Of a DNA stretch of 64,000 nucleotides, positions 1-64,000 are shown piece after piece (position 1 is the first letter of the stretch; every line of letters begins with the position of its first letter). The notes under the pieces are model-generated. The model was not told where the DNA came from. It saw only the letters and a program-made list of their open reading frames with translations, and did not search any database. Position numbers and translations under genes: made by a program. The stretch is taken from IMG/VR virus record IMGVR_UViG_3300021387_001106, positions 34,633 through 98,632 of that record; one strand, given 5' to 3'. This DNA comes from a virus (lineage: Duplodnaviria; Caudoviricetes).

Positions 1-15
1 TTCAAAGGAGGGCTT

Positions 16-342
16 ATGACGGATAAGATTTGGGCACAGGCGGTTCGCCGTTTCAACGGCATTATGATGAACATTGGCTACGAACACAACACCATCGGCA
101 CCTGCTTCTCGGAGGACACTGATGACTGGAACCTGAGGGATCTGGTCGCGGAGGCCGACTACACGCTTAGCACCTACTACGAGAACGGGCACGTAAACGC
201 GGATATGCGGTACGGAGAGCCCGACGAGAGAAAGATGTGGCGGTCGGAGACCGGCAGGCTGAAGCGCTTCATCGAGAAGTTTGAGCCCTACATCGGGGAC
301 CTGAAATGCGCGATGGGACATTGCAGCGCTTACGACAACTGA
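16..342 (+). CDS. hypothetical phage protein
   Basis: AAGGAGG RBS, ATG, 108 aa, in a dense + strand run of genes. Confidence 0.75.
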   Translation: MTDKIWAQAVRRFNGIMMNIGYEHNTIGTCFSEDTDDWNLRDLVAEADYTLSTYYENGHVNADMRYGEPDERKMWRSETGRLKRFIEKFEPYIGDLKCAMGHCSAYDN

Positions 343-374
343 GGCAGGTTCAACAAAGGAAAGGGGGATATAAG

Positions 375-527
375 ATGCTCTACGTAGAGATTGAGTCCGT
401 GTACGGCGGAACGACTACCGGGCTGGTGAGCAGGGAGCTCTGGTTCGACTATCTGATGGATGCTCTGGAGGGCGATGTGACTGTGGAGCATTACAGTGTG
501 AGCGAATGGACGGGGGACGCGAGATGA
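375..527 (+). CDS. small hypothetical protein
   Basis: AAGGGGG RBS before ATG 375; 50 aa. Confidence 0.55.
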   Translation: MLYVEIESVYGGTTTGLVSRELWFDYLMDALEGDVTVEHYSVSEWTGDAR

Positions 528-541
528 TGCGGCGCTCCAAA

Positions 542-569
542 TTGACACTACATGTTCGCATGTTACTAT
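542..569 (+). promoter_or_regulatory. sigma70-type promoter (TTGACA-N16-TACTAT, extended -10)
   Basis: Intergenic; TG precedes the -10; same geometry as other promoters in the window. Confidence 0.6.
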
Positions 570-622
570 AATTATGCAAGGGGGTTACCAAACGACAAGC
601 GCAGAAACCGGAGGGAAAAAAG

Positions 623-805
623 ATGACGAACAATGAGCACTGGATCTATCTTGAAAAGCTCCGCCGCAGCGGAGAAACAAACATGTTCGGGGCAGTCCCC
701 TATCTTCAGGCGGAGTTCGGAATGGGCCGCAAGGAAGCAACGGACGTCCTTCTGGACTGGATGAAGAACTACAACCGGTCCGATTACGAAGGACTGGAGG
801 ACTGA
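623..805 (+). CDS. small conserved phage protein
   Basis: GGAGG RBS; LEKLRRSGETNMFGAVPYL motif typical of small phage early proteins. Confidence 0.7.
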   Translation: MTNNEHWIYLEKLRRSGETNMFGAVPYLQAEFGMGRKEATDVLLDWMKNYNRSDYEGLED

Positions 806-840
806 CCGGCAACAGGCCGGGAAAATGAAAGGGGGTACCT

Positions 841-1158
841 ATGGAGCTCAAGACCAGATACGCAACCTATAAGGACTGCTACCTGACCATCGACCGCTAT
901 GTAGCGGATAAGTCGCCCGCTATCCAGATTTGGAACGCAGAGGACGGGCCGATCGCCAAACTGACCGTTTGCCTTGACGCGAAGGAACTCGGGCTGAAGC
1001 CCAACGAGTCCTTCGTTGACGTGAACAACCTGCCTGAAGCAATCGACTTCATCCGCGAGTACAAGCTCGGAGAGCTCACGGAGTTCGCGGCGTGGAGCGG
1101 CTTCTGCCGGTTCCCGCTGGTCGCCTTCAACATGGACGAGATCGATAAGTACAAGTGA
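841..1158 (+). CDS. DUF4313-like protein
   Basis: RBS; LTVCL...ESFVDVNN...SGFCRFP pattern recognised by eye. Confidence 0.6.
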   Translation: MELKTRYATYKDCYLTIDRYVADKSPAIQIWNAEDGPIAKLTVCLDAKELGLKPNESFVDVNNLPEAIDFIREYKLGELTEFAAWSGFCRFPLVAFNMDEIDKYK

Positions 1159-1187
1159 AAAGGGATTCGCACGCAAGGGGGTGAGAT

Positions 1188-1562
1188 ATGGGATACGAAA
1201 GCAGACTCTACGTCGTGAATAAACATGACTGGGGAATCGGAAAATCCCTTGGCGAAAACAAGGTATGGGGAGAGGTCATCGCGACCTTCAACCTCTGCGT
1301 GGTGCCCGATGTCGCGGCTGCAATGAAGGCGTATCCTGCCACAAACGCCTACTTCTATCTTGACGGCGGTGGCGGGGAGCGGGTGCTTGAGGACAACTAT
1401 GGGGAACCGCTTGCGGAAATTCCGATTGCCGATGCAGTCGGCATCCTCGAAAAAGCGGCTGCGAATGAGGACTACAGACGCTTCGCACCGTGTATCCAGA
1501 TGCTGAAAGGTTTTTCCCCTGAACAGTGGGATGACCTGGTCGTCCTGCACTACGGATACTGA
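1188..1562 (+). CDS. hypothetical protein
   Basis: RBS GGGGGTGA, 124 aa. Confidence 0.7.
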   Translation: MGYESRLYVVNKHDWGIGKSLGENKVWGEVIATFNLCVVPDVAAAMKAYPATNAYFYLDGGGGERVLEDNYGEPLAEIPIADAVGILEKAAANEDYRRFAPCIQMLKGFSPEQWDDLVVLHYGY

Positions 1563-1590
1563 TTCAGAGAACAGAGTGGGGGTGGAACGG

Positions 1591-1827
1591 ATGAACGAAT
1601 GGGTGGTTTTGCACTTTTTGGCCGATGAAAGGCCGGTATCTATCCGTAAGGATGCTGTCACCATGTTCTACGAATACGTCGAACAGTATTATCACGATGA
1701 GTTCAGAGAACCTGAGGTGAAGGGAACATGCCTTATTGTAAAGGGCGCATATGAACAGGTGGTCGTGCGTGAGCCTTATGCGGTAGTGCGGAAGATGCTG
1801 GGTATGGATGGCTCGTGCTTTCCGTGA
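1591..1827 (+). CDS. hypothetical protein
   Basis: GGGGGTGG RBS before ATG 1591. Confidence 0.6.
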   Translation: MNEWVVLHFLADERPVSIRKDAVTMFYEYVEQYYHDEFREPEVKGTCLIVKGAYEQVVVREPYAVVRKMLGMDGSCFP

Positions 1828-1848
1828 TGAAGGACTGAGAGGTGATAT

Positions 1849-2112
1849 ATGGGGATTGAAGGGCTTTCGGAACTTCAGCAGAAGAAGCTCCGATGTAACT
1901 ACAATGCTTTCAAGGCAAATTTCGGGGAAGTGGACATTATCAAAAACCCATGCAGATCTGGCGGGCTGTTGATCTACTATCCGCCCGGGAGTGACAGTTT
2001 TATCCAGTCCTGCGAGAATGCCGACTATGCAAACGGCTGGCTCTATGGGGCGGTACAAGGGAACATCGTCAGGTCAAGGGCATTGATACAAGAAGCGGAG
2101 AAGGGTGCATGA
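1849..2112 (+). CDS. hypothetical protein
   Basis: GAGGTGA RBS, 87 aa. Confidence 0.65.
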   Translation: MGIEGLSELQQKKLRCNYNAFKANFGEVDIIKNPCRSGGLLIYYPPGSDSFIQSCENADYANGWLYGAVQGNIVRSRALIQEAEKGA

Positions 2113-2133
2113 CACAGAAGGATTCAGGGGGGA

Positions 2134-2622
2134 ATGGACATGGAAAAGGAAAAAGAAAAAGAAGTAAGCATCTCTTATGGGGATGGGAATCTGGTGGATG
2201 TTTACCGCTATGGGCACAATAAATATTCTGCTTTCTTCCATGACGACAACCATTGTGTCTATGGGGATTACATGGACGTCGCAAGGGCGGTCGCCAAATA
2301 CGGGGAGAAGGGGTCAGGGGCTGCCGGCCAAACTGACAGTATACCTGTGGAAGATGAAGAGAACCACGCGATGTGTTCCTGCGGCAATTACATGAACCTT
2401 TGGACGACCGGCGGTGATTATGACGTGTTCATAATGCTCCATGAGGCTGAGCCTCAGGAAAATTTCGACAAAATCATCGAACACGAAGTGGATGAAACAT
2501 GCCGAAAGGTCATGCGGAACACGAAGCTCAGCACGGAAGAAAAGAAATCGTTGGTCGAGACTATTTTTGCGGCATATACAGATTTTGGCGTCGAGGTCAT
2601 GATCGTTGAAAAGAACAGGTGA
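2134..2622 (+). CDS. hypothetical protein
   Basis: G-rich RBS, 162 aa. Confidence 0.65.
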   Translation: MDMEKEKEKEVSISYGDGNLVDVYRYGHNKYSAFFHDDNHCVYGDYMDVARAVAKYGEKGSGAAGQTDSIPVEDEENHAMCSCGNYMNLWTTGGDYDVFIMLHEAEPQENFDKIIEHEVDETCRKVMRNTKLSTEEKKSLVETIFAAYTDFGVEVMIVEKNR

Positions 2623-2642
2623 CAAAAAGAAGGGGGAATAAG

Positions 2643-3044
2643 ATGGGGAAGAAGATTGATGCTATTGTTGTTCGGCCTATGGAAAAGCCGAGGTTCATGA
2701 AGGTCGACGCCTCACTGGACGGGTACTACAAGACGATCGGATGCGACTGTATTCAGGCGGTCTATCCGTTCGAAGACCCGGTAGCGGTCATCTGTGATGA
2801 TGAGGGCAAATTCCGCCAGATGCCGAACAGGGCACTGAAGATGGATGGCAAGATTTACGATGTCCTGTTCGGAACCTTTATCATTTGCGGCGTCGGGGGC
2901 TCTGACTTTTGCAGTCTCCCTGCTGAGCTCAAGGACAAGTACATGAAGATGTTCGCCTCACCAGAGATGTACATGAAGAACGTTGATGGCCGGGTGCTCA
3001 GGATCGTCATGGACGGCTCCGAACCGACAATGGTCATCGCATAA
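2643..3044 (+). CDS. DUF3846-like protein
   Basis: VVRP...IQAVYPFEDPVAVICDDEGK...PNRAL...GTFIICG motif. Confidence 0.7.
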   Translation: MGKKIDAIVVRPMEKPRFMKVDASLDGYYKTIGCDCIQAVYPFEDPVAVICDDEGKFRQMPNRALKMDGKIYDVLFGTFIICGVGGSDFCSLPAELKDKYMKMFASPEMYMKNVDGRVLRIVMDGSEPTMVIA

Positions 3045-3375
3045 CAACGCTGCGGAAAGGCAGGGCATTACGCCTTGCCTTTTCTTTTGCCGCGAACCAT
3101 ATGTCATGTATTTCGATATAGGCAAAGGCACCGTTCATGGAATCATACCGGCCACGCTGCTCGTGGAACGGGACGTTGCGGGAATGCCGGTGCCTCAACC
3201 TACAGCGGCTGTTGCCGTAATCGGTCATGATGACCCACTCATGACCCGTGGTGAAGCTCTGTAATGTGACGTCATGACAATTCGCGGAAAGGATTTTGAA
3301 TCTGCCATCTGTAAGCTCTGTGAGCAAAGATAAATCATGCCTACTGAACACGGTCCGTCCTCCTGAGTCAGCCAT
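3034..3375 (-). CDS. hypothetical protein (only plausible minus-strand gene)
   Basis: Fills an otherwise non-coding gap; GAGG upstream; converges on the hairpin at 3053-3088. Confidence 0.45.
   Translation of the reverse strand: MADSGGRTVFSRHDLSLLTELTDGRFKILSANCHDVTLQSFTTGHEWVIMTDYGNSRCRLRHRHSRNVPFHEQRGRYDSMNGAFAYIEIHDIWFAAKEKARRNALPFRSVVMR
3053..3088 (+). terminator. intrinsic terminator
   Basis: aaaggcagggc-atta-cgccttgcctttt hairpin plus T run. Confidence 0.6.
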
Positions 3376-3686
3376 CGGTTACCTCGTAATTATACACGCC
3401 ACAAGGCGATGGTAAAACTGGTTCCGGTAATCGGACATTATCTGCACGAAAAAGCGGTTATCGGCCAAAAGAGTGTCGGCCATTATCACTTACCCTGCGG
3501 GGCACGTACAAAAGGCGAGCTAAGAGCGAATCAGCACACACATACATACTATATATCCCCGGGGACGCTAAAAACGCGTCTCAGGGGATTTTTGTTGTGG
3601 CGAGAACACGGTCGAAGGCCGCTCAACGGACATGGAACAGAATGATGGTACAGCCCTCGATATAGCTAAAAGAATGTGAATACGAA

Positions 3687-3768
3687 TATGTAATTATGAA
3701 TATTCTGTTAAACTATGCGAATATACATTGATATAGGCGGCCCGTATGGTACAATATAATTACAGGGG
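3687..3768 (+). promoter_or_regulatory. repeated ~80-bp promoter block, copy 1
   Basis: TTGATA-N16-TACAAT with extended TG; near-identical to 6172-6253. Confidence 0.7.
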
Positions 3769-3869
3769 GATACCAATTACACACACCACCCACCAGAGTC
3801 GCCGGTCGGCGCTTGGCAGGATTGCGGGTGCTGGACGAGCCGAGTGGAGAGCCAAAAAGGAGGGCTGAT

Positions 3870-4196
3870 ATGAGATTCAACAAGAGCAAGCTGATGAGCA
3901 ACGCTTGGCTGATCTTCCGCAAGGAAAAGGGCATCTCTTTTGGCGAGGCCCTTCACAGAGCATGGCTTTCCGCGAAAGCTGAGCCGGTGAACGCCCGTCG
4001 CATCGCAGATGCGAAAGCGGCTGCGGGGGTGGCCGAGGAAGTTAAGACCTGGTACGGCTGGAAGATGGCCGGTTTCATGGTCCGCCACGGTTCCAAGAAC
4101 CTCTTCCAGGTTGAGCTGATCCATGGAAGCAAGGGAGACGGTAAGACCTACAAGGCTTCCTTCTTCGGAAAGTCTCAGGTCGAGGCAATCGCCTGA
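3870..4196 (+). CDS. ArdC-like ssDNA-binding motif protein
   Basis: AAGGAGG RBS; KTWYGWKMAGFMVRHGSK resembles the ArdC N-terminal motif. Confidence 0.5.
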   Translation: MRFNKSKLMSNAWLIFRKEKGISFGEALHRAWLSAKAEPVNARRIADAKAAAGVAEEVKTWYGWKMAGFMVRHGSKNLFQVELIHGSKGDGKTYKASFFGKSQVEAIA

Positions 4197-4217
4197 CAGG
4201 CGGGAAAGGGGTGCGGT

Positions 4218-4418
4218 ATGGTGACTGTTAAGAGGACGGTTACGAAGGAGATCTACGACGAGCTCAAGGCTCTCGAACCGGTGAAGAGGAAAGAAGCCTT
4301 CGAGAAGTATCTGGACATCTGCATCCTTTGCGGATACGGGTACTACGGCTTCTACGGGCCGTTCGAGGAGGGCGGCACCTACTTCGTCGAGTACGTTCGT
4401 GGGAGCACCTGCGACTGA
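4218..4418 (+). CDS. hypothetical protein
   Basis: RBS, 66 aa. Confidence 0.6.
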   Translation: MVTVKRTVTKEIYDELKALEPVKRKEAFEKYLDICILCGYGYYGFYGPFEEGGTYFVEYVRGSTCD

Positions 4419-4474
4419 CGGTTGTTCGGGACATGCCCCGCCGGTCGGGCCAAAGGCCGGCAAAGGAGCGACTT

Positions 4475-4786
4475 GTGGAAAGGAAGTACACGATAAAGGA
4501 GTACAAGCTGCTCAAAGAAGTTATTGAATCGGAGCGGACGAGCAAGTGGTTCATTCTCTACTGGGTTCGCTACAAAGGGCAACCCATGCACGCCTATTTC
4601 TGCAAGAATGATTCCGGTATGTATGTGGTGCTCGGAAAGACGAGGTATGGAAAACCTTCAAAGGGACTGGACATTCGATGGGCTTCCACTTGCTATGTTG
4701 ACGTCTATTACCGGCGGAATTTCCTGAGCGCGGAAGATGGGAACCGCTTTTACAAGAGGCTGAAAGATACCAAGGAGCTTGGATAG
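4475..4786 (+). CDS. hypothetical basic protein
   Basis: AAGGAG RBS before GTG 4475. Confidence 0.6.
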   Translation: MERKYTIKEYKLLKEVIESERTSKWFILYWVRYKGQPMHAYFCKNDSGMYVVLGKTRYGKPSKGLDIRWASTCYVDVYYRRNFLSAEDGNRFYKRLKDTKELG

Positions 4787-4826
4787 GGACAACGTGGTTG
4801 CCAGTTGTTTGTACAGGGGGTATGCG

Positions 4827-5102
4827 ATGAACCTTACCACTGGGTATGTGGCCGGTCTTGTGGATGGCCTCAGGAAGAAGGGCGATGTCGTTAAGATGCT
4901 GAAGGAAAACGACATCCGGTTTGAGGACGTTTCGGCGGATTCCGGGTATGACAACATCCGTATCCCGACCAATGACGGCGGATACATTAGGGTGTACCGG
5001 GGCAAAAGAACCGACCAGTTCAAGGTGCAGAAATTCGAGATGGTCGAGTTCAAATGGTCTGGCATCCCGACGTTTGAGCCGAGCGGGCGGCGGAGCTTCT
5101 GA
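4827..5102 (+). CDS. hypothetical protein
   Basis: AGGGGG RBS before ATG 4827. Confidence 0.6.
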   Translation: MNLTTGYVAGLVDGLRKKGDVVKMLKENDIRFEDVSADSGYDNIRIPTNDGGYIRVYRGKRTDQFKVQKFEMVEFKWSGIPTFEPSGRRSF

Positions 5103-5196
5103 CGGACCTGCCGCCGTACACAGAATGATTGACCCGGGCGGGACACGTAAGACTTGCCCGGGTGTTCGACATTATCACTCACGAAAGGGGACGCAC

Positions 5197-5577
5197 ATGA
5201 TGATGGCAAGGGAGAAGGCTGTTGAGATGCTTGTGTACAATGGCATCTTTGATTACGGGGACATAGGAACGCCGGCCATGGAGTTCTACATCAGGGACAT
5301 AATGGAATCGGGAGATGACTGCATCTGGGACATCGACCGTCATGCCTACCTGAACACGCTGTTTGGCTATGAGATAGGGCGCAGGGCGGCGATGCTGATC
5401 GACCACTGGCTCTGGTGCAGCAAAGACGAGGACGGTGAGGTCAGGGACATCGAAACATTGGAGCTTACCTACAGGGATAAAGACCTGATACAGCGGTGCG
5501 TTGAGGAGCAGGGACTCGGCCTCTCATTTGAGAAGTGGAGAACGACAGACGTGATGGTCTATGAGTATTATCAATAA
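5197..5577 (+). CDS. hypothetical protein
   Basis: AAGGGG RBS before ATG 5197. Confidence 0.65.
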   Translation: MMMAREKAVEMLVYNGIFDYGDIGTPAMEFYIRDIMESGDDCIWDIDRHAYLNTLFGYEIGRRAAMLIDHWLWCSKDEDGEVRDIETLELTYRDKDLIQRCVEEQGLGLSFEKWRTTDVMVYEYYQ

Positions 5578-5598
5578 GACCGTTGGCGACGTATGAAA

Positions 5599-5626
5599 TT
5601 GACCATGCACACACATGTGTGAAAAT
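5599..5626 (+). promoter_or_regulatory. TTGACCATGCA-family promoter
   Basis: TTGACC-N16-GAAAAT with TG extension. Confidence 0.5.
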
Positions 5627-5691
5627 ATACATAGGAGATACCAGACGGGAATAATTGATGCCGGCAGGAAACCGGCGAAAGGGGATAGCGC

Positions 5692-6111
5692 ATGTACAAG
5701 GTTTGGATACGCCTCTACGAGGGCGATAAGCTGATAGCGTCCGCCACATCCATAGAGGAGTTCGGAAACAAGCAGGACGCCGAACGGTGGGTAAGGAAGA
5801 TATACACCAGTCCGCCTGACGGCGGCTATGAGTTCAGATGGGCGGTAAGTGAGACCGACCCGGGCCCGTTGGACGAGGTGCCTGAGCAATATGAGGTCGA
5901 GGTCACCTGTGAGGTCACGGCCCGCAGGAGCTACTCCATGACCATCAGCAGAAGTGATTACGAGATGCTGCTGGAAGGGGATACTTCTCCTATCGAGGGC
6001 ATGTTTGATGAGACCATCCGTGACTCCATCGGAACCGGCGACTATGAGAAGGACTTCACGGTCTTTAACATCGACACTGGGAAACAAGTTGTGGACTGGA
6101 ACTGGAAGTGA
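5692..6111 (+). CDS. hypothetical acidic protein
   Basis: RBS, 139 aa. Confidence 0.65.
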   Translation: MYKVWIRLYEGDKLIASATSIEEFGNKQDAERWVRKIYTSPPDGGYEFRWAVSETDPGPLDEVPEQYEVEVTCEVTARRSYSMTISRSDYEMLLEGDTSPIEGMFDETIRDSIGTGDYEKDFTVFNIDTGKQVVDWNWK

Positions 6112-6171
6112 TGGACAGGGAAACGGGCGTACCTGATTGGTTGAATCTCTCTGGAAAGATTCAAATAAGCA

Positions 6172-6253
6172 TATGTATAATATGAAATAATTGTTAAACT
6201 ATGCAGTAATACATTGATATAGCCGCTCTGTTTGATACAATATAATTACAGGG
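6172..6253 (+). promoter_or_regulatory. repeated ~80-bp promoter block, copy 2
   Basis: TTGATA-N16-TACAAT; shares tgttaaactatgc and tacaatataattacaggg with copy 1. Confidence 0.7.
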
Positions 6254-6285
6254 ACACCTACACACACATCTGGAAAGGGGGCGCA

Positions 6286-7464
6286 ATGAGGTACGCGATC
6301 TTTGAGGGAAACATGGAACGGCTCACCAAGAAGATGACCCGTATCCAGAACAAGTGCAAAAAGTACGGGTGCTCCTTCACCTTCAACGAGGTCGGTGAGG
6401 AGTTCCGCGAGCTTACGGATGAGGACGGTCGGAACTACACGGCCCGCTTCGTCCTTGTGGAAGCTGAGGGCATTGCCCGCGTGAACGGATGGCAGTTCGT
6501 TGCCTCTGTCGAGCACACGGAGAAGGGCAACATCCTCAACAAGGCGACCGAGGTGGAAGTGCCCGAACGCTACTACACCGGGGCTCCCTACTGCGAGCAC
6601 TGCGGCAACAGGAACCTGAAGTACACGTTCATTATCCACAACGAGGAGACCGGCGAGTTCAAGCAGGTCGGACGCAACTGCCTGTGCGACTTCACCCACG
6701 GCATGAGCGCCGAGGGCATCGCGCAGTACATGTCCGCCTTCGACGAGCTTATCGTTGGCGAGGCTCCGATGCCCGGGTGCAGCATCGAAAGGTACTACGG
6801 CACGGAAGAGTATCTCAGATACGCGTGGGAGACCATCCGCCACTTCGGATATGTGAAGACCGCGAACAGAGAGGACCGGCCTACACGTGACCGTGCCCTT
6901 GCCTACTACGAGGTGGAGCACGGTGGATACAGGGGCATGATGGCAGAAGCCGGCAGAAAGTACAGCAGGGAGATGAAGGCGGTCGGCTTCGACGCCAAGA
7001 GCCCTGAGGCCGTTGACATGACGGCAAAAGCCCTTGAATGGCTCGATGCTCAGCCTGAGGACAACAACTACATGCACAACCTGAAAGTCGCCTGTGCGCT
7101 TGAGTACGTGACATGGAAGAATCTGGGCATCCTTGCAAGCCTGTTCCCTACCTTCAACAGGGAGCTGGAACGCGAGGCGGAGCGCCGCCGCAGAGAGGAG
7201 AACGCAAAGAAGTCCGAATGGGTCGGTGAGGTCGGCAAGCGCATCGAACTGAAGCCGGTCGAGGTGATCTGCGTGACCGGTTGGGAGACCCAGTGGGGTT
7301 ACACCTGCATCTACAGGATTACGGATGAGGCCGGTAATGTCTTCACTTGGAAGACCGCGAAGGACATTGCTGAGGACGTGAAGAAGATTAAGGGAACGGT
7401 GAAGGCTCACAACGAGTACAGGGGGACGAAGCAGACCGAGCTGACCAGATGTGAGTGTGCCTGA
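6286..7464 (+). CDS. conserved phage protein with CxxC motif and OB-fold-like C-terminus
   Basis: RBS; CEHC...VGRNC; C-terminal GNVFTWKT...IKGTVKAH...TELTR. Confidence 0.7.
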   Translation: MRYAIFEGNMERLTKKMTRIQNKCKKYGCSFTFNEVGEEFRELTDEDGRNYTARFVLVEAEGIARVNGWQFVASVEHTEKGNILNKATEVEVPERYYTGAPYCEHCGNRNLKYTFIIHNEETGEFKQVGRNCLCDFTHGMSAEGIAQYMSAFDELIVGEAPMPGCSIERYYGTEEYLRYAWETIRHFGYVKTANREDRPTRDRALAYYEVEHGGYRGMMAEAGRKYSREMKAVGFDAKSPEAVDMTAKALEWLDAQPEDNNYMHNLKVACALEYVTWKNLGILASLFPTFNRELEREAERRRREENAKKSEWVGEVGKRIELKPVEVICVTGWETQWGYTCIYRITDEAGNVFTWKTAKDIAEDVKKIKGTVKAHNEYRGTKQTELTRCECA

Positions 7465-7480
7465 ATAAGGGGGTGATGGC

Positions 7481-7503
7481 AAGGGGCCTTCGGGCCCCTA
7501 TTT
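7481..7503 (+). terminator. intrinsic terminator
   Basis: ggggcc-ttcg-ggcccc hairpin. Confidence 0.6.
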
Positions 7504-7597
7504 GCCCGCTAAGACGTTTTCAGCACCCATACCCATACATATATACCTATCGGTAAGTAAAAAGAGCGTAGAGGGCGTTTTAGAAGGAGGTAAAAAG

Positions 7598-7990
7598 ATG
7601 AGACTGGATAAGACGGAGGTAGAGGACAACATTTTCATTGCGGGCTGGTATGACATGGACGATGCTGTTGCAAGGGACGGTGAGCTCTATGTAGCGATCG
7701 ACGAGACATGCTTTCTGGAGGGAGAGGCCGACAAGGTCATGAAGGCCAACGGGGCACTTCCATTTTTCGACTACAGCGGGGAGTATGACCCGGATGGATG
7801 GTACGACATGTATCTGCTCTGCGGCGAAGACTCGGTGAAAGCTCTGGTATTCAGGCCGCAGGAAACAAAGCAGGAGCTGGAAGAGGAATACGAGATACCT
7901 ACAGACCCGGTAACGAGGGCGGCCATGTTTGACCGAATCGAATCTCTTTTCGGTGCGGAGAGATGGCAGAAAATCTTTGGACGGGGGTGA
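7598..7990 (+). CDS. hypothetical acidic protein
   Basis: AAGGAGGT RBS. Confidence 0.65.
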   Translation: MRLDKTEVEDNIFIAGWYDMDDAVARDGELYVAIDETCFLEGEADKVMKANGALPFFDYSGEYDPDGWYDMYLLCGEDSVKALVFRPQETKQELEEEYEIPTDPVTRAAMFDRIESLFGAERWQKIFGRG

Positions 7991-8268
7991 TGTTTTCCTA
8001 TAAGTTCCTTTTGGTTCCTTGCATGTCCATTTTTGAAAGTGGTATAAGGTAAGCTGTCGGAAAATGAAAGGGAATGAGGTCCTGAAACATGTTCTGGTAA
8101 AGATGACATATCCGATGCAGATATATATTCGGAAGAGCATAAATGCTGTGAATCAAAGCCGTTATAAATATGCGCTTATGAATACTTTTACTTGCAATTC
8201 GAACGTGTATTTGGTATAATAATAATACAGGGAAACACTTCTTTTTGATTGATTGCAGGAGGTGCAGA

Positions 8269-8631
8269 ATGGCAAGATTCACAACCTTTACGGCTGAGGA
8301 ACTGGAAGAGCTTCGCAGATTCGACGAAGAGGTCGACGCTTCCGAACTCACTTATGAGGACTTCCTGCTGGAAGACCTCGTGGAAGACCTGCTCTTCCCG
8401 GAGCGGGTGGTAACTCGTAAGAAAAACGTGGAGCGGCGCAAAAGGGAGAATGCTTCCAAGACTCCCGAGGAGCTGAGCCGCAAGTACAAAGAGGACTACG
8501 CAAAGAGGGACAAGGAAGCCGAGCGCCAGAGGAAGCGCGAGTGGTACAAGCGCAACAAGGAGCGCGTGATGCTTCAGCAGAGGGACTACCGGATTAAGAC
8601 CGGCAGACAGAAAGCCGAAGCCACCTGCTGA
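8269..8631 (+). CDS. hypothetical protein with basic helical C-terminus
   Basis: AGGAGGTG RBS; own promoter TTGCAA-N17-TATAAT at 8192-8220. Confidence 0.65.
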   Translation: MARFTTFTAEELEELRRFDEEVDASELTYEDFLLEDLVEDLLFPERVVTRKKNVERRKRENASKTPEELSRKYKEDYAKRDKEAERQRKREWYKRNKERVMLQQRDYRIKTGRQKAEATC

Positions 8632-8639
8632 CGGGTGAG

Positions 8640-8667
8640 GGCACGGACCTGCGGGTCCGTGCTTTTT
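8640..8667 (+). terminator. intrinsic terminator
   Basis: gcacggacc-tgcg-ggtccgtgc plus TTTTT. Confidence 0.75.
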
Positions 8668-8669
8668 AA

Positions 8670-8697
8670 TTGACCATGCATACCACCGTTGTATAAT
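8670..8697 (+). promoter_or_regulatory. TTGACCATGCA-family promoter
   Basis: TTGACC-N16-TATAAT. Confidence 0.7.
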
Positions 8698-8738
8698 GAT
8701 TCAAGGGAACATTATCATCATACAGAGGGGAGGTTGCA

Positions 8739-9074
8739 ATGAGGATTTACGTAGAAAAGAACGCAAGGCTGGGTGAGGGCTACCATGTCCGTGTGATGGG
8801 TGATGAGGGCCAGACCGACCTGATCGACTTCCATCCATACACGCTCAGGAAGGCCGTCCTGATGGCGAAGAAGGCACTGGACATTATCAATCAGCGTGAG
8901 GGGGCGAACACCAAGCTCCGCCACGTTCTGGAGATTGACCAGAAGAGCGTCATCGACAACAGGGAGTTCGATGACCTGAGCTGGAACATCGCCTCTAAGA
9001 TTGATGCGGGGCAAGGCATCAGCTATGAGGACGGTATTGAGGACTGCTTAGATGATTCTGATAAAGGAACTTGA
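8739..9074 (+). CDS. hypothetical protein
   Basis: GGAGG RBS. Confidence 0.6.
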   Translation: MRIYVEKNARLGEGYHVRVMGDEGQTDLIDFHPYTLRKAVLMAKKALDIINQREGANTKLRHVLEIDQKSVIDNREFDDLSWNIASKIDAGQGISYEDGIEDCLDDSDKGT

Positions 9075-9879
9075 AGACCGGGGCTTTGTCAAAACGGGCA
9101 CGGGACTCAGATATGACAGCATTTCCATTCCGCTCAGCGGGGGACGTTTGAAGAGCACACGGGCAGACGCAAGTTCCCGCCTTGCTTTCGGGCTCTGCAA
9201 GAAGTACGGCATCGACCTTCCGAAGGGGGCTACGCCAAAAGATGCGTGGGCAGCCCTGAACGAGAAGACCGGCAAGACACCGCAGGACTTCTACAGCAGC
9301 AGTGGGGAGAAGGGCGCGGACAAGATCAGGTTCGGCAATATCGGTACGAAGAAATACGTCAAGGCGCTTGAAGCAGCGAAAAAGTCGCAGCCGCCAAAGG
9401 ACGCGTGGCGTGTGACTGGCATGTCGGAAAAGGAACTTAAAGAGTGGCATCCCGGTGCAAAGCTCCATGTCTCAGACGGTGGCAGTACGATCGCCGTCGA
9501 CAAGAGCGGTGACATCGTGGCCGTATGTGTCGGCAAGGGGGATGGAAAAAAGGGATTTATAGCGGGAAAGACACTTCTGGCCCATGCCGTTAAGAATGGC
9601 GGAACGAAGCTGGACAGCTACGAGGGCAACCACAAGTTCTACGTCAAGTGCGGGTTCGAGCCGGTAAGCTGGTGCAAGTGGGACCCGCAGTATGAAGACC
9701 TTGCGAAACAGCAGGGATGGGACCCGAAACGGGACAAAAAGGAGAGCATCATCTTCTACAGGTATGTGGGGCCGGGAAAGGTCAAGAATACGAGCCTGAA
9801 GAATTTCTGCAAGCAGACACCGGCGGCAAAGGATTATGATGCGGCCTACGAACTCAGGGATAAGGCGCTCGGGAAATAA
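9052..9879 (+). CDS. GNAT-like acetyltransferase domain protein with RxD-containing leader
   Basis: GKTLLAHAVKNGGTKLDSYEG..FYVKCGFEPV is GNAT-like; LRYDS and TRADA near the N-terminus. Confidence 0.6.
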   Translation: MILIKELEDRGFVKTGTGLRYDSISIPLSGGRLKSTRADASSRLAFGLCKKYGIDLPKGATPKDAWAALNEKTGKTPQDFYSSSGEKGADKIRFGNIGTKKYVKALEAAKKSQPPKDAWRVTGMSEKELKEWHPGAKLHVSDGGSTIAVDKSGDIVAVCVGKGDGKKGFIAGKTLLAHAVKNGGTKLDSYEGNHKFYVKCGFEPVSWCKWDPQYEDLAKQQGWDPKRDKKESIIFYRYVGPGKVKNTSLKNFCKQTPAAKDYDAAYELRDKALGK

Positions 9880-9890
9880 GGGGGAATGAT

Positions 9891-10136
9891 ATGAGGAAGA
9901 TGACGGAAGAGGAAGCTGAGAAGTTCTGCGAGGAGAGATGTACCTTCCTCGACTACAAGGACATCGACGAGTACATCGAGGACATTATCACCTGCCTTGT
10001 TTACAGCCCATGGCATTACACCGAGGAAGAGGCAAGGAAGCAGTGCGAGGACCGCATGGGGATCATCGAGAACGCCTTCGAGAAGAAGGAACCGGCGGAT
10101 GACTGCTCAGTGGATGTGGGATACTGCTGCGGGTGA
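9891..10136 (+). CDS. small acidic protein (possible partner of the upstream GNAT)
   Basis: RBS; 81 aa; starts 11 nt after the upstream stop. Confidence 0.6.
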   Translation: MRKMTEEEAEKFCEERCTFLDYKDIDEYIEDIITCLVYSPWHYTEEEARKQCEDRMGIIENAFEKKEPADDCSVDVGYCCG

Positions 10137-10229
10137 GAATGTGGATTGCCGATTGGAAAATACGTTGACAGATTGGTATTTTTGTCGTAAAATATAATGT
10201 GGATGATGAATAAAATCAGCAGAGATAAA

Positions 10230-10257
10230 TTGACCATGCACTCCTATATGGCACAAT
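10230..10257 (+). promoter_or_regulatory. TTGACCATGCA-family promoter
   Basis: TTGACC-N16-CACAAT with TG extension. Confidence 0.6.
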
Positions 10258-10298
10258 AAAATATAAACAAATTTTATGTACCTGATAGGAGGAACAAA

Positions 10299-10769
10299 AT
10301 GTCAATTTACACAAGCAGATACAGCAATAAAGAACTTGATGGCGACCGGTACTACACGGTCGGTATATCGAGGGGAAAGCCAAGGTTCAGGCTCGGATAC
10401 GTCGAATCGGAACACTGCATATCACTGGCCCCGACAAGAGAGATGTGGGGCATCGTAAGTGATGATGATTTCGAGGTGGCGTACAGGCAGCATCTGGACA
10501 GGATGGGACCGGAAAGGGTCAGAACCCTTCTGGAAAGGATGTCCCTCAGGGCGGATGGCAAGGATGTCGTCCTTCTCTGCTTTGAAGATGTAAGGGATGA
10601 ATCCCAGGTCTGTCACAGGACGATGCTGGCAAAGTGGCTGAAAGACAGGCTCGGCTTGGAAGTGACCGAACTTCCAGACCCGTCACCAGTCAAGAGGAAA
10701 AAGCCGAAGGCCAAGGAAGTACCACAGGAGATTGAGGGACAAATGTCTATCGAGAACTTCCTTAACTAA
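10299..10769 (+). CDS. DUF488-family protein
   Basis: IYTS..., LAPT, VLLCFED...CHR motifs. Confidence 0.7.
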   Translation: MSIYTSRYSNKELDGDRYYTVGISRGKPRFRLGYVESEHCISLAPTREMWGIVSDDDFEVAYRQHLDRMGPERVRTLLERMSLRADGKDVVLLCFEDVRDESQVCHRTMLAKWLKDRLGLEVTELPDPSPVKRKKPKAKEVPQEIEGQMSIENFLN

Positions 10770-10816
10770 AACTGCAAAACAGCCGGCGTGCATAAAAACC
10801 ACGTCGGCTCATATAT

Positions 10817-10887
10817 CCGCCATTAGTATATTGGATAGAACGTTCCTATCTAAGGGAAAGGGCGAGGTTCGAATCCTCGGTGGCGGT
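10817..10887 (+). tRNA. tRNA-like element with irregular anticodon arm (UCU or CUA depending on register)
   Basis: Acceptor CCGCCAT/GTGGCGG; U8A9; D-loop with GG; perfect T-arm CGAGG-TTCGAAT-CCTCG. Confidence 0.6.
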
Positions 10888-10895
10888 CTCAAACG

Positions 10896-10925
10896 AGGAG
10901 GCGGCAAGCCTCCTTTTTCATTTTC
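10896..10925 (+). terminator. intrinsic terminator after the tRNA-like element
   Basis: aggaggc-ggcaa-gcctcct plus T run. Confidence 0.6.
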
Positions 10926-10946
10926 CGAAAACAGAAGGAGTACGGA

Positions 10947-12407
10947 ATGGCAGGGTTCAACAGTCCGAACATCCTGTTCCTGAACACTTACGACACGTTG
11001 GACAGGAAGTATATCAAAGAGCTTGCACCAAAGCTGAGGGGAGCGGGGTATGACCGCTATGTGGAGCTATACTGCGGGGCATTCGTCATGCCGCTCATCG
11101 TGGCTGCGGAGGGCTATCCGCCAGAGAAGATGAACTGTTATGACATCTCCCTGTTCTCGAACATAATGGGATATGTCTTTTCGGGGAAAGACCTGGCGGA
11201 GCTGGAAGTGAGGAAGGACGGGGAGCTGATACCTCTGACCGGAAAAGATGCTTCAGAGAACGCGGGGATACTGATGTATGAGCAGGCGTTCGCAAGGCTG
11301 AAGAAGGCGGAGGGCATCATATATTTCCATTACCTTCTGGAAGACATGGAGGAGAACCGGCAGAAGCACATAGATGCCATCGCTGAAAAAGTCCGCAAGA
11401 TGGACGCATCGCTCCATGGGCTGCATTTCGAGAGGCTGTATATCTGGGAAGCATTCGAGAAGGAAAAGGACAGCCCGAACACTTTTATCTGCTCTAATCC
11501 GCCTACATACAAGGGTGCGTATGAGAAGTTCTTCGATACGGACGGCGTGATAACCTGGGCGGGAGATGATTACGAGTACCAGATATGGGATGGATCGGTC
11601 GACTGCCCGAAACTCATGCAGGAGGCAGAGGGGCATGAAGCCCTCCTGATGCTCCTACAGCAGGCGAACAAGGGAAAGGCTGCCACAGAGGAGCCGGTAA
11701 GCGCCAGATTCCTGTCTATGACGCAAAACGTCTATTGGAATACTAATCATCCAGACATCGTAAAGAACCTGATCAGCAAGAAGGCAGAGACCGCTAACGG
11801 GGCGCAGATAGTCAAATCCAAGTACAGCATACTACCGCCCGACTACAAGATAACAAAGGACGCAAAGATAGATATATTCGTGGAAGAGCCGAAAGTCGCG
11901 GAATACTACCGGAAGATATGGCTCCACCGTATAAGGGGCAAGGCGGTATCTATCCACCTTTGCGTATTGCTGGATGGGATGATAGCCGGGTTCATAGGGC
12001 TCGACTTCAATGCGATCGTAAAGCCGTACAGGGAGACAGACAGGAATACGGTCGTTTTATCATATGCAGTGCCGTCGCCTAATGACACTTGCAGGAATGC
12101 GAGACTTCTCGTTGAACTGGTCAAGAGCAAGAAAGTCATTTTGGACGGCATGAACAGGGGGAAGAAACCATCTCAGTTCGTCATGTACGCCACCATCGCG
12201 GATTCCATCTGCACGGTGGAGTATACGAAGTACCATGAGGTGAAGGGGCTGCGAGGGCTCATGAAGATCAAGCGCAAGGAGAAGAAGGCGGAAAATCTGT
12301 TCGCCCTCACCTACTTTGCAGACCTGAACGAGAACTCGGCGGAACAGTGTTTGGCTAACTTTGTGGATGCGGAAGAAAGGTACAACAAGAAATGTCAGAA
12401 GAAGTGA
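10947..12407 (+). CDS. divergent adenine DNA methyltransferase-like protein with extra C-terminal domain
   Basis: YVELYCG (SAM motif I-like) and SNPPTY (motif IV-like). Confidence 0.55.
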   Translation: MAGFNSPNILFLNTYDTLDRKYIKELAPKLRGAGYDRYVELYCGAFVMPLIVAAEGYPPEKMNCYDISLFSNIMGYVFSGKDLAELEVRKDGELIPLTGKDASENAGILMYEQAFARLKKAEGIIYFHYLLEDMEENRQKHIDAIAEKVRKMDASLHGLHFERLYIWEAFEKEKDSPNTFICSNPPTYKGAYEKFFDTDGVITWAGDDYEYQIWDGSVDCPKLMQEAEGHEALLMLLQQANKGKAATEEPVSARFLSMTQNVYWNTNHPDIVKNLISKKAETANGAQIVKSKYSILPPDYKITKDAKIDIFVEEPKVAEYYRKIWLHRIRGKAVSIHLCVLLDGMIAGFIGLDFNAIVKPYRETDRNTVVLSYAVPSPNDTCRNARLLVELVKSKKVILDGMNRGKKPSQFVMYATIADSICTVEYTKYHEVKGLRGLMKIKRKEKKAENLFALTYFADLNENSAEQCLANFVDAEERYNKKCQKK

Positions 12408-13159
12408 AGAATGAGCTGGTAGCGACGCTGGAAGGCGGGATGGAGATATGGAAGCTCAATGCTTCTACCATCAAGGAACAGGACATCAATGCGCAGGTCA
12501 TGGACGACAGGCGCATGAAGATTCTTACCTCGAACATCAAGAACAGGGGGGCGTTGGAGTCCCTTCCGTACGTGTACAAGGACGGTAACACATTCAGCAT
12601 TATATCCGGGCACCACAGGGTCAGGGCGGCAAACGACGCGGGGATGAAGACTATCTACGCACTCGTGGATACGAACCCAATGACTAAGTCCCAGATAACG
12701 TCCAAGCAGATCGCACATAACGAGCTGGTGGGCAAGGCAGACAGCGAGATACTGGGGAAGCTCATCCAACAGATGAATGATGTGGACGACATCATCGCTT
12801 CCGGTCTCCCACAGGAGATGCTCAACTCCATCAATGCACAGTCGCAGGTGATCGATATTCCGCACCTGTCGTTCGACTGGCGTATTATCAATCTGACATT
12901 CCTTCCGAAAGAACTGAAGAATCTGGAAACACTGGCAAAGGCGGTGGACTCCAAGGCGGATATGGTGGGGGTGGCAGATGTCAAGCAGTATCAGGATTTC
13001 TGTGATGCACTCATGAAGTTCGGCAGAACCAAAAACGTCAAATCCATTGGTACGTCCATCGCACTGCTTACCGAAATCGCGTTAAGAGAGGTTGAAAAAT
13101 GCAGGCAGGAAGAGGAAGACCAAGCGGATACAACGCAAAGTACCACGTCCCATGGGTAA
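12392..13159 (+). CDS. ParB/Srx-like N-terminal domain protein
   Basis: IISGHHRVRAA motif. Confidence 0.75.
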   Translation: MSEEVKNELVATLEGGMEIWKLNASTIKEQDINAQVMDDRRMKILTSNIKNRGALESLPYVYKDGNTFSIISGHHRVRAANDAGMKTIYALVDTNPMTKSQITSKQIAHNELVGKADSEILGKLIQQMNDVDDIIASGLPQEMLNSINAQSQVIDIPHLSFDWRIINLTFLPKELKNLETLAKAVDSKADMVGVADVKQYQDFCDALMKFGRTKNVKSIGTSIALLTEIALREVEKCRQEEEDQADTTQSTTSHG

Positions 13160-13611
13160 GGAGCCTTGCGAGAAGGGGACTGACGGTAAAGGAGATAGCG
13201 GACGAGATAGGCGTGGCGAAATCCACACTATGCAAATGGGTCAGCGAAAACCCGGATTTATCGGACGCCCTAAATGAGGGCCGGGACATAGCCGATTCCG
13301 TCGTGGAAGAATCCCTTTACAAGCTCGCTTGCGGTCATACTGTACAGACCAAGAAGACTATCGTCTCCGCCGGGAAGGATGGAGAACAGAAGCCGGCACG
13401 GATAGAGATTATGGAACAAGAGGTCTCGCCAAATGCAACGGCATGTATCTTCTGGCTCAAAAACCGCAAGAGGGCATTATGGACAGACCGTCAGGAAGTG
13501 CAGCTTGAGGCGTCCAATGAAAGTGATACGGATGTAGTCATCGTACTGCCGCACAACAACCGGCAGGAACATATAGATGGAACGGTTGAAATCGGCGCGG
13601 ATGAACAGTAA
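13099..13611 (+). CDS. terS: terminase small subunit
   Basis: GRPSGY, HTH, VEESLYK, TACIFWLKNR; directly upstream of TerL. Confidence 0.8.
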   Translation: MQAGRGRPSGYNAKYHVPWVRSLARRGLTVKEIADEIGVAKSTLCKWVSENPDLSDALNEGRDIADSVVEESLYKLACGHTVQTKKTIVSAGKDGEQKPARIEIMEQEVSPNATACIFWLKNRKRALWTDRQEVQLEASNESDTDVVIVLPHNNRQEHIDGTVEIGADEQ

Positions 13612-13619
13612 GGCGCGGC

Positions 13620-16052
13620 ATGGCGAAGAAGACGATAAAGATTACTGCGCAGAAAGGGCCGCAGTGGGACTTCCTTGGAACGGAAGCTGATATATGCATA
13701 TACGGCGGAGCAGCGGGCGGCGGAAAAGCAATGCCGCTCTCGGAACCGGTACTGACTACCCGTGGGTTCATTCCCATGGGTAGAGTTAGGATTGGGACAG
13801 AAGTCCGTACACCCGACAATGGTACAGCAAAGGTTATCCAGATACATCCTCAGGGTGTGGTGGATACCTACAGGATAAGGTTCTCGGACGGAGCCGAAAC
13901 GGTTTGCACCGCTGACCATCTGTGGATGTCAAGGGTGTCTCGTGTCCCTGACAGCGACAAGGTACGAACTACGGCGGAGATTAAGCGGCTCATAGATGTA
14001 GAGAGGAAGAACGTCTTCATACCACTTTGCTCACCGATAGAGTTCGACAGGGAAGTAGAACTCCCCATAAAGCCGTATATGCTCGGTGTACTGATAGGGG
14101 ACGGGTACCTGTGCAGGTATACGATTACCATTACCAAAGGCGATATGGAAGTGTTCGACCGTATCAGGGAGGACGGCTACAGCCTGACAAATTACTGTGG
14201 GAACCATCCCGAGCGTACACCTGAATATGGGGTGAAAGACTTCAAGGAAGAGAAGAAGTGGCTCACAGAGAAAAAGCTCAGGTGCAAAGGGTACAAGAAA
14301 TATATCCCGAATGAATACAAATACGCGTCCATCCAAGACCGCATAGACCTGATACAGGGGCTTATGGATACGGATGGTTACGCTGATAAACATGGCAACT
14401 GTTCCTTCTCAACCACGTCGAAGCGGCTGGCAAATGACGTGCAGTGGATAATCCGTTCACTGGGCGGCAGGGCCAAGATAACGAGCAAGATACCTTCCTA
14501 TACACGCAAGGACGGCACAAAGAAGAAGTGCAGAAGAGCCTATATCGTACATGTTCGGATGCCTGACAACTCCATACTGTTCAGCCTCCCGAGAAAGAAA
14601 AAGCGGTGTGAAGTCACCTATAAAAGAAAGCATCCACAGGGACAGGGCAGAAGGATTGCTTCGATACTTTGGGACGGGGAGAAGGAATGCCAGTGCATCA
14701 CCCTTGACAACGAGCAGGGACTGTATCTGACAAGGGACTTCATCGTCACGCACAACAGCTATGGGCTATTGCTCAGCCCGCTGATGTACAAGGGCGTGAG
14801 AGGGTTCAATGCTGTTGTCTTCAGAAGAACATTCAAGCAGATATTCTCACCCGGCAGCTTGTGGGATATGGCGCATGAGATATATTCCCTCATTCCGAAC
14901 GCTCAAATGCGAAAAGTTGCGGCATCTTGGGAGTTCGTTGATAAGGCGGGGGACGTCATATCGAAAGTAACATTTGCACATATAGAGAACTATAGCGCTG
15001 TTGACGACTGGAAGGGCAGCCAGTTATGCGAGATATGCTTCGATGAGGTGACTCATTTTGGTGAGGACACCTTCTTCTATATGTTGTCCCGTAACCGCTC
15101 TACGTGCGGCGTTAAGCCATTTGTAAGGGCAACCTGCAACCCTGACGCTGATTCATGGGTCGCCAAATTCATAGAATGGTGGATAGATCAGGACACTGGA
15201 TACCCTATACAGGAACGGAGTGGGAAGCTCCGATGGTTCGTCAGACGGGACGGTATTATCAACTGGGCCGATACAAAAGAAGAGCTGTGGGAAAGGTTCA
15301 ATCTTCAGACACCCGAGGAACGGGATGAACCACGGTCAGTTACCTTCATAATGTCGAGTATCTACGACAACAAGGAACTGCTGAAGGTCAACCCGCAGTA
15401 CCTGTCTTCACTGAAAGCGCTCCCGGAGGTTGAACGTGAACGTCTGCTGAAAGGGAACTGGAAGATCAAGTCCACAGCCGGTACGTATTTTAAAAGAACA
15501 CAGATTGAGCTTGTGCTTGATGAACCATCCGACATACAGCAGTATTGCAGGGCGTGGGACCTTGCCGCGTCATCGGACAAGGAGAGCGGAGACCCTGACT
15601 ATACAGCCGGGGTTCTGGCTGGTCTTAGGAAGGATAAATCCGTTGTAATCCTTGACGTCATTAACAAAAGGGTACCGGCATCGGATGTTGAACGCCTGAT
15701 ATATAACACGGCTGTTGCTGACAGGAAAAAATACGGCCTCAAATGCAAGATACGGATACCGCAGGACCCGGGAGCAGCAGGGAAAATTGTTGCGCAGAAC
15801 TATATAAAAATACTGTCTGGATTTCCAGTTAAGGCTATTCCCGTGTCAGGAAGCAAAGAACTGAGGGCAACGCCTGTTGCCGCCCAATGGCAGGTCGGAA
15901 ATATATATGTTCTGGCGGCAGAATGGAACGATATGTATTTCACTCAGCTTGAAAGTTTTCCTCAGGGCGCACATGACGATATGGTGGACGCAACATCTGA
16001 TGCTTTCAACGAACTATCGAAGCCGACATTTGAACTGAAGAACCTTTTGTAG
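13620..16052 (+). CDS. terL: terminase large subunit containing an intein
   Basis: Walker A GGAAGGGK/S, Walker B ICFDE, TCNP, RAWDLA, HDDMVDA. Confidence 0.93.
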   Translation: MAKKTIKITAQKGPQWDFLGTEADICIYGGAAGGGKAMPLSEPVLTTRGFIPMGRVRIGTEVRTPDNGTAKVIQIHPQGVVDTYRIRFSDGAETVCTADHLWMSRVSRVPDSDKVRTTAEIKRLIDVERKNVFIPLCSPIEFDREVELPIKPYMLGVLIGDGYLCRYTITITKGDMEVFDRIREDGYSLTNYCGNHPERTPEYGVKDFKEEKKWLTEKKLRCKGYKKYIPNEYKYASIQDRIDLIQGLMDTDGYADKHGNCSFSTTSKRLANDVQWIIRSLGGRAKITSKIPSYTRKDGTKKKCRRAYIVHVRMPDNSILFSLPRKKKRCEVTYKRKHPQGQGRRIASILWDGEKECQCITLDNEQGLYLTRDFIVTHNSYGLLLSPLMYKGVRGFNAVVFRRTFKQIFSPGSLWDMAHEIYSLIPNAQMRKVAASWEFVDKAGDVISKVTFAHIENYSAVDDWKGSQLCEICFDEVTHFGEDTFFYMLSRNRSTCGVKPFVRATCNPDADSWVAKFIEWWIDQDTGYPIQERSGKLRWFVRRDGIINWADTKEELWERFNLQTPEERDEPRSVTFIMSSIYDNKELLKVNPQYLSSLKALPEVERERLLKGNWKIKSTAGTYFKRTQIELVLDEPSDIQQYCRAWDLAASSDKESGDPDYTAGVLAGLRKDKSVVILDVINKRVPASDVERLIYNTAVADRKKYGLKCKIRIPQDPGAAGKIVAQNYIKILSGFPVKAIPVSGSKELRATPVAAQWQVGNIYVLAAEWNDMYFTQLESFPQGAHDDMVDATSDAFNELSKPTFELKNLL
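13728..14756 (+). mobile_element. class 3-type intein (Ala1) with LAGLIDADG homing endonuclease, 343 aa
   Basis: Starts AMPLSEPV, block B CTADHLW, block F ECQCI, ends FIVTHN/S; LGVLIGDG and QGLMDTDG motifs. Confidence 0.9.
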
Positions 16053-16103
16053 GTATGGACTTTACCTGTGATTGGACGGGATAAATACAGGGGGAAGGAA
16101 TAA

Positions 16104-16280
16104 ATGCACGAATGTTTCCATTGTGGAGAAAAAGCAGTCATATGGGATTCTGACTTCAGCTTTGAAGAGATGGGGGATGAAGGCGACGGCATTTATCAAT
16201 TCTGCCATTGCACCCACTGTGGGGCAGAGATACAGTACAGGATACCCTTCGGAACAGAGGGGGATGATACAGACTCATAA
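16104..16280 (+). CDS. small Zn-ribbon protein (58 aa, not in the ORF track)
   Basis: MHECFHCG...CTHCG; G-rich RBS. Confidence 0.65.
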   Translation: MHECFHCGEKAVIWDSDFSFEEMGDEGDGIYQFCHCTHCGAEIQYRIPFGTEGDDTDS

Positions 16281-16324
16281 AGACGGGCCGGGATACGGAT
16301 AACGAAAAGGGAAAAGAAAAATGC

Positions 16325-16358
16325 GCAGGATAGACAGCAAAAGCCTATCCTGCTTTTT
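16325..16358 (+). terminator. intrinsic terminator
   Basis: gcaggatag...ctatcctgc plus TTTTT. Confidence 0.7.
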
Positions 16359-16377
16359 ATTTGCGCAACATAATAAA

Positions 16378-16405
16378 TTGACCATGCATGCGGTTATGCT
16401 ATCAT
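16378..16405 (+). promoter_or_regulatory. TTGACCATGCA-family promoter
   Basis: TTGACC-N16-TATCAT with TG extension. Confidence 0.6.
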
Positions 16406-16482
16406 ATTTTACAAGAACATCGTTAGCTGTAATGGGCCAAACCGTAGCGCAGAGTTGATAATGCAAGTTGGAAGGAGGATGT

Positions 16483-17022
16483 ATGAAAGCGGATTGGCTC
16501 AATAGGAAAGTCGAAAAAATCAGAAGTTCTATGTTAGAGCGGTCGGACGGTGGCCCCGGCAGTGGTAACTGGGGACACGTCGGAAGGCCAGGGGAACCCG
16601 GTGGCTCCCAAAAAGGCGGTGGGAAAGCGTTCCGCATGGTGAATGTAGTAAAGAACACATATACATCACAGCCGAAGATCAGGCAGGCTGCCAAGCAGCA
16701 GTATAAGAACGCAAAACTGTCTGGCAGCGCCAAGCTGCTCGCAAAGGCGCAGAAGCGCATGAAGAGCATCAACACGAACATAAAGACCGCTGATGTCAGG
16801 AAGGCCGGCAAGAAGGGCTATCAGGTCGTCAATGAGATCGACGAAAATGCAAGCAGAAATATCCTGAAGGACAAAAAGCGCGGCAAGTCGGCAAGGGAAA
16901 ACAACCTGATGAAGGTAAAGGGAACGAATGAGACGATCAAGTACACATTCCCGAACCGGGTCACAAGGGGCGGCTCTGGCAAACGTGGTGGCAAGACCAC
17001 TGTGCGGAGAGCGAAAAACTGA
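16483..17022 (+). CDS. highly basic protein with RSD-GGPGSGNWGH motif (putative head cargo)
   Basis: AAGGAGG RBS; motif shared with the ORFs at 22088 and 23297. Confidence 0.7.
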   Translation: MKADWLNRKVEKIRSSMLERSDGGPGSGNWGHVGRPGEPGGSQKGGGKAFRMVNVVKNTYTSQPKIRQAAKQQYKNAKLSGSAKLLAKAQKRMKSINTNIKTADVRKAGKKGYQVVNEIDENASRNILKDKKRGKSARENNLMKVKGTNETIKYTFPNRVTRGGSGKRGGKTTVRRAKN

Positions 17023-17037
17023 TAAAGGAGGAAGGCA

Positions 17038-17337
17038 ATGCCCGATGTTGAAAAATTATCATACGAGGTAGCGATGCTGGCAAGGAGTTTCACGCCGGCT
17101 GAGATGGAAGTGTTTGAAACACTGCTCGATTATACCGAGACGCTTCCAGAAGGTTTCTTTAGTGATAAGACTCTGGAAGAGCTCAACGAGCATTTCGGCG
17201 GCCATGACGACATGGTGGTCACAGAGAAGGTCCGCACCGCGCTTGACAAACAACAGATGGTTGACCTCATGATGGACGCGATGATGCAGATATACGATGA
17301 CCTTCCCGAAGATGACGAGGATGAAGACGAAGAGTAA
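17038..17337 (+). CDS. small acidic protein
   Basis: AGGAGG RBS. Confidence 0.7.
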   Translation: MPDVEKLSYEVAMLARSFTPAEMEVFETLLDYTETLPEGFFSDKTLEELNEHFGGHDDMVVTEKVRTALDKQQMVDLMMDAMMQIYDDLPEDDEDEDEE

Positions 17338-17373
17338 CATCACGCAACAAAAACCGACAAAAATGGACATGGA

Positions 17374-17398
17374 ACAGGGCTGAAAAGCCCTGTTTTTT
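17374..17398 (+). terminator. intrinsic terminator
   Basis: acagggct-gaaa-agccctgt plus T run. Confidence 0.75.
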
Positions 17399-17460
17399 GT
17401 TACCTAAGAAAAAAGCGGCAGGAGTACGGTAAAGATTATCACTCGCCGTAAGGAGAGAGC

Positions 17461-20400
17461 ATGGCAAGCAGGAAGGAAAAAATCGACTCGCTCAGGCGCT
17501 ACACGAACTTAATACAGAAGCAGACCGGCAGAGTCGTAAGACCCTACCGCATGGACGGCTATGTCAACATGCTCACCAAGTACGGCACGTCCCGTGATGC
17601 TTCGGAAAGATATGAGTTTAAACAGGAACCACCGGTACCGGATGAACAGCTCACTTCCTTCTACGAGGGGAACGGACTGTTCGCCAAGATCATAGACGCA
17701 CCGGCGGAAGAGGCCATCAAACACGGCTTTGAGCTGGAAGGGCTTCAGGACCAGAACATCGAGGACTTCTACACGGAAGCACTTGAAGAGCTGGACTGGG
17801 AAGAGACCATGATGACAGCAGTCAAATGGGCAAGGCTTTTTGGCGGTTCCATCGCTGTCATGATGATCAATGACGGCAGGGGTGTTGATGAGCCTCTCGA
17901 CTGGAAGAACATCACATCTATCGACGACATCAGGATATATGACCGTTCCCTAATACAACCAGACTACGGAAGCATGTTCTCCTACGACCCGGACGACCCG
18001 TTCGGGACAAGGGGGAGCCGGTTGGGTATGCCTGAATACTACGATGTCTACAGCCGGTACGGGAGCTTCCGGGTGCACGACTCCAGATGCCTTGTATTCC
18101 AGAACGGTATACTCCCTGAGAACACGAGCAATTCTGTCTATCAGTTGTGGGGTATGCCGGAGTACATCAGGCTCAACAGGGCGATACGTGACGCTGAGGT
18201 CGCACACGGAACGGCTCCAAAGATGCTCGACCGCTCCATACAGGCGGTCTACCGGATGAAAGACCTTGCAACAGAACTTGCTACAGAGGAAGGCGAGGAC
18301 AGGGTTCTCAGGCGTCTACAGACCATCGACATGGCAAGGGGGCTTTTAAACTCCATCACCATCGACAGCGAGGGCGAGGATTACGACTTCAGGCAATTTT
18401 CATTTACCGGCGTTTCCGAGGTCATCGACACGACATGCAACTTCCTGTCTGCATTGACTTCCATCCCACAGACCATCCTGTTCGGAAGGTCACCCGCCGG
18501 TATGAACTCCACGGGCATGGGAGACCTTGAGAACTGGTACAACTACCTTGAACGCATCCAGAACCGCATGATAAAGAAGAACCTGAGGTATCTTCTGAGC
18601 ATCATCTTTCAGGCGGGCGTATGTACCGGTGAGATAGATGAGGTCCCACCTATCAAGGTCAAGTTCAACCCGCTGTGGTCACTGTCCGATCAGGAAGAGG
18701 CGTCCCTTGAACAGATGAGGGCGCAGGTTGCGAACACCAATGCCAACACCGCTATGGTCTACGTCCAGATGCAGGCGCTCGACCCTTCTGAGGTCAGAAA
18801 GAAACTTGCGGATTCCGAGGAGTTTGATGTTGAGACTCTGCTCGACGAATATACCGAGGAGGAACTGGAAGAAAACGACCCTATGAAGAAACAGGCGGAA
18901 GGTGCTATGCCGGGTATGGAAGGCGGCGGTATGCCGGGAATGCCGGGGATGCCTGCAATGCCCGGTGGACCGGAAGGAGCACCGCCTGAAGGGGCACCGC
19001 CACAGGCACCGGATGCTATGGGCGGAACACCTACTGGAAAGGTTCAGCCTAATGACGGCCCTAAACCCGAAATGGCGCAGGGCGGCAAAGAAAAGGATAC
19101 GGATATTGGCGGGAACGCCCCGGCTGCTGCACCGGCAGCAACAAAACTTCCTGTTGATATGAGCGGGAAGGAAAAGGACAAAGCAGAGGAAGCTAAGGAA
19201 GAGCTCAAGAAGCCTGTAGACAAGGCTAAAGACAACACTCAGGAATCGACAGCTAAGCCAGAAGAAAAGGCAGAAGATGCAGAGGACACTCTGCGCAATG
19301 CATGGCTTGGTGTCGGGCCTGAAGAAGAAAAGCCCTCTGATAAAAAGATTATCAAAAAGCCAAAAAAGCCCGTCGACCCGCTCCCGGGGGATACCCTTCG
19401 GAACGCGTGGCTGGGAATCACTCCAAAAGAAGAAGAGGATGAGGAGGACACGCTCACAAAAGCATGGCATGGAACAGAACCGGTCGATACTGAGGATACG
19501 CTCAGGAACGCATGGCTCGGTAACATTCCCGTGAAACCGCCTCATGGCTCCAGGATCGTCCGTACACGCAAGGGGGATATTTCTATCAGGGACTTCCGTG
19601 CGGCGTCCAGAGAGGACGAAGAGAACCCTCTGACGGCAATGTACGACCATGAGATCACCGCCAGAAATGGCAAGACCTACAGGGCGTTTGAGGGCGAAGG
19701 CTACAAAGCCTATGGCGAGAGGATGCGTGAAAGCTCCCGTATGGATGCGGGTGCGCAGGGTGCAGTCGGCGTGTATGTCATCAAGGATGGCAAGATACTG
19801 ACAGGCATTCGTGGTGAAGGGGATGGACAATACCTTCTCTGCGGTCCCGGCGGACACATCGAAGAAGGTGAGACCCCCGGACAGGCTGCAATACGCGAGA
19901 CACAGGAAGAGTTTGGTATCACACCCATGGAGCTTATCCCGTTCGGGAAAGGGGAAAAGCAAAGCAACGGTCTACGGCCTGACCTGTTCCTATGTGTCAG
20001 GTTTGAGGGGAAACCCAAGTGCGATGAACACGAGATGCACAATCCGAGGTTCACAGCCATCGAAGAGATCGAGCACTCGGGCCGCCTGTTCAGGCCGTTT
20101 GAAAACGGCATCCAGAAGCTGATACAGGCAGTTACTGGAAAGAACATCCACGCAGATGATGAAAAGTGGATTACTGTCAACGGAACACACGTACTTGTTG
20201 ATGATGATGGAACCGCTAAAAACGGCGGCAAGCTCAAAGGAATGTCTTTTTCAAAAGCCGAGAGCGAGGAAAGCGCAAAGCAGACCAATGCTCCCGGCTC
20301 AAATAAAATACTCTTCCAACCGTCAAAGACTAAGATTAACAGGGAAATCTCTGATATAGCGGATAAGAGCACGCAGGATACGGTTGAAGATGACATTAAG

Positions 20401-21633
20401 AAGATTGGGAAGCTGCTTGACACACTTGAACCCGGCTCCGTAGTCACTGTCCCGGCAAATCTTGCGGGGGATGATAAGTACACCTATACAAAAGATGAAG
20501 ATGGAAGATGGGGTGGAAAAGGCACCAACGGAACATGGAAAGCTGAGGACATCGCGTGGGATTTTCTCTATGAAGACCCGAGGGAACGCGCATATATCAG
20601 CAAGTCCGCATTATCGGAAACTGAGAAAGAAAAAGACAGACAGAGCTATGAGGCACGGAATTTCCGCAATCAGGAATCCCCGTGGGCCGGTGACAACTCA
20701 TTGGCTCAAATGGCTGAGGTACAGCTTCAGAGGGAAGACCTGAAGAAAGCCGGTGAAGGCACCGTAGCGGTCGATAAGGATGGAAGACAGCTCCAATGCC
20801 ACGGAGATGGCGTATGGACAGACAGGGACGGAAACATCGTGAAGAATCCATCCGGGCTGAAAGTGGAAGGTGACTACTTCGATATAAACTGCGGATTGAA
20901 CGGCATGGATCCTATCGAAATAAGCAAGGTCAGGGACGTGTTCGATAAAATGCCACCGGATATTCAGGGTATATACGAAAAAACCTTCAGGGAACATGGC
21001 GTAAGACCGTCTGAGGAAGGATGGGACATCTCATATTTCAAACCGTCAGATGGCCGTGTATATCTCCGCGAGGGGTCGTCAGCGGGCACCTTCTTCCACG
21101 AGATGAGCCATGCGCTTGACAGAGGGGCCGTAGACATAGAGTACGTAAAAGAAAACGGAGAGAAATACAGGGTGACGTCTGCGGCGGAAAACCTTGACTG
21201 GCTTGCGCATCCGCTTAAAGAAAAGGGAAGAGAAGACTTCGAGACGATGGCAAAAATCGTCGGATTTAATACTAACGGGAAGGGATGGTTCGCCAACGAG
21301 AAAGAAGAACAGGCGTCCGTCCGACAGTTCATCGACTGGGCATATAAGTATTCCGATATACCGGGATTTGAATGTGTCAGCGATGCAGTAAGCGCAATGA
21401 CATATGACGTATGCGGGGCAAGCATATACTCTGGCGGTCATGACAGGCAGTATTGGACAGGCTCGTACCTTCAGGGCAGAAAGACATCTGCAACGAGCGA
21501 TGAATACTGGGCGAATTTCTGTGAACTTAAAGCGATGCGCTACGATACTGCTCTAAAACTCCTGAAAGTCATTACGCCGAACAGATATGCTGCGGCAGAG
21601 GCGACCTACAAAGAAGCCTTTAAGAAGAGGTAA
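17461..21633 (+). CDS. portal protein (DUF1073-like) fused to Nudix hydrolase and HExxH metallopeptidase-like domains
   Basis: N-terminal ~480 aa portal-like (KIIDAPAEEA, ARLFGGS, IPQTILFGRSPAG, FNPLW); Nudix box GGHIEEGETPGQAAIRETQEEFG; FFHEMSHALD. Confidence 0.85.
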   Translation: MASRKEKIDSLRRYTNLIQKQTGRVVRPYRMDGYVNMLTKYGTSRDASERYEFKQEPPVPDEQLTSFYEGNGLFAKIIDAPAEEAIKHGFELEGLQDQNIEDFYTEALEELDWEETMMTAVKWARLFGGSIAVMMINDGRGVDEPLDWKNITSIDDIRIYDRSLIQPDYGSMFSYDPDDPFGTRGSRLGMPEYYDVYSRYGSFRVHDSRCLVFQNGILPENTSNSVYQLWGMPEYIRLNRAIRDAEVAHGTAPKMLDRSIQAVYRMKDLATELATEEGEDRVLRRLQTIDMARGLLNSITIDSEGEDYDFRQFSFTGVSEVIDTTCNFLSALTSIPQTILFGRSPAGMNSTGMGDLENWYNYLERIQNRMIKKNLRYLLSIIFQAGVCTGEIDEVPPIKVKFNPLWSLSDQEEASLEQMRAQVANTNANTAMVYVQMQALDPSEVRKKLADSEEFDVETLLDEYTEEELEENDPMKKQAEGAMPGMEGGGMPGMPGMPAMPGGPEGAPPEGAPPQAPDAMGGTPTGKVQPNDGPKPEMAQGGKEKDTDIGGNAPAAAPAATKLPVDMSGKEKDKAEEAKEELKKPVDKAKDNTQESTAKPEEKAEDAEDTLRNAWLGVGPEEEKPSDKKIIKKPKKPVDPLPGDTLRNAWLGITPKEEEDEEDTLTKAWHGTEPVDTEDTLRNAWLGNIPVKPPHGSRIVRTRKGDISIRDFRAASREDEENPLTAMYDHEITARNGKTYRAFEGEGYKAYGERMRESSRMDAGAQGAVGVYVIKDGKILTGIRGEGDGQYLLCGPGGHIEEGETPGQAAIRETQEEFGITPMELIPFGKGEKQSNGLRPDLFLCVRFEGKPKCDEHEMHNPRFTAIEEIEHSGRLFRPFENGIQKLIQAVTGKNIHADDEKWITVNGTHVLVDDDGTAKNGGKLKGMSFSKAESEESAKQTNAPGSNKILFQPSKTKINREISDIADKSTQDTVEDDIKKIGKLLDTLEPGSVVTVPANLAGDDKYTYTKDEDGRWGGKGTNGTWKAEDIAWDFLYEDPRERAYISKSALSETEKEKDRQSYEARNFRNQESPWAGDNSLAQMAEVQLQREDLKKAGEGTVAVDKDGRQLQCHGDGVWTDRDGNIVKNPSGLKVEGDYFDINCGLNGMDPIEISKVRDVFDKMPPDIQGIYEKTFREHGVRPSEEGWDISYFKPSDGRVYLREGSSAGTFFHEMSHALDRGAVDIEYVKENGEKYRVTSAAENLDWLAHPLKEKGREDFETMAKIVGFNTNGKGWFANEKEEQASVRQFIDWAYKYSDIPGFECVSDAVSAMTYDVCGASIYSGGHDRQYWTGSYLQGRKTSATSDEYWANFCELKAMRYDTALKLLKVITPNRYAAAEATYKEAFKKR
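19282..19524 (+). repeat. four EDTLRNAWLG-type peptide repeats in the portal linker
   Basis: EDTLRNAWLG, GDTLRNAWLG, EDTLTKAWHG, EDTLRNAWLG. Confidence 0.85.
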
Positions 21634-21638
21634 AACGA

Positions 21639-21845
21639 ATGGATAACTATATGGCTGATATGATGCGCAAGCGGGGGTTTCCGTACACGGCAGATTATAT
21701 CGAGATGTTCGGCATGGACAACATGAACCCGTGGTTCAGGAACGGCGCGAATGAAAAGACAGAAGCATTTTACAAGCAGTGCGTTGAGGAAAAGCGGCCA
21801 TGGGACTATTTTATTGACCCGCCAGACGATGACGTTGTGCTCTGA
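21639..21845 (+). CDS. small acidic protein
   Basis: GAGG RBS overlapping the portal stop region. Confidence 0.6.
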   Translation: MDNYMADMMRKRGFPYTADYIEMFGMDNMNPWFRNGANEKTEAFYKQCVEEKRPWDYFIDPPDDDVVL

Positions 21846-21861
21846 ATGATCGGAGAAGGAT

Positions 21862-22068
21862 ATGTATATACCGCATTATGATACAAAGGCAGACAGGTTG
21901 CCATCGGACGCCACTGCTGAAGAAAAGGGAAGGTTCGAGCGCAGCCACAATGGCTATGGATGGATGCTTTTTTATAAGGAGCTTTATCCAGACCTGTCTG
22001 TCCCATATATGCGGTGGGATGGTAAGGTAATTGACAGCACATGGCTGTCCTTTTTTGATGCCGTCTAA
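21862..22068 (+). CDS. small hypothetical protein
   Basis: GGAG/AAGG RBS, 68 aa. Confidence 0.55.
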   Translation: MYIPHYDTKADRLPSDATAEEKGRFERSHNGYGWMLFYKELYPDLSVPYMRWDGKVIDSTWLSFFDAV

Positions 22069-22087
22069 CCTGTTACAGGAGATGACT

Positions 22088-23251
22088 ATGGAACGGATAC
22101 AGGCGATAAAACTGAAATCCATACAGATACGCTATCGACTCAGACAGAGGATGGACGGCGGCCCGGGTTCTGGCAACTGGGGGCACGAGGGGAGACCCGG
22201 CAAGATCGGCGGATCGGCGGAAGGCGGCGGCACACATAACCGACAAAAGAACAGGTTCGGCGGCTATACCTCGTTCAGCAAATGGAGAAAAGAATCTGCG
22301 AGGAGCCACGCGCTTACGAGTCAGGACATAAAGGATGTCTACGACTTCGAAGACATTATCATTGTCGACAAAGACGGAAACCGATACCAGAGGAGCGGGC
22401 ACAACTTTGAGTGCAAAACGACCGGGGATAGAAGGGATTTCGCTATTGGGGATGAATGCCGGCTCATCATCCCGAACAAGCTCAGTCCGAATTACAAGGT
22501 CACCCGCGATGATAAGAAGGCAATGGCCTTGAATCAGGAACGGTTTGAAAGAGCGTTCTACCCGGAGGAAAGAGGCGATGCCGATACCAGATACAGGTCT
22601 GAAGCCGGGGAAATATGGAATGGATGCAGCGAAAAAGAAAAAGATTCCATGTATAGATATACCTCGTCGGAGTATAGGAGGATAAACAAAAATGTTCGCG
22701 GCGGTAATACCGATGACGAGGAGTGCAACGAGACCATAGCAGCTATCACGGATGTGATAGACAGGTCCGAATTGAGACAGGATAGTGTCCTCAGGAGAGG
22801 AATATCGCTGGGAGCCGCTGAGAAACTGTTCGGGCTGCCAGAGGGGTATCTGGAGGCCGGCAATCATGCCGATGAAGGGAACATCTCCATGGTCGGCAGG
22901 GTCGGAACTGATGATGCGTTCATGAGCTGCGGTTCATCCCGAGATTCCGGGAATGACCGTCAGGTTGTTCTGGAGATTCTGGCTCCTGAGGGAACCAAGG
23001 CCATGTATTGTGAACCGTTTTCCGCGCACGGCTTGGGTGACAGAAAACTGTGGGACGGGAAAAGCGGACAAGAATACTTTTCCTCTGAATGCGAGAGCCT
23101 TTTGCAAAGAGGAACCACTCTACAGGTCATCAGCCACGAGATGAAGGACTCGTTTGGGTTTACATACCATACGATGAGAGCGGTTATTTTAAGGCAGGAT
23201 ACAGGAAGTTCTGAATACAGTCAAAAGATAAAAAAGGCAAAGTGGAATTGA
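22088..23251 (+). CDS. VIP2/C3-like ADP-ribosyltransferase with RMD-GGPGSGNWGH leader
   Basis: YTSSEYRRIN..., LRRG, FMSCG, SECESLLQRG (R-S-ExE). Confidence 0.75.
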   Translation: MERIQAIKLKSIQIRYRLRQRMDGGPGSGNWGHEGRPGKIGGSAEGGGTHNRQKNRFGGYTSFSKWRKESARSHALTSQDIKDVYDFEDIIIVDKDGNRYQRSGHNFECKTTGDRRDFAIGDECRLIIPNKLSPNYKVTRDDKKAMALNQERFERAFYPEERGDADTRYRSEAGEIWNGCSEKEKDSMYRYTSSEYRRINKNVRGGNTDDEECNETIAAITDVIDRSELRQDSVLRRGISLGAAEKLFGLPEGYLEAGNHADEGNISMVGRVGTDDAFMSCGSSRDSGNDRQVVLEILAPEGTKAMYCEPFSAHGLGDRKLWDGKSGQEYFSSECESLLQRGTTLQVISHEMKDSFGFTYHTMRAVILRQDTGSSEYSQKIKKAKWN

Positions 23252-23296
23252 TTTCAGACACGTATTATCAAAAAACCCGCTATAGGAGAACAGGAT

Positions 23297-24406
23297 ATGC
23301 CATCAATTCAGAATGACTTGAAAAGGATCCGCCTTTCCCTTAAAAAACGAAGAGAAGACGGATATACGGGAGAAAAAACATGCACAGGCGCATATAAAAC
23401 GCATGGGAAAATTGACCGGGGGGCCGCAAGTGCTATAATAAAGTTGAAGGGGGGGAAGGTACGGGCAGATAGCTGCCAAAAAGGACAAGCGGACGGCGGA
23501 CCGGGAAGCGGAAACTGGGGACATGAAGGCAGGGACACAGGTGAACCCGGCGGTTCAAAGCCCGGTGGCGGAAAGAAAAACAGGACATACCGCAATAAAA
23601 TAGGTTTCATTGCAACAATGAAGAAAGGAGACGCTAAACTTCTCGAACGGACAGACAGAAAGGTGGCTAAGATGAGGAAAAAGCTCCCCGGGCTCATGAA
23701 AGAAAGCCATGAAACATGGGAAAGCTGTGTAGCCGCCAGCAAAAGCGGGTCTTCAATCCCTTCCGGGTCTGAGGCAAGAAAAGACAGAGTTTTAAAAGGG
23801 CTTTCGCCGGGGGCACAGAAAAGGTATGACCGAGTTTTCGAAGCAGAACAAAGGATAACAAAAGACCTTATCGGCATTGCGTCCGACAGTGGAACTGAGA
23901 TGTACGGCTTGGATTTTTCGCTGAAGAAGGGTTCCTCTGTGGTAGAGAAGGTCGCAAGGAAAAGAGCGGCGGATATTGCGCGTGAACTTAAACCTAAAAC
24001 AGACGAAGAATATGTATCTCAACTCGGGGACCTTGTCAGGTACACACAACTTTGTGACCATAACAAGATGGCAGACGTCGCAAAGGGCACGCTGTCTTCA
24101 CTGAAGGCAAAAGGATATGACGTAGTCGAGGTAGACAACAAGTGGCAGGATGAGAAGTCCACATACAAAGGATTTCACATAATCGCAAAGGATAAGAACG
24201 GACAGCGGTTTGAACTCCAGATACATTCGAAAGAGAGTATGGATGTCAAGGAGCTTAACCATGTGCAATATGAAGTTGCAAGGCAGCCAAAAGCCAGCGC
24301 TTATGTCAGGGATACGCTCGACCCACAAATGGCTGAAAGAACTGCAAAAATGAAGAAGCCAAAAGGGATGAACGATCCCGCCTTGAAGTCGTGGAAAAAT
24401 GAATGA
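23297..24406 (+). CDS. RelA/SpoT-family nucleotidyltransferase (small alarmone synthetase-like)
   Basis: KKGSSVVEK, DLVRYT, YKGFH, FELQIH correspond to SYN1-4-like motifs. Confidence 0.75.
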   Translation: MPSIQNDLKRIRLSLKKRREDGYTGEKTCTGAYKTHGKIDRGAASAIIKLKGGKVRADSCQKGQADGGPGSGNWGHEGRDTGEPGGSKPGGGKKNRTYRNKIGFIATMKKGDAKLLERTDRKVAKMRKKLPGLMKESHETWESCVAASKSGSSIPSGSEARKDRVLKGLSPGAQKRYDRVFEAEQRITKDLIGIASDSGTEMYGLDFSLKKGSSVVEKVARKRAADIARELKPKTDEEYVSQLGDLVRYTQLCDHNKMADVAKGTLSSLKAKGYDVVEVDNKWQDEKSTYKGFHIIAKDKNGQRFELQIHSKESMDVKELNHVQYEVARQPKASAYVRDTLDPQMAERTAKMKKPKGMNDPALKSWKNE

Positions 24407-24419
24407 AAGGGGGGATAAA

Positions 24420-24677
24420 ATGAGAGAAGTGACCTACTATCTGGCGGATAACTGCGGTAACATTATCCTCATGAAACGTGTGCGCGACCCTAAAAAAGGT
24501 ATTTTTACCGGATATATCTGGAACCCGCACAAATGGGTCGAGGCATGGGAGCTTTGTTGTGATTACTTCTACGGATACGAACCCGCCAAAGTAACAGATG
24601 AAGAGGGGGCCAAGGCTTACATGGTCGAGGCCGGTGTAACCGGGGAACAGGCAGAGGAGTTCCTGAAAGAGGATTGA
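24420..24677 (+). CDS. small protein, candidate immunity partner
   Basis: G-rich RBS; directly follows the synthetase. Confidence 0.6.
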   Translation: MREVTYYLADNCGNIILMKRVRDPKKGIFTGYIWNPHKWVEAWELCCDYFYGYEPAKVTDEEGAKAYMVEAGVTGEQAEEFLKED

Positions 24678-24847
24678 TGAACGAAAAAACGCAAAAGGGG
24701 GGAATAACCTTCCGACCCGGTAAAGACGGCAGCATAGAGGCTGTCAAGGATGGTAAAGTGATAGGGCATATCTGGACGAATGATGATGTGGTCGATACGA
24801 ACGAAACGGACGGTAGAACCAATACTGAGAACAGCACGGATAAATAA
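24677..24847 (+). CDS. 56-aa protein homologous to an internal module of the 25881 protein (not in the ORF track)
   Basis: TGATG overlap; ITFRPGKDGSIEAVKDGKVIGHIWTND. Confidence 0.7.
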   Translation: MNEKTQKGGITFRPGKDGSIEAVKDGKVIGHIWTNDDVVDTNETDGRTNTENSTDK

Positions 24848-24906
24848 TTCATACTAAGCCGGGGGCGGCTTAGAGGGGCAGATAAAAAGAATATATAGTG
24901 TTTTTT

Positions 24907-24932
24907 AAGCAGGGTATACACCCTGCTTTTTT
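24907..24932 (+). terminator. intrinsic terminator
   Basis: aagcagggt-atac-accctgctt plus T run. Confidence 0.75.
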
Positions 24933-24958
24933 ATTGCCCAAAAGAGCGTAGGGGAAGG

Positions 24959-25801
24959 ATGACAGAATACAAGAGCTTTTTCAAAACTGTCGGGGGCAAC
25001 GAGGGCAACAAGTGCCACTACCCGACAAGACTTGATAGCTACGGGTGTGGCTGCGCACATGACTGCAAATACTGCTATGCAAGGTCGCTGCTGGAGTTTC
25101 GCGGGCTGTGGCGTCCCGAGGACCCGTCTGTTGCTGATATAGGCAAGATACGGCGTAAATTGGATAAAGTGGAACCGGGGACGATATTGAGGCTCGGCGG
25201 AATGACAGACTGTTTTCAGCCGATGGAACGCAAACTGGCCATCACATATCAGGTGGTCAGGGAACTGAACAAGCGCCGTATCGGGTACCTGATCGTGACG
25301 AAATCCGCCATGGTTGCGGATGACCGGTACATCGGTGTCTATGACCCGGAACTTGCCCATATACAGGTGACCATTACGGCAACAGATGATGCCGTGGCGC
25401 TTGGATACGAGAAAGCGAGTCCAATTTCAGAGCGTATCAAAGCAGTCGAGAAGCTACAGATGAATGGTCTGGACGTGGCCGTAAGGCTTTCTCCATTCAT
25501 ACCTGAGTATGTAGATTTTGATGTTCTGAACAGCATCAAATGTGACAAGATACTTGTGGAGTTCCTCAGGTCAAATGCCTTTATCCGAAAGACATTCCCA
25601 ATAGACTACTCGGAATACACGGTGAAGCAGAACGGATACTGGCACATGTCGCTCGACAGGAAGAAATACTGGCTATCAAAGATAACGGGTTTCAACGAGC
25701 TGACGGTATGTGATGACGAGACAGAAGCATACGAATATTGGAAACAAAACGTCAACCCGAATCCTGATGACTGCTGCAATCTTCGGAAGGTTGCAATCTG
25801 A
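24959..25801 (+). CDS. radical SAM protein (spore photoproduct lyase-like)
   Basis: GCAHDCKYCYA (CxxxCxxC), GGMTDCFQP, IVTKS, RLSPFIP. Confidence 0.8.
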   Translation: MTEYKSFFKTVGGNEGNKCHYPTRLDSYGCGCAHDCKYCYARSLLEFRGLWRPEDPSVADIGKIRRKLDKVEPGTILRLGGMTDCFQPMERKLAITYQVVRELNKRRIGYLIVTKSAMVADDRYIGVYDPELAHIQVTITATDDAVALGYEKASPISERIKAVEKLQMNGLDVAVRLSPFIPEYVDFDVLNSIKCDKILVEFLRSNAFIRKTFPIDYSEYTVKQNGYWHMSLDRKKYWLSKITGFNELTVCDDETEAYEYWKQNVNPNPDDCCNLRKVAI

Positions 25802-25880
25802 AGGAAGAACTCAAAGAACATAGACGATGAACTATGGGACAGCAATGACTGTTCTTTTTTTTGCACAGAAGGAGGCGCGG

Positions 25881-28800
25881 ATGACCACGCTGGATTTCAA
25901 TAAGGCGGTAATGGCATTTGTGTTCGCCTACCGTGCTGGAAATATCGAGAACGATTCTACACACATGGACAACGCTTACGATGAATGGCTCGAAGAAAAC
26001 CTCGATAAGTTTGAAGACGACGATTCAGAGGTGGCATTTGCCCAATGGAAGAACAGCGAGGGGGAAAAGCCAAGGGACTGTGATGACATCGACATGGTCG
26101 AGGCAATGTGGTTGGAATACAAAGGGCGGAGGAAAGACGGAAAAGACGATGAGGAAGGACGCTGGATTACCACGGAAAACAAGCATAAGGTGCATATCAA
26201 TGAAGAAGGCGTCGCTGACAAAGGGAATCCACATGTCCTTGCCGTGATGAACGAGGGGGAGAAAAGTGCGAGGAATAACAGCAGCCCTAAGGGGACGGCA
26301 AAGCACAAGATCGTTAATGGAAAAGATATTTCTGAATCTTACAGCGGTGAAGGAACCATAACGTCTGTCATACACGAACAGGGATTTGATGGGGTGCCTA
26401 AAGTCGTTTCGGATGATGAGTTTGATGAAGCTGTCAAAGCAAGCGGTTTTGTCGCTCAGAGGACATATTCATCAGAGTCGCCTGAGGTTCTGGATGCATA
26501 CCGGGAAGCACTTTACAGCGGGGAATGGTATGTGGAGTGTACTTATGGAAAGTCAGCATTTGGAAGGGGTATGTATACCGTATCCGATGCCTCGGGGACT
26601 ATAACAGAGGCTGCGGAAGAAGAGGTTGCGAAATATCGAAAGTATGGCCAACATAGCTATACGGAAACGATGACGCTTGCCCCGGGGGCCAAGATAGCAG
26701 ATTACAGAAAAATTGCAGAAGATTGGGAAGATGGCTTTAATCACTACAATGACCTTGAGGAAATAAAAGCCTTAGAGAATAGGGCTCAGGAAGATATTGA
26801 TAAAAAAATAAAAGGACTGGGCAAAAGAGGAAAAGAGTATCTTGATTGGGCAAAGCCTTTAGAAGAAGCCTTTTACAAAGAACAATTTAAGGTAAATTGG
26901 AAAGACGAAAAACAGATAGAAGAATACAACGGGCGGTATAAAAAATTTTACGAGGAAAAGAAAAGAAGGCTCAGCATGTTTGACCCGGATACTGCTCTTG
27001 CATTGGATAAGCCTCATAAGGCAGCTGAGAAAAGATTCAGGGAATTAGAAAAGGAGAAGTTCAAAAAAGGCATTGAGTTGCGTAAAAGATTCAAAGACAT
27101 CAACGCTTATGCAGCGTCGTTGGGATACGATGCGGTCAACGTACCCCACGGAAAGGGGCTCTTTTACACAATCATCCTGAACCGAACGAAGCTCATCATT
27201 AAAGATAAGCGAAATCGGAAAGATGATGAAGATGACAAGCACATCACCTTCCGCCCGGGAAAAGACGGACAGATGTTGGCTGTAAAAGACGGAAAAGTGA
27301 TTGGCTCGGTCTGGACAAACGATGTGCAGTCAGACGATATGCAACATGATTCCGATGAAAGCTCTGGTCCGGTGGAAAGCCTTGGGGACAAGCTCAGAAA
27401 ATTTAGGATGATCCGCAGAAAATATAGGCACGATGCATCCTTTGGAGACGAACCTGTTGATGAACTTATTGATGATTTCGGCCTTGGTGATGACGAAGAG
27501 TGGATAACAGTAAATGGCACGCATATACTCCTGAATCAAGAGGGCAAAGCGGTGAACGGCGGCGACCTTGCCGGGAAGGACTTCTCAAATGCGAAAAGCG
27601 AGCCGACCGTCGCACGCCGTCCTACACCGGAAGTCGGGAAGAGAAAGTCGACGGACTTCCTTCCACTGCATTCCTACAGGGATACAGAAACGTTTAAGGA
27701 CGCAGTGGCCTCTTATAAAGAAGCAAGTGAAAAAGCCGATGAGCTGTGGGCAAAAAGAAAAGAACTTGAAGAAGCTGTCAAAAGCGAGAGCCGACCGAAA
27801 CCGAAAGATGAATGGGATGAGGAAGATGAGTACCAGTCACTGATAGGGAAAAGGCCGAGGATATACACCGAAAAAGGAAAGAAACTCCAAGACGAGTTAT
27901 CAAAAGTCGAGAAGGAGTGGTTTAAACAGAAAAAAGCCAATGACGAAGCATCTGAAAAGCTCGATGCCATGAAAGAGCAGGAACATCAGCGTCAGGCTGC
28001 CGCCTATAAGCCGAACAAGTTCAAGGAAGCTAAAAAGGATGACTATGAAGGGTTCACGCTCGACAAGACCAGCAATTCATTTGGTGATGAGTACCTTCAG
28101 AACGGCAAGGGCAGGATCGTAGAGATGTCACCGAGGGAGTACCTTGAACGGTGTGCTTACGAGATATTCCACAACGGCACAATGGAAAGCACCATGGGGG
28201 CTGTTGACGAAAAGACAACGGACAAATACGCGGAGCAAATGAAGAACGGCGAGAAGTTCGACCTTCCATACCTGAACTACAAGGACATGGGACAGGAGGG
28301 AAGGCACAGGGCTGTAGCTGCATACAAAGCCGGTATCGAAACAATGCCGGTGCTCATTATCGGGGACCCGAAACACAGGAAAGATTCCAAACGACATGAG
28401 CGTATGGATGAAGAACCAGAAGAATGGATTACCGTGAACGGTAACCACATACCGCTTGATGGCGATAAGAAGCCTATCGGCGGACAGATGAAAGCGCTTG
28501 GGAAAGCAGCTCCAAAAGCAAAAGCCCGTCCTGCACACGGGGTGGTATCCAAAAAGACGTCACTCACTCCTGCTCAAAGGAAGCATTATTCGGACGAGCT
28601 CGAACGGATAACAGAAGCTTTCCAGAAGGAGAGGGATTTCCAGAAGAGTGTTAATCCAAAAGTGAAGGACTACGACCCGACCCCGTTTATTGAAAGCGAA
28701 AAGCGAGCAAAAGAACTCCGTGCGGAGGGGGAACGCCTCTGTGGGGAAATGCCGGCGGGGACAATTATCACTAAGGGCACCGAACTGTATGAGAAGACAG

Positions 28801-31130
28801 ATGACGGAAAATGGACAATGACCAAACCGGGAATCAGAAGGACGATCGAAAATTCGAGTGCGGCTGATTTCATAGGCGGCTATACAGATAACTCTTCCAA
28901 TTACGGGCCAAAGCTCGTGGAGAGCACGGATGAGGCAGAACAGCTTGAAGACATCTCCATGCACGACAACAGCACGTATGGGGACTGGGCTGCTGACCTC
29001 AACGGAAAGGCTCGTAAAGACCTTGTCAAGCGAGCAAAGAAAGACCCTGAGTTCAAGGAGCTGGTCGATTCCATAGTCCTTTATACAGAAGGTGGATATG
29101 TCGACCAAAGGAAAGCACTCGAAGCGGCAACGGAGACCGGACTGAAAGATGTCGATGCTCAGACAGTAGGAATGTACGCAAACGATACCATCTACAAAAT
29201 ACGGGATCTGTGGAAAGGACAGGACCTGACAGGCAGTCAGGCATCACTTGCGGGGGGCATGGCGCACCTCACGGGTGTCATCAATGCCGCAGACCCGGTT
29301 GAGAAGCCGCTGTTCCGCGCTGCTCAGGATAGGAGCATCGCAAAGACCGGGGAACAAGAACCATATGTTCCACCAAAGCCGGGTGATGTTATTTCCATAA
29401 CAGCCCCGACTTCCTTCACCGACAGCAAGGATGTTGAAACAGAAATCTCCCGGGGGAAAATGGGTGATGTCATCCACTATGAACTGGAACCCGGGGCAAA
29501 GGCCGTAAACGTAGCGGAGCTGTCACGGTATAAACAGTCAGAGTATTTGACATCTGGAAACTTCGAGGTTGTATCGGTTGATACGGAAACTCATCCATAC
29601 CCTGTTTTCAGGGACTCAGACATCACACCTGCTATACAGAAAAGAGGCGTTAAGGAAGACCAGTGGGGCAACAGATATTGCGAAAGATACGTCTGCACTA
29701 TAAAGCTCCGCCGAGTTGGTGATACAAACCTCACCGGTAAAAAAGATTCTGAAGAAGAGTATCTTGTCTACAACGGGCACTTCGACGAACGAATGGTCTT
29801 GTCTGGCGTCAGAGGGGATGCTGAGCCCGACAGTTGGATTACACTGAAGAACGGCAACCATATACCACTTGATAAGTCTGGAAAGGCTATAGGAGGCGCT
29901 GGGGGCTGGGCAGAAGGAAAAGATTTCAGCGGGGCAAAGAAGAAAACCAATGGTACCGCCGATTCCCTCACAAAGCGTGTAAAGGATGCGTACGGGAAAC
30001 CTGATTACGTTGAAGTGGCGAGTGCATTCAGAAAAGCGCTGAAGGATATGCCGGTTGGAGCATCTGTGAAAAGCGGTTATTACACATACACAAAGACTGG
30101 CGATAATGAGTATGAGTACGAGTGGAAGCCCGGCCAGAAGACAACAGTGAATGAGAACTCGGTCGTCAATGGACAGGATTTCTTTGACCCGGAAAAAGCA
30201 CCGGTGTTCAAAGACCCCGTCGGAGGGCCTGAAGATTCTCACGAAGTTAGAGAGCCAAAGGAAAGACCATCCTCTAATAAGGCTATAAGCATAAAACCAA
30301 AACTTGAGCACGCTAATTCTGGGAGCGTCGTGTTCGATAATAATGGCAATGTTTATGAAAAACAAGAAGATGGAGATTATCTAAGCCTTGGCAGCGGGGA
30401 AATATTATCCGCAGAAGAACTGACTGATAAGGGCGCTGAATTAGCGGAGTATACCGGGAAAACATCTTTTGAATATGGGGATGTTAGTCCAGACGTAGCG
30501 CAAAGCAGATATGAGGATTTAATAAAAAATCAATTCCGCAATGAAGGAAAAGCAACGCTCAACTCCGAAGAGTTCGAATCTATGGTCAATAGCGTATTAC
30601 ATTATGGAACAGGGGGTGAGTGTCAGATGATACTTGCCACACAAGATCCTGATGCTTACGCAGACATACCTGATATGGGCTTGAGTGGACGATATGAGGA
30701 GTACGCAAAAGAAGCAGATAGACTCGAAAAATTCATTGAACTGTCAAATAAATACCCCGGCACTATTTACAGGGGCATGTCATTTAACGACTCGATTCCG
30801 GGACAAAAAAAGGTTGTCGAGGACCTGATTTCGAATCTCAAACCCGGCAACGAAATAACAATGGGACATATTTCGAGTTGGTCTTCCAACGAAGGAACAG
30901 CAAGGAGTTATTCTTTAGGAGCGGTTGACCTTGAGCTGGAAAGCGGAAACAATTACTCGGTTATATATGAATGCGATAATCACAAATACGCAACAGACCT
31001 TAGCGGAATAAACCCCGAAGGTGAATGCATAGCCACAAAAGATGCCCGTTATCGTATTCGAAGCGTAGATTATAAATATGACGAGTCCTTGGAATGCCAT
31101 GTATACAAAGTCAAACTGGAGGAAATCTGA
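25881..31130 (+). CDS. 1749-aa modular (polyvalent-type) protein: four W-motif modules, three ART-like domains, one ParB-like domain
   Basis: AAGGAGG RBS; FGRGMYT..GYDAV; QEGRHRAVAA; LFRA..TSFT..QSEYL; IYRG..SSWSS..EGECI. Confidence 0.8.
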   Translation: MTTLDFNKAVMAFVFAYRAGNIENDSTHMDNAYDEWLEENLDKFEDDDSEVAFAQWKNSEGEKPRDCDDIDMVEAMWLEYKGRRKDGKDDEEGRWITTENKHKVHINEEGVADKGNPHVLAVMNEGEKSARNNSSPKGTAKHKIVNGKDISESYSGEGTITSVIHEQGFDGVPKVVSDDEFDEAVKASGFVAQRTYSSESPEVLDAYREALYSGEWYVECTYGKSAFGRGMYTVSDASGTITEAAEEEVAKYRKYGQHSYTETMTLAPGAKIADYRKIAEDWEDGFNHYNDLEEIKALENRAQEDIDKKIKGLGKRGKEYLDWAKPLEEAFYKEQFKVNWKDEKQIEEYNGRYKKFYEEKKRRLSMFDPDTALALDKPHKAAEKRFRELEKEKFKKGIELRKRFKDINAYAASLGYDAVNVPHGKGLFYTIILNRTKLIIKDKRNRKDDEDDKHITFRPGKDGQMLAVKDGKVIGSVWTNDVQSDDMQHDSDESSGPVESLGDKLRKFRMIRRKYRHDASFGDEPVDELIDDFGLGDDEEWITVNGTHILLNQEGKAVNGGDLAGKDFSNAKSEPTVARRPTPEVGKRKSTDFLPLHSYRDTETFKDAVASYKEASEKADELWAKRKELEEAVKSESRPKPKDEWDEEDEYQSLIGKRPRIYTEKGKKLQDELSKVEKEWFKQKKANDEASEKLDAMKEQEHQRQAAAYKPNKFKEAKKDDYEGFTLDKTSNSFGDEYLQNGKGRIVEMSPREYLERCAYEIFHNGTMESTMGAVDEKTTDKYAEQMKNGEKFDLPYLNYKDMGQEGRHRAVAAYKAGIETMPVLIIGDPKHRKDSKRHERMDEEPEEWITVNGNHIPLDGDKKPIGGQMKALGKAAPKAKARPAHGVVSKKTSLTPAQRKHYSDELERITEAFQKERDFQKSVNPKVKDYDPTPFIESEKRAKELRAEGERLCGEMPAGTIITKGTELYEKTDDGKWTMTKPGIRRTIENSSAADFIGGYTDNSSNYGPKLVESTDEAEQLEDISMHDNSTYGDWAADLNGKARKDLVKRAKKDPEFKELVDSIVLYTEGGYVDQRKALEAATETGLKDVDAQTVGMYANDTIYKIRDLWKGQDLTGSQASLAGGMAHLTGVINAADPVEKPLFRAAQDRSIAKTGEQEPYVPPKPGDVISITAPTSFTDSKDVETEISRGKMGDVIHYELEPGAKAVNVAELSRYKQSEYLTSGNFEVVSVDTETHPYPVFRDSDITPAIQKRGVKEDQWGNRYCERYVCTIKLRRVGDTNLTGKKDSEEEYLVYNGHFDERMVLSGVRGDAEPDSWITLKNGNHIPLDKSGKAIGGAGGWAEGKDFSGAKKKTNGTADSLTKRVKDAYGKPDYVEVASAFRKALKDMPVGASVKSGYYTYTKTGDNEYEYEWKPGQKTTVNENSVVNGQDFFDPEKAPVFKDPVGGPEDSHEVREPKERPSSNKAISIKPKLEHANSGSVVFDNNGNVYEKQEDGDYLSLGSGEILSAEELTDKGAELAEYTGKTSFEYGDVSPDVAQSRYEDLIKNQFRNEGKATLNSEEFESMVNSVLHYGTGGECQMILATQDPDAYADIPDMGLSGRYEEYAKEADRLEKFIELSNKYPGTIYRGMSFNDSIPGQKKVVEDLISNLKPGNEITMGHISSWSSNEGTARSYSLGAVDLELESGNNYSVIYECDNHKYATDLSGINPEGECIATKDARYRIRSVDYKYDESLECHVYKVKLEEI

Positions 31131-31131
31131 T

Positions 31132-34100
31132 ATGGAAAGACTGTCGCTCGGAGATCGAATGATGCTCGAAGCCGGCTTCCTTCCGATAATGTTTAATAAT
31201 AAAGGTAGCAGAAAGGATGATGATTGGGTAACCATAAGTGGCACACATGTACTGTTGAATGAAAACGGGAAAGCTCAGGGCGGAGGAAAGCTCAAAGGAA
31301 AGACATTTTCAAAAGCAAAGAGCTCCGGGGCTGGAACAGGAACCGGGGGTGCCTCGGCGCAGCGGACAAAGCGAATGCAGGATAAACTGTCAAAGGCGCT
31401 CTCCGGGAAAGGCTCCAAGGATGACAAATATGGCGCTGTAAGGGACATTCTCAAAAACTGCGAGGTTGGTTCCACGTACCGTGTCGGGGACGCGCTGTTC
31501 ACGAAGATGAAAGACACTGACGATGAGCGGGAAAGCAGCCTTGCCTTGGGAAACAGCGATTATGCGGACTGGTCTTTCAGTGACATGGTGCACATGATGG
31601 AATACCACTTCACCCATGAAAACGACCCGCCAGAATTTGTCGACAGGGGGAAGAAAAGGGCAGAAGTACAGGAAAAGATAAGCGAACTGAAGAAATCCGG
31701 TGAACTGAGCGGCACTGAGGAGATGAAGAAACTGGAACAGGGACTCATCTCAAAAGACAGCCCTGATTTCGGAAAGCCCGGAAAGTATGTCATGTACCGC
31801 AGCGGAAAAGTTGGGAAGAGGAGCGGTATGCTCTTCTTCGCACCTGACAAGGCGGGTGCTGACACTTACGCTGACCTGCATGATGGCGACACTGTGCAGT
31901 ATTCCGTGGATATAAAGAATCCTCTGGTGGTCACGGGTAGTGCTGATGGAGAGTGCCTGAGAAAAGCATGGCAGTCCCTTCACCCCGGACAGACGCCGCC
32001 AAAGAATCTGACCGGGTCATCTTGGAAGAAGATGGACAGGGAAAACGCTTCTGCGCTTGAGGGCTCACAATACGACTCCATCATTTATAAAATAGGAGAC
32101 AGGCCGCAGGAGATACAGATACCTGCAAAACGTGGCAAGGAGCTTGAAAAGCTCGCAACCTATACCACAACAGATTGGAGTCGGGCGGGACGAAGTATAG
32201 AAGACGCAATATTTGCGGACAAGTTCAAAGATGACCCGCATGACTTCAAACGAATCGACAGCAGAGAAGATTCCACTGACGACGACCTTTACGAAAACGA
32301 GGATTTCAGATACTTCCTGTGTGACTGGAAAAGGGCAAGGCATAAAGACGACGAAGAGTGGAAGACGATAAACGGGACACATGTTCTGGTCGACACGGAA
32401 ACGGGAAGTGTCAACAAAGGCCCGGATGGGCTGAAAAAATGGAGCGAGAGCAAGAAGCCAGGTCCGAATGGGTCTGGCTCTTCTCATTCTGGGACTTCTA
32501 CAGAAAAAGGGTTGTCCGGTGCCATGAAGCCCGCTCAGACGGGGTACGATATGACCCTCGATGATGGCTTTGATGATTTCGTCAGAAAGAACATGGGGAA
32601 CCGCAGGAATCCGAAAGCGCTGTACAGCTTTTATCACGAAGTCGAAGATAACGGCGGCGACGGGCACGAGGCTGTTAAGGATGAATACCAGAAATCCAGA
32701 CTGGCCATGTGTACAGAGGGTCTCAAGGAAATCAGCCGGGATGAAGCGGATGAAATCCTCTATGACAACCTGAACCATGGAACGGTACAACAGTGGTTCA
32801 GGGAATACAACCATGAGGTCAAGGACGGGCTGGTATGGCAGATGACACAGAGCCCGGGGGTACATAACGCAGCCCTGAACATCATGTACGGGAACTACAA
32901 GTACAACTGCATGGAAGAGGGGTCGGAGCCGCTTCCGTTTGAGCAGTTCCTTGTTACTCCAATCAAGATGTACAGAGGCGGCACCGGCATGGAGTACGAT
33001 GAAGCAGGAGCTTTTTCATCCTACACGTTCAACAGGAAAGTGGCAGAATCGTTCACTGGAAGCGAGGTGGGACAAGGCCACAGTTTTGACCCGAACGGCG
33101 TAGTGTATGAGGCTGAGATCCGTCCGATAGATACATATGGGAGTGTATATACGAACGGCGAATCTGAGATTCTGGTTCCGAAGATGATCGCGCCGAATAA
33201 GAACAGGGACAGTGCTGACAGCAGGGAAGATGAAGAATCCGCCAGAATGTTCAGTACAGTCGAACTGTTCGCTATGTTTTCAGTGTATGGTAACAGCTAT
33301 ACAGAGAAGAAGTTAATTGACATCGCAAGCCGGCATGGTACCATACTATTGGGAGGAAGAAACGCCCACGGGGATGAAAAGCCTGCCTCATGGATAAGCA
33401 CTGAGGAGGGCCACCATATACCCTTGAACAAAGAGGGAATCGCCATCGGCGGAGCCGGTGGATGGGCAACGGGCAAGGACTTCTCCGGGGCTAAAAGCGA
33501 GAGTAAAAGCAAACAGTCTGATAAGCCGGAAAAAAAGAAGAAGCCCGGGCAGAAAAGGGAAGCTCCACAGGGCGGAAAACCCTTTATCTACGTTGGGTCG
33601 GTTAAGCGCAACAAAGGTACAAAACCTAAGCCCACTGGTGGAAGCTCTGGAAGCTCGGAAAAACCTAAGGTATCTTCAGAGACTGGAAGGACGCCGGTAA
33701 GCAGGGTAACCCCAGAACCGACCGGGAAAAGTACGGCGGAAAAGAAACGGGAAACCAGACCTGAGGAAAAACGGCGGGAACATAGAGCTGAACCGAAAAA
33801 GGGAACAGCGGCTCATCCCTCTCCAAGAGGGGAAAACATTCCGTGCACCGGCATGAAGAATGACAACTGCGTGAAACTCCACGAGAAACACTACAAAGAA
33901 GTCGGGGCATCTGGCAGAGAGGATTACGAGAAAAAGGCAATAGACTTTATCAAACAGCCCTGCGGGGGTGACATCGACGGGTATTGCAGATGGCCTGAAC
34001 CCGGCTCCAAAAAGAAACCAGTCATTGTACGGTTCAACAGGAAGACCGGGGAGATAGGCTTCGGAATACCGGGCAGCTTCTTCCTGAGCTACTATGTTGC

Positions 34101-34194
34101 AAAGTATGATGAAGCGACTGGGAAGACGGATATTGATCGGGCTAACAGATATTTCGATAAGATTAAGAAACAGGAAGGCGGGGGAATAGTATGA
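31132..34194 (+). CDS. 1020-aa modular protein: three W-motif modules, two ART-like domains, C-terminal toxin-like domain
   Basis: GGAGG RBS; MYRSG..LFFAP..IKNPL..YDSII; MYRGG..SSYT..ESEIL; HEKH..E.G...Y...A..F. Confidence 0.75.
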   Translation: MERLSLGDRMMLEAGFLPIMFNNKGSRKDDDWVTISGTHVLLNENGKAQGGGKLKGKTFSKAKSSGAGTGTGGASAQRTKRMQDKLSKALSGKGSKDDKYGAVRDILKNCEVGSTYRVGDALFTKMKDTDDERESSLALGNSDYADWSFSDMVHMMEYHFTHENDPPEFVDRGKKRAEVQEKISELKKSGELSGTEEMKKLEQGLISKDSPDFGKPGKYVMYRSGKVGKRSGMLFFAPDKAGADTYADLHDGDTVQYSVDIKNPLVVTGSADGECLRKAWQSLHPGQTPPKNLTGSSWKKMDRENASALEGSQYDSIIYKIGDRPQEIQIPAKRGKELEKLATYTTTDWSRAGRSIEDAIFADKFKDDPHDFKRIDSREDSTDDDLYENEDFRYFLCDWKRARHKDDEEWKTINGTHVLVDTETGSVNKGPDGLKKWSESKKPGPNGSGSSHSGTSTEKGLSGAMKPAQTGYDMTLDDGFDDFVRKNMGNRRNPKALYSFYHEVEDNGGDGHEAVKDEYQKSRLAMCTEGLKEISRDEADEILYDNLNHGTVQQWFREYNHEVKDGLVWQMTQSPGVHNAALNIMYGNYKYNCMEEGSEPLPFEQFLVTPIKMYRGGTGMEYDEAGAFSSYTFNRKVAESFTGSEVGQGHSFDPNGVVYEAEIRPIDTYGSVYTNGESEILVPKMIAPNKNRDSADSREDEESARMFSTVELFAMFSVYGNSYTEKKLIDIASRHGTILLGGRNAHGDEKPASWISTEEGHHIPLNKEGIAIGGAGGWATGKDFSGAKSESKSKQSDKPEKKKKPGQKREAPQGGKPFIYVGSVKRNKGTKPKPTGGSSGSSEKPKVSSETGRTPVSRVTPEPTGKSTAEKKRETRPEEKRREHRAEPKKGTAAHPSPRGENIPCTGMKNDNCVKLHEKHYKEVGASGREDYEKKAIDFIKQPCGGDIDGYCRWPEPGSKKKPVIVRFNRKTGEIGFGIPGSFFLSYYVAKYDEATGKTDIDRANRYFDKIKKQEGGGIV

Positions 34195-34409
34195 TCGTAA
34201 GGATTAAAGAAAACGATGAACACATGTGCCCGGTCTGCGGGAAAACAGAGTTTCCTTACAGAGGCTCGTTCAGCACATGTGAAGTTTGTGGATGGGTCGA
34301 TGACCCGGTACAACTTGAAGACCCGGACGAAGACAGATGTGCGAACCGTGAAAGCCTGAACGAGTACAGAGCCAAGTGGAAGGCCGGTTGGAGACCATAC
34401 GATGATTAA
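34191..34409 (+). CDS. CPCC-family cysteine-rich protein (candidate immunity protein)
   Basis: CPVCG...CEVCGWVDD...ANRESL; ATGA overlap with the upstream gene. Confidence 0.75.
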   Translation: MIVRIKENDEHMCPVCGKTEFPYRGSFSTCEVCGWVDDPVQLEDPDEDRCANRESLNEYRAKWKAGWRPYDD

Positions 34410-34435
34410 AAGGACAGTTTAGGCTGTCCTTTTTT
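34408..34435 (+). terminator. intrinsic terminator
   Basis: aaaggacag-tttagg-ctgtcctttt. Confidence 0.7.
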
Positions 34436-34448
34436 CGTGGAGGAAATG

Positions 34449-35381
34449 ATGGAAAACAGGATTGATAAAACCATCGCGAGAATCAGAAAAGACCATAGAA
34501 CCCGAATGGACGCTGAGGAAAAATGGATAACGGTCAATGGAACACATGTAAAGGTCGATAAAGAGGGAGAGCTTAGTGGGGCAGTTGGCAAGAAGATAAG
34601 CTCCACATCAAAGACTACAAAGAAGTCATCCGGGCCTTCTAAAAAAGGTGTTTCCTCAGCAGCAAAGAGGATTACTGACATCATTAAAAAGATAGATGAT
34701 GGCAGTGTCCCGGATATGAGTGGAGCTGAACAGATCATGGATGAAGTAAAAAATCTACCAGATGGTTCAGTTATAAATCTTTCACTTTTCGGCAGTGATA
34801 TGGAATACACGAAAGGCAACGGGGGGTGGACAACGAACGGCGTTGATGTAGACGTGGATGAGCTTTTTAACGACATTTACGATGGAAAAAATCTAAAAAT
34901 AACACAGGGCAAAAAAAGCGAGAAAAATGGTAAGAATGCTTATTCGCCCGGATTAAAAGGGTACAACAAACTTATAGAAGACACGATGTCGAAAAAAGAG
35001 CCTGCGGAAAGAAGGGCATTTCTTGAAGCAAATGCACACTGGCTCAATGGAAAGCCAAAAGAATCGACAGACTACATAAAAAATCCTGACAACATGACTA
35101 AGAATCAAATGCTTGATGCCGCAAGTGATATTGCATACAAGGGGCAACCCGGGGACGTAATAGAAGTAAAGACGAAAGATCGCGGTGGAATTACATCAAC
35201 GTCAAGGTATATAAGAACTGACAAATATAACTGGATAGACGAAGGACAACTCTATAATTTAATGAATAATGCAACCGCTGGAAGACAAAATAAGTCTTCT
35301 CAAAATGAAATGTTTAGGGAAATTAAATATTTCATTGATAACGGAGAAATGCGTGGAATGAAATTTCACCGGTATTCATGA
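34449..35381 (+). CDS. putative head cargo protein (RMD + WITVNG motif), function unknown
   Basis: GGAGG RBS; TRMDAEEKWITVNGTHV. Confidence 0.7.
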   Translation: MENRIDKTIARIRKDHRTRMDAEEKWITVNGTHVKVDKEGELSGAVGKKISSTSKTTKKSSGPSKKGVSSAAKRITDIIKKIDDGSVPDMSGAEQIMDEVKNLPDGSVINLSLFGSDMEYTKGNGGWTTNGVDVDVDELFNDIYDGKNLKITQGKKSEKNGKNAYSPGLKGYNKLIEDTMSKKEPAERRAFLEANAHWLNGKPKESTDYIKNPDNMTKNQMLDAASDIAYKGQPGDVIEVKTKDRGGITSTSRYIRTDKYNWIDEGQLYNLMNNATAGRQNKSSQNEMFREIKYFIDNGEMRGMKFHRYS

Positions 35382-35444
35382 TTTCAGGGTATGGCATGAA
35401 TCAGATTTTAAGAAGGCGTAAATGCTGATAAAAGGAGACCAGTT

Positions 35445-36860
35445 ATGAAACCTATTCAGCGGATAAAGCTCGATACCATCCGCATCAGACACTCTTATAA
35501 GAGAATGGACGCGGATGATGATACCCAGTGGATTACCATTAACGGTGCGCATGTCCCAATAGATACAGGGGGGAATCTCAGGGGAAGCGTCGGAAAGAAA
35601 ATAGCCAAGACTTCGACTGGTAAAAAGTCGTCTGGTGGTGGAAGCAGCTGGAAAAGGTCTGCCGACAAAGTACCTACGACAGCAAAGTGGGGAGGCGCTT
35701 CTGGCTCAAAAAAAACTGGTAGCAACAGTTCCGTAGGTCACGAAATGACTGGACATACTGGTAATCGTTATCAAGAAAGCGGAACGGAAAAAGGGAATCC
35801 ATATTCCACAGTGGCGGCTTCGAGGCCAAAGAAGAAAACCGTATATGGCAAGATGAAGGACAGCGAGTTTGTTCCAAGTGGGAGCTGGACTGAGAGAAAG
35901 CTCATAAAGGAGAATACAGCCAAGTCATCTTCAAACTCTGGCACCGGCAAATTCAAGATGCCAAAAAGCGGAAAAACAGGGATAACTCACCCAAATGGAT
36001 CAGAGGCGTCTCAGGAAGACATTGTTGATGCTGTAGAGTATATGAAAGGAACAGGGGACAAGGCTTCACTCAGAAAAGACATTGAGGCCGGTAAGTTCTC
36101 GAAGAAAGAGATCGAGAGATGCCTGGACTATCACGCCACAAAAGGGATTCCTTCCAGTAAGAAAAACTCATATTTTAAAAAACTTCAAAACGAAAGGAAC
36201 GGAGCTGAATCGTCGGAGAAACGACAGAGCACCACTAAAAATCCACACCTAAAAGATGGATGGGGAGACACTTACAGACATACCCCGGGGGCTGGAAGCA
36301 CATTTCAGGGATTATTCAAAGATGGAAAGCGTGTCGGGTATATTGAACACTGGGAAGATGATGGTGACCATGGGTATTCCGTCTATAAAGACGACAATAC
36401 ATTCTTAGGCGGTTTTCGTTCGGCAGATAAAGCAAAAAAAGCGCTGGAAAAAGAAGCAGGAAAAAGCAGGACAAAAAAAGCAGTTGAGGCACCTGCATAT
36501 TCCGGGCCCCGGTCCGGTGACAAAAAGCTGGATTCTCAGTTTGATAAGACCCGGCAAGCACTTGCTGAATGGGAGAAAGCTAAACAGGATGAGCAAAAAG
36601 CGTACAAAAGAGTATGCAGAAAACTTGGGATAAAAGAGACGAGACAAGAAAGCATACACAGTTCTTCCAATCAGGCAAAAGTAAGGGCCGCAAAAGACCC
36701 GAACCTGATCGCCGCTGAAAAAGCGAGCGAGAACGCGATGTCAAAACATGCGAGGGCCACAAGCGAATTGAAAAAGCAGTATGGGGAGTATAGGAAGAAC
36801 GGCGGAAAAGCCATAAGCGAATACTACAGCGCAGCAAGAGAATGGGATGATTATGATTAA
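35445..36860 (+). CDS. putative head cargo protein (RMD + WITING motif), basic
   Basis: AAGGAG RBS; KRMDADDDTQWITINGAHV. Confidence 0.7.
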   Translation: MKPIQRIKLDTIRIRHSYKRMDADDDTQWITINGAHVPIDTGGNLRGSVGKKIAKTSTGKKSSGGGSSWKRSADKVPTTAKWGGASGSKKTGSNSSVGHEMTGHTGNRYQESGTEKGNPYSTVAASRPKKKTVYGKMKDSEFVPSGSWTERKLIKENTAKSSSNSGTGKFKMPKSGKTGITHPNGSEASQEDIVDAVEYMKGTGDKASLRKDIEAGKFSKKEIERCLDYHATKGIPSSKKNSYFKKLQNERNGAESSEKRQSTTKNPHLKDGWGDTYRHTPGAGSTFQGLFKDGKRVGYIEHWEDDGDHGYSVYKDDNTFLGGFRSADKAKKALEKEAGKSRTKKAVEAPAYSGPRSGDKKLDSQFDKTRQALAEWEKAKQDEQKAYKRVCRKLGIKETRQESIHSSSNQAKVRAAKDPNLIAAEKASENAMSKHARATSELKKQYGEYRKNGGKAISEYYSAAREWDDYD

Positions 36861-36944
36861 GAAAGGCTTCAAAGAATAAACACTGTTCAGAACTCAGGCG
36901 TTCAGCCTGTTTTTTTATGCCATTACAGGCGCGGGGGAAGCTGG

Positions 36945-37094
36945 ATGAAAAACTTGGATGAATCCTGGGTTGAGCATTTCGCTGCTGAATGGGTGGAGAT
37001 ATGCAAGATTGTCCTTATAGCTATCGGGAAGGGCAAACCAGAAGAGAATACGCCAACGGATGAGTCGGGAGAGGATAAGCAGAATACACTGTAG
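36945..37094 (+). CDS. 49-aa hypothetical protein (not in the ORF track)
   Basis: GGGGG RBS; MKNLDESWVEHFAAEW... Confidence 0.45.
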   Translation: MKNLDESWVEHFAAEWVEICKIVLIAIGKGKPEENTPTDESGEDKQNTL

Positions 37095-37129
37095 GGCTGC
37101 CAAGATTGCCCTGTAAGGCGCTTAAAGAC

Positions 37130-38044
37130 ATGGATGGTACAAATTATCAAGATAAGGCCCAGAACCTCGTACAGAGGAAATTCGGACGCAAGAAAAGGAT
37201 GAAAAGCAGGTACGCACCACGGTACCCGTCAAGTGCTGAGCGTGAGTACAGGCGCATCAACAGCGCGTATGTACAGATACTCGATAAGACGCTGGAGAAG
37301 CAGCTCCCTTCCATCCTGAAAGCCTATGAGAAACAAATGCGCAAGGACAGCCACGAGGACGGTGTCTTTGATTTCCTTCCGTTCCTTCGAAAGAAGATAC
37401 ATGCCATGGCGGACACGATAGCAAAAGCCATGGAAAGATTTCGGTTGCAGGAACAGATCGGGAAGATAGGGCGCATGGTTCAGGAGAGGTCTATCACCGA
37501 ATGGGGGTCAGCCCTAAAGAGCACCCTTGACATTGACATACCTGCGGATAAATACAGGGAAGGTGCATATGAGCAGGAGATGCAGAGATGGATTTCCGAC
37601 AATTACAACTATGTCAGGAACATACCTGTAGACACTCTGCTTGAGATTGAGAACCTGATAGCAGATGCTTTCCGGGACGGTGTTGACATAGACGTTCTCG
37701 AAGAGGAAATTCGGAACCGGCTCGATAAAGCGTTCAACAGGGGGCAGTTTGCAGCGATAAGTCAGGTGTCCTCACTGAATGCTTACATGATGAAGTCCTT
37801 CCAGACCGGGGCCGGCGTAAAGAACTACGTATGGATTTCATGCCGGGACGACAGGGTCAGGGAAAGCCACCGCTCATTTGACGGAAAGACGTTCTCATGG
37901 GATGACCCGCCAGAGGATTGGTACCGGACAAAGGAACGAGGGGTCGTCAGGACCGGGAAGAGATACAATCCCGGGGAAGCACCCGGGTGCAGGTGCTGTG
38001 CTGTTCCTGTGTTCGACAAGAAAACATTTGAGATTCCAAAGTAA
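37130..38044 (+). CDS. MuF / SPP1 gp7-like minor head protein (no C-terminal toxin)
   Basis: YVWISCRDDRVRESH...FSWDDPP...PG...CRC. Confidence 0.85.
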   Translation: MDGTNYQDKAQNLVQRKFGRKKRMKSRYAPRYPSSAEREYRRINSAYVQILDKTLEKQLPSILKAYEKQMRKDSHEDGVFDFLPFLRKKIHAMADTIAKAMERFRLQEQIGKIGRMVQERSITEWGSALKSTLDIDIPADKYREGAYEQEMQRWISDNYNYVRNIPVDTLLEIENLIADAFRDGVDIDVLEEEIRNRLDKAFNRGQFAAISQVSSLNAYMMKSFQTGAGVKNYVWISCRDDRVRESHRSFDGKTFSWDDPPEDWYRTKERGVVRTGKRYNPGEAPGCRCCAVPVFDKKTFEIPK

Positions 38045-38061
38045 AGTGTACTGATGCCGAA

Positions 38062-38089
38062 TTGACCTTACATGAGCAGATGGTATTAT
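38062..38089 (+). promoter_or_regulatory. TTGACC-N16 promoter
   Basis: TTGACC-N16-TATTAT with TG extension. Confidence 0.6.
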
Positions 38090-38112
38090 ATACTTGAAAG
38101 GGGGCTTACTGT

Positions 38113-38370
38113 ATGTCTGACAAGAAGAACATGGGCAGCAACCCAAGGCTCGCACCGGACGCCGTAGAACCTCTCAGGTTTCCAGAGCTTGACAAGGTTG
38201 TCTGTAAGGACTGTATGTACAGGGCAAAAGACATCGGGAAAGGCAAGGATGCAGTAAAAGGAGCAGTCCTTGGAACCTGCGACGCCTATGCCATCAAACC
38301 ACCATCCATCCTGCTCGATGGAGCGGAGTGCATGTATTACCTCAGCGAGGAAGACGAAGAGGAAGAATAA
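38113..38370 (+). CDS. small Cys-rich protein
   Basis: CKDC...CDAY..KP...C.YY; own promoter and terminator (38378-38407). Confidence 0.65.
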   Translation: MSDKKNMGSNPRLAPDAVEPLRFPELDKVVCKDCMYRAKDIGKGKDAVKGAVLGTCDAYAIKPPSILLDGAECMYYLSEEDEEEE

Positions 38371-38435
38371 CCGACTGAAAAGGACTGGCATTACGCTGGT
38401 CCTTTTTGTGTGGAACATTTTCAAAGGTGACCGTT

Positions 38436-40022
38436 ATGGACAGACTTCAGATGAATATGCTTGCCGAGATAGTAAGGATACGGCATCAGCTCCGCAGAAG
38501 ACGTATGCAAAACTCCGAAATGGACCGTGTAGGGCTTTCTGGTACAATAAAAGTATCCGGGGAACCAAACCGGGAAGACGATGAAGGAACCTGGGTCACC
38601 ATTAACGGAACGCATGTTGAGATTGACAAGGAGACTGGGGGTATCACGAAGGGCCCAAAAAACCTGAAGGACTACTCCGAAAAAAAGAAGGGAATAAAAG
38701 CAGCGGGACGGAAGGCAATCGATACAGCAAAGAGCAAGTGCGATGACCTGAAGAAAAAAATGGACAAGGCGGAGGCGGCGGAAAAGGAATGGGAGGATAA
38801 GGAGTATTTAGCACGCCTTGATGTGGCTTTTGCTAAAGGACACATCAACATCGTGGAGGATAATCTCAAAAAAGCAAAGGCTGAGCTCAAGAAGTACGAT
38901 TCTGGTCGCTCAGACGAAGAACTGGACAAGGCAATCAAAGACACTCAGAAAGAGATGGATGAGCTGCTGGAATGGATCGACGCACATCCACGTGAGCATG
39001 GGGAACCGCATGAACAGTATTTGGAGCGTCGCCACAAGAGAGAACTTTACTCGGATGCAATGAACAGGTATCTGAACGCTTCCTCTGAAAAACATGCAAG
39101 GGAAGACCTGAAAAAAGCAGAAGCGGATTATCATGAGACTGTTGCAAAACTTGAGGCGGCTGAAAAGGAACATGAGAGGATAAAAGCGGAGGAGCCAAAA
39201 GCATATCAGAAAGCCCGAGAGGAATATAACAAAGCCGCCAAAGAAAGAAATGAGGCTGTATTAAAGACGTTCAAAACTGCTGATGACTGCGAGACATCAC
39301 AGGATGCCACGGACTATATCCGTGCGAGGGAGTATTTTGACCAGAGTGAAGGCTACCATAAATCTGACAAGAATACCGACCTGACAAAAATGTCTCCAGA
39401 GATGGCCATTGCCCATGCGAGGACGCTTGACCGTTTCTTTGGTGATTATCCCGGCCTGAAGGGGAGATTTGAAGGAATTGACTGCCGTGATATGAGTAAA
39501 GAGCCCGGATACGAGTCAACCTATGGATATGCAAGCGGAACGATGGTATCCTTAAATACGAAGTATTTTGGACCGGGCGGCAAGGGAAAAGAATCGTACG
39601 AGAAAGACTGCCATGACTTCAAGCTCTCGCATAACGGCTTCCATCCAAAGGGGACATCTGTCGAGGCGGTCCTTGACCACGAGTTTACACACGCAATCGA
39701 GGCACTGCTGAACAAATGGCTCGGGAATGGGCAGAAGGCTTCAGACATCATCATGCAACGGGCTCAGGAAAAGATGACAGGATATTACGCCAGAAGCAAC
39801 GAGGACTATGTAAGGGCACAGGTCAGCGGATATGCAAGAGAGAACAGGGGCGTAAAACCCGATGGAAAAGGCGGGGCAACTGTTGATAAAGCCTATGGCG
39901 CCAACACTGAGTTCATAGCTGAGGCGATGGCAGACGCACGGAACAACAAGGCACCGGCCCTGTATTCTTATGCGGTAAGGGAAGTAATGGAAGAAATGAT
40001 GAAGGAGGCTGGACTTATATGA
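38436..40022 (+). CDS. putative head cargo: W motif, coiled coil, HExxH metallopeptidase-like domain
   Basis: NREDDEGTWVTINGTHV; DHEFTHAIE...EFIAEA. Confidence 0.75.
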   Translation: MDRLQMNMLAEIVRIRHQLRRRRMQNSEMDRVGLSGTIKVSGEPNREDDEGTWVTINGTHVEIDKETGGITKGPKNLKDYSEKKKGIKAAGRKAIDTAKSKCDDLKKKMDKAEAAEKEWEDKEYLARLDVAFAKGHINIVEDNLKKAKAELKKYDSGRSDEELDKAIKDTQKEMDELLEWIDAHPREHGEPHEQYLERRHKRELYSDAMNRYLNASSEKHAREDLKKAEADYHETVAKLEAAEKEHERIKAEEPKAYQKAREEYNKAAKERNEAVLKTFKTADDCETSQDATDYIRAREYFDQSEGYHKSDKNTDLTKMSPEMAIAHARTLDRFFGDYPGLKGRFEGIDCRDMSKEPGYESTYGYASGTMVSLNTKYFGPGGKGKESYEKDCHDFKLSHNGFHPKGTSVEAVLDHEFTHAIEALLNKWLGNGQKASDIIMQRAQEKMTGYYARSNEDYVRAQVSGYARENRGVKPDGKGGATVDKAYGANTEFIAEAMADARNNKAPALYSYAVREVMEEMMKEAGLI

Positions 40023-40282
40023 CCGGACCGTCACCCTACAGCATGTGGCCTGACCTGCTTGAGGTCAAAGACCCGGAGATGATTGCCATATCTACAAACC
40101 TGAAAATGAAGAAATCTGCGTCTGATAAGGACAAGATGGATTTCGAACGGTATGAAAATGAGGAAAACCGGTTCTTTATCAGGGACGCTCACCCGGATAT
40201 GAAAGACCCGTATTACACATGGGAAGGGGATGTGGTCGAAAAAGCATCTCTCAAAGGCAGAAAACTCCCGGCTGCCTACTGA
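40019..40282 (+). CDS. small protein, candidate partner
   Basis: AAGGAGG RBS; ATGA overlap. Confidence 0.6.
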   Translation: MTGPSPYSMWPDLLEVKDPEMIAISTNLKMKKSASDKDKMDFERYENEENRFFIRDAHPDMKDPYYTWEGDVVEKASLKGRKLPAAY

Positions 40283-40308
40283 TGGCAGATAACTGAATAT
40301 GGTTTAAC

Positions 40309-40334
40309 AAGCAGGGATAACACCCTGCTTTTTT
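40309..40334 (+). terminator. intrinsic terminator
   Basis: aagcaggg-ataaca-ccctgctt plus T run. Confidence 0.7.
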
Positions 40335-40369
40335 GTTGCACAGATATTATCACTCAGGGAAGGAGGAAC

Positions 40370-40639
40370 ATGGAGGAACGCGGCGTAGATGCAATGCTGT
40401 ACAAGGCGAAAAAGATTGTAGTGGATTACTTCAATTCCAACGCCGATGTTACGGACGGATGCGAAATCACGATGGATGATGTTTTCATCGTCTGGTTCAG
40501 CAAGACGTTGCAGAACTGGAAAGCACTTGTCAGCACTGTCATCAGCGATGGTATGTATTATGAAATCACGTATGATGGTGACAAGAAATGTGCGTATGTA
40601 GACGCCTATAAGAAGTGGAAAAACTTCGTTGTTGAGTAG
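40370..40639 (+). CDS. DUF6275-like protein
   Basis: VFIVWFSKTLQNWKALVST..DGMYYEITY motif. Confidence 0.75.
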   Translation: MEERGVDAMLYKAKKIVVDYFNSNADVTDGCEITMDDVFIVWFSKTLQNWKALVSTVISDGMYYEITYDGDKKCAYVDAYKKWKNFVVE

Positions 40640-40827
40640 GAACAGGGTGTTTTTACACGCCTCAAATAACTCAAAAAGTAGCAGCTATTACAATATATTG
40701 TCACACAACTATACTGTGGGTCAAATATATACAGTAAAATGGACAGGGTACCACCCTGTTTTTTTGTTGGCAAAAAAGAGGGAGGGCAAAGCTATGAAAG
40801 CACGCATCAGGGGGAGGGATTCTCCTA

Positions 40828-41178
40828 ATGTCACAGCAACCGGAACTCATGGCGAAAGGAGCAAATGGAATGACGAATGAGGACGTTATTATCGACCTGA
40901 GCAGGCAGCTTGAAGCTGTAGCGGAACGGATAAAGGAGATTACCGAGGGCATTTCCGCAATGCGCGAGGGAAATCCGTCTATCTGCGAAAACTACGAGAA
41001 CTTCCTGCTTGATGAGGTGGCGCACGTACAGATACTTGCGCTTGACCTGACACAGGCCGTAACGGAAGGGGAGGACGGCAACCTCGACGAAGCCTTCGGG
41101 CCGGGTGAACTTACGGATGTGCCTGAGAATGAAGACGAGGACGAGGAACCGGACGAACCAACGGAGGAAGATGCTTAA
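40828..41178 (+). CDS. acidic helical protein
   Basis: GGGAGG RBS; abuts the protease gene. Confidence 0.65.
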   Translation: MSQQPELMAKGANGMTNEDVIIDLSRQLEAVAERIKEITEGISAMREGNPSICENYENFLLDEVAHVQILALDLTQAVTEGEDGNLDEAFGPGELTDVPENEDEDEEPDEPTEEDA

Positions 41179-42771
41179 ATGAAACTGAAAAGGGTGATAC
41201 GCCTTGACAGTATGCCACTAAACCGGGCGTCATTTACACCGGAAGGATTCCTGATGGATACGCCTATACTGACGTGTACGGGTATCTTTGAATACACAAA
41301 TCCTGACGGCTCTGTGAGAAAAGAACTTCGTTTGCCAGAGGAGGTCTTTTCGAAAGAAAGCCTTGCGTCCTATGAGGGTTCGCCAATCATCATAAGCCAT
41401 GACGCAGGGTTGATCACAAAGGACAATGTCGCTGAGAATGAGATAGGAACCATTCTGACGAAAGGCTTCCGTGACGGAGACAATGTCAGGGCAAAAATCG
41501 TAATCCATGACACGGACGAGATGAAGGAAAGTGGACTGAAGGAACTTTCCCTTGGCTACAACCTTGACCTCGATGAAACTCCCGGGGAATGGAACGGAGA
41601 ACCGTATGATGCGGTTCAGCGGAATATCCGCATAAACCATCTGGCACTTGTCAGAGAGGCAAGGGCCGGGGAACAGGCACGTTTGAACATCGATGGCAAA
41701 GGTGCTGAAAAGAAAGGAGAAGACATAATGGGTTACAGAAAACTGACCAAGACCAGAACAAGGGCAAAGACAAGAAGAGTGAGACGCTCTGATGGCATTC
41801 TCTCTCCTGATGAGCTGAAAGAGGCGATCAAGGAGTACAGGAAACGTCATCCCGAAGCCGGTCAGGGCGGCAACAAGGATGAGGATGACGAAGAGAAGAA
41901 ATATGCGATCCCCGCTGTTGAGCAGGACGACGACGATGTCTCCCCTGAGGAAGCAGCAGCCGAGAAGATCAGGCAGGAAATGCAGGCGAAGCTCGATGCC
42001 GAGGAGGATGACCTCGCTCAGGCAAACGAGACCATTCAGCATCAGGACGAGGACATCCAGACCCTTCTGGACATCATCGACACCCTGCTTGCGGAGCGCG
42101 ATTTCAACGGCTCCAAGACTGATTCCGACGATGAGACTCTCCCCACTGAGGAAGAGAACACCGATGAAGATGAGGAGGTGATCCCAGAGGACGAAAACAC
42201 CGACGAGGACGAGGAGTTCGCTGACGAGGAGAACACCGACGAGGATGAGGAGTTCACCGACGAGGAGAACACCGACGAGGACGAAGAGTTCCTTGACGAG
42301 GAGAACTCCGACTGCGACGACGAGGAGCTGAAGGAAGACGACGATGAGGAAGAGGAGCTCATCGAGGACGATGCAGACGAGGACATCCCGGATGCAACCA
42401 AGGCCGAGGCTGCCGTGATGAACGCTGACAGCATCGACAGGATCGTCCGTGACCGCGTCAAGCTGGGCATCGTTGCCGACAAGCTGCATCTCCGTGGACT
42501 GGAGAACATGTCCATGAGAGCCGCCAAGAAGGCAGTCATCCGCGTGGTCCGTCCTTCCATCAATCTTGACGGCAAGGGCAACACCTACATCAATGCCATG
42601 TTCGATCTGGCCTGCGATGATGTGAAGGTCCGTTCCCGCAAGACCACCCGGTACCAGAGGAAGCAGATGTTCAACAAGGATTCCCGCAGAGCGGTATCCA
42701 GAAGGGGCAACTCTGCTGAGGATGCACGCAAGAAGATGATCGCGCGTCTTCAGAAGAAGAGAAACAAATAA
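41179..42771 (+). CDS. DUF2213 prohead protease fused to an acidic scaffold
   Basis: [37 protein letters not shown]. Confidence 0.85.
42148..42330 (+). repeat. tandem ~33-36 bp repeats encoding E(E/D)ENTDEDEE in the scaffold
   Basis: About five units visible in both DNA and protein. Confidence 0.85.
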
Positions 42772-42791
42772 TATAAGAGGAGGCAAGAAAT

Positions 42792-43286
42792 ATGAGCGCA
42801 CAGCTGAATTACAGATATTCCACACCCCTTGGCGTGGCCGGCGGTATCGTCGATCTTGCGCCTTATGCGATCGATACCCTCAAGAATGAGGAAGAGAACG
42901 GCGTCATGACTTTCGGCATCGCTGTCGTTTCCGGTACGAACGTCGGCGTCCAGATCAAGAAGCCCGTTGCAGCTTCCACCGCTGCGAATTTCGAGGGCAT
43001 CGCGACCAACAATCTGACCACAGAGTACGACCTTGACGGAAAGATCCGTATCCTGAAGGGTTCCCCGGTCGGCGTCATGCGCTATGGCCGCGTGTACTGC
43101 CGTGTGGCAGACAACGTGACCCCGGCTTATGGCGATGCGGTCTACTTTATCAAATCCGGTGAACAGGCTGGATACGTCACCAACAGTTCTACAGGCACCG
43201 TTGCCATCAAGGGACGCTTCCTTGGAACCGTTGACGCAACCAACCGTGTCGCTGAGGTTGAACTGTTCAACCAGGCTCAGGTATAA
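42792..43286 (+). CDS. capsid decoration/cement protein
   Basis: Between protease and MCP; beta-rich, 164 aa. Confidence 0.7.
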   Translation: MSAQLNYRYSTPLGVAGGIVDLAPYAIDTLKNEEENGVMTFGIAVVSGTNVGVQIKKPVAASTAANFEGIATNNLTTEYDLDGKIRILKGSPVGVMRYGRVYCRVADNVTPAYGDAVYFIKSGEQAGYVTNSSTGTVAIKGRFLGTVDATNRVAEVELFNQAQV

Positions 43287-43312
43287 CGGCTTAATCAAAG
43301 GAGGCGAAAACT

Positions 43313-44392
43313 ATGGCTAAGAAAAGACACACATCCTATGACAGGGCTGACCTGAAAGCCCTTCGTAATTCTGGTATCCCTGCGACCATCATGGCCTCTG
43401 CCGGTACCAGATTTGACAGCGTGGACGACGCGTCTGTCTTCTTCGCTCGTGAACTCGACCACGTCAAGGCACAGTCCTATGACGTTGAGTATCCTGAGCT
43501 GACTGCTCTGTCCCTGTTCCCCCAGACCTCTGAGGCGGATGAAGGCGCAGAGACCATTACCTACTACACCTACGATAACGTCGGTCTCGCGAAGGTTCTG
43601 GACAACTACTCCACCGACCTTCCCAGAGCAGACGTGATCGGTAAGCCCAGCTTTGCAAGCATCAAATCCATCGGTGACAGCTACGGCTACTCCGCACAGG
43701 AGATGCGTGCATCCCGGCTGGCCGGCAAGTCCCTTGACGCAAGAAAAGGTGAATCCGCTCGTTATCAGGTCGACAACCTGATCAACCGTATCGCATGGGC
43801 CGGTGACAAGGGCTCCGGTCTGATGGGCGTCCTGTCTGAGGGCCAGAACATCCCTCTCTATCTTGTCGCAGCCGGCGGCACCACTGGCAAGACCAAGTGG
43901 ACCGAGAAGAGCGCAGACGAGATTCTGGACGATGTCAACGGCATGGCGAAGCAGGTCGCAAAGGTGACCAAGAACGTCGAGCGCCCCGACACCCTGTGTG
44001 TCCCTGCTGACGTTTACATGGACATCTCCACCAGACGTATCCCGGATACAAGCACCACCGTCCTGAAGTTCGTTCTGGATCACGCTCCCTACATCAAGGA
44101 AGTCATCTCCACCGCCGAGCTGGATGCTGATTCCCCTGAGACCAACCCTTATGCAGTGACCGGCGTCACCTATGAGGTTGACGGCCAGAACTTCACTACC
44201 ACTGAGGGCGTGGGCGTTGCGTTCCTGTTCAAGAACGACGTTCGGAAGCTGGCACTGGAGAACCCTATGCCCTTCCGCCAGTATCCGATCCAGGTCCGCA
44301 ACCTTGACACCGTTGTCCCCTGCGAGGCAAGGACTGCCGGTGTTATCGTTTACTACCCTCTGTCCTGCCTGATCGCGGTCGGCGTCTGCTGA
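43313..44392 (+). CDS. major capsid protein (DUF2184-like)
   Basis: FFARELDHV, DLPRAD, YGYSAQE, ends VYYP; strong codon bias; followed by a terminator. Confidence 0.9.
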   Translation: MAKKRHTSYDRADLKALRNSGIPATIMASAGTRFDSVDDASVFFARELDHVKAQSYDVEYPELTALSLFPQTSEADEGAETITYYTYDNVGLAKVLDNYSTDLPRADVIGKPSFASIKSIGDSYGYSAQEMRASRLAGKSLDARKGESARYQVDNLINRIAWAGDKGSGLMGVLSEGQNIPLYLVAAGGTTGKTKWTEKSADEILDDVNGMAKQVAKVTKNVERPDTLCVPADVYMDISTRRIPDTSTTVLKFVLDHAPYIKEVISTAELDADSPETNPYAVTGVTYEVDGQNFTTTEGVGVAFLFKNDVRKLALENPMPFRQYPIQVRNLDTVVPCEARTAGVIVYYPLSCLIAVGVC

Positions 44393-44432
44393 CAAGAGAC
44401 CCCGGGATGGGGAACGGCGTAAGCATAATCAA

Positions 44433-44463
44433 AGAGGCTGCCCTGACGGGGTAGCCTCTTTTT
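44433..44463 (+). terminator. intrinsic terminator after MCP
   Basis: agaggctgccc-tgac-ggggtagcctct plus T run. Confidence 0.75.
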
Positions 44464-44480
44464 GAAGAAAGGAGCAATAC

Positions 44481-44786
44481 ATGGCTGAGTTTAAAGATGC
44501 CAATACCCGTGACAGCATCAGTGACCTTGTGGAGAGGATCGCAAATGCAGTCTGCGGCGCCGAACAGACAGCCTATACGGGGCCGAGTGACCGCTACAGG
44601 CACGCACTTGACAGGATCGCCAGCCACCTTGAAGGAAGCGGCAGCACTGCCGGTGCATCGCAGGTCGCGAACCAGGCGGCGAGCACGGCGACCGATGCGG
44701 AAGGGCTTGTAACGGATTTCAATGCACTGCTCACCAAGCTGAAAGCCGCAGGTCTTATGGAACCAGATGCAGACGACAATGGCTGA
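44481..44786 (+). CDS. head fiber protein-like
   Basis: C-terminal DFNALLTKLKAAGLM motif. Confidence 0.7.
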   Translation: MAEFKDANTRDSISDLVERIANAVCGAEQTAYTGPSDRYRHALDRIASHLEGSGSTAGASQVANQAASTATDAEGLVTDFNALLTKLKAAGLMEPDADDNG

Positions 44787-44848
44787 CGTCTGAAAGCAGC
44801 TTGAAAAAAAGAAATATGAAGAACTAAAAAAATGCAATAAGGAGGATA

Positions 44849-45181
44849 TTGATGCTGCTTAAAAATACAGGAGACAAGATTTTGAACGTAGGGCGTGACA
44901 TCCTGATGCCCGGCGAGGAGAAGAACTTCCCGAACGGGATGATCGGGTCGAGTACCCTTGCGACGCTTGTTGGCATGGGTTTCCTCAAGGTATCCATGGA
45001 TAAGAAGGCTGAACCTGTAAAGGCTGCACCGGCACCGGCACATGCCGCCACACCTTTTGATGCTGCCACTCAGGCACCAGCGGAGGCACCTGCGGCAGAG
45101 ACCCCGGCACCTGTTGTCGAAAAGGAGACCGCCACTACGGAGAAGAAGTACACAAGGAAGTCTGTCAAGAAGGCAGAGTGA
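44849..45181 (+). CDS. small head-associated protein, Ala/Pro-rich
   Basis: AAGGAGG RBS; position after MCP. Confidence 0.65.
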
Positions 45182-45191
45182 GGAGAAGGCC

Positions 45192-45590
45192 ATGACAGCC
45201 ATTGAAATCATCAGGCTTATAGGGTCGGAGTTTGACAGCATGGATGATGAGACCCTTGGCAAGTGGATAGAAATAACGAAGCCGCTTGTCAGCAAGAAGC
45301 AGTTCGGAAAACTGTACGAACAGGCACTCGCCTATCTCGTATGCCACAAGATGAAGATGGCTGGAAATGGTGAGAACCCATTCGGAGACCAACTGGGCAA
45401 CATCAATTCTTTCGGTTTTGCGTTCAGCAGTGTTTCGGAAGGGGGAAGTAGTATCAGTTTTGGATCATCGCAAAGTTCGAACATTAACAAGGACGCCGAG
45501 TACGGGCTGACGTCCTACGGTATGCAGTATCTCAACCTGAGGAAACTTGTGGTTGTCCCCATCCACATAAGTGGTGAGGATACGATGTAG
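45192..45590 (+). CDS. head-tail adaptor (DUF4054-like)
   Basis: AYLVCH...[11 protein letters not shown]...TSYGMQY. Confidence 0.75.
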
Positions 45591-45601
45591 GCGGGATTAG
45601 C

Positions 45602-46312
45602 ATGAACATTACGATCTTTAATAGAGAATACGTGATGAGGAGATTTGCACCTGATGGCAGTTATGAAGACTCGACCATCAGCGTGCATCTCCACGCCTCT
45701 GAGAACGGCGGCGGAAGCCCATGGGCGGAATCACAGGGCATCGTCAGGCAGGTACAGGGGCACGGTATGGTACCGCTCAGGGAAGCAGACCTTGAGGCGG
45801 GTACAAAGGCCGACAGGGTCTTCTATCGCGGAAGGTGGTACGAGTGTACGTCTTCCACGCTGTACGACCATACGTCGCTTGCCCACTACAACTACTCGTT
45901 CATCGTTGTTCCAGAGGACGCCATAGAGACCATCACGATATTCAACCTCGTGTTTGACCCGGAAAACGGGCTCGACATTTATGTGCCGACTGTTATCAGG
46001 GGCGTTTCATGGCTCGGACCGGAACTGACGACACAGGAGAACCTCGGCGTCAAGAGCGCCACAAGGTTCACGATAAGGATACCCGAGGAAGCAGATTTCT
46101 CGGGGAAGGAATATGTCGCGCCGGTTGACTTTACCGGGGAAGACGGGACATTCACCTTCATGCCGGGGGACATCATCGTACATGCACAGGAAGAAACGGT
46201 CACTAAACCGGCAGAACTCCAGAAGAAGTACCGTACCATCGTGAAGGTCATGAATGTTTACGACTTCAGGACAGCCCCGAACCACCGGCACTGGAAACTG
46301 GAAGGAGAGTAA
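45602..46312 (+). CDS. head-closure protein, apparently two fused closure domains
   Basis: ADRVFYRGRWYEC followed by TITIFN...IRGVSW...GDIIV...HWKLEG. Confidence 0.6.
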   Translation: MNITIFNREYVMRRFAPDGSYEDSTISVHLHASENGGGSPWAESQGIVRQVQGHGMVPLREADLEAGTKADRVFYRGRWYECTSSTLYDHTSLAHYNYSFIVVPEDAIETITIFNLVFDPENGLDIYVPTVIRGVSWLGPELTTQENLGVKSATRFTIRIPEEADFSGKEYVAPVDFTGEDGTFTFMPGDIIVHAQEETVTKPAELQKKYRTIVKVMNVYDFRTAPNHRHWKLEGE

Positions 46313-46315
46313 ACC

Positions 46316-46681
46316 ATGGGATTTTCAATGGAAGCAGACTTTGGAGATTTCTCCACAAAAGACCTTCTTGCGAAGTTTGAACTTCTTCCGGGGCAGAAGG
46401 TGCAGAAGGTGATAGACAGGGCGGTCATAGACTGGTGCGTCCCGTACTGCCCATGGCGGACGGGCAAGCTCGCAATGAGCCCATACACGGACACTGACAT
46501 CGGAAGCGGTGTCATCGAGTACGGGGTGGACTACGCGGAAGAAGTCTACTACGGGGAGGACATCATCAGCTTCAACACGGAGATCAATCCGCTTGCCGGG
46601 TCATTCTGGTTTGAGCGTGCGATGGCCGACCACATGCAGGACGTGTATGATGCGGCACTCAAAGCAGCGAAGGAGGTCTGA
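46316..46681 (+). CDS. neck/minor capsid protein (HK97 gp10-like)
   Basis: PYCPWRTGKL...YAEEVYYG...AGSFWFER. Confidence 0.7.
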   Translation: MGFSMEADFGDFSTKDLLAKFELLPGQKVQKVIDRAVIDWCVPYCPWRTGKLAMSPYTDTDIGSGVIEYGVDYAEEVYYGEDIISFNTEINPLAGSFWFERAMADHMQDVYDAALKAAKEV

Positions 46682-46683
46682 CC

Positions 46684-47121
46684 ATGTCTGAAGTGAACAA
46701 CACAGAGAAACTGCGTGAGTGGCTCAGGGAATGCCCTGCTGTTTCGAAGACCAACCGTTTTCAGGCAGATTATCTCGGGGAGAACCCTACGGAGTACAGT
46801 ATCCAGTCGTCCCCATCCGCGCTCAGGAGCCACGAAAACATCCTTGGGGAAACTGTCCTCGACGACATCCAGTTCCAGAACTTTATCATTGCCTCACGGG
46901 AACCGTACGGCGGTGATGTCTTGCAGAACCTTGCGAACCTCGGGTTCTATCAGGACATGGCGGAATGGATCGTCGAACAGAACAACACCGGGAATTTCCC
47001 TGAGTGGGACGGAGGCACGGTGAAAGCTATCCTTCCCACCCTGACCGCCTATCCCGTACAGGGCGGGAGCAACATGGCGAAATACCAGATACAGATACAA
47101 GTCACTTACAGGAGGAACTAA
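46684..47121 (+). CDS. tail terminator/completion protein
   Basis: Position; ends YQIQIQVTY. Confidence 0.6.
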   Translation: MSEVNNTEKLREWLRECPAVSKTNRFQADYLGENPTEYSIQSSPSALRSHENILGETVLDDIQFQNFIIASREPYGGDVLQNLANLGFYQDMAEWIVEQNNTGNFPEWDGGTVKAILPTLTAYPVQGGSNMAKYQIQIQVTYRRN

Positions 47122-47124
47122 AGC

Positions 47125-47610
47125 ATGGGCAAGATTGAAAGAAAGTACCTTGCGCATTACCTCGATGCGTCCTTCAACGGCACGACCACAAACTATGTCC
47201 GGTTGGGCAAAGACCTTGAGTCGTACGCAGAGGAACTCAATCCGCAGGTTGATGTCAGCAAGAACATACTCGGTGAGCAGAACGTCGTCCATCAGGGCTA
47301 TGAGGTTCAGTCTGAGGTCAGCCCCTTCTATGCGGAAGAGGGCGATCCGCTCTGGGAGAAACTGGCAAACATCGCAAACAACCGCACCACAGGCGACGGC
47401 TGCATGAGCACCAGAGTAGAGTGCCTCATATCTGCTTCCGGGTCGGTCGAATGGGCTTTCAGGGAAGACGTCTATGTCGTACCACAGAGCCTTGGCGGCG
47501 ATACGAGCGGAGTCCAGATCCCGTTTACGGTCTACAATACAGGAAACCGTGTTGCGGGGTCTTTCAATATCAATACGAGGACATTCACACCTACTGCGAC
47601 TACGCCTTGA
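47125..47610 (+). CDS. major tail tube protein
   Basis: Position; followed by a terminator (47645-47673); ELNPQVDVSKNILG. Confidence 0.7.
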   Translation: MGKIERKYLAHYLDASFNGTTTNYVRLGKDLESYAEELNPQVDVSKNILGEQNVVHQGYEVQSEVSPFYAEEGDPLWEKLANIANNRTTGDGCMSTRVECLISASGSVEWAFREDVYVVPQSLGGDTSGVQIPFTVYNTGNRVAGSFNINTRTFTPTATTP

Positions 47611-47694
47611 TAAGAGAAAGGCCGTCTGAATACAAAGAACCACAGGGGAATCCATCAGGGTTCCCCGTTTTTTATTTAAGAGAGGGGGAATACC

Positions 47695-48177
47695 TTGGCT
47701 ACTGAAATCAAGAATACTGCGGCACTGTCAATCGTTGTTGACGACGGTTTTGTCCACGTACCCATGTACAACATGCACGGCGACAAGATCGGAGAGTTCT
47801 CTTTTCAGCCGACGGACGTGGACATCGTGAACCGCTTCAATGAATCCATGGAGAAGTTCGACGATGTGGTCGCGCCGCTCACGGCAGAGGCAGAGAAGGA
47901 AGACGGTGAAGCGGATTCCATCGAAGCCCTGAATGAGGCGAGGGACAGGCTGTTCAAGCTGTGCGATTACATCTTCAACACGGATACGGGGTCGAGCCTG
48001 TTCGGCAGGATGCACCCGTTCTCTCCCGTGAATGGGAAGTTCTACTGCGAGGAAGTGTTCGACAAGCTCGGCGCTTTCATTCAGGCACAGTTCGGTGAGG
48101 AAACGAAGAAGGTCAATGACCGGATGAAGAAGTATGTCGGCAAATACACACCGGCTAACAGGAGCAGGAAAAAATGA
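47695..48177 (+). CDS. tail assembly chaperone
   Basis: Between tube and Gp15-like gene. Confidence 0.65.
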   Translation: MATEIKNTAALSIVVDDGFVHVPMYNMHGDKIGEFSFQPTDVDIVNRFNESMEKFDDVVAPLTAEAEKEDGEADSIEALNEARDRLFKLCDYIFNTDTGSSLFGRMHPFSPVNGKFYCEEVFDKLGAFIQAQFGEETKKVNDRMKKYVGKYTPANRSRKK

Positions 48178-48740
48178 TCGGAGACCTTCCGATGACCCTT
48201 GAGGTCAATGGCTCTGAGTATCCAATAAGGACAGATTTCCGCGACATCCTCAGGATCATGTCGGCGTTCGAAGACCCAGATTTGGAGAATCAGGAGAAGG
48301 TCTTCGTAATGCTCTACATCATCTATCCGGACTTCGAGGACATCCCGAGGGAGGACCTTGAGGAAGCCTATAAAAAGGCTGCCTGGTTCATTGACTGCGG
48401 TGCCGACACGAAGGAAGAACCAAAAAAGAACCCACGGGTAGTTGACTGGGAACAGGATGAAAGACTTCTTTTCCCGGCGATCAATGCTGTGGCGGGACGC
48501 GAAGTCCGGTCAATGGAATATCTCCACTGGTGGACGTTCATGGGCTACTTCATGGAGATACGTGAGGGCACTTATTCACAGGTGCTGCAACTCAGGCATA
48601 AGAAGGCAAGAGGGAAAAAACTGGAAAAGTGGGAACGTGAATATTGGAACAACAACAGTGACATCTGCGTGATACACAAACGACTCAGTGAAGAGGAAAA
48701 GGCGGAACAGGAGTTCCTGAAAAATCTCCTTGACGGATGA
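48174..48740 (+). CDS. Gp15-family phage protein
   Basis: IRTDFR, DWEQD, YLHWWTF. Confidence 0.8.
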   Translation: MIGDLPMTLEVNGSEYPIRTDFRDILRIMSAFEDPDLENQEKVFVMLYIIYPDFEDIPREDLEEAYKKAAWFIDCGADTKEEPKKNPRVVDWEQDERLLFPAINAVAGREVRSMEYLHWWTFMGYFMEIREGTYSQVLQLRHKKARGKKLEKWEREYWNNNSDICVIHKRLSEEEKAEQEFLKNLLDG

Positions 48741-48757
48741 AATGAGGTGATGGAGCC

Positions 48758-51700
48758 ATGGCGAATGCAAACCCTATGTCGCTTAAATTCGATACAGAAC
48801 TGGACAACAAGGGGTTTGAGAAAGGCTCCAGTGAACTCCAGAAAGCGCTTCAGTCCCTGCGCGAGAAGTTCATAAAGCTGTCCGGTGATATGAGCGGCGC
48901 GTTCGACCTGAAGACATTCGGGGACAACCTGAAGAACATTTCCCGTGGGACCGAGGACTTTGAGAGAGACCTCATGGAACTCCGAAAAACCATGGAGAGC
49001 ATAGACATGACCGACACCTTTATACAGGCTGAGTCAAGGCTTGCTCTTCTGACAAAGATGGTGGAAGAGTTCGGGAGAAGAACCTACACGCTCGAAGACG
49101 GTACAGTGGTCGTCGGGAAACAATCAGAACAGTATGACTACCTCACAGAAGCACTTACGACCCTGAGGGAGAAGATAGACGAGGTCGACGAATCACAGAA
49201 GAGTACCATAGGCAATTATGAAGATATTAACTTCTATGTAGATGAGTTCAGGGAAACGATAGAGAAAATTAGTGATAACCCAACATGGGAAGAAACCGCC
49301 GCAGCCATTAAAGAACTGAAGCGGCAGATGGAAGAGCTCGGCGGACACGACTTTGAAATCAACGGAGAAACATTAAGCGGAAAATCGACAGAGGCATACA
49401 GACAGATGGGAGAAGCTGTAGGAGAGCTTGAGGGAAGGCTCGACTCCTTCTCCCACAGCGCGGCATGGTCTCAGATGGAAGAGAACTATCAGAAGATGCC
49501 TACCCTGTCAGATATGGTTTCTGACTCCACACAGAACGCTTTCTCTAAAATGGAACAAGCAGTTACACAGGCGAGTTTCAACCTAAAACAGGCAATCGAC
49601 AATCCGATTGGAGCCATGGACAAGTTTGGTCTTGCCGCAGCCACTGCCGCTGTCAACATAGGCGGCATGGTTGCAAGCAATGTAATTGGATTCTTCATAA
49701 GCCTTGGTGCAGCGCTTGCTCAGATACCCGGTAAGATCGCACAAATGGGCATAGACCGTGTAGTCAAAGGCTTGAAAAGCCTTGGCAGTGCAGCGCTCGG
49801 GGCGGCAAAAAACCTTGCAAAACTCGGCATTAACACAGCAGCAAATGCCCTCAAGAAGGTCAACGGATTTGCTCTCAACGCCGCGAAATCGCTTGGGAAG
49901 ATGGTCGCAAGCAAGATAACGAACGGCATGAGGAGTCTTGCCTCAAATATCCTCGGAGTTGGCAGAAATGCCAAGGCTATGGGGCGTCAGGCAACCATGT
50001 CGTTTAAGCAAGTGCTTAGTTATGCGGTTGGTATTGGGTCACTTGCGGCACTCTTCGGGAAACTCAGAAATGCAGTGCAGGAGGGCTTCTCCAAGATATT
50101 GGAGAGCGACCCGGCGCTTGCTCAGACAGTTAACAACATGAAAGCATCTGTGGAGCAGCTGAAGGTGAGCTTTGCGGCGGCTTTCCTCCCCCTGATACAG
50201 ATCGTTCTCCCGGTCATCAATACTATCATTAACGCTTTATCAAAAGCCGTCAGCTACATCGGCATGTTCATAGCCGCGCTGACAGGGCAGAAGACATACA
50301 AAGCCGCAGTAGCAGGCCAGAATGCTGTGGCCGGCGCTGCGGATAATGCCGCAGATTCATATAACAACGCCGCCAAAGCGGCAAAGGAAGAACAGAAAAC
50401 AGTAGCCAGTTTCGATGAACTGCATCAGCTTGCCGGTCCGAACGACAACAGCAGCGGAGGCGGTGGCGGTGGTGGTGGAAACGGCGGAGGCTACTCCCTT
50501 CAGGATATGCCGGTGGCGTCTGACATAGACGATCTCGCGAAAAAACTGAAGGAGATGTGGGACTTGGCAGACTTCACCGAACTTGGTAAGAAGCTCGGTG
50601 AGGGGCTCAAGAGGCTCCTCGAAAGCATCCCATGGGACAAGATAAAGGAGATAGCAAGGAAGCTCGGAAAAAGTCTTGCAACGCTCTTGAACGGCTTCAT
50701 GGAAGTCCCCGGACTGTTCGAACTTCTGGGCAAGACACTTGCGGAGGGCATCAATACCATCTTTGAGCTGCTGAACGCATTTGTTACCAACCTTCACTGG
50801 GACAGCCTCGGCAGGGCAATTAAGGATTTCGTCCTTGGCCTTTTGAACAACATTGACTGGCCGCTGATATTTGACACGTTCGCCAAACTTGGCGCGGGTA
50901 TCGGAACGGCCTTGGAAGAGGCGTTAGATAACCCGGAGATATGGACGGCTATCTTTACGACAATATCCAATGTCATAAAGTCACTGCTGTTGCTCATCTA
51001 CAACCTGTTCGATGTGCCAAACTGGGCGAGCATAGCGCAGAACATCGGTATAGGTCTGAATCAGGGCATTGAGGAGTTTCCTTGGGAGTTGTTATCAGAA
51101 ACGATTTCAACAGTCCTCAATGCGTTCTTTGACTTTGCCTATAACCTGCTGACCACATTCGATTTTAAGGGTGCTGGTGCGCATATTGGTCAGTCTATCA
51201 TGGACGCCATAACCGGGACGGATTGGGCAACCGGGGCGGCGGCTTTTGCCGCCTTTATAAATGGACTTTACGATTTCTTAAACGGAATATGGGAAACCGT
51301 AGAGTGGGGAGAACTCGGTGGGAAAGTCATAGAAGCCATCGCGGGATTCTTCAATGAGATAGATTTCAGCAAATGGAGCGAATGGGTCAGCAACATTTTT
51401 ATCGCCCTGTTCGATTTCCTGACAGGCGCTGTCGAAGAAGTTGACTGGGCAAATCTCCCTGACAACATCCTTGCCAAGATAGGCGAGTTCATGGACGGGT
51501 TTGACTGGGAGGGCATAGGAACTGCTCTTACAAACCTGTTCGATGCACTCTCAACTGCACTCAAGGAAATAGACTGGGCGTCGATACCCGGAAAGATCGT
51601 CGATGGGATAAGTGAGTTCTTCTCGAATTTCAACTGGGACGAGATGGCTGATACCGCCATGACACTTCTGGGAAATGCCCTCGGTGCCGCTGTCGAGCTG

Positions 51701-53641
51701 CTGGTGGCAGTTGGCGGCCTAATCTACGAAGCGTTCGGAAATATCGTAGACGGCGGTCTTGAGGGCATCGTTGATGCGCTTGCAAATATCGGGACATGGC
51801 TATACGACCATGTGCTTACCCCTATCGTTGATGGCTTCAGGGAAGTCTTTGATATGCACTCGCCATCAGAGGTCATGAAGCCTCTCGGTGTTGACATAAT
51901 CAATGGTATCGGTGAGGGCATCATCTCATGGATAACCGGTATCCCGGCTTGGCTCGCAGAGCACGTTGGCGGCCCGTTCGTCAACGGCATCATGGATCTG
52001 TTCGGAATCGGCTCTGGTGACCCCGCTCTGAAAAGCTCAGGTATGGGCGTTATCGAAGGCATGAAAGAAGGTATGTCGAATGCCCTGTCTGGTGCCTTCG
52101 AATGGGTCAGGAACAATGTCACGGGAAATGTCATAGACCCTATTAAAGAGGGCCTCGGTGCCGGGAACGGGTCTTCTACTGTTACATCAGAATACGGCGC
52201 AGAAGTAGCAGCTGGACTTAGGTCTGGTATTGAGGCTAATTCTGGCAATCTTACTTCAGCCGGCACGGGCCTTGTCAATTCGGTCTTGACGCCTATCAAG
52301 GCTGGATTTGGCATAAACGGCGGTACATCGACTGTGCTTTTGCAGTACGGCGGTGCGCTTGTTGAATCTCTGAAAAACGGAATCGGGAACGGCGCGAGTG
52401 CGGTAGTAACGGCTGTTACAGGTATCGCACAAAAGATGATGCAAGCGTTCCAAAGCATCAAATGGGACTCCACGGGGAGTGAAATCATAAGTGGAATCTC
52501 AAATGGGATACGGAGTACCGCCTCGAAAATCACAGATGCATTTAAGAACCTGGTCTCTGGAATTGTAACACTTATAAAGGACACGAAATGGAGTGATCTT
52601 GGAGTCACTTCGATACAGGGGATTATTGGGGGATTAAAGGCGACAGTTGGAAACGTCATAAACATCTTCAAGGAGATGCTTGCGGCAGTCCTTCAGATGT
52701 TTAAAACGGTCAACTGGAACGCTGTCGGCACATATGTGCTGAAGGAGATAGGAACCGGTATCAGTAAAACAGTCAGCGATGTTATTAAGACTGTGGACGA
52801 TTTCATTTCTAAAATCAAAAAAGCCTTTGAACAGGTGGAATGGAACAAAGTAGGTTCCTTTGTTGTTGAGAAAATACAAAATGGATTATCTGGCGGTGCT
52901 CGCGACTTAGCCAATACCGCAACGAATATTGCGTCTAACTTGTTTAATGCTTTCCAGAACAGTAACTGGGAAAGTATCGGTAACAGTATCTGTGCTGGTA
53001 TTAACAATGGACTCCTGAACGGATGGGACTGGCTTACTCAGACAGCATGGAATCTGGCAAACAACATCTTCTGGGCTGCTTGTAATGCACTGGGCATCAA
53101 CTCTCCTTCCAAAGAGTTCCAGTGGATGGGCGAGATGGTTACGGAAGGTATGGTCAAAGGTATCGAAGATACCGAGAGGGACGCCGTCAACACTGCGGAG
53201 GCCATGGCTGAAGCGGTCGTGGACGGAGCCAACGGTGCCAAGCCTGTCATCTCCCTTGATACGACAGTGGACGGAATAGACGGAGTATTATCATCCTTTG
53301 CCGACAGGGTAACGGACAGCTTTGCGGCAATGGTCGCACGCATGGAACAGATCGCCGCCGGGTCATCTTTCTATGTACCGGCTGCGGCTGCGGGAACGTT
53401 AGCACCTTACGGGGCAGGGGTCGGTTCCGGTGGGAGCGGTATGGACGTTCTCAACGAGATACTGAACCGCCTGACCATGGCAGAGAATCAGCGTATCACG
53501 AGGGGAGACCTTCGGGATGTGCTCACAGATGTGGTTTCAGAGTACCTTGACATTAGCTTCTACCTCGGTGACGAGCAGGTAGCACGGAGCGCGAACCGTG
53601 GCAATGAACGTATAAACAGACGGTATAAGTCGGTAGAGTGA
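48758..53641 (+). CDS. tail tape measure protein
   Basis: 1627 aa; SFDELHQL; periodic W repeats (DW..lG); HSPS and NSPS motifs. Confidence 0.9.
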   Translation: MANANPMSLKFDTELDNKGFEKGSSELQKALQSLREKFIKLSGDMSGAFDLKTFGDNLKNISRGTEDFERDLMELRKTMESIDMTDTFIQAESRLALLTKMVEEFGRRTYTLEDGTVVVGKQSEQYDYLTEALTTLREKIDEVDESQKSTIGNYEDINFYVDEFRETIEKISDNPTWEETAAAIKELKRQMEELGGHDFEINGETLSGKSTEAYRQMGEAVGELEGRLDSFSHSAAWSQMEENYQKMPTLSDMVSDSTQNAFSKMEQAVTQASFNLKQAIDNPIGAMDKFGLAAATAAVNIGGMVASNVIGFFISLGAALAQIPGKIAQMGIDRVVKGLKSLGSAALGAAKNLAKLGINTAANALKKVNGFALNAAKSLGKMVASKITNGMRSLASNILGVGRNAKAMGRQATMSFKQVLSYAVGIGSLAALFGKLRNAVQEGFSKILESDPALAQTVNNMKASVEQLKVSFAAAFLPLIQIVLPVINTIINALSKAVSYIGMFIAALTGQKTYKAAVAGQNAVAGAADNAADSYNNAAKAAKEEQKTVASFDELHQLAGPNDNSSGGGGGGGGNGGGYSLQDMPVASDIDDLAKKLKEMWDLADFTELGKKLGEGLKRLLESIPWDKIKEIARKLGKSLATLLNGFMEVPGLFELLGKTLAEGINTIFELLNAFVTNLHWDSLGRAIKDFVLGLLNNIDWPLIFDTFAKLGAGIGTALEEALDNPEIWTAIFTTISNVIKSLLLLIYNLFDVPNWASIAQNIGIGLNQGIEEFPWELLSETISTVLNAFFDFAYNLLTTFDFKGAGAHIGQSIMDAITGTDWATGAAAFAAFINGLYDFLNGIWETVEWGELGGKVIEAIAGFFNEIDFSKWSEWVSNIFIALFDFLTGAVEEVDWANLPDNILAKIGEFMDGFDWEGIGTALTNLFDALSTALKEIDWASIPGKIVDGISEFFSNFNWDEMADTAMTLLGNALGAAVELLVAVGGLIYEAFGNIVDGGLEGIVDALANIGTWLYDHVLTPIVDGFREVFDMHSPSEVMKPLGVDIINGIGEGIISWITGIPAWLAEHVGGPFVNGIMDLFGIGSGDPALKSSGMGVIEGMKEGMSNALSGAFEWVRNNVTGNVIDPIKEGLGAGNGSSTVTSEYGAEVAAGLRSGIEANSGNLTSAGTGLVNSVLTPIKAGFGINGGTSTVLLQYGGALVESLKNGIGNGASAVVTAVTGIAQKMMQAFQSIKWDSTGSEIISGISNGIRSTASKITDAFKNLVSGIVTLIKDTKWSDLGVTSIQGIIGGLKATVGNVINIFKEMLAAVLQMFKTVNWNAVGTYVLKEIGTGISKTVSDVIKTVDDFISKIKKAFEQVEWNKVGSFVVEKIQNGLSGGARDLANTATNIASNLFNAFQNSNWESIGNSICAGINNGLLNGWDWLTQTAWNLANNIFWAACNALGINSPSKEFQWMGEMVTEGMVKGIEDTERDAVNTAEAMAEAVVDGANGAKPVISLDTTVDGIDGVLSSFADRVTDSFAAMVARMEQIAAGSSFYVPAAAAGTLAPYGAGVGSGGSGMDVLNEILNRLTMAENQRITRGDLRDVLTDVVSEYLDISFYLGDEQVARSANRGNERINRRYKSVE

Positions 53642-53660
53642 GTGAAGGGAGGTGGATGAT

Positions 53661-54032
53661 ATGGCTGTGACAATGCCGTTTAAGATAGACAACACGTACA
53701 TCCCGACCCCTGATTCATACAAGGCAGGGATACAGGATCTGTCGAGCAAGGAGTCGGGCCGTAACCTCAAGGGCACGATGGAAAAGGACATCGTTGCTGT
53801 AAAGGCTACATACGAGTGCCAGTGGTCTGTGCTCACATGGTCGGAACTGAGCACTATTCTGAACGCCGTGGAGGGGAAGAAGAATTTCCTGTTCACACAT
53901 GCAGACCCAAGACGCCCGAACGTATGGGTGCAGGGCAGGTTCTATGTCGGTGACAGAACGGCGGCGGCTCTGAACCTGAACGACCCTCAGTACACATGGA
54001 GCGGTCTTGCAATGAAATTTGTTGAGGTGTAA
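53661..54032 (+). CDS. distal tail protein (DUF6711-like)
   Basis: Follows TMP; SGRNLKGTM...FYVGDR. Confidence 0.7.
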   Translation: MAVTMPFKIDNTYIPTPDSYKAGIQDLSSKESGRNLKGTMEKDIVAVKATYECQWSVLTWSELSTILNAVEGKKNFLFTHADPRRPNVWVQGRFYVGDRTAAALNLNDPQYTWSGLAMKFVEV

Positions 54033-54035
54033 TTC

Positions 54036-56870
54036 GTGATAAGCGTAGATAACCGAATCAAGCAAGCCATAAGCAGCAGCAACAAGAATTACCTTGTGTA
54101 CGCCACGATCACGCTTGCAAACAGTCAGGGGACTTTAAACCTCACAAATGAAGACTTATGGGAAAACGGGGGCTTTGCGAAAGAAGAAGCAGTCTCCGAG
54201 GACAATAAGTTTTCCGCATTGGGGGCGACCATCATCGGTTCCGCCACGTTAGCCATAAAGAATCAGGAGGAAGCCTACTCCACATACGACTTTACGAATG
54301 CAAAGGTAGCTATAAACCTGAACATCGAAGGCGTTGAGGCTTCCTCATTCCGGGTGGGGACATACACGGTCGACGAGGCGACCTACACGGAGGCTTCCAT
54401 CAACCTGTCCATGCTTGACAACATGGAGCAGTTCGACAGGCCGTATGGCACAGGGTCGAGTACGAGGGGATTGTCCTACCCCGCAACGCTGTTCCAGATC
54501 GTCAATGCGGCGTGCCTTGACTGCGGCGTACCTCTGAACGGAACATCATTCCCTAACCACACGTTTCAGATTGATGAAGCGTTTCCTACGGACGGCCTTA
54601 CATACCGTGAAGTGGTCGGCATGGCGGCGGCTATAGCAGGATGCTACGCAAAATGCAACCCGATGGGATACCTTACACTTGCATGGTTCGACCGGACGAA
54701 CCTTGATGCATGGAGGACGGCTTACAACAATAACAGGACACCGTCAACGACCGTACGGAATAGTATGCACTACTTCACATCCCTGTTTTCGCAGGAGATA
54801 AGCGTTGACCCGGTCATTATCACTGGCGTCAGTATCACGTATGAAAAGACGGATACAGATGGGAAGAAGCAGACATATACGACGACTCCATACGGAACAA
54901 CCGGGTACGTCATCGGGATAGAGAAGAATGAACTGCTCAACGCGTGCACGGTCGCCAAGATACAGACTGTATGCAACCGCATCGGCGCACAGCTCGTGGG
55001 GCTTACGTTCCGAAAAGTGTCCATCTCCCACACCTCAGACCCTACCATAGAAGCAGGTGACATAGCTGCTGTATGGGACCGCAGGGACAGGGGCTATCCG
55101 ATGCTTGTCACCCGGACGAACTTTACTGCGTACAGTCAGCAGAAGACCATATCGGGGGCGGAGACACCTTCAAGGAACAACGCTACCAGATACAGCTGGA
55201 CAACGAAGAACTACATAGAATCTCAAAAGCGGCTCAACGAGGAGAAGTCACTCAGGGAGATTATAGAACAGCAGATATTGGATGCCATAGATGGCGCATC
55301 TGGGCTCTACTATCATGCGGATAATACCCAAACGCCGCCTATTTATTATTTGCACAACTTTGAAGATTTTGATTCGTCGCCGGTCAGGATCATGTTTTCT
55401 TCTGCTGGTATCATGCTCACGGCAAATGGCACGGACGCAAATCCGACATGGTATGGACTCACTGCAAACGGCACGATGCTTGTAAACCTTCTGCGAACAA
55501 CGGGATTTAGTTTCGACTGGGCAAATGGTGGAACACTTTCGTTGGGCGGTCAAGGGAACGGAGACGGGGTTCTTGAAGTACATGATGCAAGTAATACCGT
55601 AATAGGAAAATGGGATAATACCGGGATAAATATCTCTTCCGGGACGATTTCGGGGCCGAATATTACGGTTGGTGGCAACAATAATGTTAACGGGACTATC
55701 ACTGTTAAAAACGCTTCGGGAACGACTATTGGGACGTGGAACAATAACGGCATCAATCTATCTGCTGGTACGATTGCAGGGCCTAATATCACGGTCGGTG
55801 GGAGTAATAACGCAAACGGAACCATTACCGTTAAAAATGCTTCGGGCACAACCATCGGGACATGGGATAACACAGGGATAAATCTTTCCGCTGGCACTAT
55901 ATCTGGTCCAAACATCACAGTTGGTGGAAACAATAATGCGAATGGAGTTCTTACCGTCAAGAATGCATCTGGCACAACCATCGGAACATGGAATAATGCT
56001 GGGATAAATGTTACCTCTGGAACGATTTCCGGTACGACTATAAGCGTAGGTGGGGCAAATGACAAAAACGGCATTATCAATGTTTATGACTCAAGCAATG
56101 ACCTGGGGCTACGCGTAAGTAATAGTGGGATTTGCCTATATCACTCTTCATCTTCCTCAGCGAAGACGTTTATAAATAAAGGAACAGTAAACGGAAAGTA
56201 TTGTTGCAAAATTAACACTCAATCACAAACCACTACATATCTTTATGTTACGGGGACGGATGCGGAGGTTGTTGTTGGTGGGTCGACTTATAGTAGTTGC
56301 ACACGAATAAACAATGGTACAACGCGCCTTAATGGAAATTGTTTAGTTACGGATTGTCTGAGGGTTTATAACACCGGCGGTTGGAGTGCCGGGTATATTT
56401 ATACAGCTAATTTAGTGGCATCTGGTTCTAAATCTCGGCAGGCTAAAACGGAAAATTATGGTGACCGGTTGCTGTACTGCTATGAAACTCCAACACCGAT
56501 GTTTGGAGACCTGGGAACAGGTACGTTAGACGAAAATGGAGAGGCGTATATATCTATTGATGACATCTTTAGCGAAACAATCAAGAGCGATATTGAATAC
56601 TATGTTTTCCTCCAAAAACAAAGTGAGGATGACATATGGGTGAGTGAAAAGGACACAGGGTACTTTGTTGTCAAAGGAACTCCAAATGCAAAATTCATGT
56701 GGGAAATAAAAGCTGCGCAAAGAGGGTTCAGCGACAGAAGGCTTGAAATGCCAGAATACGGGCTTGAAGATACTAATATAAGGGAAGCAGAGCAAAACTT
56801 TGTAGGCATTTACGATTACCCAGAATATTTTATTAACAAACAGGAGGAACTGTTGTATGAAACAGCTTAG
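54036..56870 (+). CDS. tail tip/hub protein with 42-aa beta repeats
   Basis: DPTIEAGD; repeats; C-terminal YCYETPTPMFGD motif. Confidence 0.75.
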   Translation: MISVDNRIKQAISSSNKNYLVYATITLANSQGTLNLTNEDLWENGGFAKEEAVSEDNKFSALGATIIGSATLAIKNQEEAYSTYDFTNAKVAINLNIEGVEASSFRVGTYTVDEATYTEASINLSMLDNMEQFDRPYGTGSSTRGLSYPATLFQIVNAACLDCGVPLNGTSFPNHTFQIDEAFPTDGLTYREVVGMAAAIAGCYAKCNPMGYLTLAWFDRTNLDAWRTAYNNNRTPSTTVRNSMHYFTSLFSQEISVDPVIITGVSITYEKTDTDGKKQTYTTTPYGTTGYVIGIEKNELLNACTVAKIQTVCNRIGAQLVGLTFRKVSISHTSDPTIEAGDIAAVWDRRDRGYPMLVTRTNFTAYSQQKTISGAETPSRNNATRYSWTTKNYIESQKRLNEEKSLREIIEQQILDAIDGASGLYYHADNTQTPPIYYLHNFEDFDSSPVRIMFSSAGIMLTANGTDANPTWYGLTANGTMLVNLLRTTGFSFDWANGGTLSLGGQGNGDGVLEVHDASNTVIGKWDNTGINISSGTISGPNITVGGNNNVNGTITVKNASGTTIGTWNNNGINLSAGTIAGPNITVGGSNNANGTITVKNASGTTIGTWDNTGINLSAGTISGPNITVGGNNNANGVLTVKNASGTTIGTWNNAGINVTSGTISGTTISVGGANDKNGIINVYDSSNDLGLRVSNSGICLYHSSSSSAKTFINKGTVNGKYCCKINTQSQTTTYLYVTGTDAEVVVGGSTYSSCTRINNGTTRLNGNCLVTDCLRVYNTGGWSAGYIYTANLVASGSKSRQAKTENYGDRLLYCYETPTPMFGDLGTGTLDENGEAYISIDDIFSETIKSDIEYYVFLQKQSEDDIWVSEKDTGYFVVKGTPNAKFMWEIKAAQRGFSDRRLEMPEYGLEDTNIREAEQNFVGIYDYPEYFINKQEELLYETA
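55530..56130 (+). repeat. 126-bp (42-aa) tandem repeats
   Basis: Units start at 55641, 55767, 55893 and 56019, with degenerate flanks. Confidence 0.9.
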
Positions 56871-57054
56871 TAGTTTTCTGGTGTTGAACATTAACGGTGG
56901 TGACCGAATCGCTTTCACCTATGATGAAATTGACGGAAAGACGGGCGAGGTAATTGCTCAGAATACAAAGGAAAGTTTTTTTGTGGTTGATGAATCTATC
57001 AGAAAAAAGATTAACGATATAAGGAACTATATCCGGGATAACAAATTGTCATAA
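56857..57054 (+). CDS. small tail-associated protein
   Basis: AGGAGG RBS; overlaps the upstream gene. Confidence 0.65.
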   Translation: MKQLSSFLVLNINGGDRIAFTYDEIDGKTGEVIAQNTKESFFVVDESIRKKINDIRNYIRDNKLS

Positions 57055-57064
57055 AGGAGTAACT

Positions 57065-57259
57065 ATGCAAAATAAAGAAAAGCCGTTAGAAGTGGCATAT
57101 AGGGAATTTGTTGATGCTATCGTAAAAACAGTCAACAGTTGTGAACTGCCGCCCTTTATTTGCGTTCTTGCATTGAAAGATATACTGACGGAACTCAATA
57201 AAGCCGCCGAGGACGGGTATCAGCAAGCGCTCTCTTTATACAACGCTAAAGAAGGATAA
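57065..57259 (+). CDS. small hypothetical protein
   Basis: AAGGAG RBS. Confidence 0.65.
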   Translation: MQNKEKPLEVAYREFVDAIVKTVNSCELPPFICVLALKDILTELNKAAEDGYQQALSLYNAKEG

Positions 57260-57430
57260 CCATATTATCAATCACAAAAAGACTATAAGATGAATGAACT
57301 ATAAAGCGGTCAACTTATATGAAAATGATATAAAGACATCTTAGAAACGTTTTATGAAGTTCGTAAATAAGCGTATGTAACAGCACAGCCGGTGGCAGGT
57401 GCTTTTTTTATGTCCAAAAGGAGGACGTCT

Positions 57431-57961
57431 ATGGCGGTAGAGAACAGGAACTACCTGACGGTGGTGAAATATGAAGACTTCGACCCAAGCAAGGTCAACC
57501 CCGGAGAGGTCATCATCGTAGATGTCCTCGGAATGCACGCGGTGTATATCGGCACGAGCGCGGGGGAGGCCCAGCGGATGGCGATGTACGAAGAGGAAAA
57601 GCAGTTCGTGGAAACGGTCAGACAGGCGGCTGCGGAGGCCGACCAGTCACGTGCGAACGCGGCGGTGCTTTATGAACTCACGCTGAGGAGGAGCGCGGAA
57701 GTCAATGACGCTGCCATGAGGGCAAAGAACTCCGTGGAGGAAACGGCGGACAGCGTAAAGCAGTACACGGAGAAAGCCATGAAACAGGCGGACATTATCA
57801 ATCAGCAGGCGATCGACAAGGCACAGGAAGCGGCACTCAGGGCGGAGAAGGCGCTTGCGGCGGTGAACAAGACGGTGGAGCTTCTCCAGAACACGGTATC
57901 TGCTGTGGTCGGTGCATATACGACCATCAACCAGACTGACACGGGAGGAGGTGGGAAATGA
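57431..57961 (+). CDS. helical tail-associated protein
   Basis: AGGAGG RBS after the terminator at 57382-57409. Confidence 0.65.
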   Translation: MAVENRNYLTVVKYEDFDPSKVNPGEVIIVDVLGMHAVYIGTSAGEAQRMAMYEEEKQFVETVRQAAAEADQSRANAAVLYELTLRRSAEVNDAAMRAKNSVEETADSVKQYTEKAMKQADIINQQAIDKAQEAALRAEKALAAVNKTVELLQNTVSAVVGAYTTINQTDTGGGGK

Positions 57962-58317
57962 TCATTCATGAACTGGACATAGATATGGTTCCCGGTGGTC
58001 ATGCCCCGCTTCTGGCACTGAATAACGGGGACACGGATTTCGGTCTTGTACTGAACCTTTACAACAGCCATGGGGAGTTCCAGATACAAAGCGGAACGAC
58101 CGCAAAGCTGATCGGGAAGAAACCCGATGGGAGCGGTTACGAAAAGAGCGCTTCCATTTCGGGCATGAGCATCATTGTGGCAAACAGTTCACAGCTTACG
58201 GACGTTTCCGGGTATGGTGAGCTGGAAGTATGCCTTACGCACAACGGGAAGTCACTGCACTCGCAGAACTTCCCTTTTTATGTTGAACAAGAGGCGAATG
58301 GAGGGACGGAAACATGA
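57958..58317 (+). CDS. BppU-like baseplate protein
   Basis: GKKPDG...SQNF; paralogous to the N-terminus of the next gene. Confidence 0.65.
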   Translation: MIIHELDIDMVPGGHAPLLALNNGDTDFGLVLNLYNSHGEFQIQSGTTAKLIGKKPDGSGYEKSASISGMSIIVANSSQLTDVSGYGELEVCLTHNGKSLHSQNFPFYVEQEANGGTET

Positions 58318-61259
58318 GCATTATACTTCCATATTCTCTCGATATGGTCCCGGGCGGGCAGAAGACGGTCGTCCGCCTGAACCAATACGATGAGGACTTC
58401 ACTTTGGTTTTCGACCTGTACGCAAGCCGTGGCACTTTCACGATAGAAGAGGGCACTACGGCAAAGATACGAGGGACAAAATCAGACGGGAATGGATACT
58501 CAGTGGACTGTACGCTCGACGTGGAGACCGGAAAGGTCACTGTGGAGGGCGATGTACAGATCACGGCTGCGGCTGAAAAAGGGCAGTTTGAACTGACCCT
58601 CTATAAGGATGGGAAGGAGCTGAACACGGCGAACTTCACCATCTGGGTGGAGCACGCCGCGCTGGACCAGAACACAGTGGCGTCCGACTCCAAGGTGGCT
58701 GAACTGTATGCAATATACGGACAGGCGGATGACATTATCAATGCCGGCGCCCAGTATGCAGACTACCAACAGGCGCTTGAGAATACTGCGGCAGCTGCTG
58801 CGGAAAGTGCTGCTGCTGCCAAGGCAAGCGAGGAAAGCGCCGCCAGTACGCTGACCAATTACAACAACACCTACGCCGAGGATATGTACGAGTTCAACAC
58901 GGCATATACCAACGCGATGAATACCATCAATACGAAGACAGAGGCCATCGCGCAGTTGACCACAGATGCCGGTACTATTTCCAGACAGGCACTGGACTTG
59001 GCGACTCAGGCAACGAACGATGCGGCGGACCTGTCTACGCAGGTATCAACGGTCAAGCGTGCGCAGACGAGTTTTCAGCTTCTGCTGGATGAAGCCTTCG
59101 ACGGAGCGTACATCGAGAACAACGCAATCTACTTCACCCATCAGGGCGAGGTAGTCGCCGGCCCATTCTCAGGCATAGGCGGCGGAGGCGGCGGAGGCGG
59201 CGGTGGTGACGCCGGGAACAACGCCGTCCTGACTGTCAGCAACAGCACCGGGTGGCAGGCTCGTACCATTGCGGACGGAAGCGAGTGCGTGACAAGCGTG
59301 ACGTGGTCTTCCATCGAGGAAGAGAACCCTACCGGCCCCGGTACACTGACCATCACCGTGAACGGCATGACCAAGGCACTCCTGAACGTGTCCCAGGGAA
59401 CCGTCATGGTGAACATCGCACCCTACCTTATCACCGGTTCCAACGTGGTCAAGCAGACCATCAGGGATACATACGGCAATGCGAGGACGGTCAACTTCTC
59501 CATCGAGAAGGTATCGGTCAGCATCAGTTCGACCTTTGATTCGTCCACGGCATATCAGGGCGCAATATCCTTCCCCTATACGCCGGTCGGCGCGGTCGAA
59601 AAGACCATCCACTTCCTTCTGGATGGGAACCAGATCGGTTTCACGACCACGTCCGTATCGGGCAGACAGATGTCCTACACGATACCTCAGCAGACGCACG
59701 GGGCTCACACCTTTGAGTGTTACTTCGATGCGGTCATCAATGGCCAGATGGTCGAGTCGAACCGTCTCTACTTCGAGATCATCTGTCTGGAGACCCTGAA
59801 CACAACGCCCATCATCGTCTCCGACTTCAACCAGACGACTGCCGTGCAGTACGAAACGATACTCATGGACTACAAGGTCTACGACCCGCTCCACATGGAA
59901 GCTGCCGCCACGATCTCCGTCAACGGGACGCAGGTGCAGTCGATCACTGTGGACAGGACGGCTCATACATTCTCCTACAGGGCAGATGAACCGGGGTCGG
60001 TCACCATCACGGTCACCTGCGGGCAGACATCCATCTCAAGGACGGTCGCAGTATCCGAATCGGAGATACATCCCGAAGCGGTCACGGATCAGCTTGCGCT
60101 GTATCTGACGAGCGCGGGCAGGTCGAACAGCGAGAACAACCCCGCCGTGTGGGAATACGGCGATGGAGCGTCAAAGATTTCCGCTTCCTTCTCTGGCTTC
60201 AACTGGACAAGGGACGGATGGGTACAGGACGACGACGGCTATTCCTGCCTCAGGACAATGGGTGGTTCTACGGTAACGATACCATATCAGCCGTATGGTG
60301 CGGACTTCCTTACCAACGGCAAGTGCATCGAGATCGAGTTCGCAACGCATGACGTTCTGGACTACGACGCCGCTATCATCTCCTGCATGAACGGCGACAG
60401 GGGATTTTCAATCACCGCCGACCATGCGACCTTCAAGTCGGCTCGTTCCACGGTCACGGCGCGGTATACGACGGATACCCACCTCAGGCTTTCGCTTATT
60501 GTGCAGCCGCAGACGAAGAACCGTCTCGTGTACCTGTTCATCGACGGTGAGTACGCCGGCATCTCGCAGTATGCGGCTACCGACAGCTTCAGGCAGCCTG
60601 ACCCGGTGGGAATCACCATCGGAAATGCCCTCTGCGGTGTGGACATATACAACATCCGCGTGTATGACCGCGACCTTACCGACGATGAGATTCTTGGTAA
60701 CTTCATCGCAGACCGGCAGGATGTTGGTGAGATGCTCACCCTCTACTACGCCAACGACATCAAGAACGATTACGGAAACATTGTCATTAACAAGCTCGAC
60801 CCGTCGCTGCCATATGCGGTATTCACCGGGCCAGAGTCACCCCAGAGCAAGGGCGACAAGAAGACCGTCGACCTTGAGTATGTGGAACCGACCAACTCGG
60901 CAAGGCATCTGGCCGCAAGCGGGGTACAGGCGGATGTTCAGGGTACTTCTTCACAGTATTACGCGGTCAAGAACCTGAAGATCAAGTTCAAGAACGGCGC
61001 GACTGTCAACGGTACACTGACCATCGGCTTTACCATCCGGGACGGCTCCATAGAAGTAAGCACGTTCACCCTCAAGGCAGACGTTGCTTCCTGCGAAAGC
61101 GCGAACAACATCTGCCTTGTCAAGATTTACGAGGATCTGAGCAGACAGCTCGGCATCCTTACTCCGCCACAGGAAAACGATTCACGCATCAGACAGGGCG
61201 TGGACGGATTCCCCTGCGTAGTCTTTTGGGACTACGGCGATGGACCGGAGTTCGTGGGT
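58314..61259 (+). CDS. giant tail/baseplate protein, exon 1 (BppU-like N-terminus, Ig-like and LamG-like regions, start of CotH-like domain)
   Basis: 982 codons ending ...GPEFVG; VQGTSSQYY..KN, LKAD. Confidence 0.85.
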
Positions 61260-61763
61260 AGACCAGCATAACTTGCCCACGTAAAACCTTCTCTGATATA
61301 CGGCGAAACCCGTGCGGACGGCAACGCCTTGGAAGGAAAGAATTTGAAAGTATGAGCAATAAATGGACAGTATAAATGTACTGCTTCCCGAACGGAAAAA
61401 AGAAACAAGGATGAGAAGAAGCCTTGCGCGTCGAAAAAAAGTAGTCGCAACCCATACGGTCACGCATGAAGAGATAATCTTCGAAAGTGGGGAGAAAGCG
61501 GCAGAATACTTTGGAGTAAGAGCATCTTCGATTTCAAGATGGATTAGTGGGAAAAGAAGAGCCACAAATAAATATACTTTCAAATTTCTATCCGCCAACA
61601 ACGACTGAGCGAGAAGGACTGGTCTCAGAATCAGTATGCAACAGTCTGACCACAGGCAACACCGCTTATATGGAGCCTGTGAGGAACGGTCAGAGGTAAC
61701 CAGACCACTTAAAGAAGCACCGTTCCCGCCTAATCATATAGGTATAAAAGTAACATATATATG
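61260..61763 (+). mobile_element. group I intron (504 nt)
   Basis: P1 CGTGGGT/GCCCACG with U-G at the splice site; P10 ACTT/AAGT; P3 CCTTCTC/GAGAAGG; P7 GACTG/CAGTC; terminal G; splicing restores the frame. Confidence 0.9.
61352..61608 (+). pseudogene. degenerate GIY-YIG/NUMOD1-type homing endonuclease remnant
   Basis: MSNKWTV*MYCFPNGK followed, in another frame, by HTH-like FESGEKAAEYFGVRASSISRW. Confidence 0.65.
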
Positions 61764-64000
61764 AAGTACAACTGGAACAATGATAAGGGCACCCATGAAG
61801 TCTTTGGCTTCTCCGAAGGCGATGAATCGTGGGAAGTCAAGTCCAATACGTCACAGCTCTCCAAGTTCCATACCGCCACATTCCCGGCCAACTGGAACGG
61901 AGAGGACTATGAACCGAGATACCCGGATGACTATGAAGACAACACGAAGCTGAAAGCGATGACCGAGTTCATCTACAGCACATGGCAGGATGAGGCGACC
62001 GGGGACGCACTCGATGAACCTGTCACATATAACGGAGTGCAGTATACCAACGATACGGCTGCGTACAGGCTCGCAAAGTTCAAGGACGGATACCCTCAGC
62101 TTTACGATCTGGACAACGCAACGTTCTTCTACGTGTTCACATTCGTCTTCCTTCTGGCAGACGACCGTCAGAAGAATGAGTTCCTTACCTACTGGCACGA
62201 GACCGGCAAGTGGTGGGAACTGCCTTACGACTTTGATACGGCGCTCGGAACGGATAACAGAGGTAACCTGACGTTTGAATACTGGATGGAAGACACTGAC
62301 CAGTTCAACGGTGAGTATGTCTTCAACGGTGCGGACAACGTTAAGTGGGTCAACTTCCGTCAGGCGTTCTGGGATGAGTGCAAAGCCATGTACCAGAGGA
62401 TGCGCTCCACCGGTATGCTCAATACGGAGTATATCAAGAACTATTTCAGAAACTGGCAGTCGGCATGGCCGACACAGATCTGGAATGAGGACGGCGATTA
62501 CAAGTACGTCAAACCGCTCAGGGACAGCGGTACTACCACTTACCTGACGATGGCGTACGGCTCGAAGAGATGGCAGAGGGAGGAGTTCTACGACTGGAGG
62601 ATACCCTACATTGACTCGATGTTCGATGTTTCGGACGCCCTGCTGTCCATCATGTTCCGTCCCTTCTATCAGGTGACGGAGACCGAGAGGGCAAGAGGCG
62701 ACGTTGACATTCAGGTGGATGTCTACAAGAAGAGCTACGTGACAGTACTGTGGGACGCCACAAAGGTTTCCCATCGCGTCATTGACGAAACATACACCTG
62801 CAACGTGGAGAACCCGCTTGCGTTCGCAAACGACGCGGTGTGCGCTATCCACAACGCAAAGATGATCAAAGACGTGCACGGGCTTGAGAAGCTGAACGTA
62901 GGATTCTGGGACAGCACGAACGCCCCGAACCTTCAGGCAATACGTCTGGGAAGCAATGCTGCCGGCTACCAGAACACGGCTACCAAGACCGTTTCGGTCG
63001 GTGCAAACAGGAAGCTGACGCTGGTCGACCTTCGTAACTGTGTCAATTTCGGCACGGATGACCAGAAGACCCTTGACCTTGCACACTGCCCGAACATCCG
63101 GGAAGTCTATCTGGACGGCACATCCTGCATGGGCGTTGACCTTCCCAACGGCGGCTATCTGGAAGTCCTGCACCTGCCGGCGACCACAACGAGTATCGTT
63201 CTCAGGAACCAAACAAAGCTCACTGACACCGGGCTTTCGGTCGCTTCCTACAACAGCATCGACCAGTTGTGGCTGGAGAACATGACCGGGGTCGACACTT
63301 TATCAATCCTGCGGTCCGTCCCGGCGGGAACGGCAGTCCGTATCACAGGCTTTTACTGGGAAGCGGAAGACGCAGAGGAGATCGAGGGGATCTTCGATCT
63401 GTTCGACACGATGAACGGCATCAACATCAACGGCGAGGAAGTGGCGACTGCACAGCTTTCCGGTACTATCCATACCACTGCACTGCGTGGCGATGACATA
63501 GCTTCATGGAATGAGCGGTATCCTACCGTGACGGTCAGCGCTGATTCTGTGGCGTCCTACCTGTACTACAAGACATGGGACGGTTCCCAGACTCTGAAGA
63601 CCGTTACCTGCGTGGACGGCGTCCCTCAGGATACGACCGCTCCTGCGGGCCCTGCAAGGGCGGATACAGAGCGGTTCCGTTACACCTTCGTTGGTTGGAA
63701 CACGCAGCAGGATGCTTCTACGGCAGAGACAGGGTATCTTGACGACGTTCTCGCTGACAGAAATGTTTACGCCGCCTACAGCAGGGTAGCACTGACATAT
63801 CTGGCATATAAGACATGGGATGACGCAACACTCATTAAGACCGTTACCTGTGTGGATGGTGTGCCTGAGGAATCTTCGCCGTCAGGGCCAACAAGGACTT
63901 CAACCGCTCAGTATGATTACTCCTTTGTCGGGTGGAACCTCAGTCAGGATGCCCAGACAGCAGATGCATCGTGTATCACTAATGTTTCTGCCGACAGGAC
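61764..64000 (+). CDS. giant tail protein, exon 2 (CotH kinase-like, LRR-like, InlB-B-like repeats); runs off the window
   Basis: KYNWNNDKG...DDRQKN...PYDFDTALG; LTLVDLRNC; YTFVGWN; no stop before the window end. Confidence 0.85.

Follow-up and report, generated by a model that had tools for sequence, protein, structure and literature searches.

A phage portal protein with Nudix hydrolase and zinc-peptidase-like modules in the same chain: a candidate portal-anchored carrier of capsid cargo in a gut Clostridia phage

The internal proteins and Alt of phage T4, like the ejection proteins of phiKZ and SPN3US, are loaded into the prohead, where the prohead protease trims them at a short motif that also occurs in the capsid protein, and they leave the head together with the DNA; in T4, the capsid-targeting sequence is removed by the gp21 prohead protease. 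Enzymes fused to the portal have been predicted from genomes, and we know of none that has been studied experimentally. Effectors and polyvalent proteins fused to portal or MuF proteins were described by Iyer et al. 2017 (PMC5512222), who predicted from genomes that they are packaged in the head and injected. Iyer et al. 2022 (PMC9503650) described fusions of Nudix domains with portal, MuF, or prohead protease proteins, and predicted that these too are injected. Portal-effector and portal-Nudix fusions are already known computationally, and the protein examined here (P0001) adds one more.

The locus lies in a window of 64,000 nucleotides from a virus record (IMGVR_UViG_3300021387_001106:34633-98632), and its features are collected in Table 1. 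It resembles the polyvalent systems of Iyer et al. in joining a structural domain to several effector domains within a head-morphogenesis cluster, in carrying an HExxHxxD zincin, and in its Nudix/ART repertoire; portal, Nudix, and zincin modules occur in one polypeptide among packaging and head genes. It differs in that its module matches no Pfam polyvalent-MPTase model, while the published claims are all computational. We consider it probable, judging from gene content and sequence, that the sole portal of this phage took in downstream cargo genes and became a portal-anchored polyvalent effector, from which the prohead protease would free the cargo inside the capsid for ejection.

The portal gp30 of Faecalibacterium phage FP_Brigit (NC_047909, 828 aa) offers a cultured counterpart. 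Its portal and Nudix regions are 58% and 41% identical to those of P0001, its head module likewise comprises MuF, a DUF2213 protease, a cement protein, and a PF09950 capsid protein, and x-x-D junctions stand both ahead of (TNAD/) and after (DRMD/) the Nudix domain. Unlike P0001, gp30 is annotated just as "portal protein", lacks the DTLRNAWLG repeats, the W-tag, and the HExxH module, and ends in a different C-terminal unit that follows an HPRDxxGxF motif; its genome measures 62 kb, versus 99 kb here.

Table 1. Features of the portal-cargo locus, numbered from the first letter of the window; a slash marks the predicted cut.
Feature	Position (nt)	Strand	Remarks
Shine-Dalgarno AAGGAG	17450..17455	+	5 nt upstream of the ATG of the portal-cargo ORF; strong RBS
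Whole portal-cargo fusion ORF (P0001)	17461..21633	+	1390 aa, no internal stops
Portal core, res ~18-480	17512..18900	+	Phage_portal_3/DUF1073, PHROG 15528; 58% identity to FP_Brigit portal
Low-complexity linker, res 481-608	18901..19284	+	P/G/M-rich, then K/E-rich; predicted disordered
Conserved linear motif APAAAPAATKLPVDMS in linker	19117-19164	+	res 553-568
Four D-T-L-[RT]-[NK]-A-W-[LH]-G (DTLRNAWLG-type) repeats	19285..19530	+	res 609-690
Candidate protease site R-E-D719 (SRED/EENP)	19609..19617	+	kept in P0002; directly before Nudix in P0005
Candidate protease site R-M-D762 (SRMD/AGAQGAVGVY)	19738..19746	+	6 residues before first Nudix strand
Nudix hydrolase domain, res 763-893	19747..20139	+	Pfam match, Nudix box
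Nudix box G798-x5-E-x7-RE-x2-EE-x-G-I820	19852-19920	+	intact, every consensus position matched
Candidate protease site H-A-D899 (IHAD/DEKW)	20149..20157	+	precedes W-tag
W-tag W903-ITVNGTHVLV beta-hairpin and G/K/S-rich tail	20167..20301	+	in fusion ORF
N-terminal folded part of cargo unit, res ~955-1137	20323..20871	+	helical/beta subdomain, then small SH3/Tudor-like barrel
Zincin-like metallopeptidase domain, res ~1138-1390	20872..21630	+	HExxH at nt 21097-21111
Neighbouring cargo gene, leader-RMD-G-tag-ADP-ribosyltransferase (ADPrib_exo_Tox)	22031..23251	+	
Two giant multi-unit cargo ORFs	25827..34194	+	1767 and 1038 aa; three internal W-tags each
DUF2213 head maturation protease	41179..42771	+	acidic scaffold-like region; proposed processing enzyme
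Major capsid protein (PF09950)	43313..44392	+	propeptide junction T-R-F-D35/S, nt 43406-43417

A long reading frame in a record that comes from a metagenome could be an assembly or frameshift artefact uniting separate genes, and in an Oscillospiraceae prophage (L017) the peptidase module is indeed a gene of its own. The probability of such an artefact is nevertheless negligible here. The frame is free of stops, its coding signal is unbroken, and a 1454-aa homolog (P0002), encoded on an independent 149.6-kb contig from ENA, aligns collinearly with P0001 over 100% of the length at 66% identity. Portal and Nudix domains occur together in all but one of the best 120 portal homologs, and about 100 of these 120 unite Nudix and ART in the portal polypeptide. 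Of 71 prophage loci in Clostridia genomes, located by an alignment-based scan of contigs, 47 encode an intact Nudix box within the portal ORF. Fused relatives number thousands, a cultured phage and complete bacterial genomes among them. The artefact was ruled out on these grounds, and the continuous fusion claimed by the first-pass annotation holds. Judged by sequence, the source is a gut Clostridia phage of about 99 kb, and its portal truly shares one polypeptide with a Nudix hydrolase and a zinc-peptidase-like module. The other elements named in that annotation were all located as well: the P/G/M-rich linker, the repeats, RMD (760-762) before the Nudix domain, HAD (897-899) before W903-ITVNGTH, and HEMSH at 1213-1217. 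Its three domain calls (portal, Nudix, and zinc-peptidase-like) are upheld as well.

The gene order fits a packaging and head region. TerL lies at 13620-16052, and the MuF, protease, cement, and capsid genes lie downstream of the fusion. In this interval the fusion is surrounded by genes for ART, RelA/SpoT-like, and multi-tag cargo. A match search of the whole 98.6-kb record with the portal region found one portal gene, the fusion itself.

By its profile matches, the N-terminal stretch of about 480 residues is an ordinary DUF1073 portal. Phage_portal_3 (PF06381) matches residues 63-425 (E 2e-72, 244 bits against a cut-off of 33.8) over positions 2-356 of its 357, PHROG portal family 15528 spans residues 18-480 (E 1.6e-186), and the solved portals 9jlf, 9l01, 8hds, and 8fvh are matched by the core. 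Assignment to the DUF1073 portals thus combines a full-domain profile match with the position of the sole portal gene between the terminase and the head-maturation genes. By analogy with the solved homologous portals, the protein presumably forms a dodecameric ring at one capsid vertex with its C-terminus within the head.

Over its last ~900 residues the chain runs from a disordered tether through an intact Nudix domain into a complete tagged cargo unit, at the end of which lies a zinc peptidase resembling anthrax lethal factor (LF) and the Pro-Pro endopeptidases (PPEPs). Pfam returned nothing meaningful for the linker and the post-Nudix region. The DTLRNAWLG repeats are restricted to close relatives; because their DNA copies are merely 65-72% identical to one another, they are taken to be old and under selection.

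The Nudix domain is matched by PF00293 at residues 767-870 (E 9e-13, 48.8 bits against a cut-off of 21.1), and its Nudix box is kept in the homologs examined. In a comparison with substrate-defined subfamilies (MutT, NudE/ADP-ribose, RppH, and others), all NCBIfam Nudix equivalogs score far under their cut-offs, the best being MutT (36.7 bits versus 97.9). The substrate of the enzyme is most likely related to ADP-ribose or NAD, or else another nucleotide, and the enzyme would work beside ADP-ribosyltransferases packaged with it; the first-pass annotation proposed that it could degrade nucleotide signals or ADP-ribose. The persistent co-occurrence of Nudix and ART, in one portal polypeptide in most relatives and as neighbours here, also suits a different explanation, in which the enzymes act mainly in the producer cell before assembly and fusion to the portal merely secures their co-expression; the Nudix hydrolase may, for example, clear ADP-ribose or NAD-derived products and so shield the producer from the late ADP-ribosyltransferases of the phage. 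Fusion is unnecessary for co-expression, however, and attachment to the C-terminus of a structural protein, a tag grammar in common with other cargo of the head module, and protease-type junctions point to encapsidation. We therefore regard action in the producer cell as very unlikely to be the main role.

The junctions between the modules suggest how the cargo may be released. The W-tag is present in 10 copies across 7 proteins of this genome; under a cleavage model it would remain on the mature cargo. R-x-D precedes most of the 122 W-tags, and an Asp precedes each of the 23 G-tags, 21 of which have R, N, or H as their P3 residue. Within this genome, [RNH]xD is found within 10 aa upstream of 11 of 13 tags, against a background of 6.1% (P = 3e-12), the other two being without R/N/H at P3. 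About 25 portal homologs carry an x-x-D element 5-8 residues ahead of the Nudix domain. The motif is short and loose, and P0002 has C-M-D rather than R-M-D at this position.

The capsid protein carries the same kind of junction. The Asp at its propeptide boundary is invariant across Brigitvirus, Drexlerviridae, and Chaseviridae, and the cargo junctions (tags and Nudix boundary) and capsid D35 have a common [RNHK]-x-D motif. TLS, a distant phage, has the same head module and a maturation protease homologous to the DUF2213 protease here (35% identity). The mature TLS capsid protein begins with ASDMGIW by Edman sequencing (PMC11447400), which places the site right after the junction Asp (GAKND27/ASDMGIW), in alignment with the D35 junction. 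In the E217 paper, the first 65 capsid residues are invisible. The boundaries RMD/Nudix and HAD/W-tag, proposed in the first-pass annotation, are backed by conservation among homologs and by the one experimentally mapped Asp-specific cleavage site, that of the TLS capsid protein. A literature search gave no useful match on DUF2213 protease specificity or on FP_Brigit virion proteomics or Nudix.

Under the favoured reading, in which the cargo is released from the portal, the portal C-termini would point into the capsid interior, and therefore prohead assembly on the portal would load twelve copies of each enzyme without separate targeting. The DUF2213 prohead protease would cut [R/N/H/K]-x-D motifs after the Asp, severing the chain at D719 and/or D762, ahead of the Nudix domain, and at D899, ahead of the W-tag. 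The predicted products are a portal of ~80 kDa, a Nudix protein of ~15 kDa, and a peptidase unit of ~55 kDa. Because no [RNH]xD lies between the portal crown and D719, the mature portal would retain about 240 disordered residues. The freed Nudix and peptidase would stay in the head, be ejected with the DNA, and act early in infection. This scheme shares with the T4 type the loading of enzymes in the prohead, protease trimming, and ejection, here as predictions from the genes. It differs in its protease (DUF2213 rather than gp21/assemblin-like), in an Asp rather than a Glu at P1, in cargo joined covalently to the portal instead of being targeted to the scaffold, and in a conserved tag that would stay on the mature cargo.

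The extension might instead stay uncleaved. All twelve portal subunits would then keep their ~900 extra residues covalently attached, forming a tethered body inside the head that is not injected; it could serve to organise DNA or to plug the channel, or its action could be confined to the capsid or the vertex. Portals do remain with the virion, the long disordered tether (residues 481-760) and the repeats could serve as a flexible leash, and the N4 vRNAP is packaged unprocessed though it carries a zincin domain (PMC5512222). We find this unlikely, as the conserved catalytic motifs of both enzymes argue for activity on cellular substrates, the peptidase module is free-standing and tagged in L017 and elsewhere, and the Asp motif of the capsid propeptide junction recurs at every cargo boundary.

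The peptidase module is the least familiar part of the fusion. Residues 881-1390 match no Pfam model at E <= 10, neither ATLF (PF07737) nor MPTase-PolyVal. The AF2 model has a pLDDT of 94.4, and the top structural ranks are anthrax LF (Z 7.0), PPEP-2 (Z 6.2, rmsd 3.4 over 144 residues), and PPEP-3 (Z 5.4), values in the grey zone of the aligner. Against the PDB, the C-terminal model had no Foldseek match at E <= 1e-3, the first hit being an ArdC metalloprotease protein (E 0.02), and a PDB profile search matched the LF core at E 0.39 only. Among predicted structures of viral proteins, those of MuF minor capsid proteins and of polyvalent proteins come closest. Because of the missing Pfam match and the E value for the LF core, the module is termed LF/PPEP-like and is not assigned as a member. 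It shares with LF and the PPEPs (MEROPS M34-type zincins) the HExxH with a downstream Glu, a nearby conserved Tyr, and a similar helical/beta core; it differs in its low identity to them (9-19%, Z 5-7) and in an extra conserved His and Asp (D1308, H1327). Across 50 family members H1213, E1214, H1217, and E1348 do not vary; D1308 and H1327 are invariant too, and D1220, Y1331, and W1332 nearly so; E1348 is probably a metal ligand, the downstream acidic third ligand of the HExxH. The family is rare, with 59 clusters among 1.84 billion representatives. Its stand-alone homologs begin with a leader, RxD, and a tag, and in L017 the module is a separate 552-aa gene that immediately follows the portal gene and has a leader and a G-tag of its own. 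Its target is most likely a host protein.

The zincin might alternatively be autocatalytic, cutting its own and perhaps neighbouring polyproteins in the head or after injection. This role was proposed for polyvalent-protein MPTases by Iyer et al. 2017 (PMC5512222), the family bears the HExxHxxD signature that they give for a phage-type clade, and the PPEP relatives cleave Pro-rich linkers, the tether here being Pro-rich. Yet the same x-x-D and tag junctions also occur in polypeptides that lack the module, namely the abundant portal-Nudix-ART proteins and the portal of FP_Brigit; the module family is rare while the junction motif is widespread, and the motif also fits the site of capsid maturation in a phage that has a DUF2213 protease. 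Autocatalysis consequently appears quite unlikely. The zincin was rejected as the general processing enzyme, since the junction motif is widespread in relatives without the module.

More tentatively, and at less than even confidence, the locus may exemplify a general code for capsid cargo in those Clostridia phages whose head modules combine a DUF1073 portal with a DUF2213 protease. Such a code would consist of a basic amphipathic leader, or alternatively an upstream domain, followed by an [R/N/H/K]-x-D cleavage site and a short tag. Several tags would be interchangeable, among them the W-I-T-x-N-G-x-H beta-hairpin and G-S-G-N-x-G-H-x-G-R-P-G, and perhaps also H-P-R-D-x-x-G-x-F. The mature enzyme would keep its tag, which would direct head retention or tail passage. 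The portal would then be a fixed 12-copy carrier, and other tagged cargo may dock on its DTLRNAWLG repeats. In the papers of Iyer et al. we found no description of the leader-[RNHK]xD-tag layout, of W- or G-tags, or of a link to a DUF2213 protease, and a full-text literature search for the tag strings WITVNG, SGNFGH, and GHAGRPG returned no phage paper; the leader-RxD-tag layout appears to be undescribed in the searchable literature.

The locus provides a testable model, with twelve copies expected per virion, three predicted cut sites, and intact Nudix and zincin domains. Material is at hand in cultured FP_Brigit on Faecalibacterium and in very abundant gut prophage relatives. If the Asp-specific cleavage code and the retention of the tags prove true, they would account for the way in which these widespread gut phages package ADP-ribosyltransferases, Nudix hydrolases, kinases, and peptidases and bring them into the host, and they would also be a simple means of getting foreign proteins into phage heads.

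The portal-cargo protein is encoded by a single stop-free ORF of 1390 aa, with an AAGGAG ribosome-binding site 5 nt 5' of its ATG, in a window that forms the 3' 64 kb of a 98.6-kb IMG/VR record whose completeness is estimated at 96% and whose large genes all lie on the + strand. By Pfam, residues 63-425 form a full-length Phage_portal_3 (DUF1073) domain (E 2e-72) and residues 767-870 a NUDIX domain (E 9e-13), both above the curated cut-offs. Residues 18-480 are assigned to PHROGs portal family 15528, and the solved portals 9jlf, 9l01, Pam3 8hds and E217 8fvh match the same region. With an invariant HExxH further downstream, the portal-Nudix-HExxH anatomy proposed in the first-pass annotation is borne out. 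Since a whole-genome search with the fusion protein as query found no second portal, the fused protein must, on this sequence evidence, be the functional portal. Near its N-terminus lies R-M-D/G-Y-V-N (the slash marks a junction; R-E-D/G-Y-V-N in Faecalibacterium phage FP_Brigit), whose D32, invariant in 13 homologs, could belong to an N-terminal trimming site or could be just a structural residue. Within the otherwise variable linker, one motif is kept across divergent portal-Nudix proteins (the homologs P0002, P0013 and P0059, among others), and, because its end contains an Asp, this motif might serve as an additional site of processing or docking.

An assembly artefact as the origin of the fusion, the possibility that would have undone this anatomy, is excluded because an independent 149.6-kb ENA contig encodes a homolog of 1454 aa (P0002) that aligns collinearly with the query from end to end at 66% identity, spanning linker, repeats, Nudix domain, tag and HExxH module, and because portal-Nudix proteins form a large family that is also found at prophage loci. 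Portal and Nudix occur together in 119 of the best 120 portal homologs from a 5.8-billion-protein collection; an ADP-ribosyltransferase (ART) is added in about 100 of these 120, and a zeta-toxin kinase or PRTase in others. A profile scan of species-representative genomes recovered 71 prophage loci, nearly all in Clostridia (Oscillospiraceae, Lachnospiraceae, Acutalibacteraceae, Christensenellaceae, Gemmiger formicilis, Eubacterium plexicaudatum ASF492 and Parablautia), with an intact Nudix box inside the portal ORF at 47 of them. The closest cultured relative is FP_Brigit, whose gp30 (828 aa, annotated 'portal protein') matches the query at 58% identity across the portal core and at 41% across the Nudix domain that follows. 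The host is likely a gut member of Oscillospiraceae or a related family. Just upstream of the terminase genes, the PF22555 + PF22559 protein adjoins a ParB-N-like protein, a neighbourhood also present in FP_Brigit. The large terminase itself carries an extra N-terminal region of ~380 residues that matches long-TerL PHROGs and P-loop (DnaC-like/primase-like) families.

The C-terminal module has stand-alone homologs of 440-550 aa, in which a basic leader, an R-x-D element and a short tag precede the same folded unit as in the query. In an Oscillospiraceae prophage, a portal-Nudix gene (1187 aa) is directly followed by a separate gene for a 552-aa protein that is 35% identical to query residues ~940-1390 (E 2e-83) and has its own leader and G-tag (a GSGNxGHxGRPG-type motif). 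On these comparative grounds, the query protein is identified as a fusion of a portal-Nudix gene with the adjacent cargo gene.

Residues ~1030-1390 have no Pfam match, and just 59 related clusters emerged when 1.84 billion representatives were scanned exhaustively with HMMER; in full-length matches the module sits C-terminally in proteins of 438-1922 aa. Alignments show H1213, E1214 and H1217 (the HExxH), D1308, H1327 and E1348 to be invariant, and D1220, Y1331 and W1332 nearly so. The module shares its HExxHxxD pattern with the phage-type clade of polyvalent-protein metallopeptidases, for which Iyer et al. (PMC5512222) reported it. An AlphaFold2 model built on a 50-sequence alignment is very confident (pLDDT 94.4, pTM 0.90). 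N-terminal to the peptidase module lie a helical/beta subdomain and a small SH3/Tudor-like barrel. Foldseek returned nothing significant for the module model, its top match being an ArdC metalloprotease protein (E 0.02). An all-against-all structural search ranked anthrax lethal factor (LF) first (Z 7.0), followed by the Pro-Pro endopeptidases PPEP-2 (Z 6.2, rmsd 3.4 Å over 144 residues, 19% identity), PPEP-3 (Z 5.4) and the LF-like domains of Certhrax and edema factor; lethal factor was also the sole match, at E 0.39, in a profile search of PDB sequences. Among predicted viral structures, the closest folds are those of MuF 'minor capsid proteins', head-morphogenesis proteins, polyvalent proteins and a phage M34 endopeptidase. 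Because the structural matches agree on the families, although their scores are moderate, the modelled unit is described as a lethal-factor/PPEP-like zincin whose catalytic residues appear intact; it is assigned neither to M34 nor to any Pfam family.

The Nudix domain has a complete box (G798-x5-E-x7-R-E-T-Q-E-E-F-G-I820), conserved in the homologs examined. Its best sequence matches are MutT/MTH1-type enzymes, with all NCBIfam equivalogs far under their cut-offs. In this portal clade the first cargo domain is always Nudix, and the terminal unit is variable. Its frequent partner is ART, fused in an abundant 1026-aa portal form and encoded separately here; this association, the sole pointer to a substrate, hints indirectly at an ADP-ribose- or NAD-related one.

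The cargo units also carry short, recurring tags. The W-tag (W-I-T-V-N-G-T-H-V-L-V at residues 903-913) occurs 10 times in seven proteins of the genome, including three copies inside the 1767-aa polyprotein, three inside a 1038-aa ORF and one near the N-terminus of each of the ORFs at 34437, 35445 and 38406. The alternative G-tag, D-GGPGSGNWGHxGR, is found in three other head-module proteins (ORF 16468, ART and the RelA/SpoT-like protein at 23297), and the two tags are interchangeable in orthologous modules. A W-tag profile search recovered 93 longer proteins with ART, PARP, zeta toxin, Ntox50, ATLF, PBECR2, LPD3, DUF2213 or portal-plus-Nudix domains, which is the repertoire of head-packaged polyvalent effectors. 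AlphaFold2 models the W-tag with modest confidence as an isolated beta-hairpin with disordered flanks, unpacked against the downstream domain, as would be expected for a docking peptide. The C-terminal half of the G-tagged RelA/SpoT-like protein is similar to the C-terminal region of XopAD/skwp-family type III effectors (NCBIfam E 6e-19, falling well short of the family cut-off) and has weak similarity to RelA/SpoT (Pfam E 1.4e-3). The 57-aa ORF is 67% identical over 36 residues to residues 473-508 of the polyprotein and, by this similarity, is a small polyprotein module duplicated as a free-standing gene. The radical SAM protein of the cargo block has a paralog (27% identity) elsewhere in the genome.

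The tags are preceded by a common junction motif. In all 23 non-redundant G-tag contexts an Asp immediately precedes the tag, and in 21 of them R, N or H stands two positions before this Asp; the majority of the 122 W-tag contexts have R-x-D and then a short spacer, acidic or with Pro, ahead of the W. In this genome [RNH]-x-D lies within 10 residues upstream of 11 of 13 tags, against 6.1% of random positions (P = 3e-12). In ~25 portal homologs an x-x-D also stands 5-8 residues ahead of the first strand of the untagged Nudix domain (SRMD/AGAQG in the query, TNAD/AADTD in FP_Brigit). The RMD/Nudix and HAD/W-tag junctions read from the sequence at the outset are upheld. In FP_Brigit (8956-11442 of its locus) and the portal homolog P0238, Nudix is followed by D-R-M-D and F-N-E-A-D-H-P-R-D-E-N-G-Q-F; HPRDxxGxF may be a third tag type, placed before a different C-terminal unit. 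The C-terminal part of portal PHROG 15528 that follows the FP_Brigit-type HPRDxxGxF is matched by residues 905-1011 of the ORF at 31078-34194. No description of the tags or junction motif was found in the searchable full-text literature, whose coverage is incomplete.

The same kind of site is present in the capsid protein, which reads T-R-F-D35/S-V-D-D-A-S-V-F-F-A-R-E-L (M-N-F-D/D-D-S-D-A-S-V-F-F in FP_Brigit); alignment to capsid proteins of Drexlerviridae and Chaseviridae shows this Asp to be invariant and to mark the exact start of the conserved core. In phage TLS and a sister Tlsvirus, which share this head module, the maturation protease is a homolog of the DUF2213 protein (35% identity, E 8e-27). 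The N-terminus of the mature TLS capsid protein, read by Edman degradation, is ASDMGIW (PMC11447400); in TLS's own capsid sequence it directly follows G-A-K-N-D27, which provides experimental proof, from a homologous system, of cleavage after this Asp. As every cargo boundary here carries this kind of site, the DUF2213 enzyme is predicted to cut the portal extension as well. The accessible [RNH]-x-D sites of the extension are D719 (SRED/), D762 (SRMD/) and D899 (IHAD/), the remaining matches being located in folded domains, and four products are therefore predicted. Homologous portals are established as standard dodecamers; if this portal is one too, there would be twelve copies of each product per virion. 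The DUF2213 protein also bears tandem, highly acidic E-E-N-T-D-E-D-E-E-type repeats (residues ~325-400) and a basic C-terminal tail, features that suggest a scaffold function fused to the protease; the last residues of its DUF2213 domain, L-N-I-D (L-N-L-D in TLS), are a possible self-cleavage site.

Features of the portal-cargo region and predicted processing products (window coordinates unless stated)
Feature	Position	Strand	Remarks
Radical SAM paralog	genome 7797-8891		outside window, early region
Phage DAM-like + GNAT-like two-domain protein (PF22555 + PF22559)	10947-12407	+	
Large terminase	13620-16052	+	810 aa
DUF1073 portal (portal-cargo ORF)	17461-21633	+	head module
Portal N-terminal R-M-D	17548-17556	+	residues 30-32
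Linker motif A-P-A-A-A-P-A-A-T-K-L-P-x-D-M-S	19117-19164	+	residues 553-568
Predicted product: portal with tether and repeats	to residue 719		~80 kDa
Predicted product: small peptide	residues 720-762		43 aa
Predicted product: Nudix	residues 763-899		~15 kDa
Predicted product: W-tagged peptidase unit	residues 900-1390		~55 kDa
ART gene	22031-23251	+	separate gene, 400 nt downstream of portal-cargo ORF
G-tagged head-module protein (RelA/SpoT-like)	23297-24406	+	369 aa
Free-standing small ORF	24674-24847	+	57 aa
Radical SAM protein	24959-25801	+	inside cargo block
Polyprotein	25827-31130	+	1767 aa
MuF	37106-38044		head module
DUF2213 'head maturation protease'	41179-42771	+	head module
Cement protein, E217/Pam3-type			head module
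PF09950 capsid protein	43313-44392		head module

Polyvalent proteins were defined by Iyer et al. 2017 (PMC5512222), who pointed out portal and MuF fusions to effector domains (PBECR, 2H, InPase) and found zincin MPTases to be their commonest domain. Because portal-fused effectors are described there, and Nudix domains joined to portals and predicted to be injected by Iyer et al. 2022 (PMC9503650), the central idea of the first-pass annotation is already in the literature as a computational prediction. Its interpretation is supported in part, for the anatomy and the junctions; cargo release, injection and substrates are what we infer. New are the particular three-part architecture (portal, Nudix and LF/PPEP-like module), the rare LF/PPEP-like module family and the evidence, drawn from sequence comparison, of an Asp-specific site common to cargo boundaries and the capsid protein, together with interchangeable retained tags. 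The main interest of the system lies in a sharply testable processing model and in the existence of a cultured relative.

Follow-up and report, generated by a model that had tools for sequence, protein, structure and literature searches.

A small module encoded both as a free gene and behind an uncharacterised domain of a predicted phage cargo polyprotein

Polyvalent proteins, known from phages and conjugative elements, are portal- or MuF-fused proteins which, in the portions of the account by Iyer, Burroughs, Anand, de Souza and Aravind drawn on here (2017, PMC5512222), are predicted to be packaged and injected, with proteolytic processing proposed and ascribed to internal zincin-like peptidase domains. 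A term search of that text retrieved no mention of a small partner that can be excised and also has a gene of its own. Cargo (polyvalent) proteins of phages are predicted widely and bench studies of them are few; they raise the question of how dozens of copies of potentially harmful enzymes are made late in infection without self-poisoning.

The prohead cleavage motifs of T4 and phiKZ end in Glu, as in (L/I)-x-E and A-x-E. The pieces removed in systems of this type are regarded as targeting peptides or propeptides, and we know of no removed T4 or phiKZ piece that is a domain-specific peptide with its own free gene. The T4 internal proteins and Alt, and likewise the ejection proteins of phiKZ and SPN3US, are capsid-packaged effectors whose precursors a prohead protease trims at short consensus sites (papers on such systems include PMC5694885, PMC10052503 and PMC9026906). 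Also described are phage-borne polymorphic toxins, including the MuF toxins (PMC5576092) and Bxa with Bsi and BAH (PMC11699363); according to the latter source, Bsi acts by direct binding.

The locus presented here lies in a window of 64,000 nucleotides (positions 34,633 to 98,632 of the IMG/VR virus record IMGVR_UViG_3300021387_001106; Duplodnaviria, Caudoviricetes), the source phage of which has been termed a gut/rumen phage. Like the polyvalent proteins outlined above, its polyprotein is a large head-module protein that strings together unrelated effector domains and for which packaging is predicted, but the processing enzyme presumed here is a prohead protease rather than an internal peptidase domain. 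It resembles the T4 and phiKZ-type cargo in that a prohead protease is encoded in the same module, and short candidate sites hint at cutting; the candidate motif ends in Asp and not in Glu. As in phage toxin-immunity pairs, a putative effector and a small candidate cognate protein are encoded close by. Classical immunity genes are separate and generally lie downstream of the toxin, whereas the candidate partner here is part of the same polypeptide and its free copy lies upstream, beyond a terminator (and, in this phage, a radical SAM gene). By analogy only, a small attached domain with a putative cleavable linker also recalls zymogen prodomains and intramolecular inhibitors (e.g. protease propeptides), to which the module has no sequence or fold relationship.

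The two module copies and their surroundings

When the whole 98.6-kb virus record was searched with the free gene product P0001, 2 places only were retrieved, namely P0001 itself (E 3.6e-35) and an internal segment of the polyprotein P0002 (E 9.3e-13), the latter value placing the match far beyond chance. The free module and P0002 residues 473-499 are identical at 22 of 27 residues and at 58 of the corresponding 81 bases. Nei-Gojobori counting gave a pS of 0.78 (saturated) and a pN of 0.145, and therefore points to an old duplication whose protein sequence has been maintained, rather than to a repeat of recent origin; by these counts, both copies are old and under purifying selection. A lineage-specific shift, by two residues, of the W of the G-W-V position is common to both copies in the window, as would be expected if the free and embedded copies fit one partner.

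An earlier note on this DNA had described a module of ~30 aa present both as a free gene at 24677-24847 and inside the polyprotein at ~27241, bracketed by RKD and HD sites. These observations hold, with the internal copy beginning at nt 27243, R464-K465-D466 before it, and Q506-H507-D508 and R534-H535-D536 after it. The note had further placed the internal copy directly after the first ART-like domain; the position was correct, behind the domain here termed dom1, but the ART-like label was not established, as no Pfam ART match and no ART among the PDB fold matches were obtained. The coordinates of all features are given in Table 1.

Table 1. Features of the free module gene, the cargo polyprotein gene and the protease gene, in window coordinates
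Feature	Position	Strand	Remarks
Shine-Dalgarno-like AAGAGGA	24667..24673	+	immediately 5' of the P0001 ATG; sequence reading
Free module gene P0001 (56 aa)	24677..24847	+	ATG 24677, stop 24847
Module core, free copy (27 aa)	24704..24784	+	three-stranded beta-meander predicted by analogy with the embedded copy
Intrinsic terminator	24907..24936	+	hairpin 24907-24928, 9-bp stem, T run; closes the operon whose last gene is P0001
Cargo polyprotein P0002 (1767 aa)	25827..31130	+	four WIT-led units; database gene call begins at M19, nt 25881
WIT-type address motif opening unit 1	26163..26234	+	HMM 43 bits; three short strands in AF2 model
dom1 (P0002 aa 150-462)	26274..27212	+	conserved alpha/beta domain with long helical-hairpin insert; uncharacterised
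R-K-D putative processing site (R464-K465-D466), dom1/module border	27216..27224	+	D invariant across the 28 listed junctions
Embedded module (P0002 aa 473-499)	27243..27323	+	match to P0001; strands in AF2 model
Q-H-D putative processing site (Q506-H507-D508) after the module	27342..27350	+	analogous x-x-D and acidic run in most homologues
Internal basic 'leader' (aa 519-536) ending in R-H-D (R534-H535-D536, 27426-27434)	27381..27434	+	
WIT motif opening unit 2	27501..27572	+	55.8 bits
Prohead (head maturation) protease, DUF2213 family	41179..42771	+	PHROG 530 'head maturation protease' 9.9e-81; DUF2213 1.9e-33

To judge from its sequence context, P0001 looks like a real gene, because its start codon overlaps the stop of the preceding ORF (TGATG), the AAGAGGA element stands before it and a strong terminator hairpin lies downstream. 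This hairpin is near-identical at the corresponding place in a related phage (L057), ahead of the polyprotein gene of that phage. In the window, P0001 is followed in order by the terminator, the radical SAM gene (24959-25801) and the polyprotein gene. P0001 lacks a basic leader, a WIT or GGPGSGN address motif and an x-x-D site.

P0002 is encoded between the portal and protease genes and holds several effector-type units in one head-module polypeptide. Its C-terminal domain matches a 'minor head protein' PHROG, and in its homologues NUDIX, Ntox50, Gln_amidase, PARP and ATLF-like domains are joined to portal or MuF. The internal leader of P0002 is similar to the leaders at the N-termini encoded by single-unit cargo genes and shows where the next fused unit begins. 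An acidic run accompanies R-K-D ahead of the embedded module. In the AF2 model of the dom1 unit, the module is predicted as strands 375-378, 383-388 and 391-397 of the 420-aa construct (pLDDT about 76-83), and the linker joining it to dom1 as disordered (pLDDT < 50). The module was also considered as a diverged WIT motif and rejected; hmmsearch --max with a profile built on this phage's 11 WIT motifs recovered 11/11 of them (41-56 bits) and 0/2 module copies, leaving only a positional analogy.

The identity of dom1 and the junction motif

dom1 carries nearly invariant R, Y, E and D residues together with an N-R-x-K motif, conservation that suggests an enzyme. Neither dom1 nor the module was matched in Pfam, PHROGs or NCBIfam, and the two are additional families without any model in these collections; this distinguishes them from the polyvalent families (PMC5512222, in the portions used), Pfam including ART-PolyVal. 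With E-values up to 10 allowed, the ART-PolyVal HMM (PF18760) matched nowhere in the entire virus record, and a Pfam search did not detect it in the dom1-only proteins P0036 and P0044; its sole match, in P0013, is at aa 765-863, outside the dom1 of that protein (936-1325). Other domain families of the 2017 polyvalent-protein study are presumably covered by Pfam as well.

Searches by PDB Foldseek and VIA with the whole dom1 unit and its N-core returned no ART (best Z for the N-core, 3.9), and a PDB sequence profile search returned coiled-coil noise only; dom1 was not assigned to the ARTs. Weak hints of an ART came from Foldseek against BFVD with dom1, where 7 of the top 50 entries are predicted phage structures with an ART-PolyVal label (E 0.008 to 1). 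A lead for dom1 in the ESM Atlas scored 0.85, and assignment of dom1 to MuF was rejected (hhalign probability 0.2).

The dom1-module junction consists of an acidic, otherwise variable linker in which [RHNKQ]-x-D keeps a constant register behind the final strand of dom1; among the 28 junctions listed the D is invariant, with R, H, N, K or Q two residues earlier. The major capsid protein has exactly one [RHNKQ]-x-D motif, at residues 33-35, which is conserved in two relatives. Motif conservation suggests that the x-x-D sites may be cleaved, and the presumed enzyme is the DUF2213 protease of the window, which has an acidic scaffold-like tail.

Pairing with dom1 and free module genes in related phages

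The survey of relatives comprised 27 related cargo proteins with 34 dom1 copies and 31 embedded modules. A module was located within 45 residues of the dom1 C-terminus in 29 of the 34 dom1 copies, and 30 of the 31 embedded modules were placed behind dom1, with none behind the other domains of the same polyproteins. An association of module homologues with this domain family, on which the earlier reading depended, was thus found. The more divergent dom1 copies of the MuF-fused proteins P0009 (two copies), P0027 and P0028 have no module, hence the module is not required for the dom1 fold; in P0008 the only module sits ahead of dom1 and not behind it, and the pairing therefore survives a change of order. 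Mean pairwise identities of 0.51 for the module and 0.58 for the dom1 core indicate an about equal evolutionary rate, and the two sets of identities are weakly correlated (r about 0.3). Because related phages repeat the pairing, the module is probably the dedicated partner of dom1 in phage cargo proteins, as far as comparison of sequences can indicate. The co-occurrence that characterises toxin-immunity systems is likewise present, both in these dom1 ends and in the free gene next to the dom1 polyprotein gene, as seen in the window and a 100-kb relative (G001) and presumed on two further contigs.

Word-based searches with P0001 alone matched nothing except P0001; GenBank phages gave no DNA match and no tblastn match with either P0001 or the dom1 unit, and the ESM Atlas gave no usable match with P0001 as query. 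The module family was found only via the dom1 region and an exhaustive profile search. The latter revealed free small module genes (P0032, P0034, P0037, P0042 and P0033) of 47-63 aa in at least four other clusters, whilst the whole unit, consisting of leader, WIT motif, dom1 and module, was found as single genes in P0036 (429 aa) and P0044 (405 aa). The proposal that polyprotein segments correspond to autonomous genes is thereby borne out for the whole unit and for the module. Four further proteins from the profile search (P0031, P0035, P0038 and P0039) were discarded as unrelated, having many short matched stretches and failing the refined HMM. Scans with the module alignment gave one locus each from metagenomes (L067) and GTDB (L068), both judged to be chance matches, in which a look-alike strand pair lies within a 441-aa protein without a WIT motif or dom1.

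An ortholog-like free ORF is present in a related phage at L057:8388-8579. In G001, a free ORF lies between the corresponding terminator and the polyprotein gene, just upstream of the latter; G001 encodes two dom1 and three modules, compared with one dom1 and two modules in this phage. The complete relative G002 harbours the dom1-module unit and no free module gene, from which the free gene appears dispensable. P0032 is placed with P0007, and P0037 with P0006 and P0044, indirectly, by presumed common contigs. In one protein a free-type module is fused to the polyprotein N-terminus. At the G-W-V position, W occurs in 0 of 7 free-type modules versus 24 of 28 embedded ones (hypergeometric about 5e-5, an estimate that ignores phylogeny), and the free copies have neither the leader nor the address motifs found in packaged units. 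The free copy, which the earlier note had suggested might be an orphan, instead belongs to a distinct conserved lineage of free genes whose position beside the polyprotein gene is conserved.

The role of the module

The best explanation of these data, which we advance tentatively, is that the module is a dom1-specific partner peptide freed by the prohead protease and accompanied by an unpackaged free paralogue. It would be a small autonomous beta mini-domain, the dedicated partner of the effector domain dom1 in the capsid-cargo proteins of this phage group. In the packaged form it would be made in cis and held behind dom1 by the disordered acidic linker with [RHNKQ]-x-D, until the prohead protease, inside the procapsid, cut both flanking sites and so liberated some 40 residues as a peptide. 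Nearly the same peptide would come from the free gene and is expected to be kept in the cytoplasm of the producing cell because P0001 has neither leader nor address motif. Binding and masking of dom1 is the most likely function, in that the module would mask dom1 (or otherwise restrain it) until processing and the free copy would cover dom1 in trans; we infer both the physical contact and its inhibitory direction. Some observations sit less easily with a partner role, namely that P0001 is an extra copy where one dom1 meets two modules, that it lies upstream of the polyprotein gene beyond a terminator, unlike classical immunity genes, that module identity follows dom1-core identity weakly and that G002 has no free gene.

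More doubtful is a safety-catch form of toxin-immunity design, with the immunity peptide encoded inside the precursor of the effector that it restrains. If this were true, dom1 would be silent in the producer, the peptide would be cut off only in the sealed capsid so that an armed enzyme is injected into the next host, and the unpackaged free paralogue would shield the producer cell or a lysogen from stray or incoming dom1; a phage effector would then be activated by maturation of the capsid. A peptide family tied to one effector domain, with candidate protease sites and a free gene, offers a testable handle, and the system could reveal whether capsid maturation arms an effector and what the cleavage rule of DUF2213 proteases is.

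Amongst the alternatives, the one that survives best has the module not as an inhibitor but as a tail that supports or stabilises the structure of dom1 (as an intramolecular chaperone or by completing the fold with a sheet), with the free copy supplying this piece in trans or kept as a spare. The pairing data fit it equally, AF2 is confident on the module within the unit (pLDDT about 80) and the module evolves at about the rate of the dom1 core. We consider it unlikely nonetheless, given that dom1 exists without a module (P0009, P0027 and P0028) or without one behind it (P0008, where the module is on the opposite side), and that the tether is predicted to be disordered and bears a conserved cleavage-type motif.

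It is less probable again that the module is an oligomerisation element, the three-stranded meanders of different chains (embedded with free, or embedded with embedded) forming a larger sheet that organises the cargo in the capsid or after ejection. Such a role would leave the strict dom1 association without a reason, and free copies without packaging motifs would rarely meet packaged ones, even though a 27-residue sheet has little core of its own and the lineage-specific features that a phage's free copy shares with its embedded copy would fit mutual binding. Similarly improbable is the reading that, like WIT, the module serves cargo packaging, sorting or protease docking in general and bears no specific relation to dom1. 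The module does occupy the same type of slot as the WIT motifs, after x-x-D and an acidic run, and each has three short strands in the AF2 model; however, it follows dom1 only and not the other polyprotein domains, the HMM of 11 WIT motifs misses it, and its free copies are leaderless.

It is very improbable that the free ORF confers immunity against a toxin encoded in its own operon (the Bxa-like ART at 22031-23251 or the protein resembling RelA/SpoT at 23297-24406) and is similar to the polyprotein only incidentally. These toxin-like genes lie two to three genes upstream of P0001, and the small binding immunity protein Bsi is documented for Bxa (PMC11699363, in the portion used), but a related phage has its ART homologues about 10 kb away with the free module still beside the polyprotein and has nothing homologous to the catalytic part of the 23297 product, and L060, L063 and L064 carry homologues of both toxin-like genes without a module. 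We give equally little credence to the free ORF being left over from a partial polyprotein duplication, untranslated or without function, for although it is short, matches no library family and is missing from G002, 22 of 27 residues are kept despite saturated synonymous sites, the start is coupled and preceded by a Shine-Dalgarno-like element, and free-gene clusters elsewhere have a common free-type signature and a conserved position.

The radical SAM gene between the terminator and the polyprotein gene was also tried as an anchor to relatives and set aside; at the 53 IMG/VR loci retrieved, 0 of which have neighbouring cargo genes or a module, it occurs in a different context.

Two copies of the module in the head gene region

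The source virus record, of which the window represents bases 34633-98632, is 98.6 kb in length and judged 96% complete, and the module region was located in the head module of the phage genome. The 27-aa module was found only twice in the whole virus record, as a free gene (P0001) and within the polyprotein P0002. The two copies are identical at 22 of 27 residues but at only 58 of 81 bases, with saturated synonymous sites (pS 0.78) and a low pN (0.145), showing that the duplication is old and that both copies have been maintained at the protein level. P0001 has a coupled start (TGATG) with an SD-like element (AAGAGGA). R-K-D and an acidic run stand before the embedded copy, and behind it come Q-H-D and then, past a basic leader-like stretch, R-H-D; the bracketing RKD and HD sites described in the earlier note were thus confirmed. 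The leader-like stretch (27381-27434), which itself ends in the R-H-D, is similar to those found at the N-termini of cargo genes made of one unit (P0036, P0044, and those at 34437 and 35445), hence P0002 looks like whole genes joined head to tail, leaders included.

Features of the module region and head genes, in gene order
Feature	Position (nt)	Remarks
Large terminase	13620-16052	putative intein
Portal fused to NUDIX and more	17461-21633	
Bxa-like ADP-ribosyltransferase	22031-23251	
Protein with weak RelA/SpoT-like match	23297-24406	
ORF		92 aa
Free module ORF, P0001	24677-24847	56 aa
Terminator		strong; 60 nt 3' of P0001
Radical SAM gene	24959-25801	between free module and polyprotein genes
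Polyprotein P0002		1767 aa
Embedded module	27243-27323	P0002 residues 473-499
More cargo genes and MuF		downstream of P0002
DUF2213 prohead protease		
Cement protein		
Major capsid protein	43313-44392	

The longest P0002 ORF starts at 25827, whilst in the database the gene (P0003, 1749 aa) is called from M19 (25881); between these candidate starts falls a terminator-like hairpin (25836-25855), so the later may be the real one. The radical SAM gene is missing at the corresponding position in the related phage G001 and is present in 53 further IMG/VR contigs in an unrelated context, thus behaving as a mobile insert. Residues 229-325 of the terminase matched Hom_end and LAGLIDADG_3, flanked by an N-terminal ATPase-like part and Terminase_6N/6C domains, and from sequence this insert resembles a homing-endonuclease intein.

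Pairing of the module with the preceding domain

No relatives were found when the 56-aa P0001 alone was utilized as a query, and residues 110-560 of P0002 retrieved 27 related cargo proteins. An HMM built on both window copies located the module in most of these, with up to three per protein. Three kinds of match were added by an exhaustive profile search covering 1.84 billion representatives, including free small proteins (P0032, 63 aa; P0034, 57; P0037, 51; P0042, 47; and P0033, 147 aa, with two modules) and genes consisting of a single unit, P0036 (429 aa) and P0044 (405 aa), which encode a leader, WIT address motif, dom1 (the conserved domain at P0002 residues 150-462), an acidic linker with x-x-D, and the module. 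Four further proteins from this search were false positives unrelated to the module. As the module stands alone in small proteins and the whole unit as P0036 and P0044, the data support the earlier proposal that segments of the polyprotein were once, or elsewhere still are, genes of their own.

A total of 34 dom1 copies were identified in related cargo proteins, 29 with a module no more than 45 residues behind the dom1 C-terminus, and 30 of 31 embedded modules were placed after dom1. These patterns support a putative functional tie of the module to its preceding domain, as had been suspected. The sole exception in order was P0008, in which a free-type module follows the N-terminal leader and precedes both the first WIT motif and a dom1 lacking a trailing module. 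More distant dom1 copies in the MuF-fused P0009, P0027 and P0028 are without a module, indicating that dom1 can exist without it. At the junction, the last dom1 strand (L-N-R-T-K motif) leads into a linker that is acidic and variable save for an Asp, invariant and fixed in register, with R/H/N/K/Q two residues earlier; behind the module there is usually a comparable motif, and then the next unit's leader/address motif or the protein end. On an 11-kb fragment (L058), a dom1-bearing ORF stops directly behind dom1, and an overlapping 48-codon frame (L058:8682-8825) encodes a degenerate peptide resembling the module (HMM E 0.017), an arrangement that could reflect gene fission, frameshift or assembly error.

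Free module genes and a possible mechanism

G001 (100 kb; portal 65% identical) carries a 64-aa free ORF directly upstream of a near-identical terminator, followed by a polyprotein with two dom1-module units, the same position as in the window save for the inserted radical SAM gene. Contigs of matching length tentatively place P0032 alongside polyprotein P0007, and P0037 alongside P0006 and P0044. The complete relative G002 encodes one dom1-module unit and no free copy, which makes the free gene accessory. At the G-W-V position, none of seven free-type modules (counting the P0008 N-terminal copy) has Trp, against 24 of 28 embedded modules; in both window copies the Trp is shifted within the strand by two residues, a trait specific to their lineage. 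Rather than an orphan, as first suggested, the free copy belongs to a lineage of free genes that is conserved and lacks packaging motifs.

The most economical mechanism, which we favour tentatively and at somewhat less than even chance, is that the module would be a dom1-specific partner peptide tethered in cis behind dom1, that the prohead protease would release it, and that the unpackaged free paralogue would act on the same partner in trans. Masking would most likely be the effect on dom1, its direction being one that we infer. A stabilising tail of dom1 is a rather unlikely alternative reading of the module, and an oligomerisation element or a generic signal are each more doubtful still. 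That the free ORF is an immunity gene for a neighbouring toxin is highly improbable, since in G001 some 10 kb separates the free ORF from the Bxa-like ART genes and the catalytic part of the RelA/SpoT-like protein has no homologue; a dead remnant is equally improbable.

The system belongs to the polyvalent/capsid-cargo theme (PMC5512222) and resembles T4/phiKZ-type protease-processed cargo, but differs in a candidate motif ending in Asp and in a small, domain-specific, putatively excisable peptide deployed both embedded and free.

Predicted structure and further candidate motifs

Neither dom1 nor the module was found in Pfam, PHROGs or NCBIfam. In an AF2 model of the 420-aa unit (28 aligned sequences; mean pLDDT 78), three short strands make up the WIT motif, dom1 has an alpha/beta core into which a helical hairpin of roughly 100 residues is inserted, the junction is disordered, and the module comprises three strands (pLDDT about 80). 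Helices dominated the PDB matches of this unit, and the dom1 N-core folded alone (pLDDT 77) matched only generic alpha/beta sandwiches (best Z 3.9). Amongst predicted viral structures, uncharacterised phage proteins ranked first (E down to 2e-7), ahead of seven weak entries labelled ART-PolyVal (E 0.008 to 1); the PF18760 HMM did not match dom1, and the ART-like label given previously is thus a lead, not a result.

The Bxa-like and RelA/SpoT-like proteins each begin with a basic helix ending R-x-D, then a motif starting GGPGSGN, a second address type that stands in for WIT in many homologous portal-NUDIX fusions (consensus of alignments A4 and A5). The motif [RHNK]-x-D-[SGADE] occurs once in the capsid protein (T-R-F-D-S, residues 32-36) and is kept in two relatives (L069 and L070, 97% and 73% identical), which fits an N-terminal propeptide that the prohead protease would remove. 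The C-terminal half of that protease/scaffold protein (42000-42500) contains an array of nearly identical acidic N-T-D-E-D-E-E repeats, each including a candidate cleavage motif.
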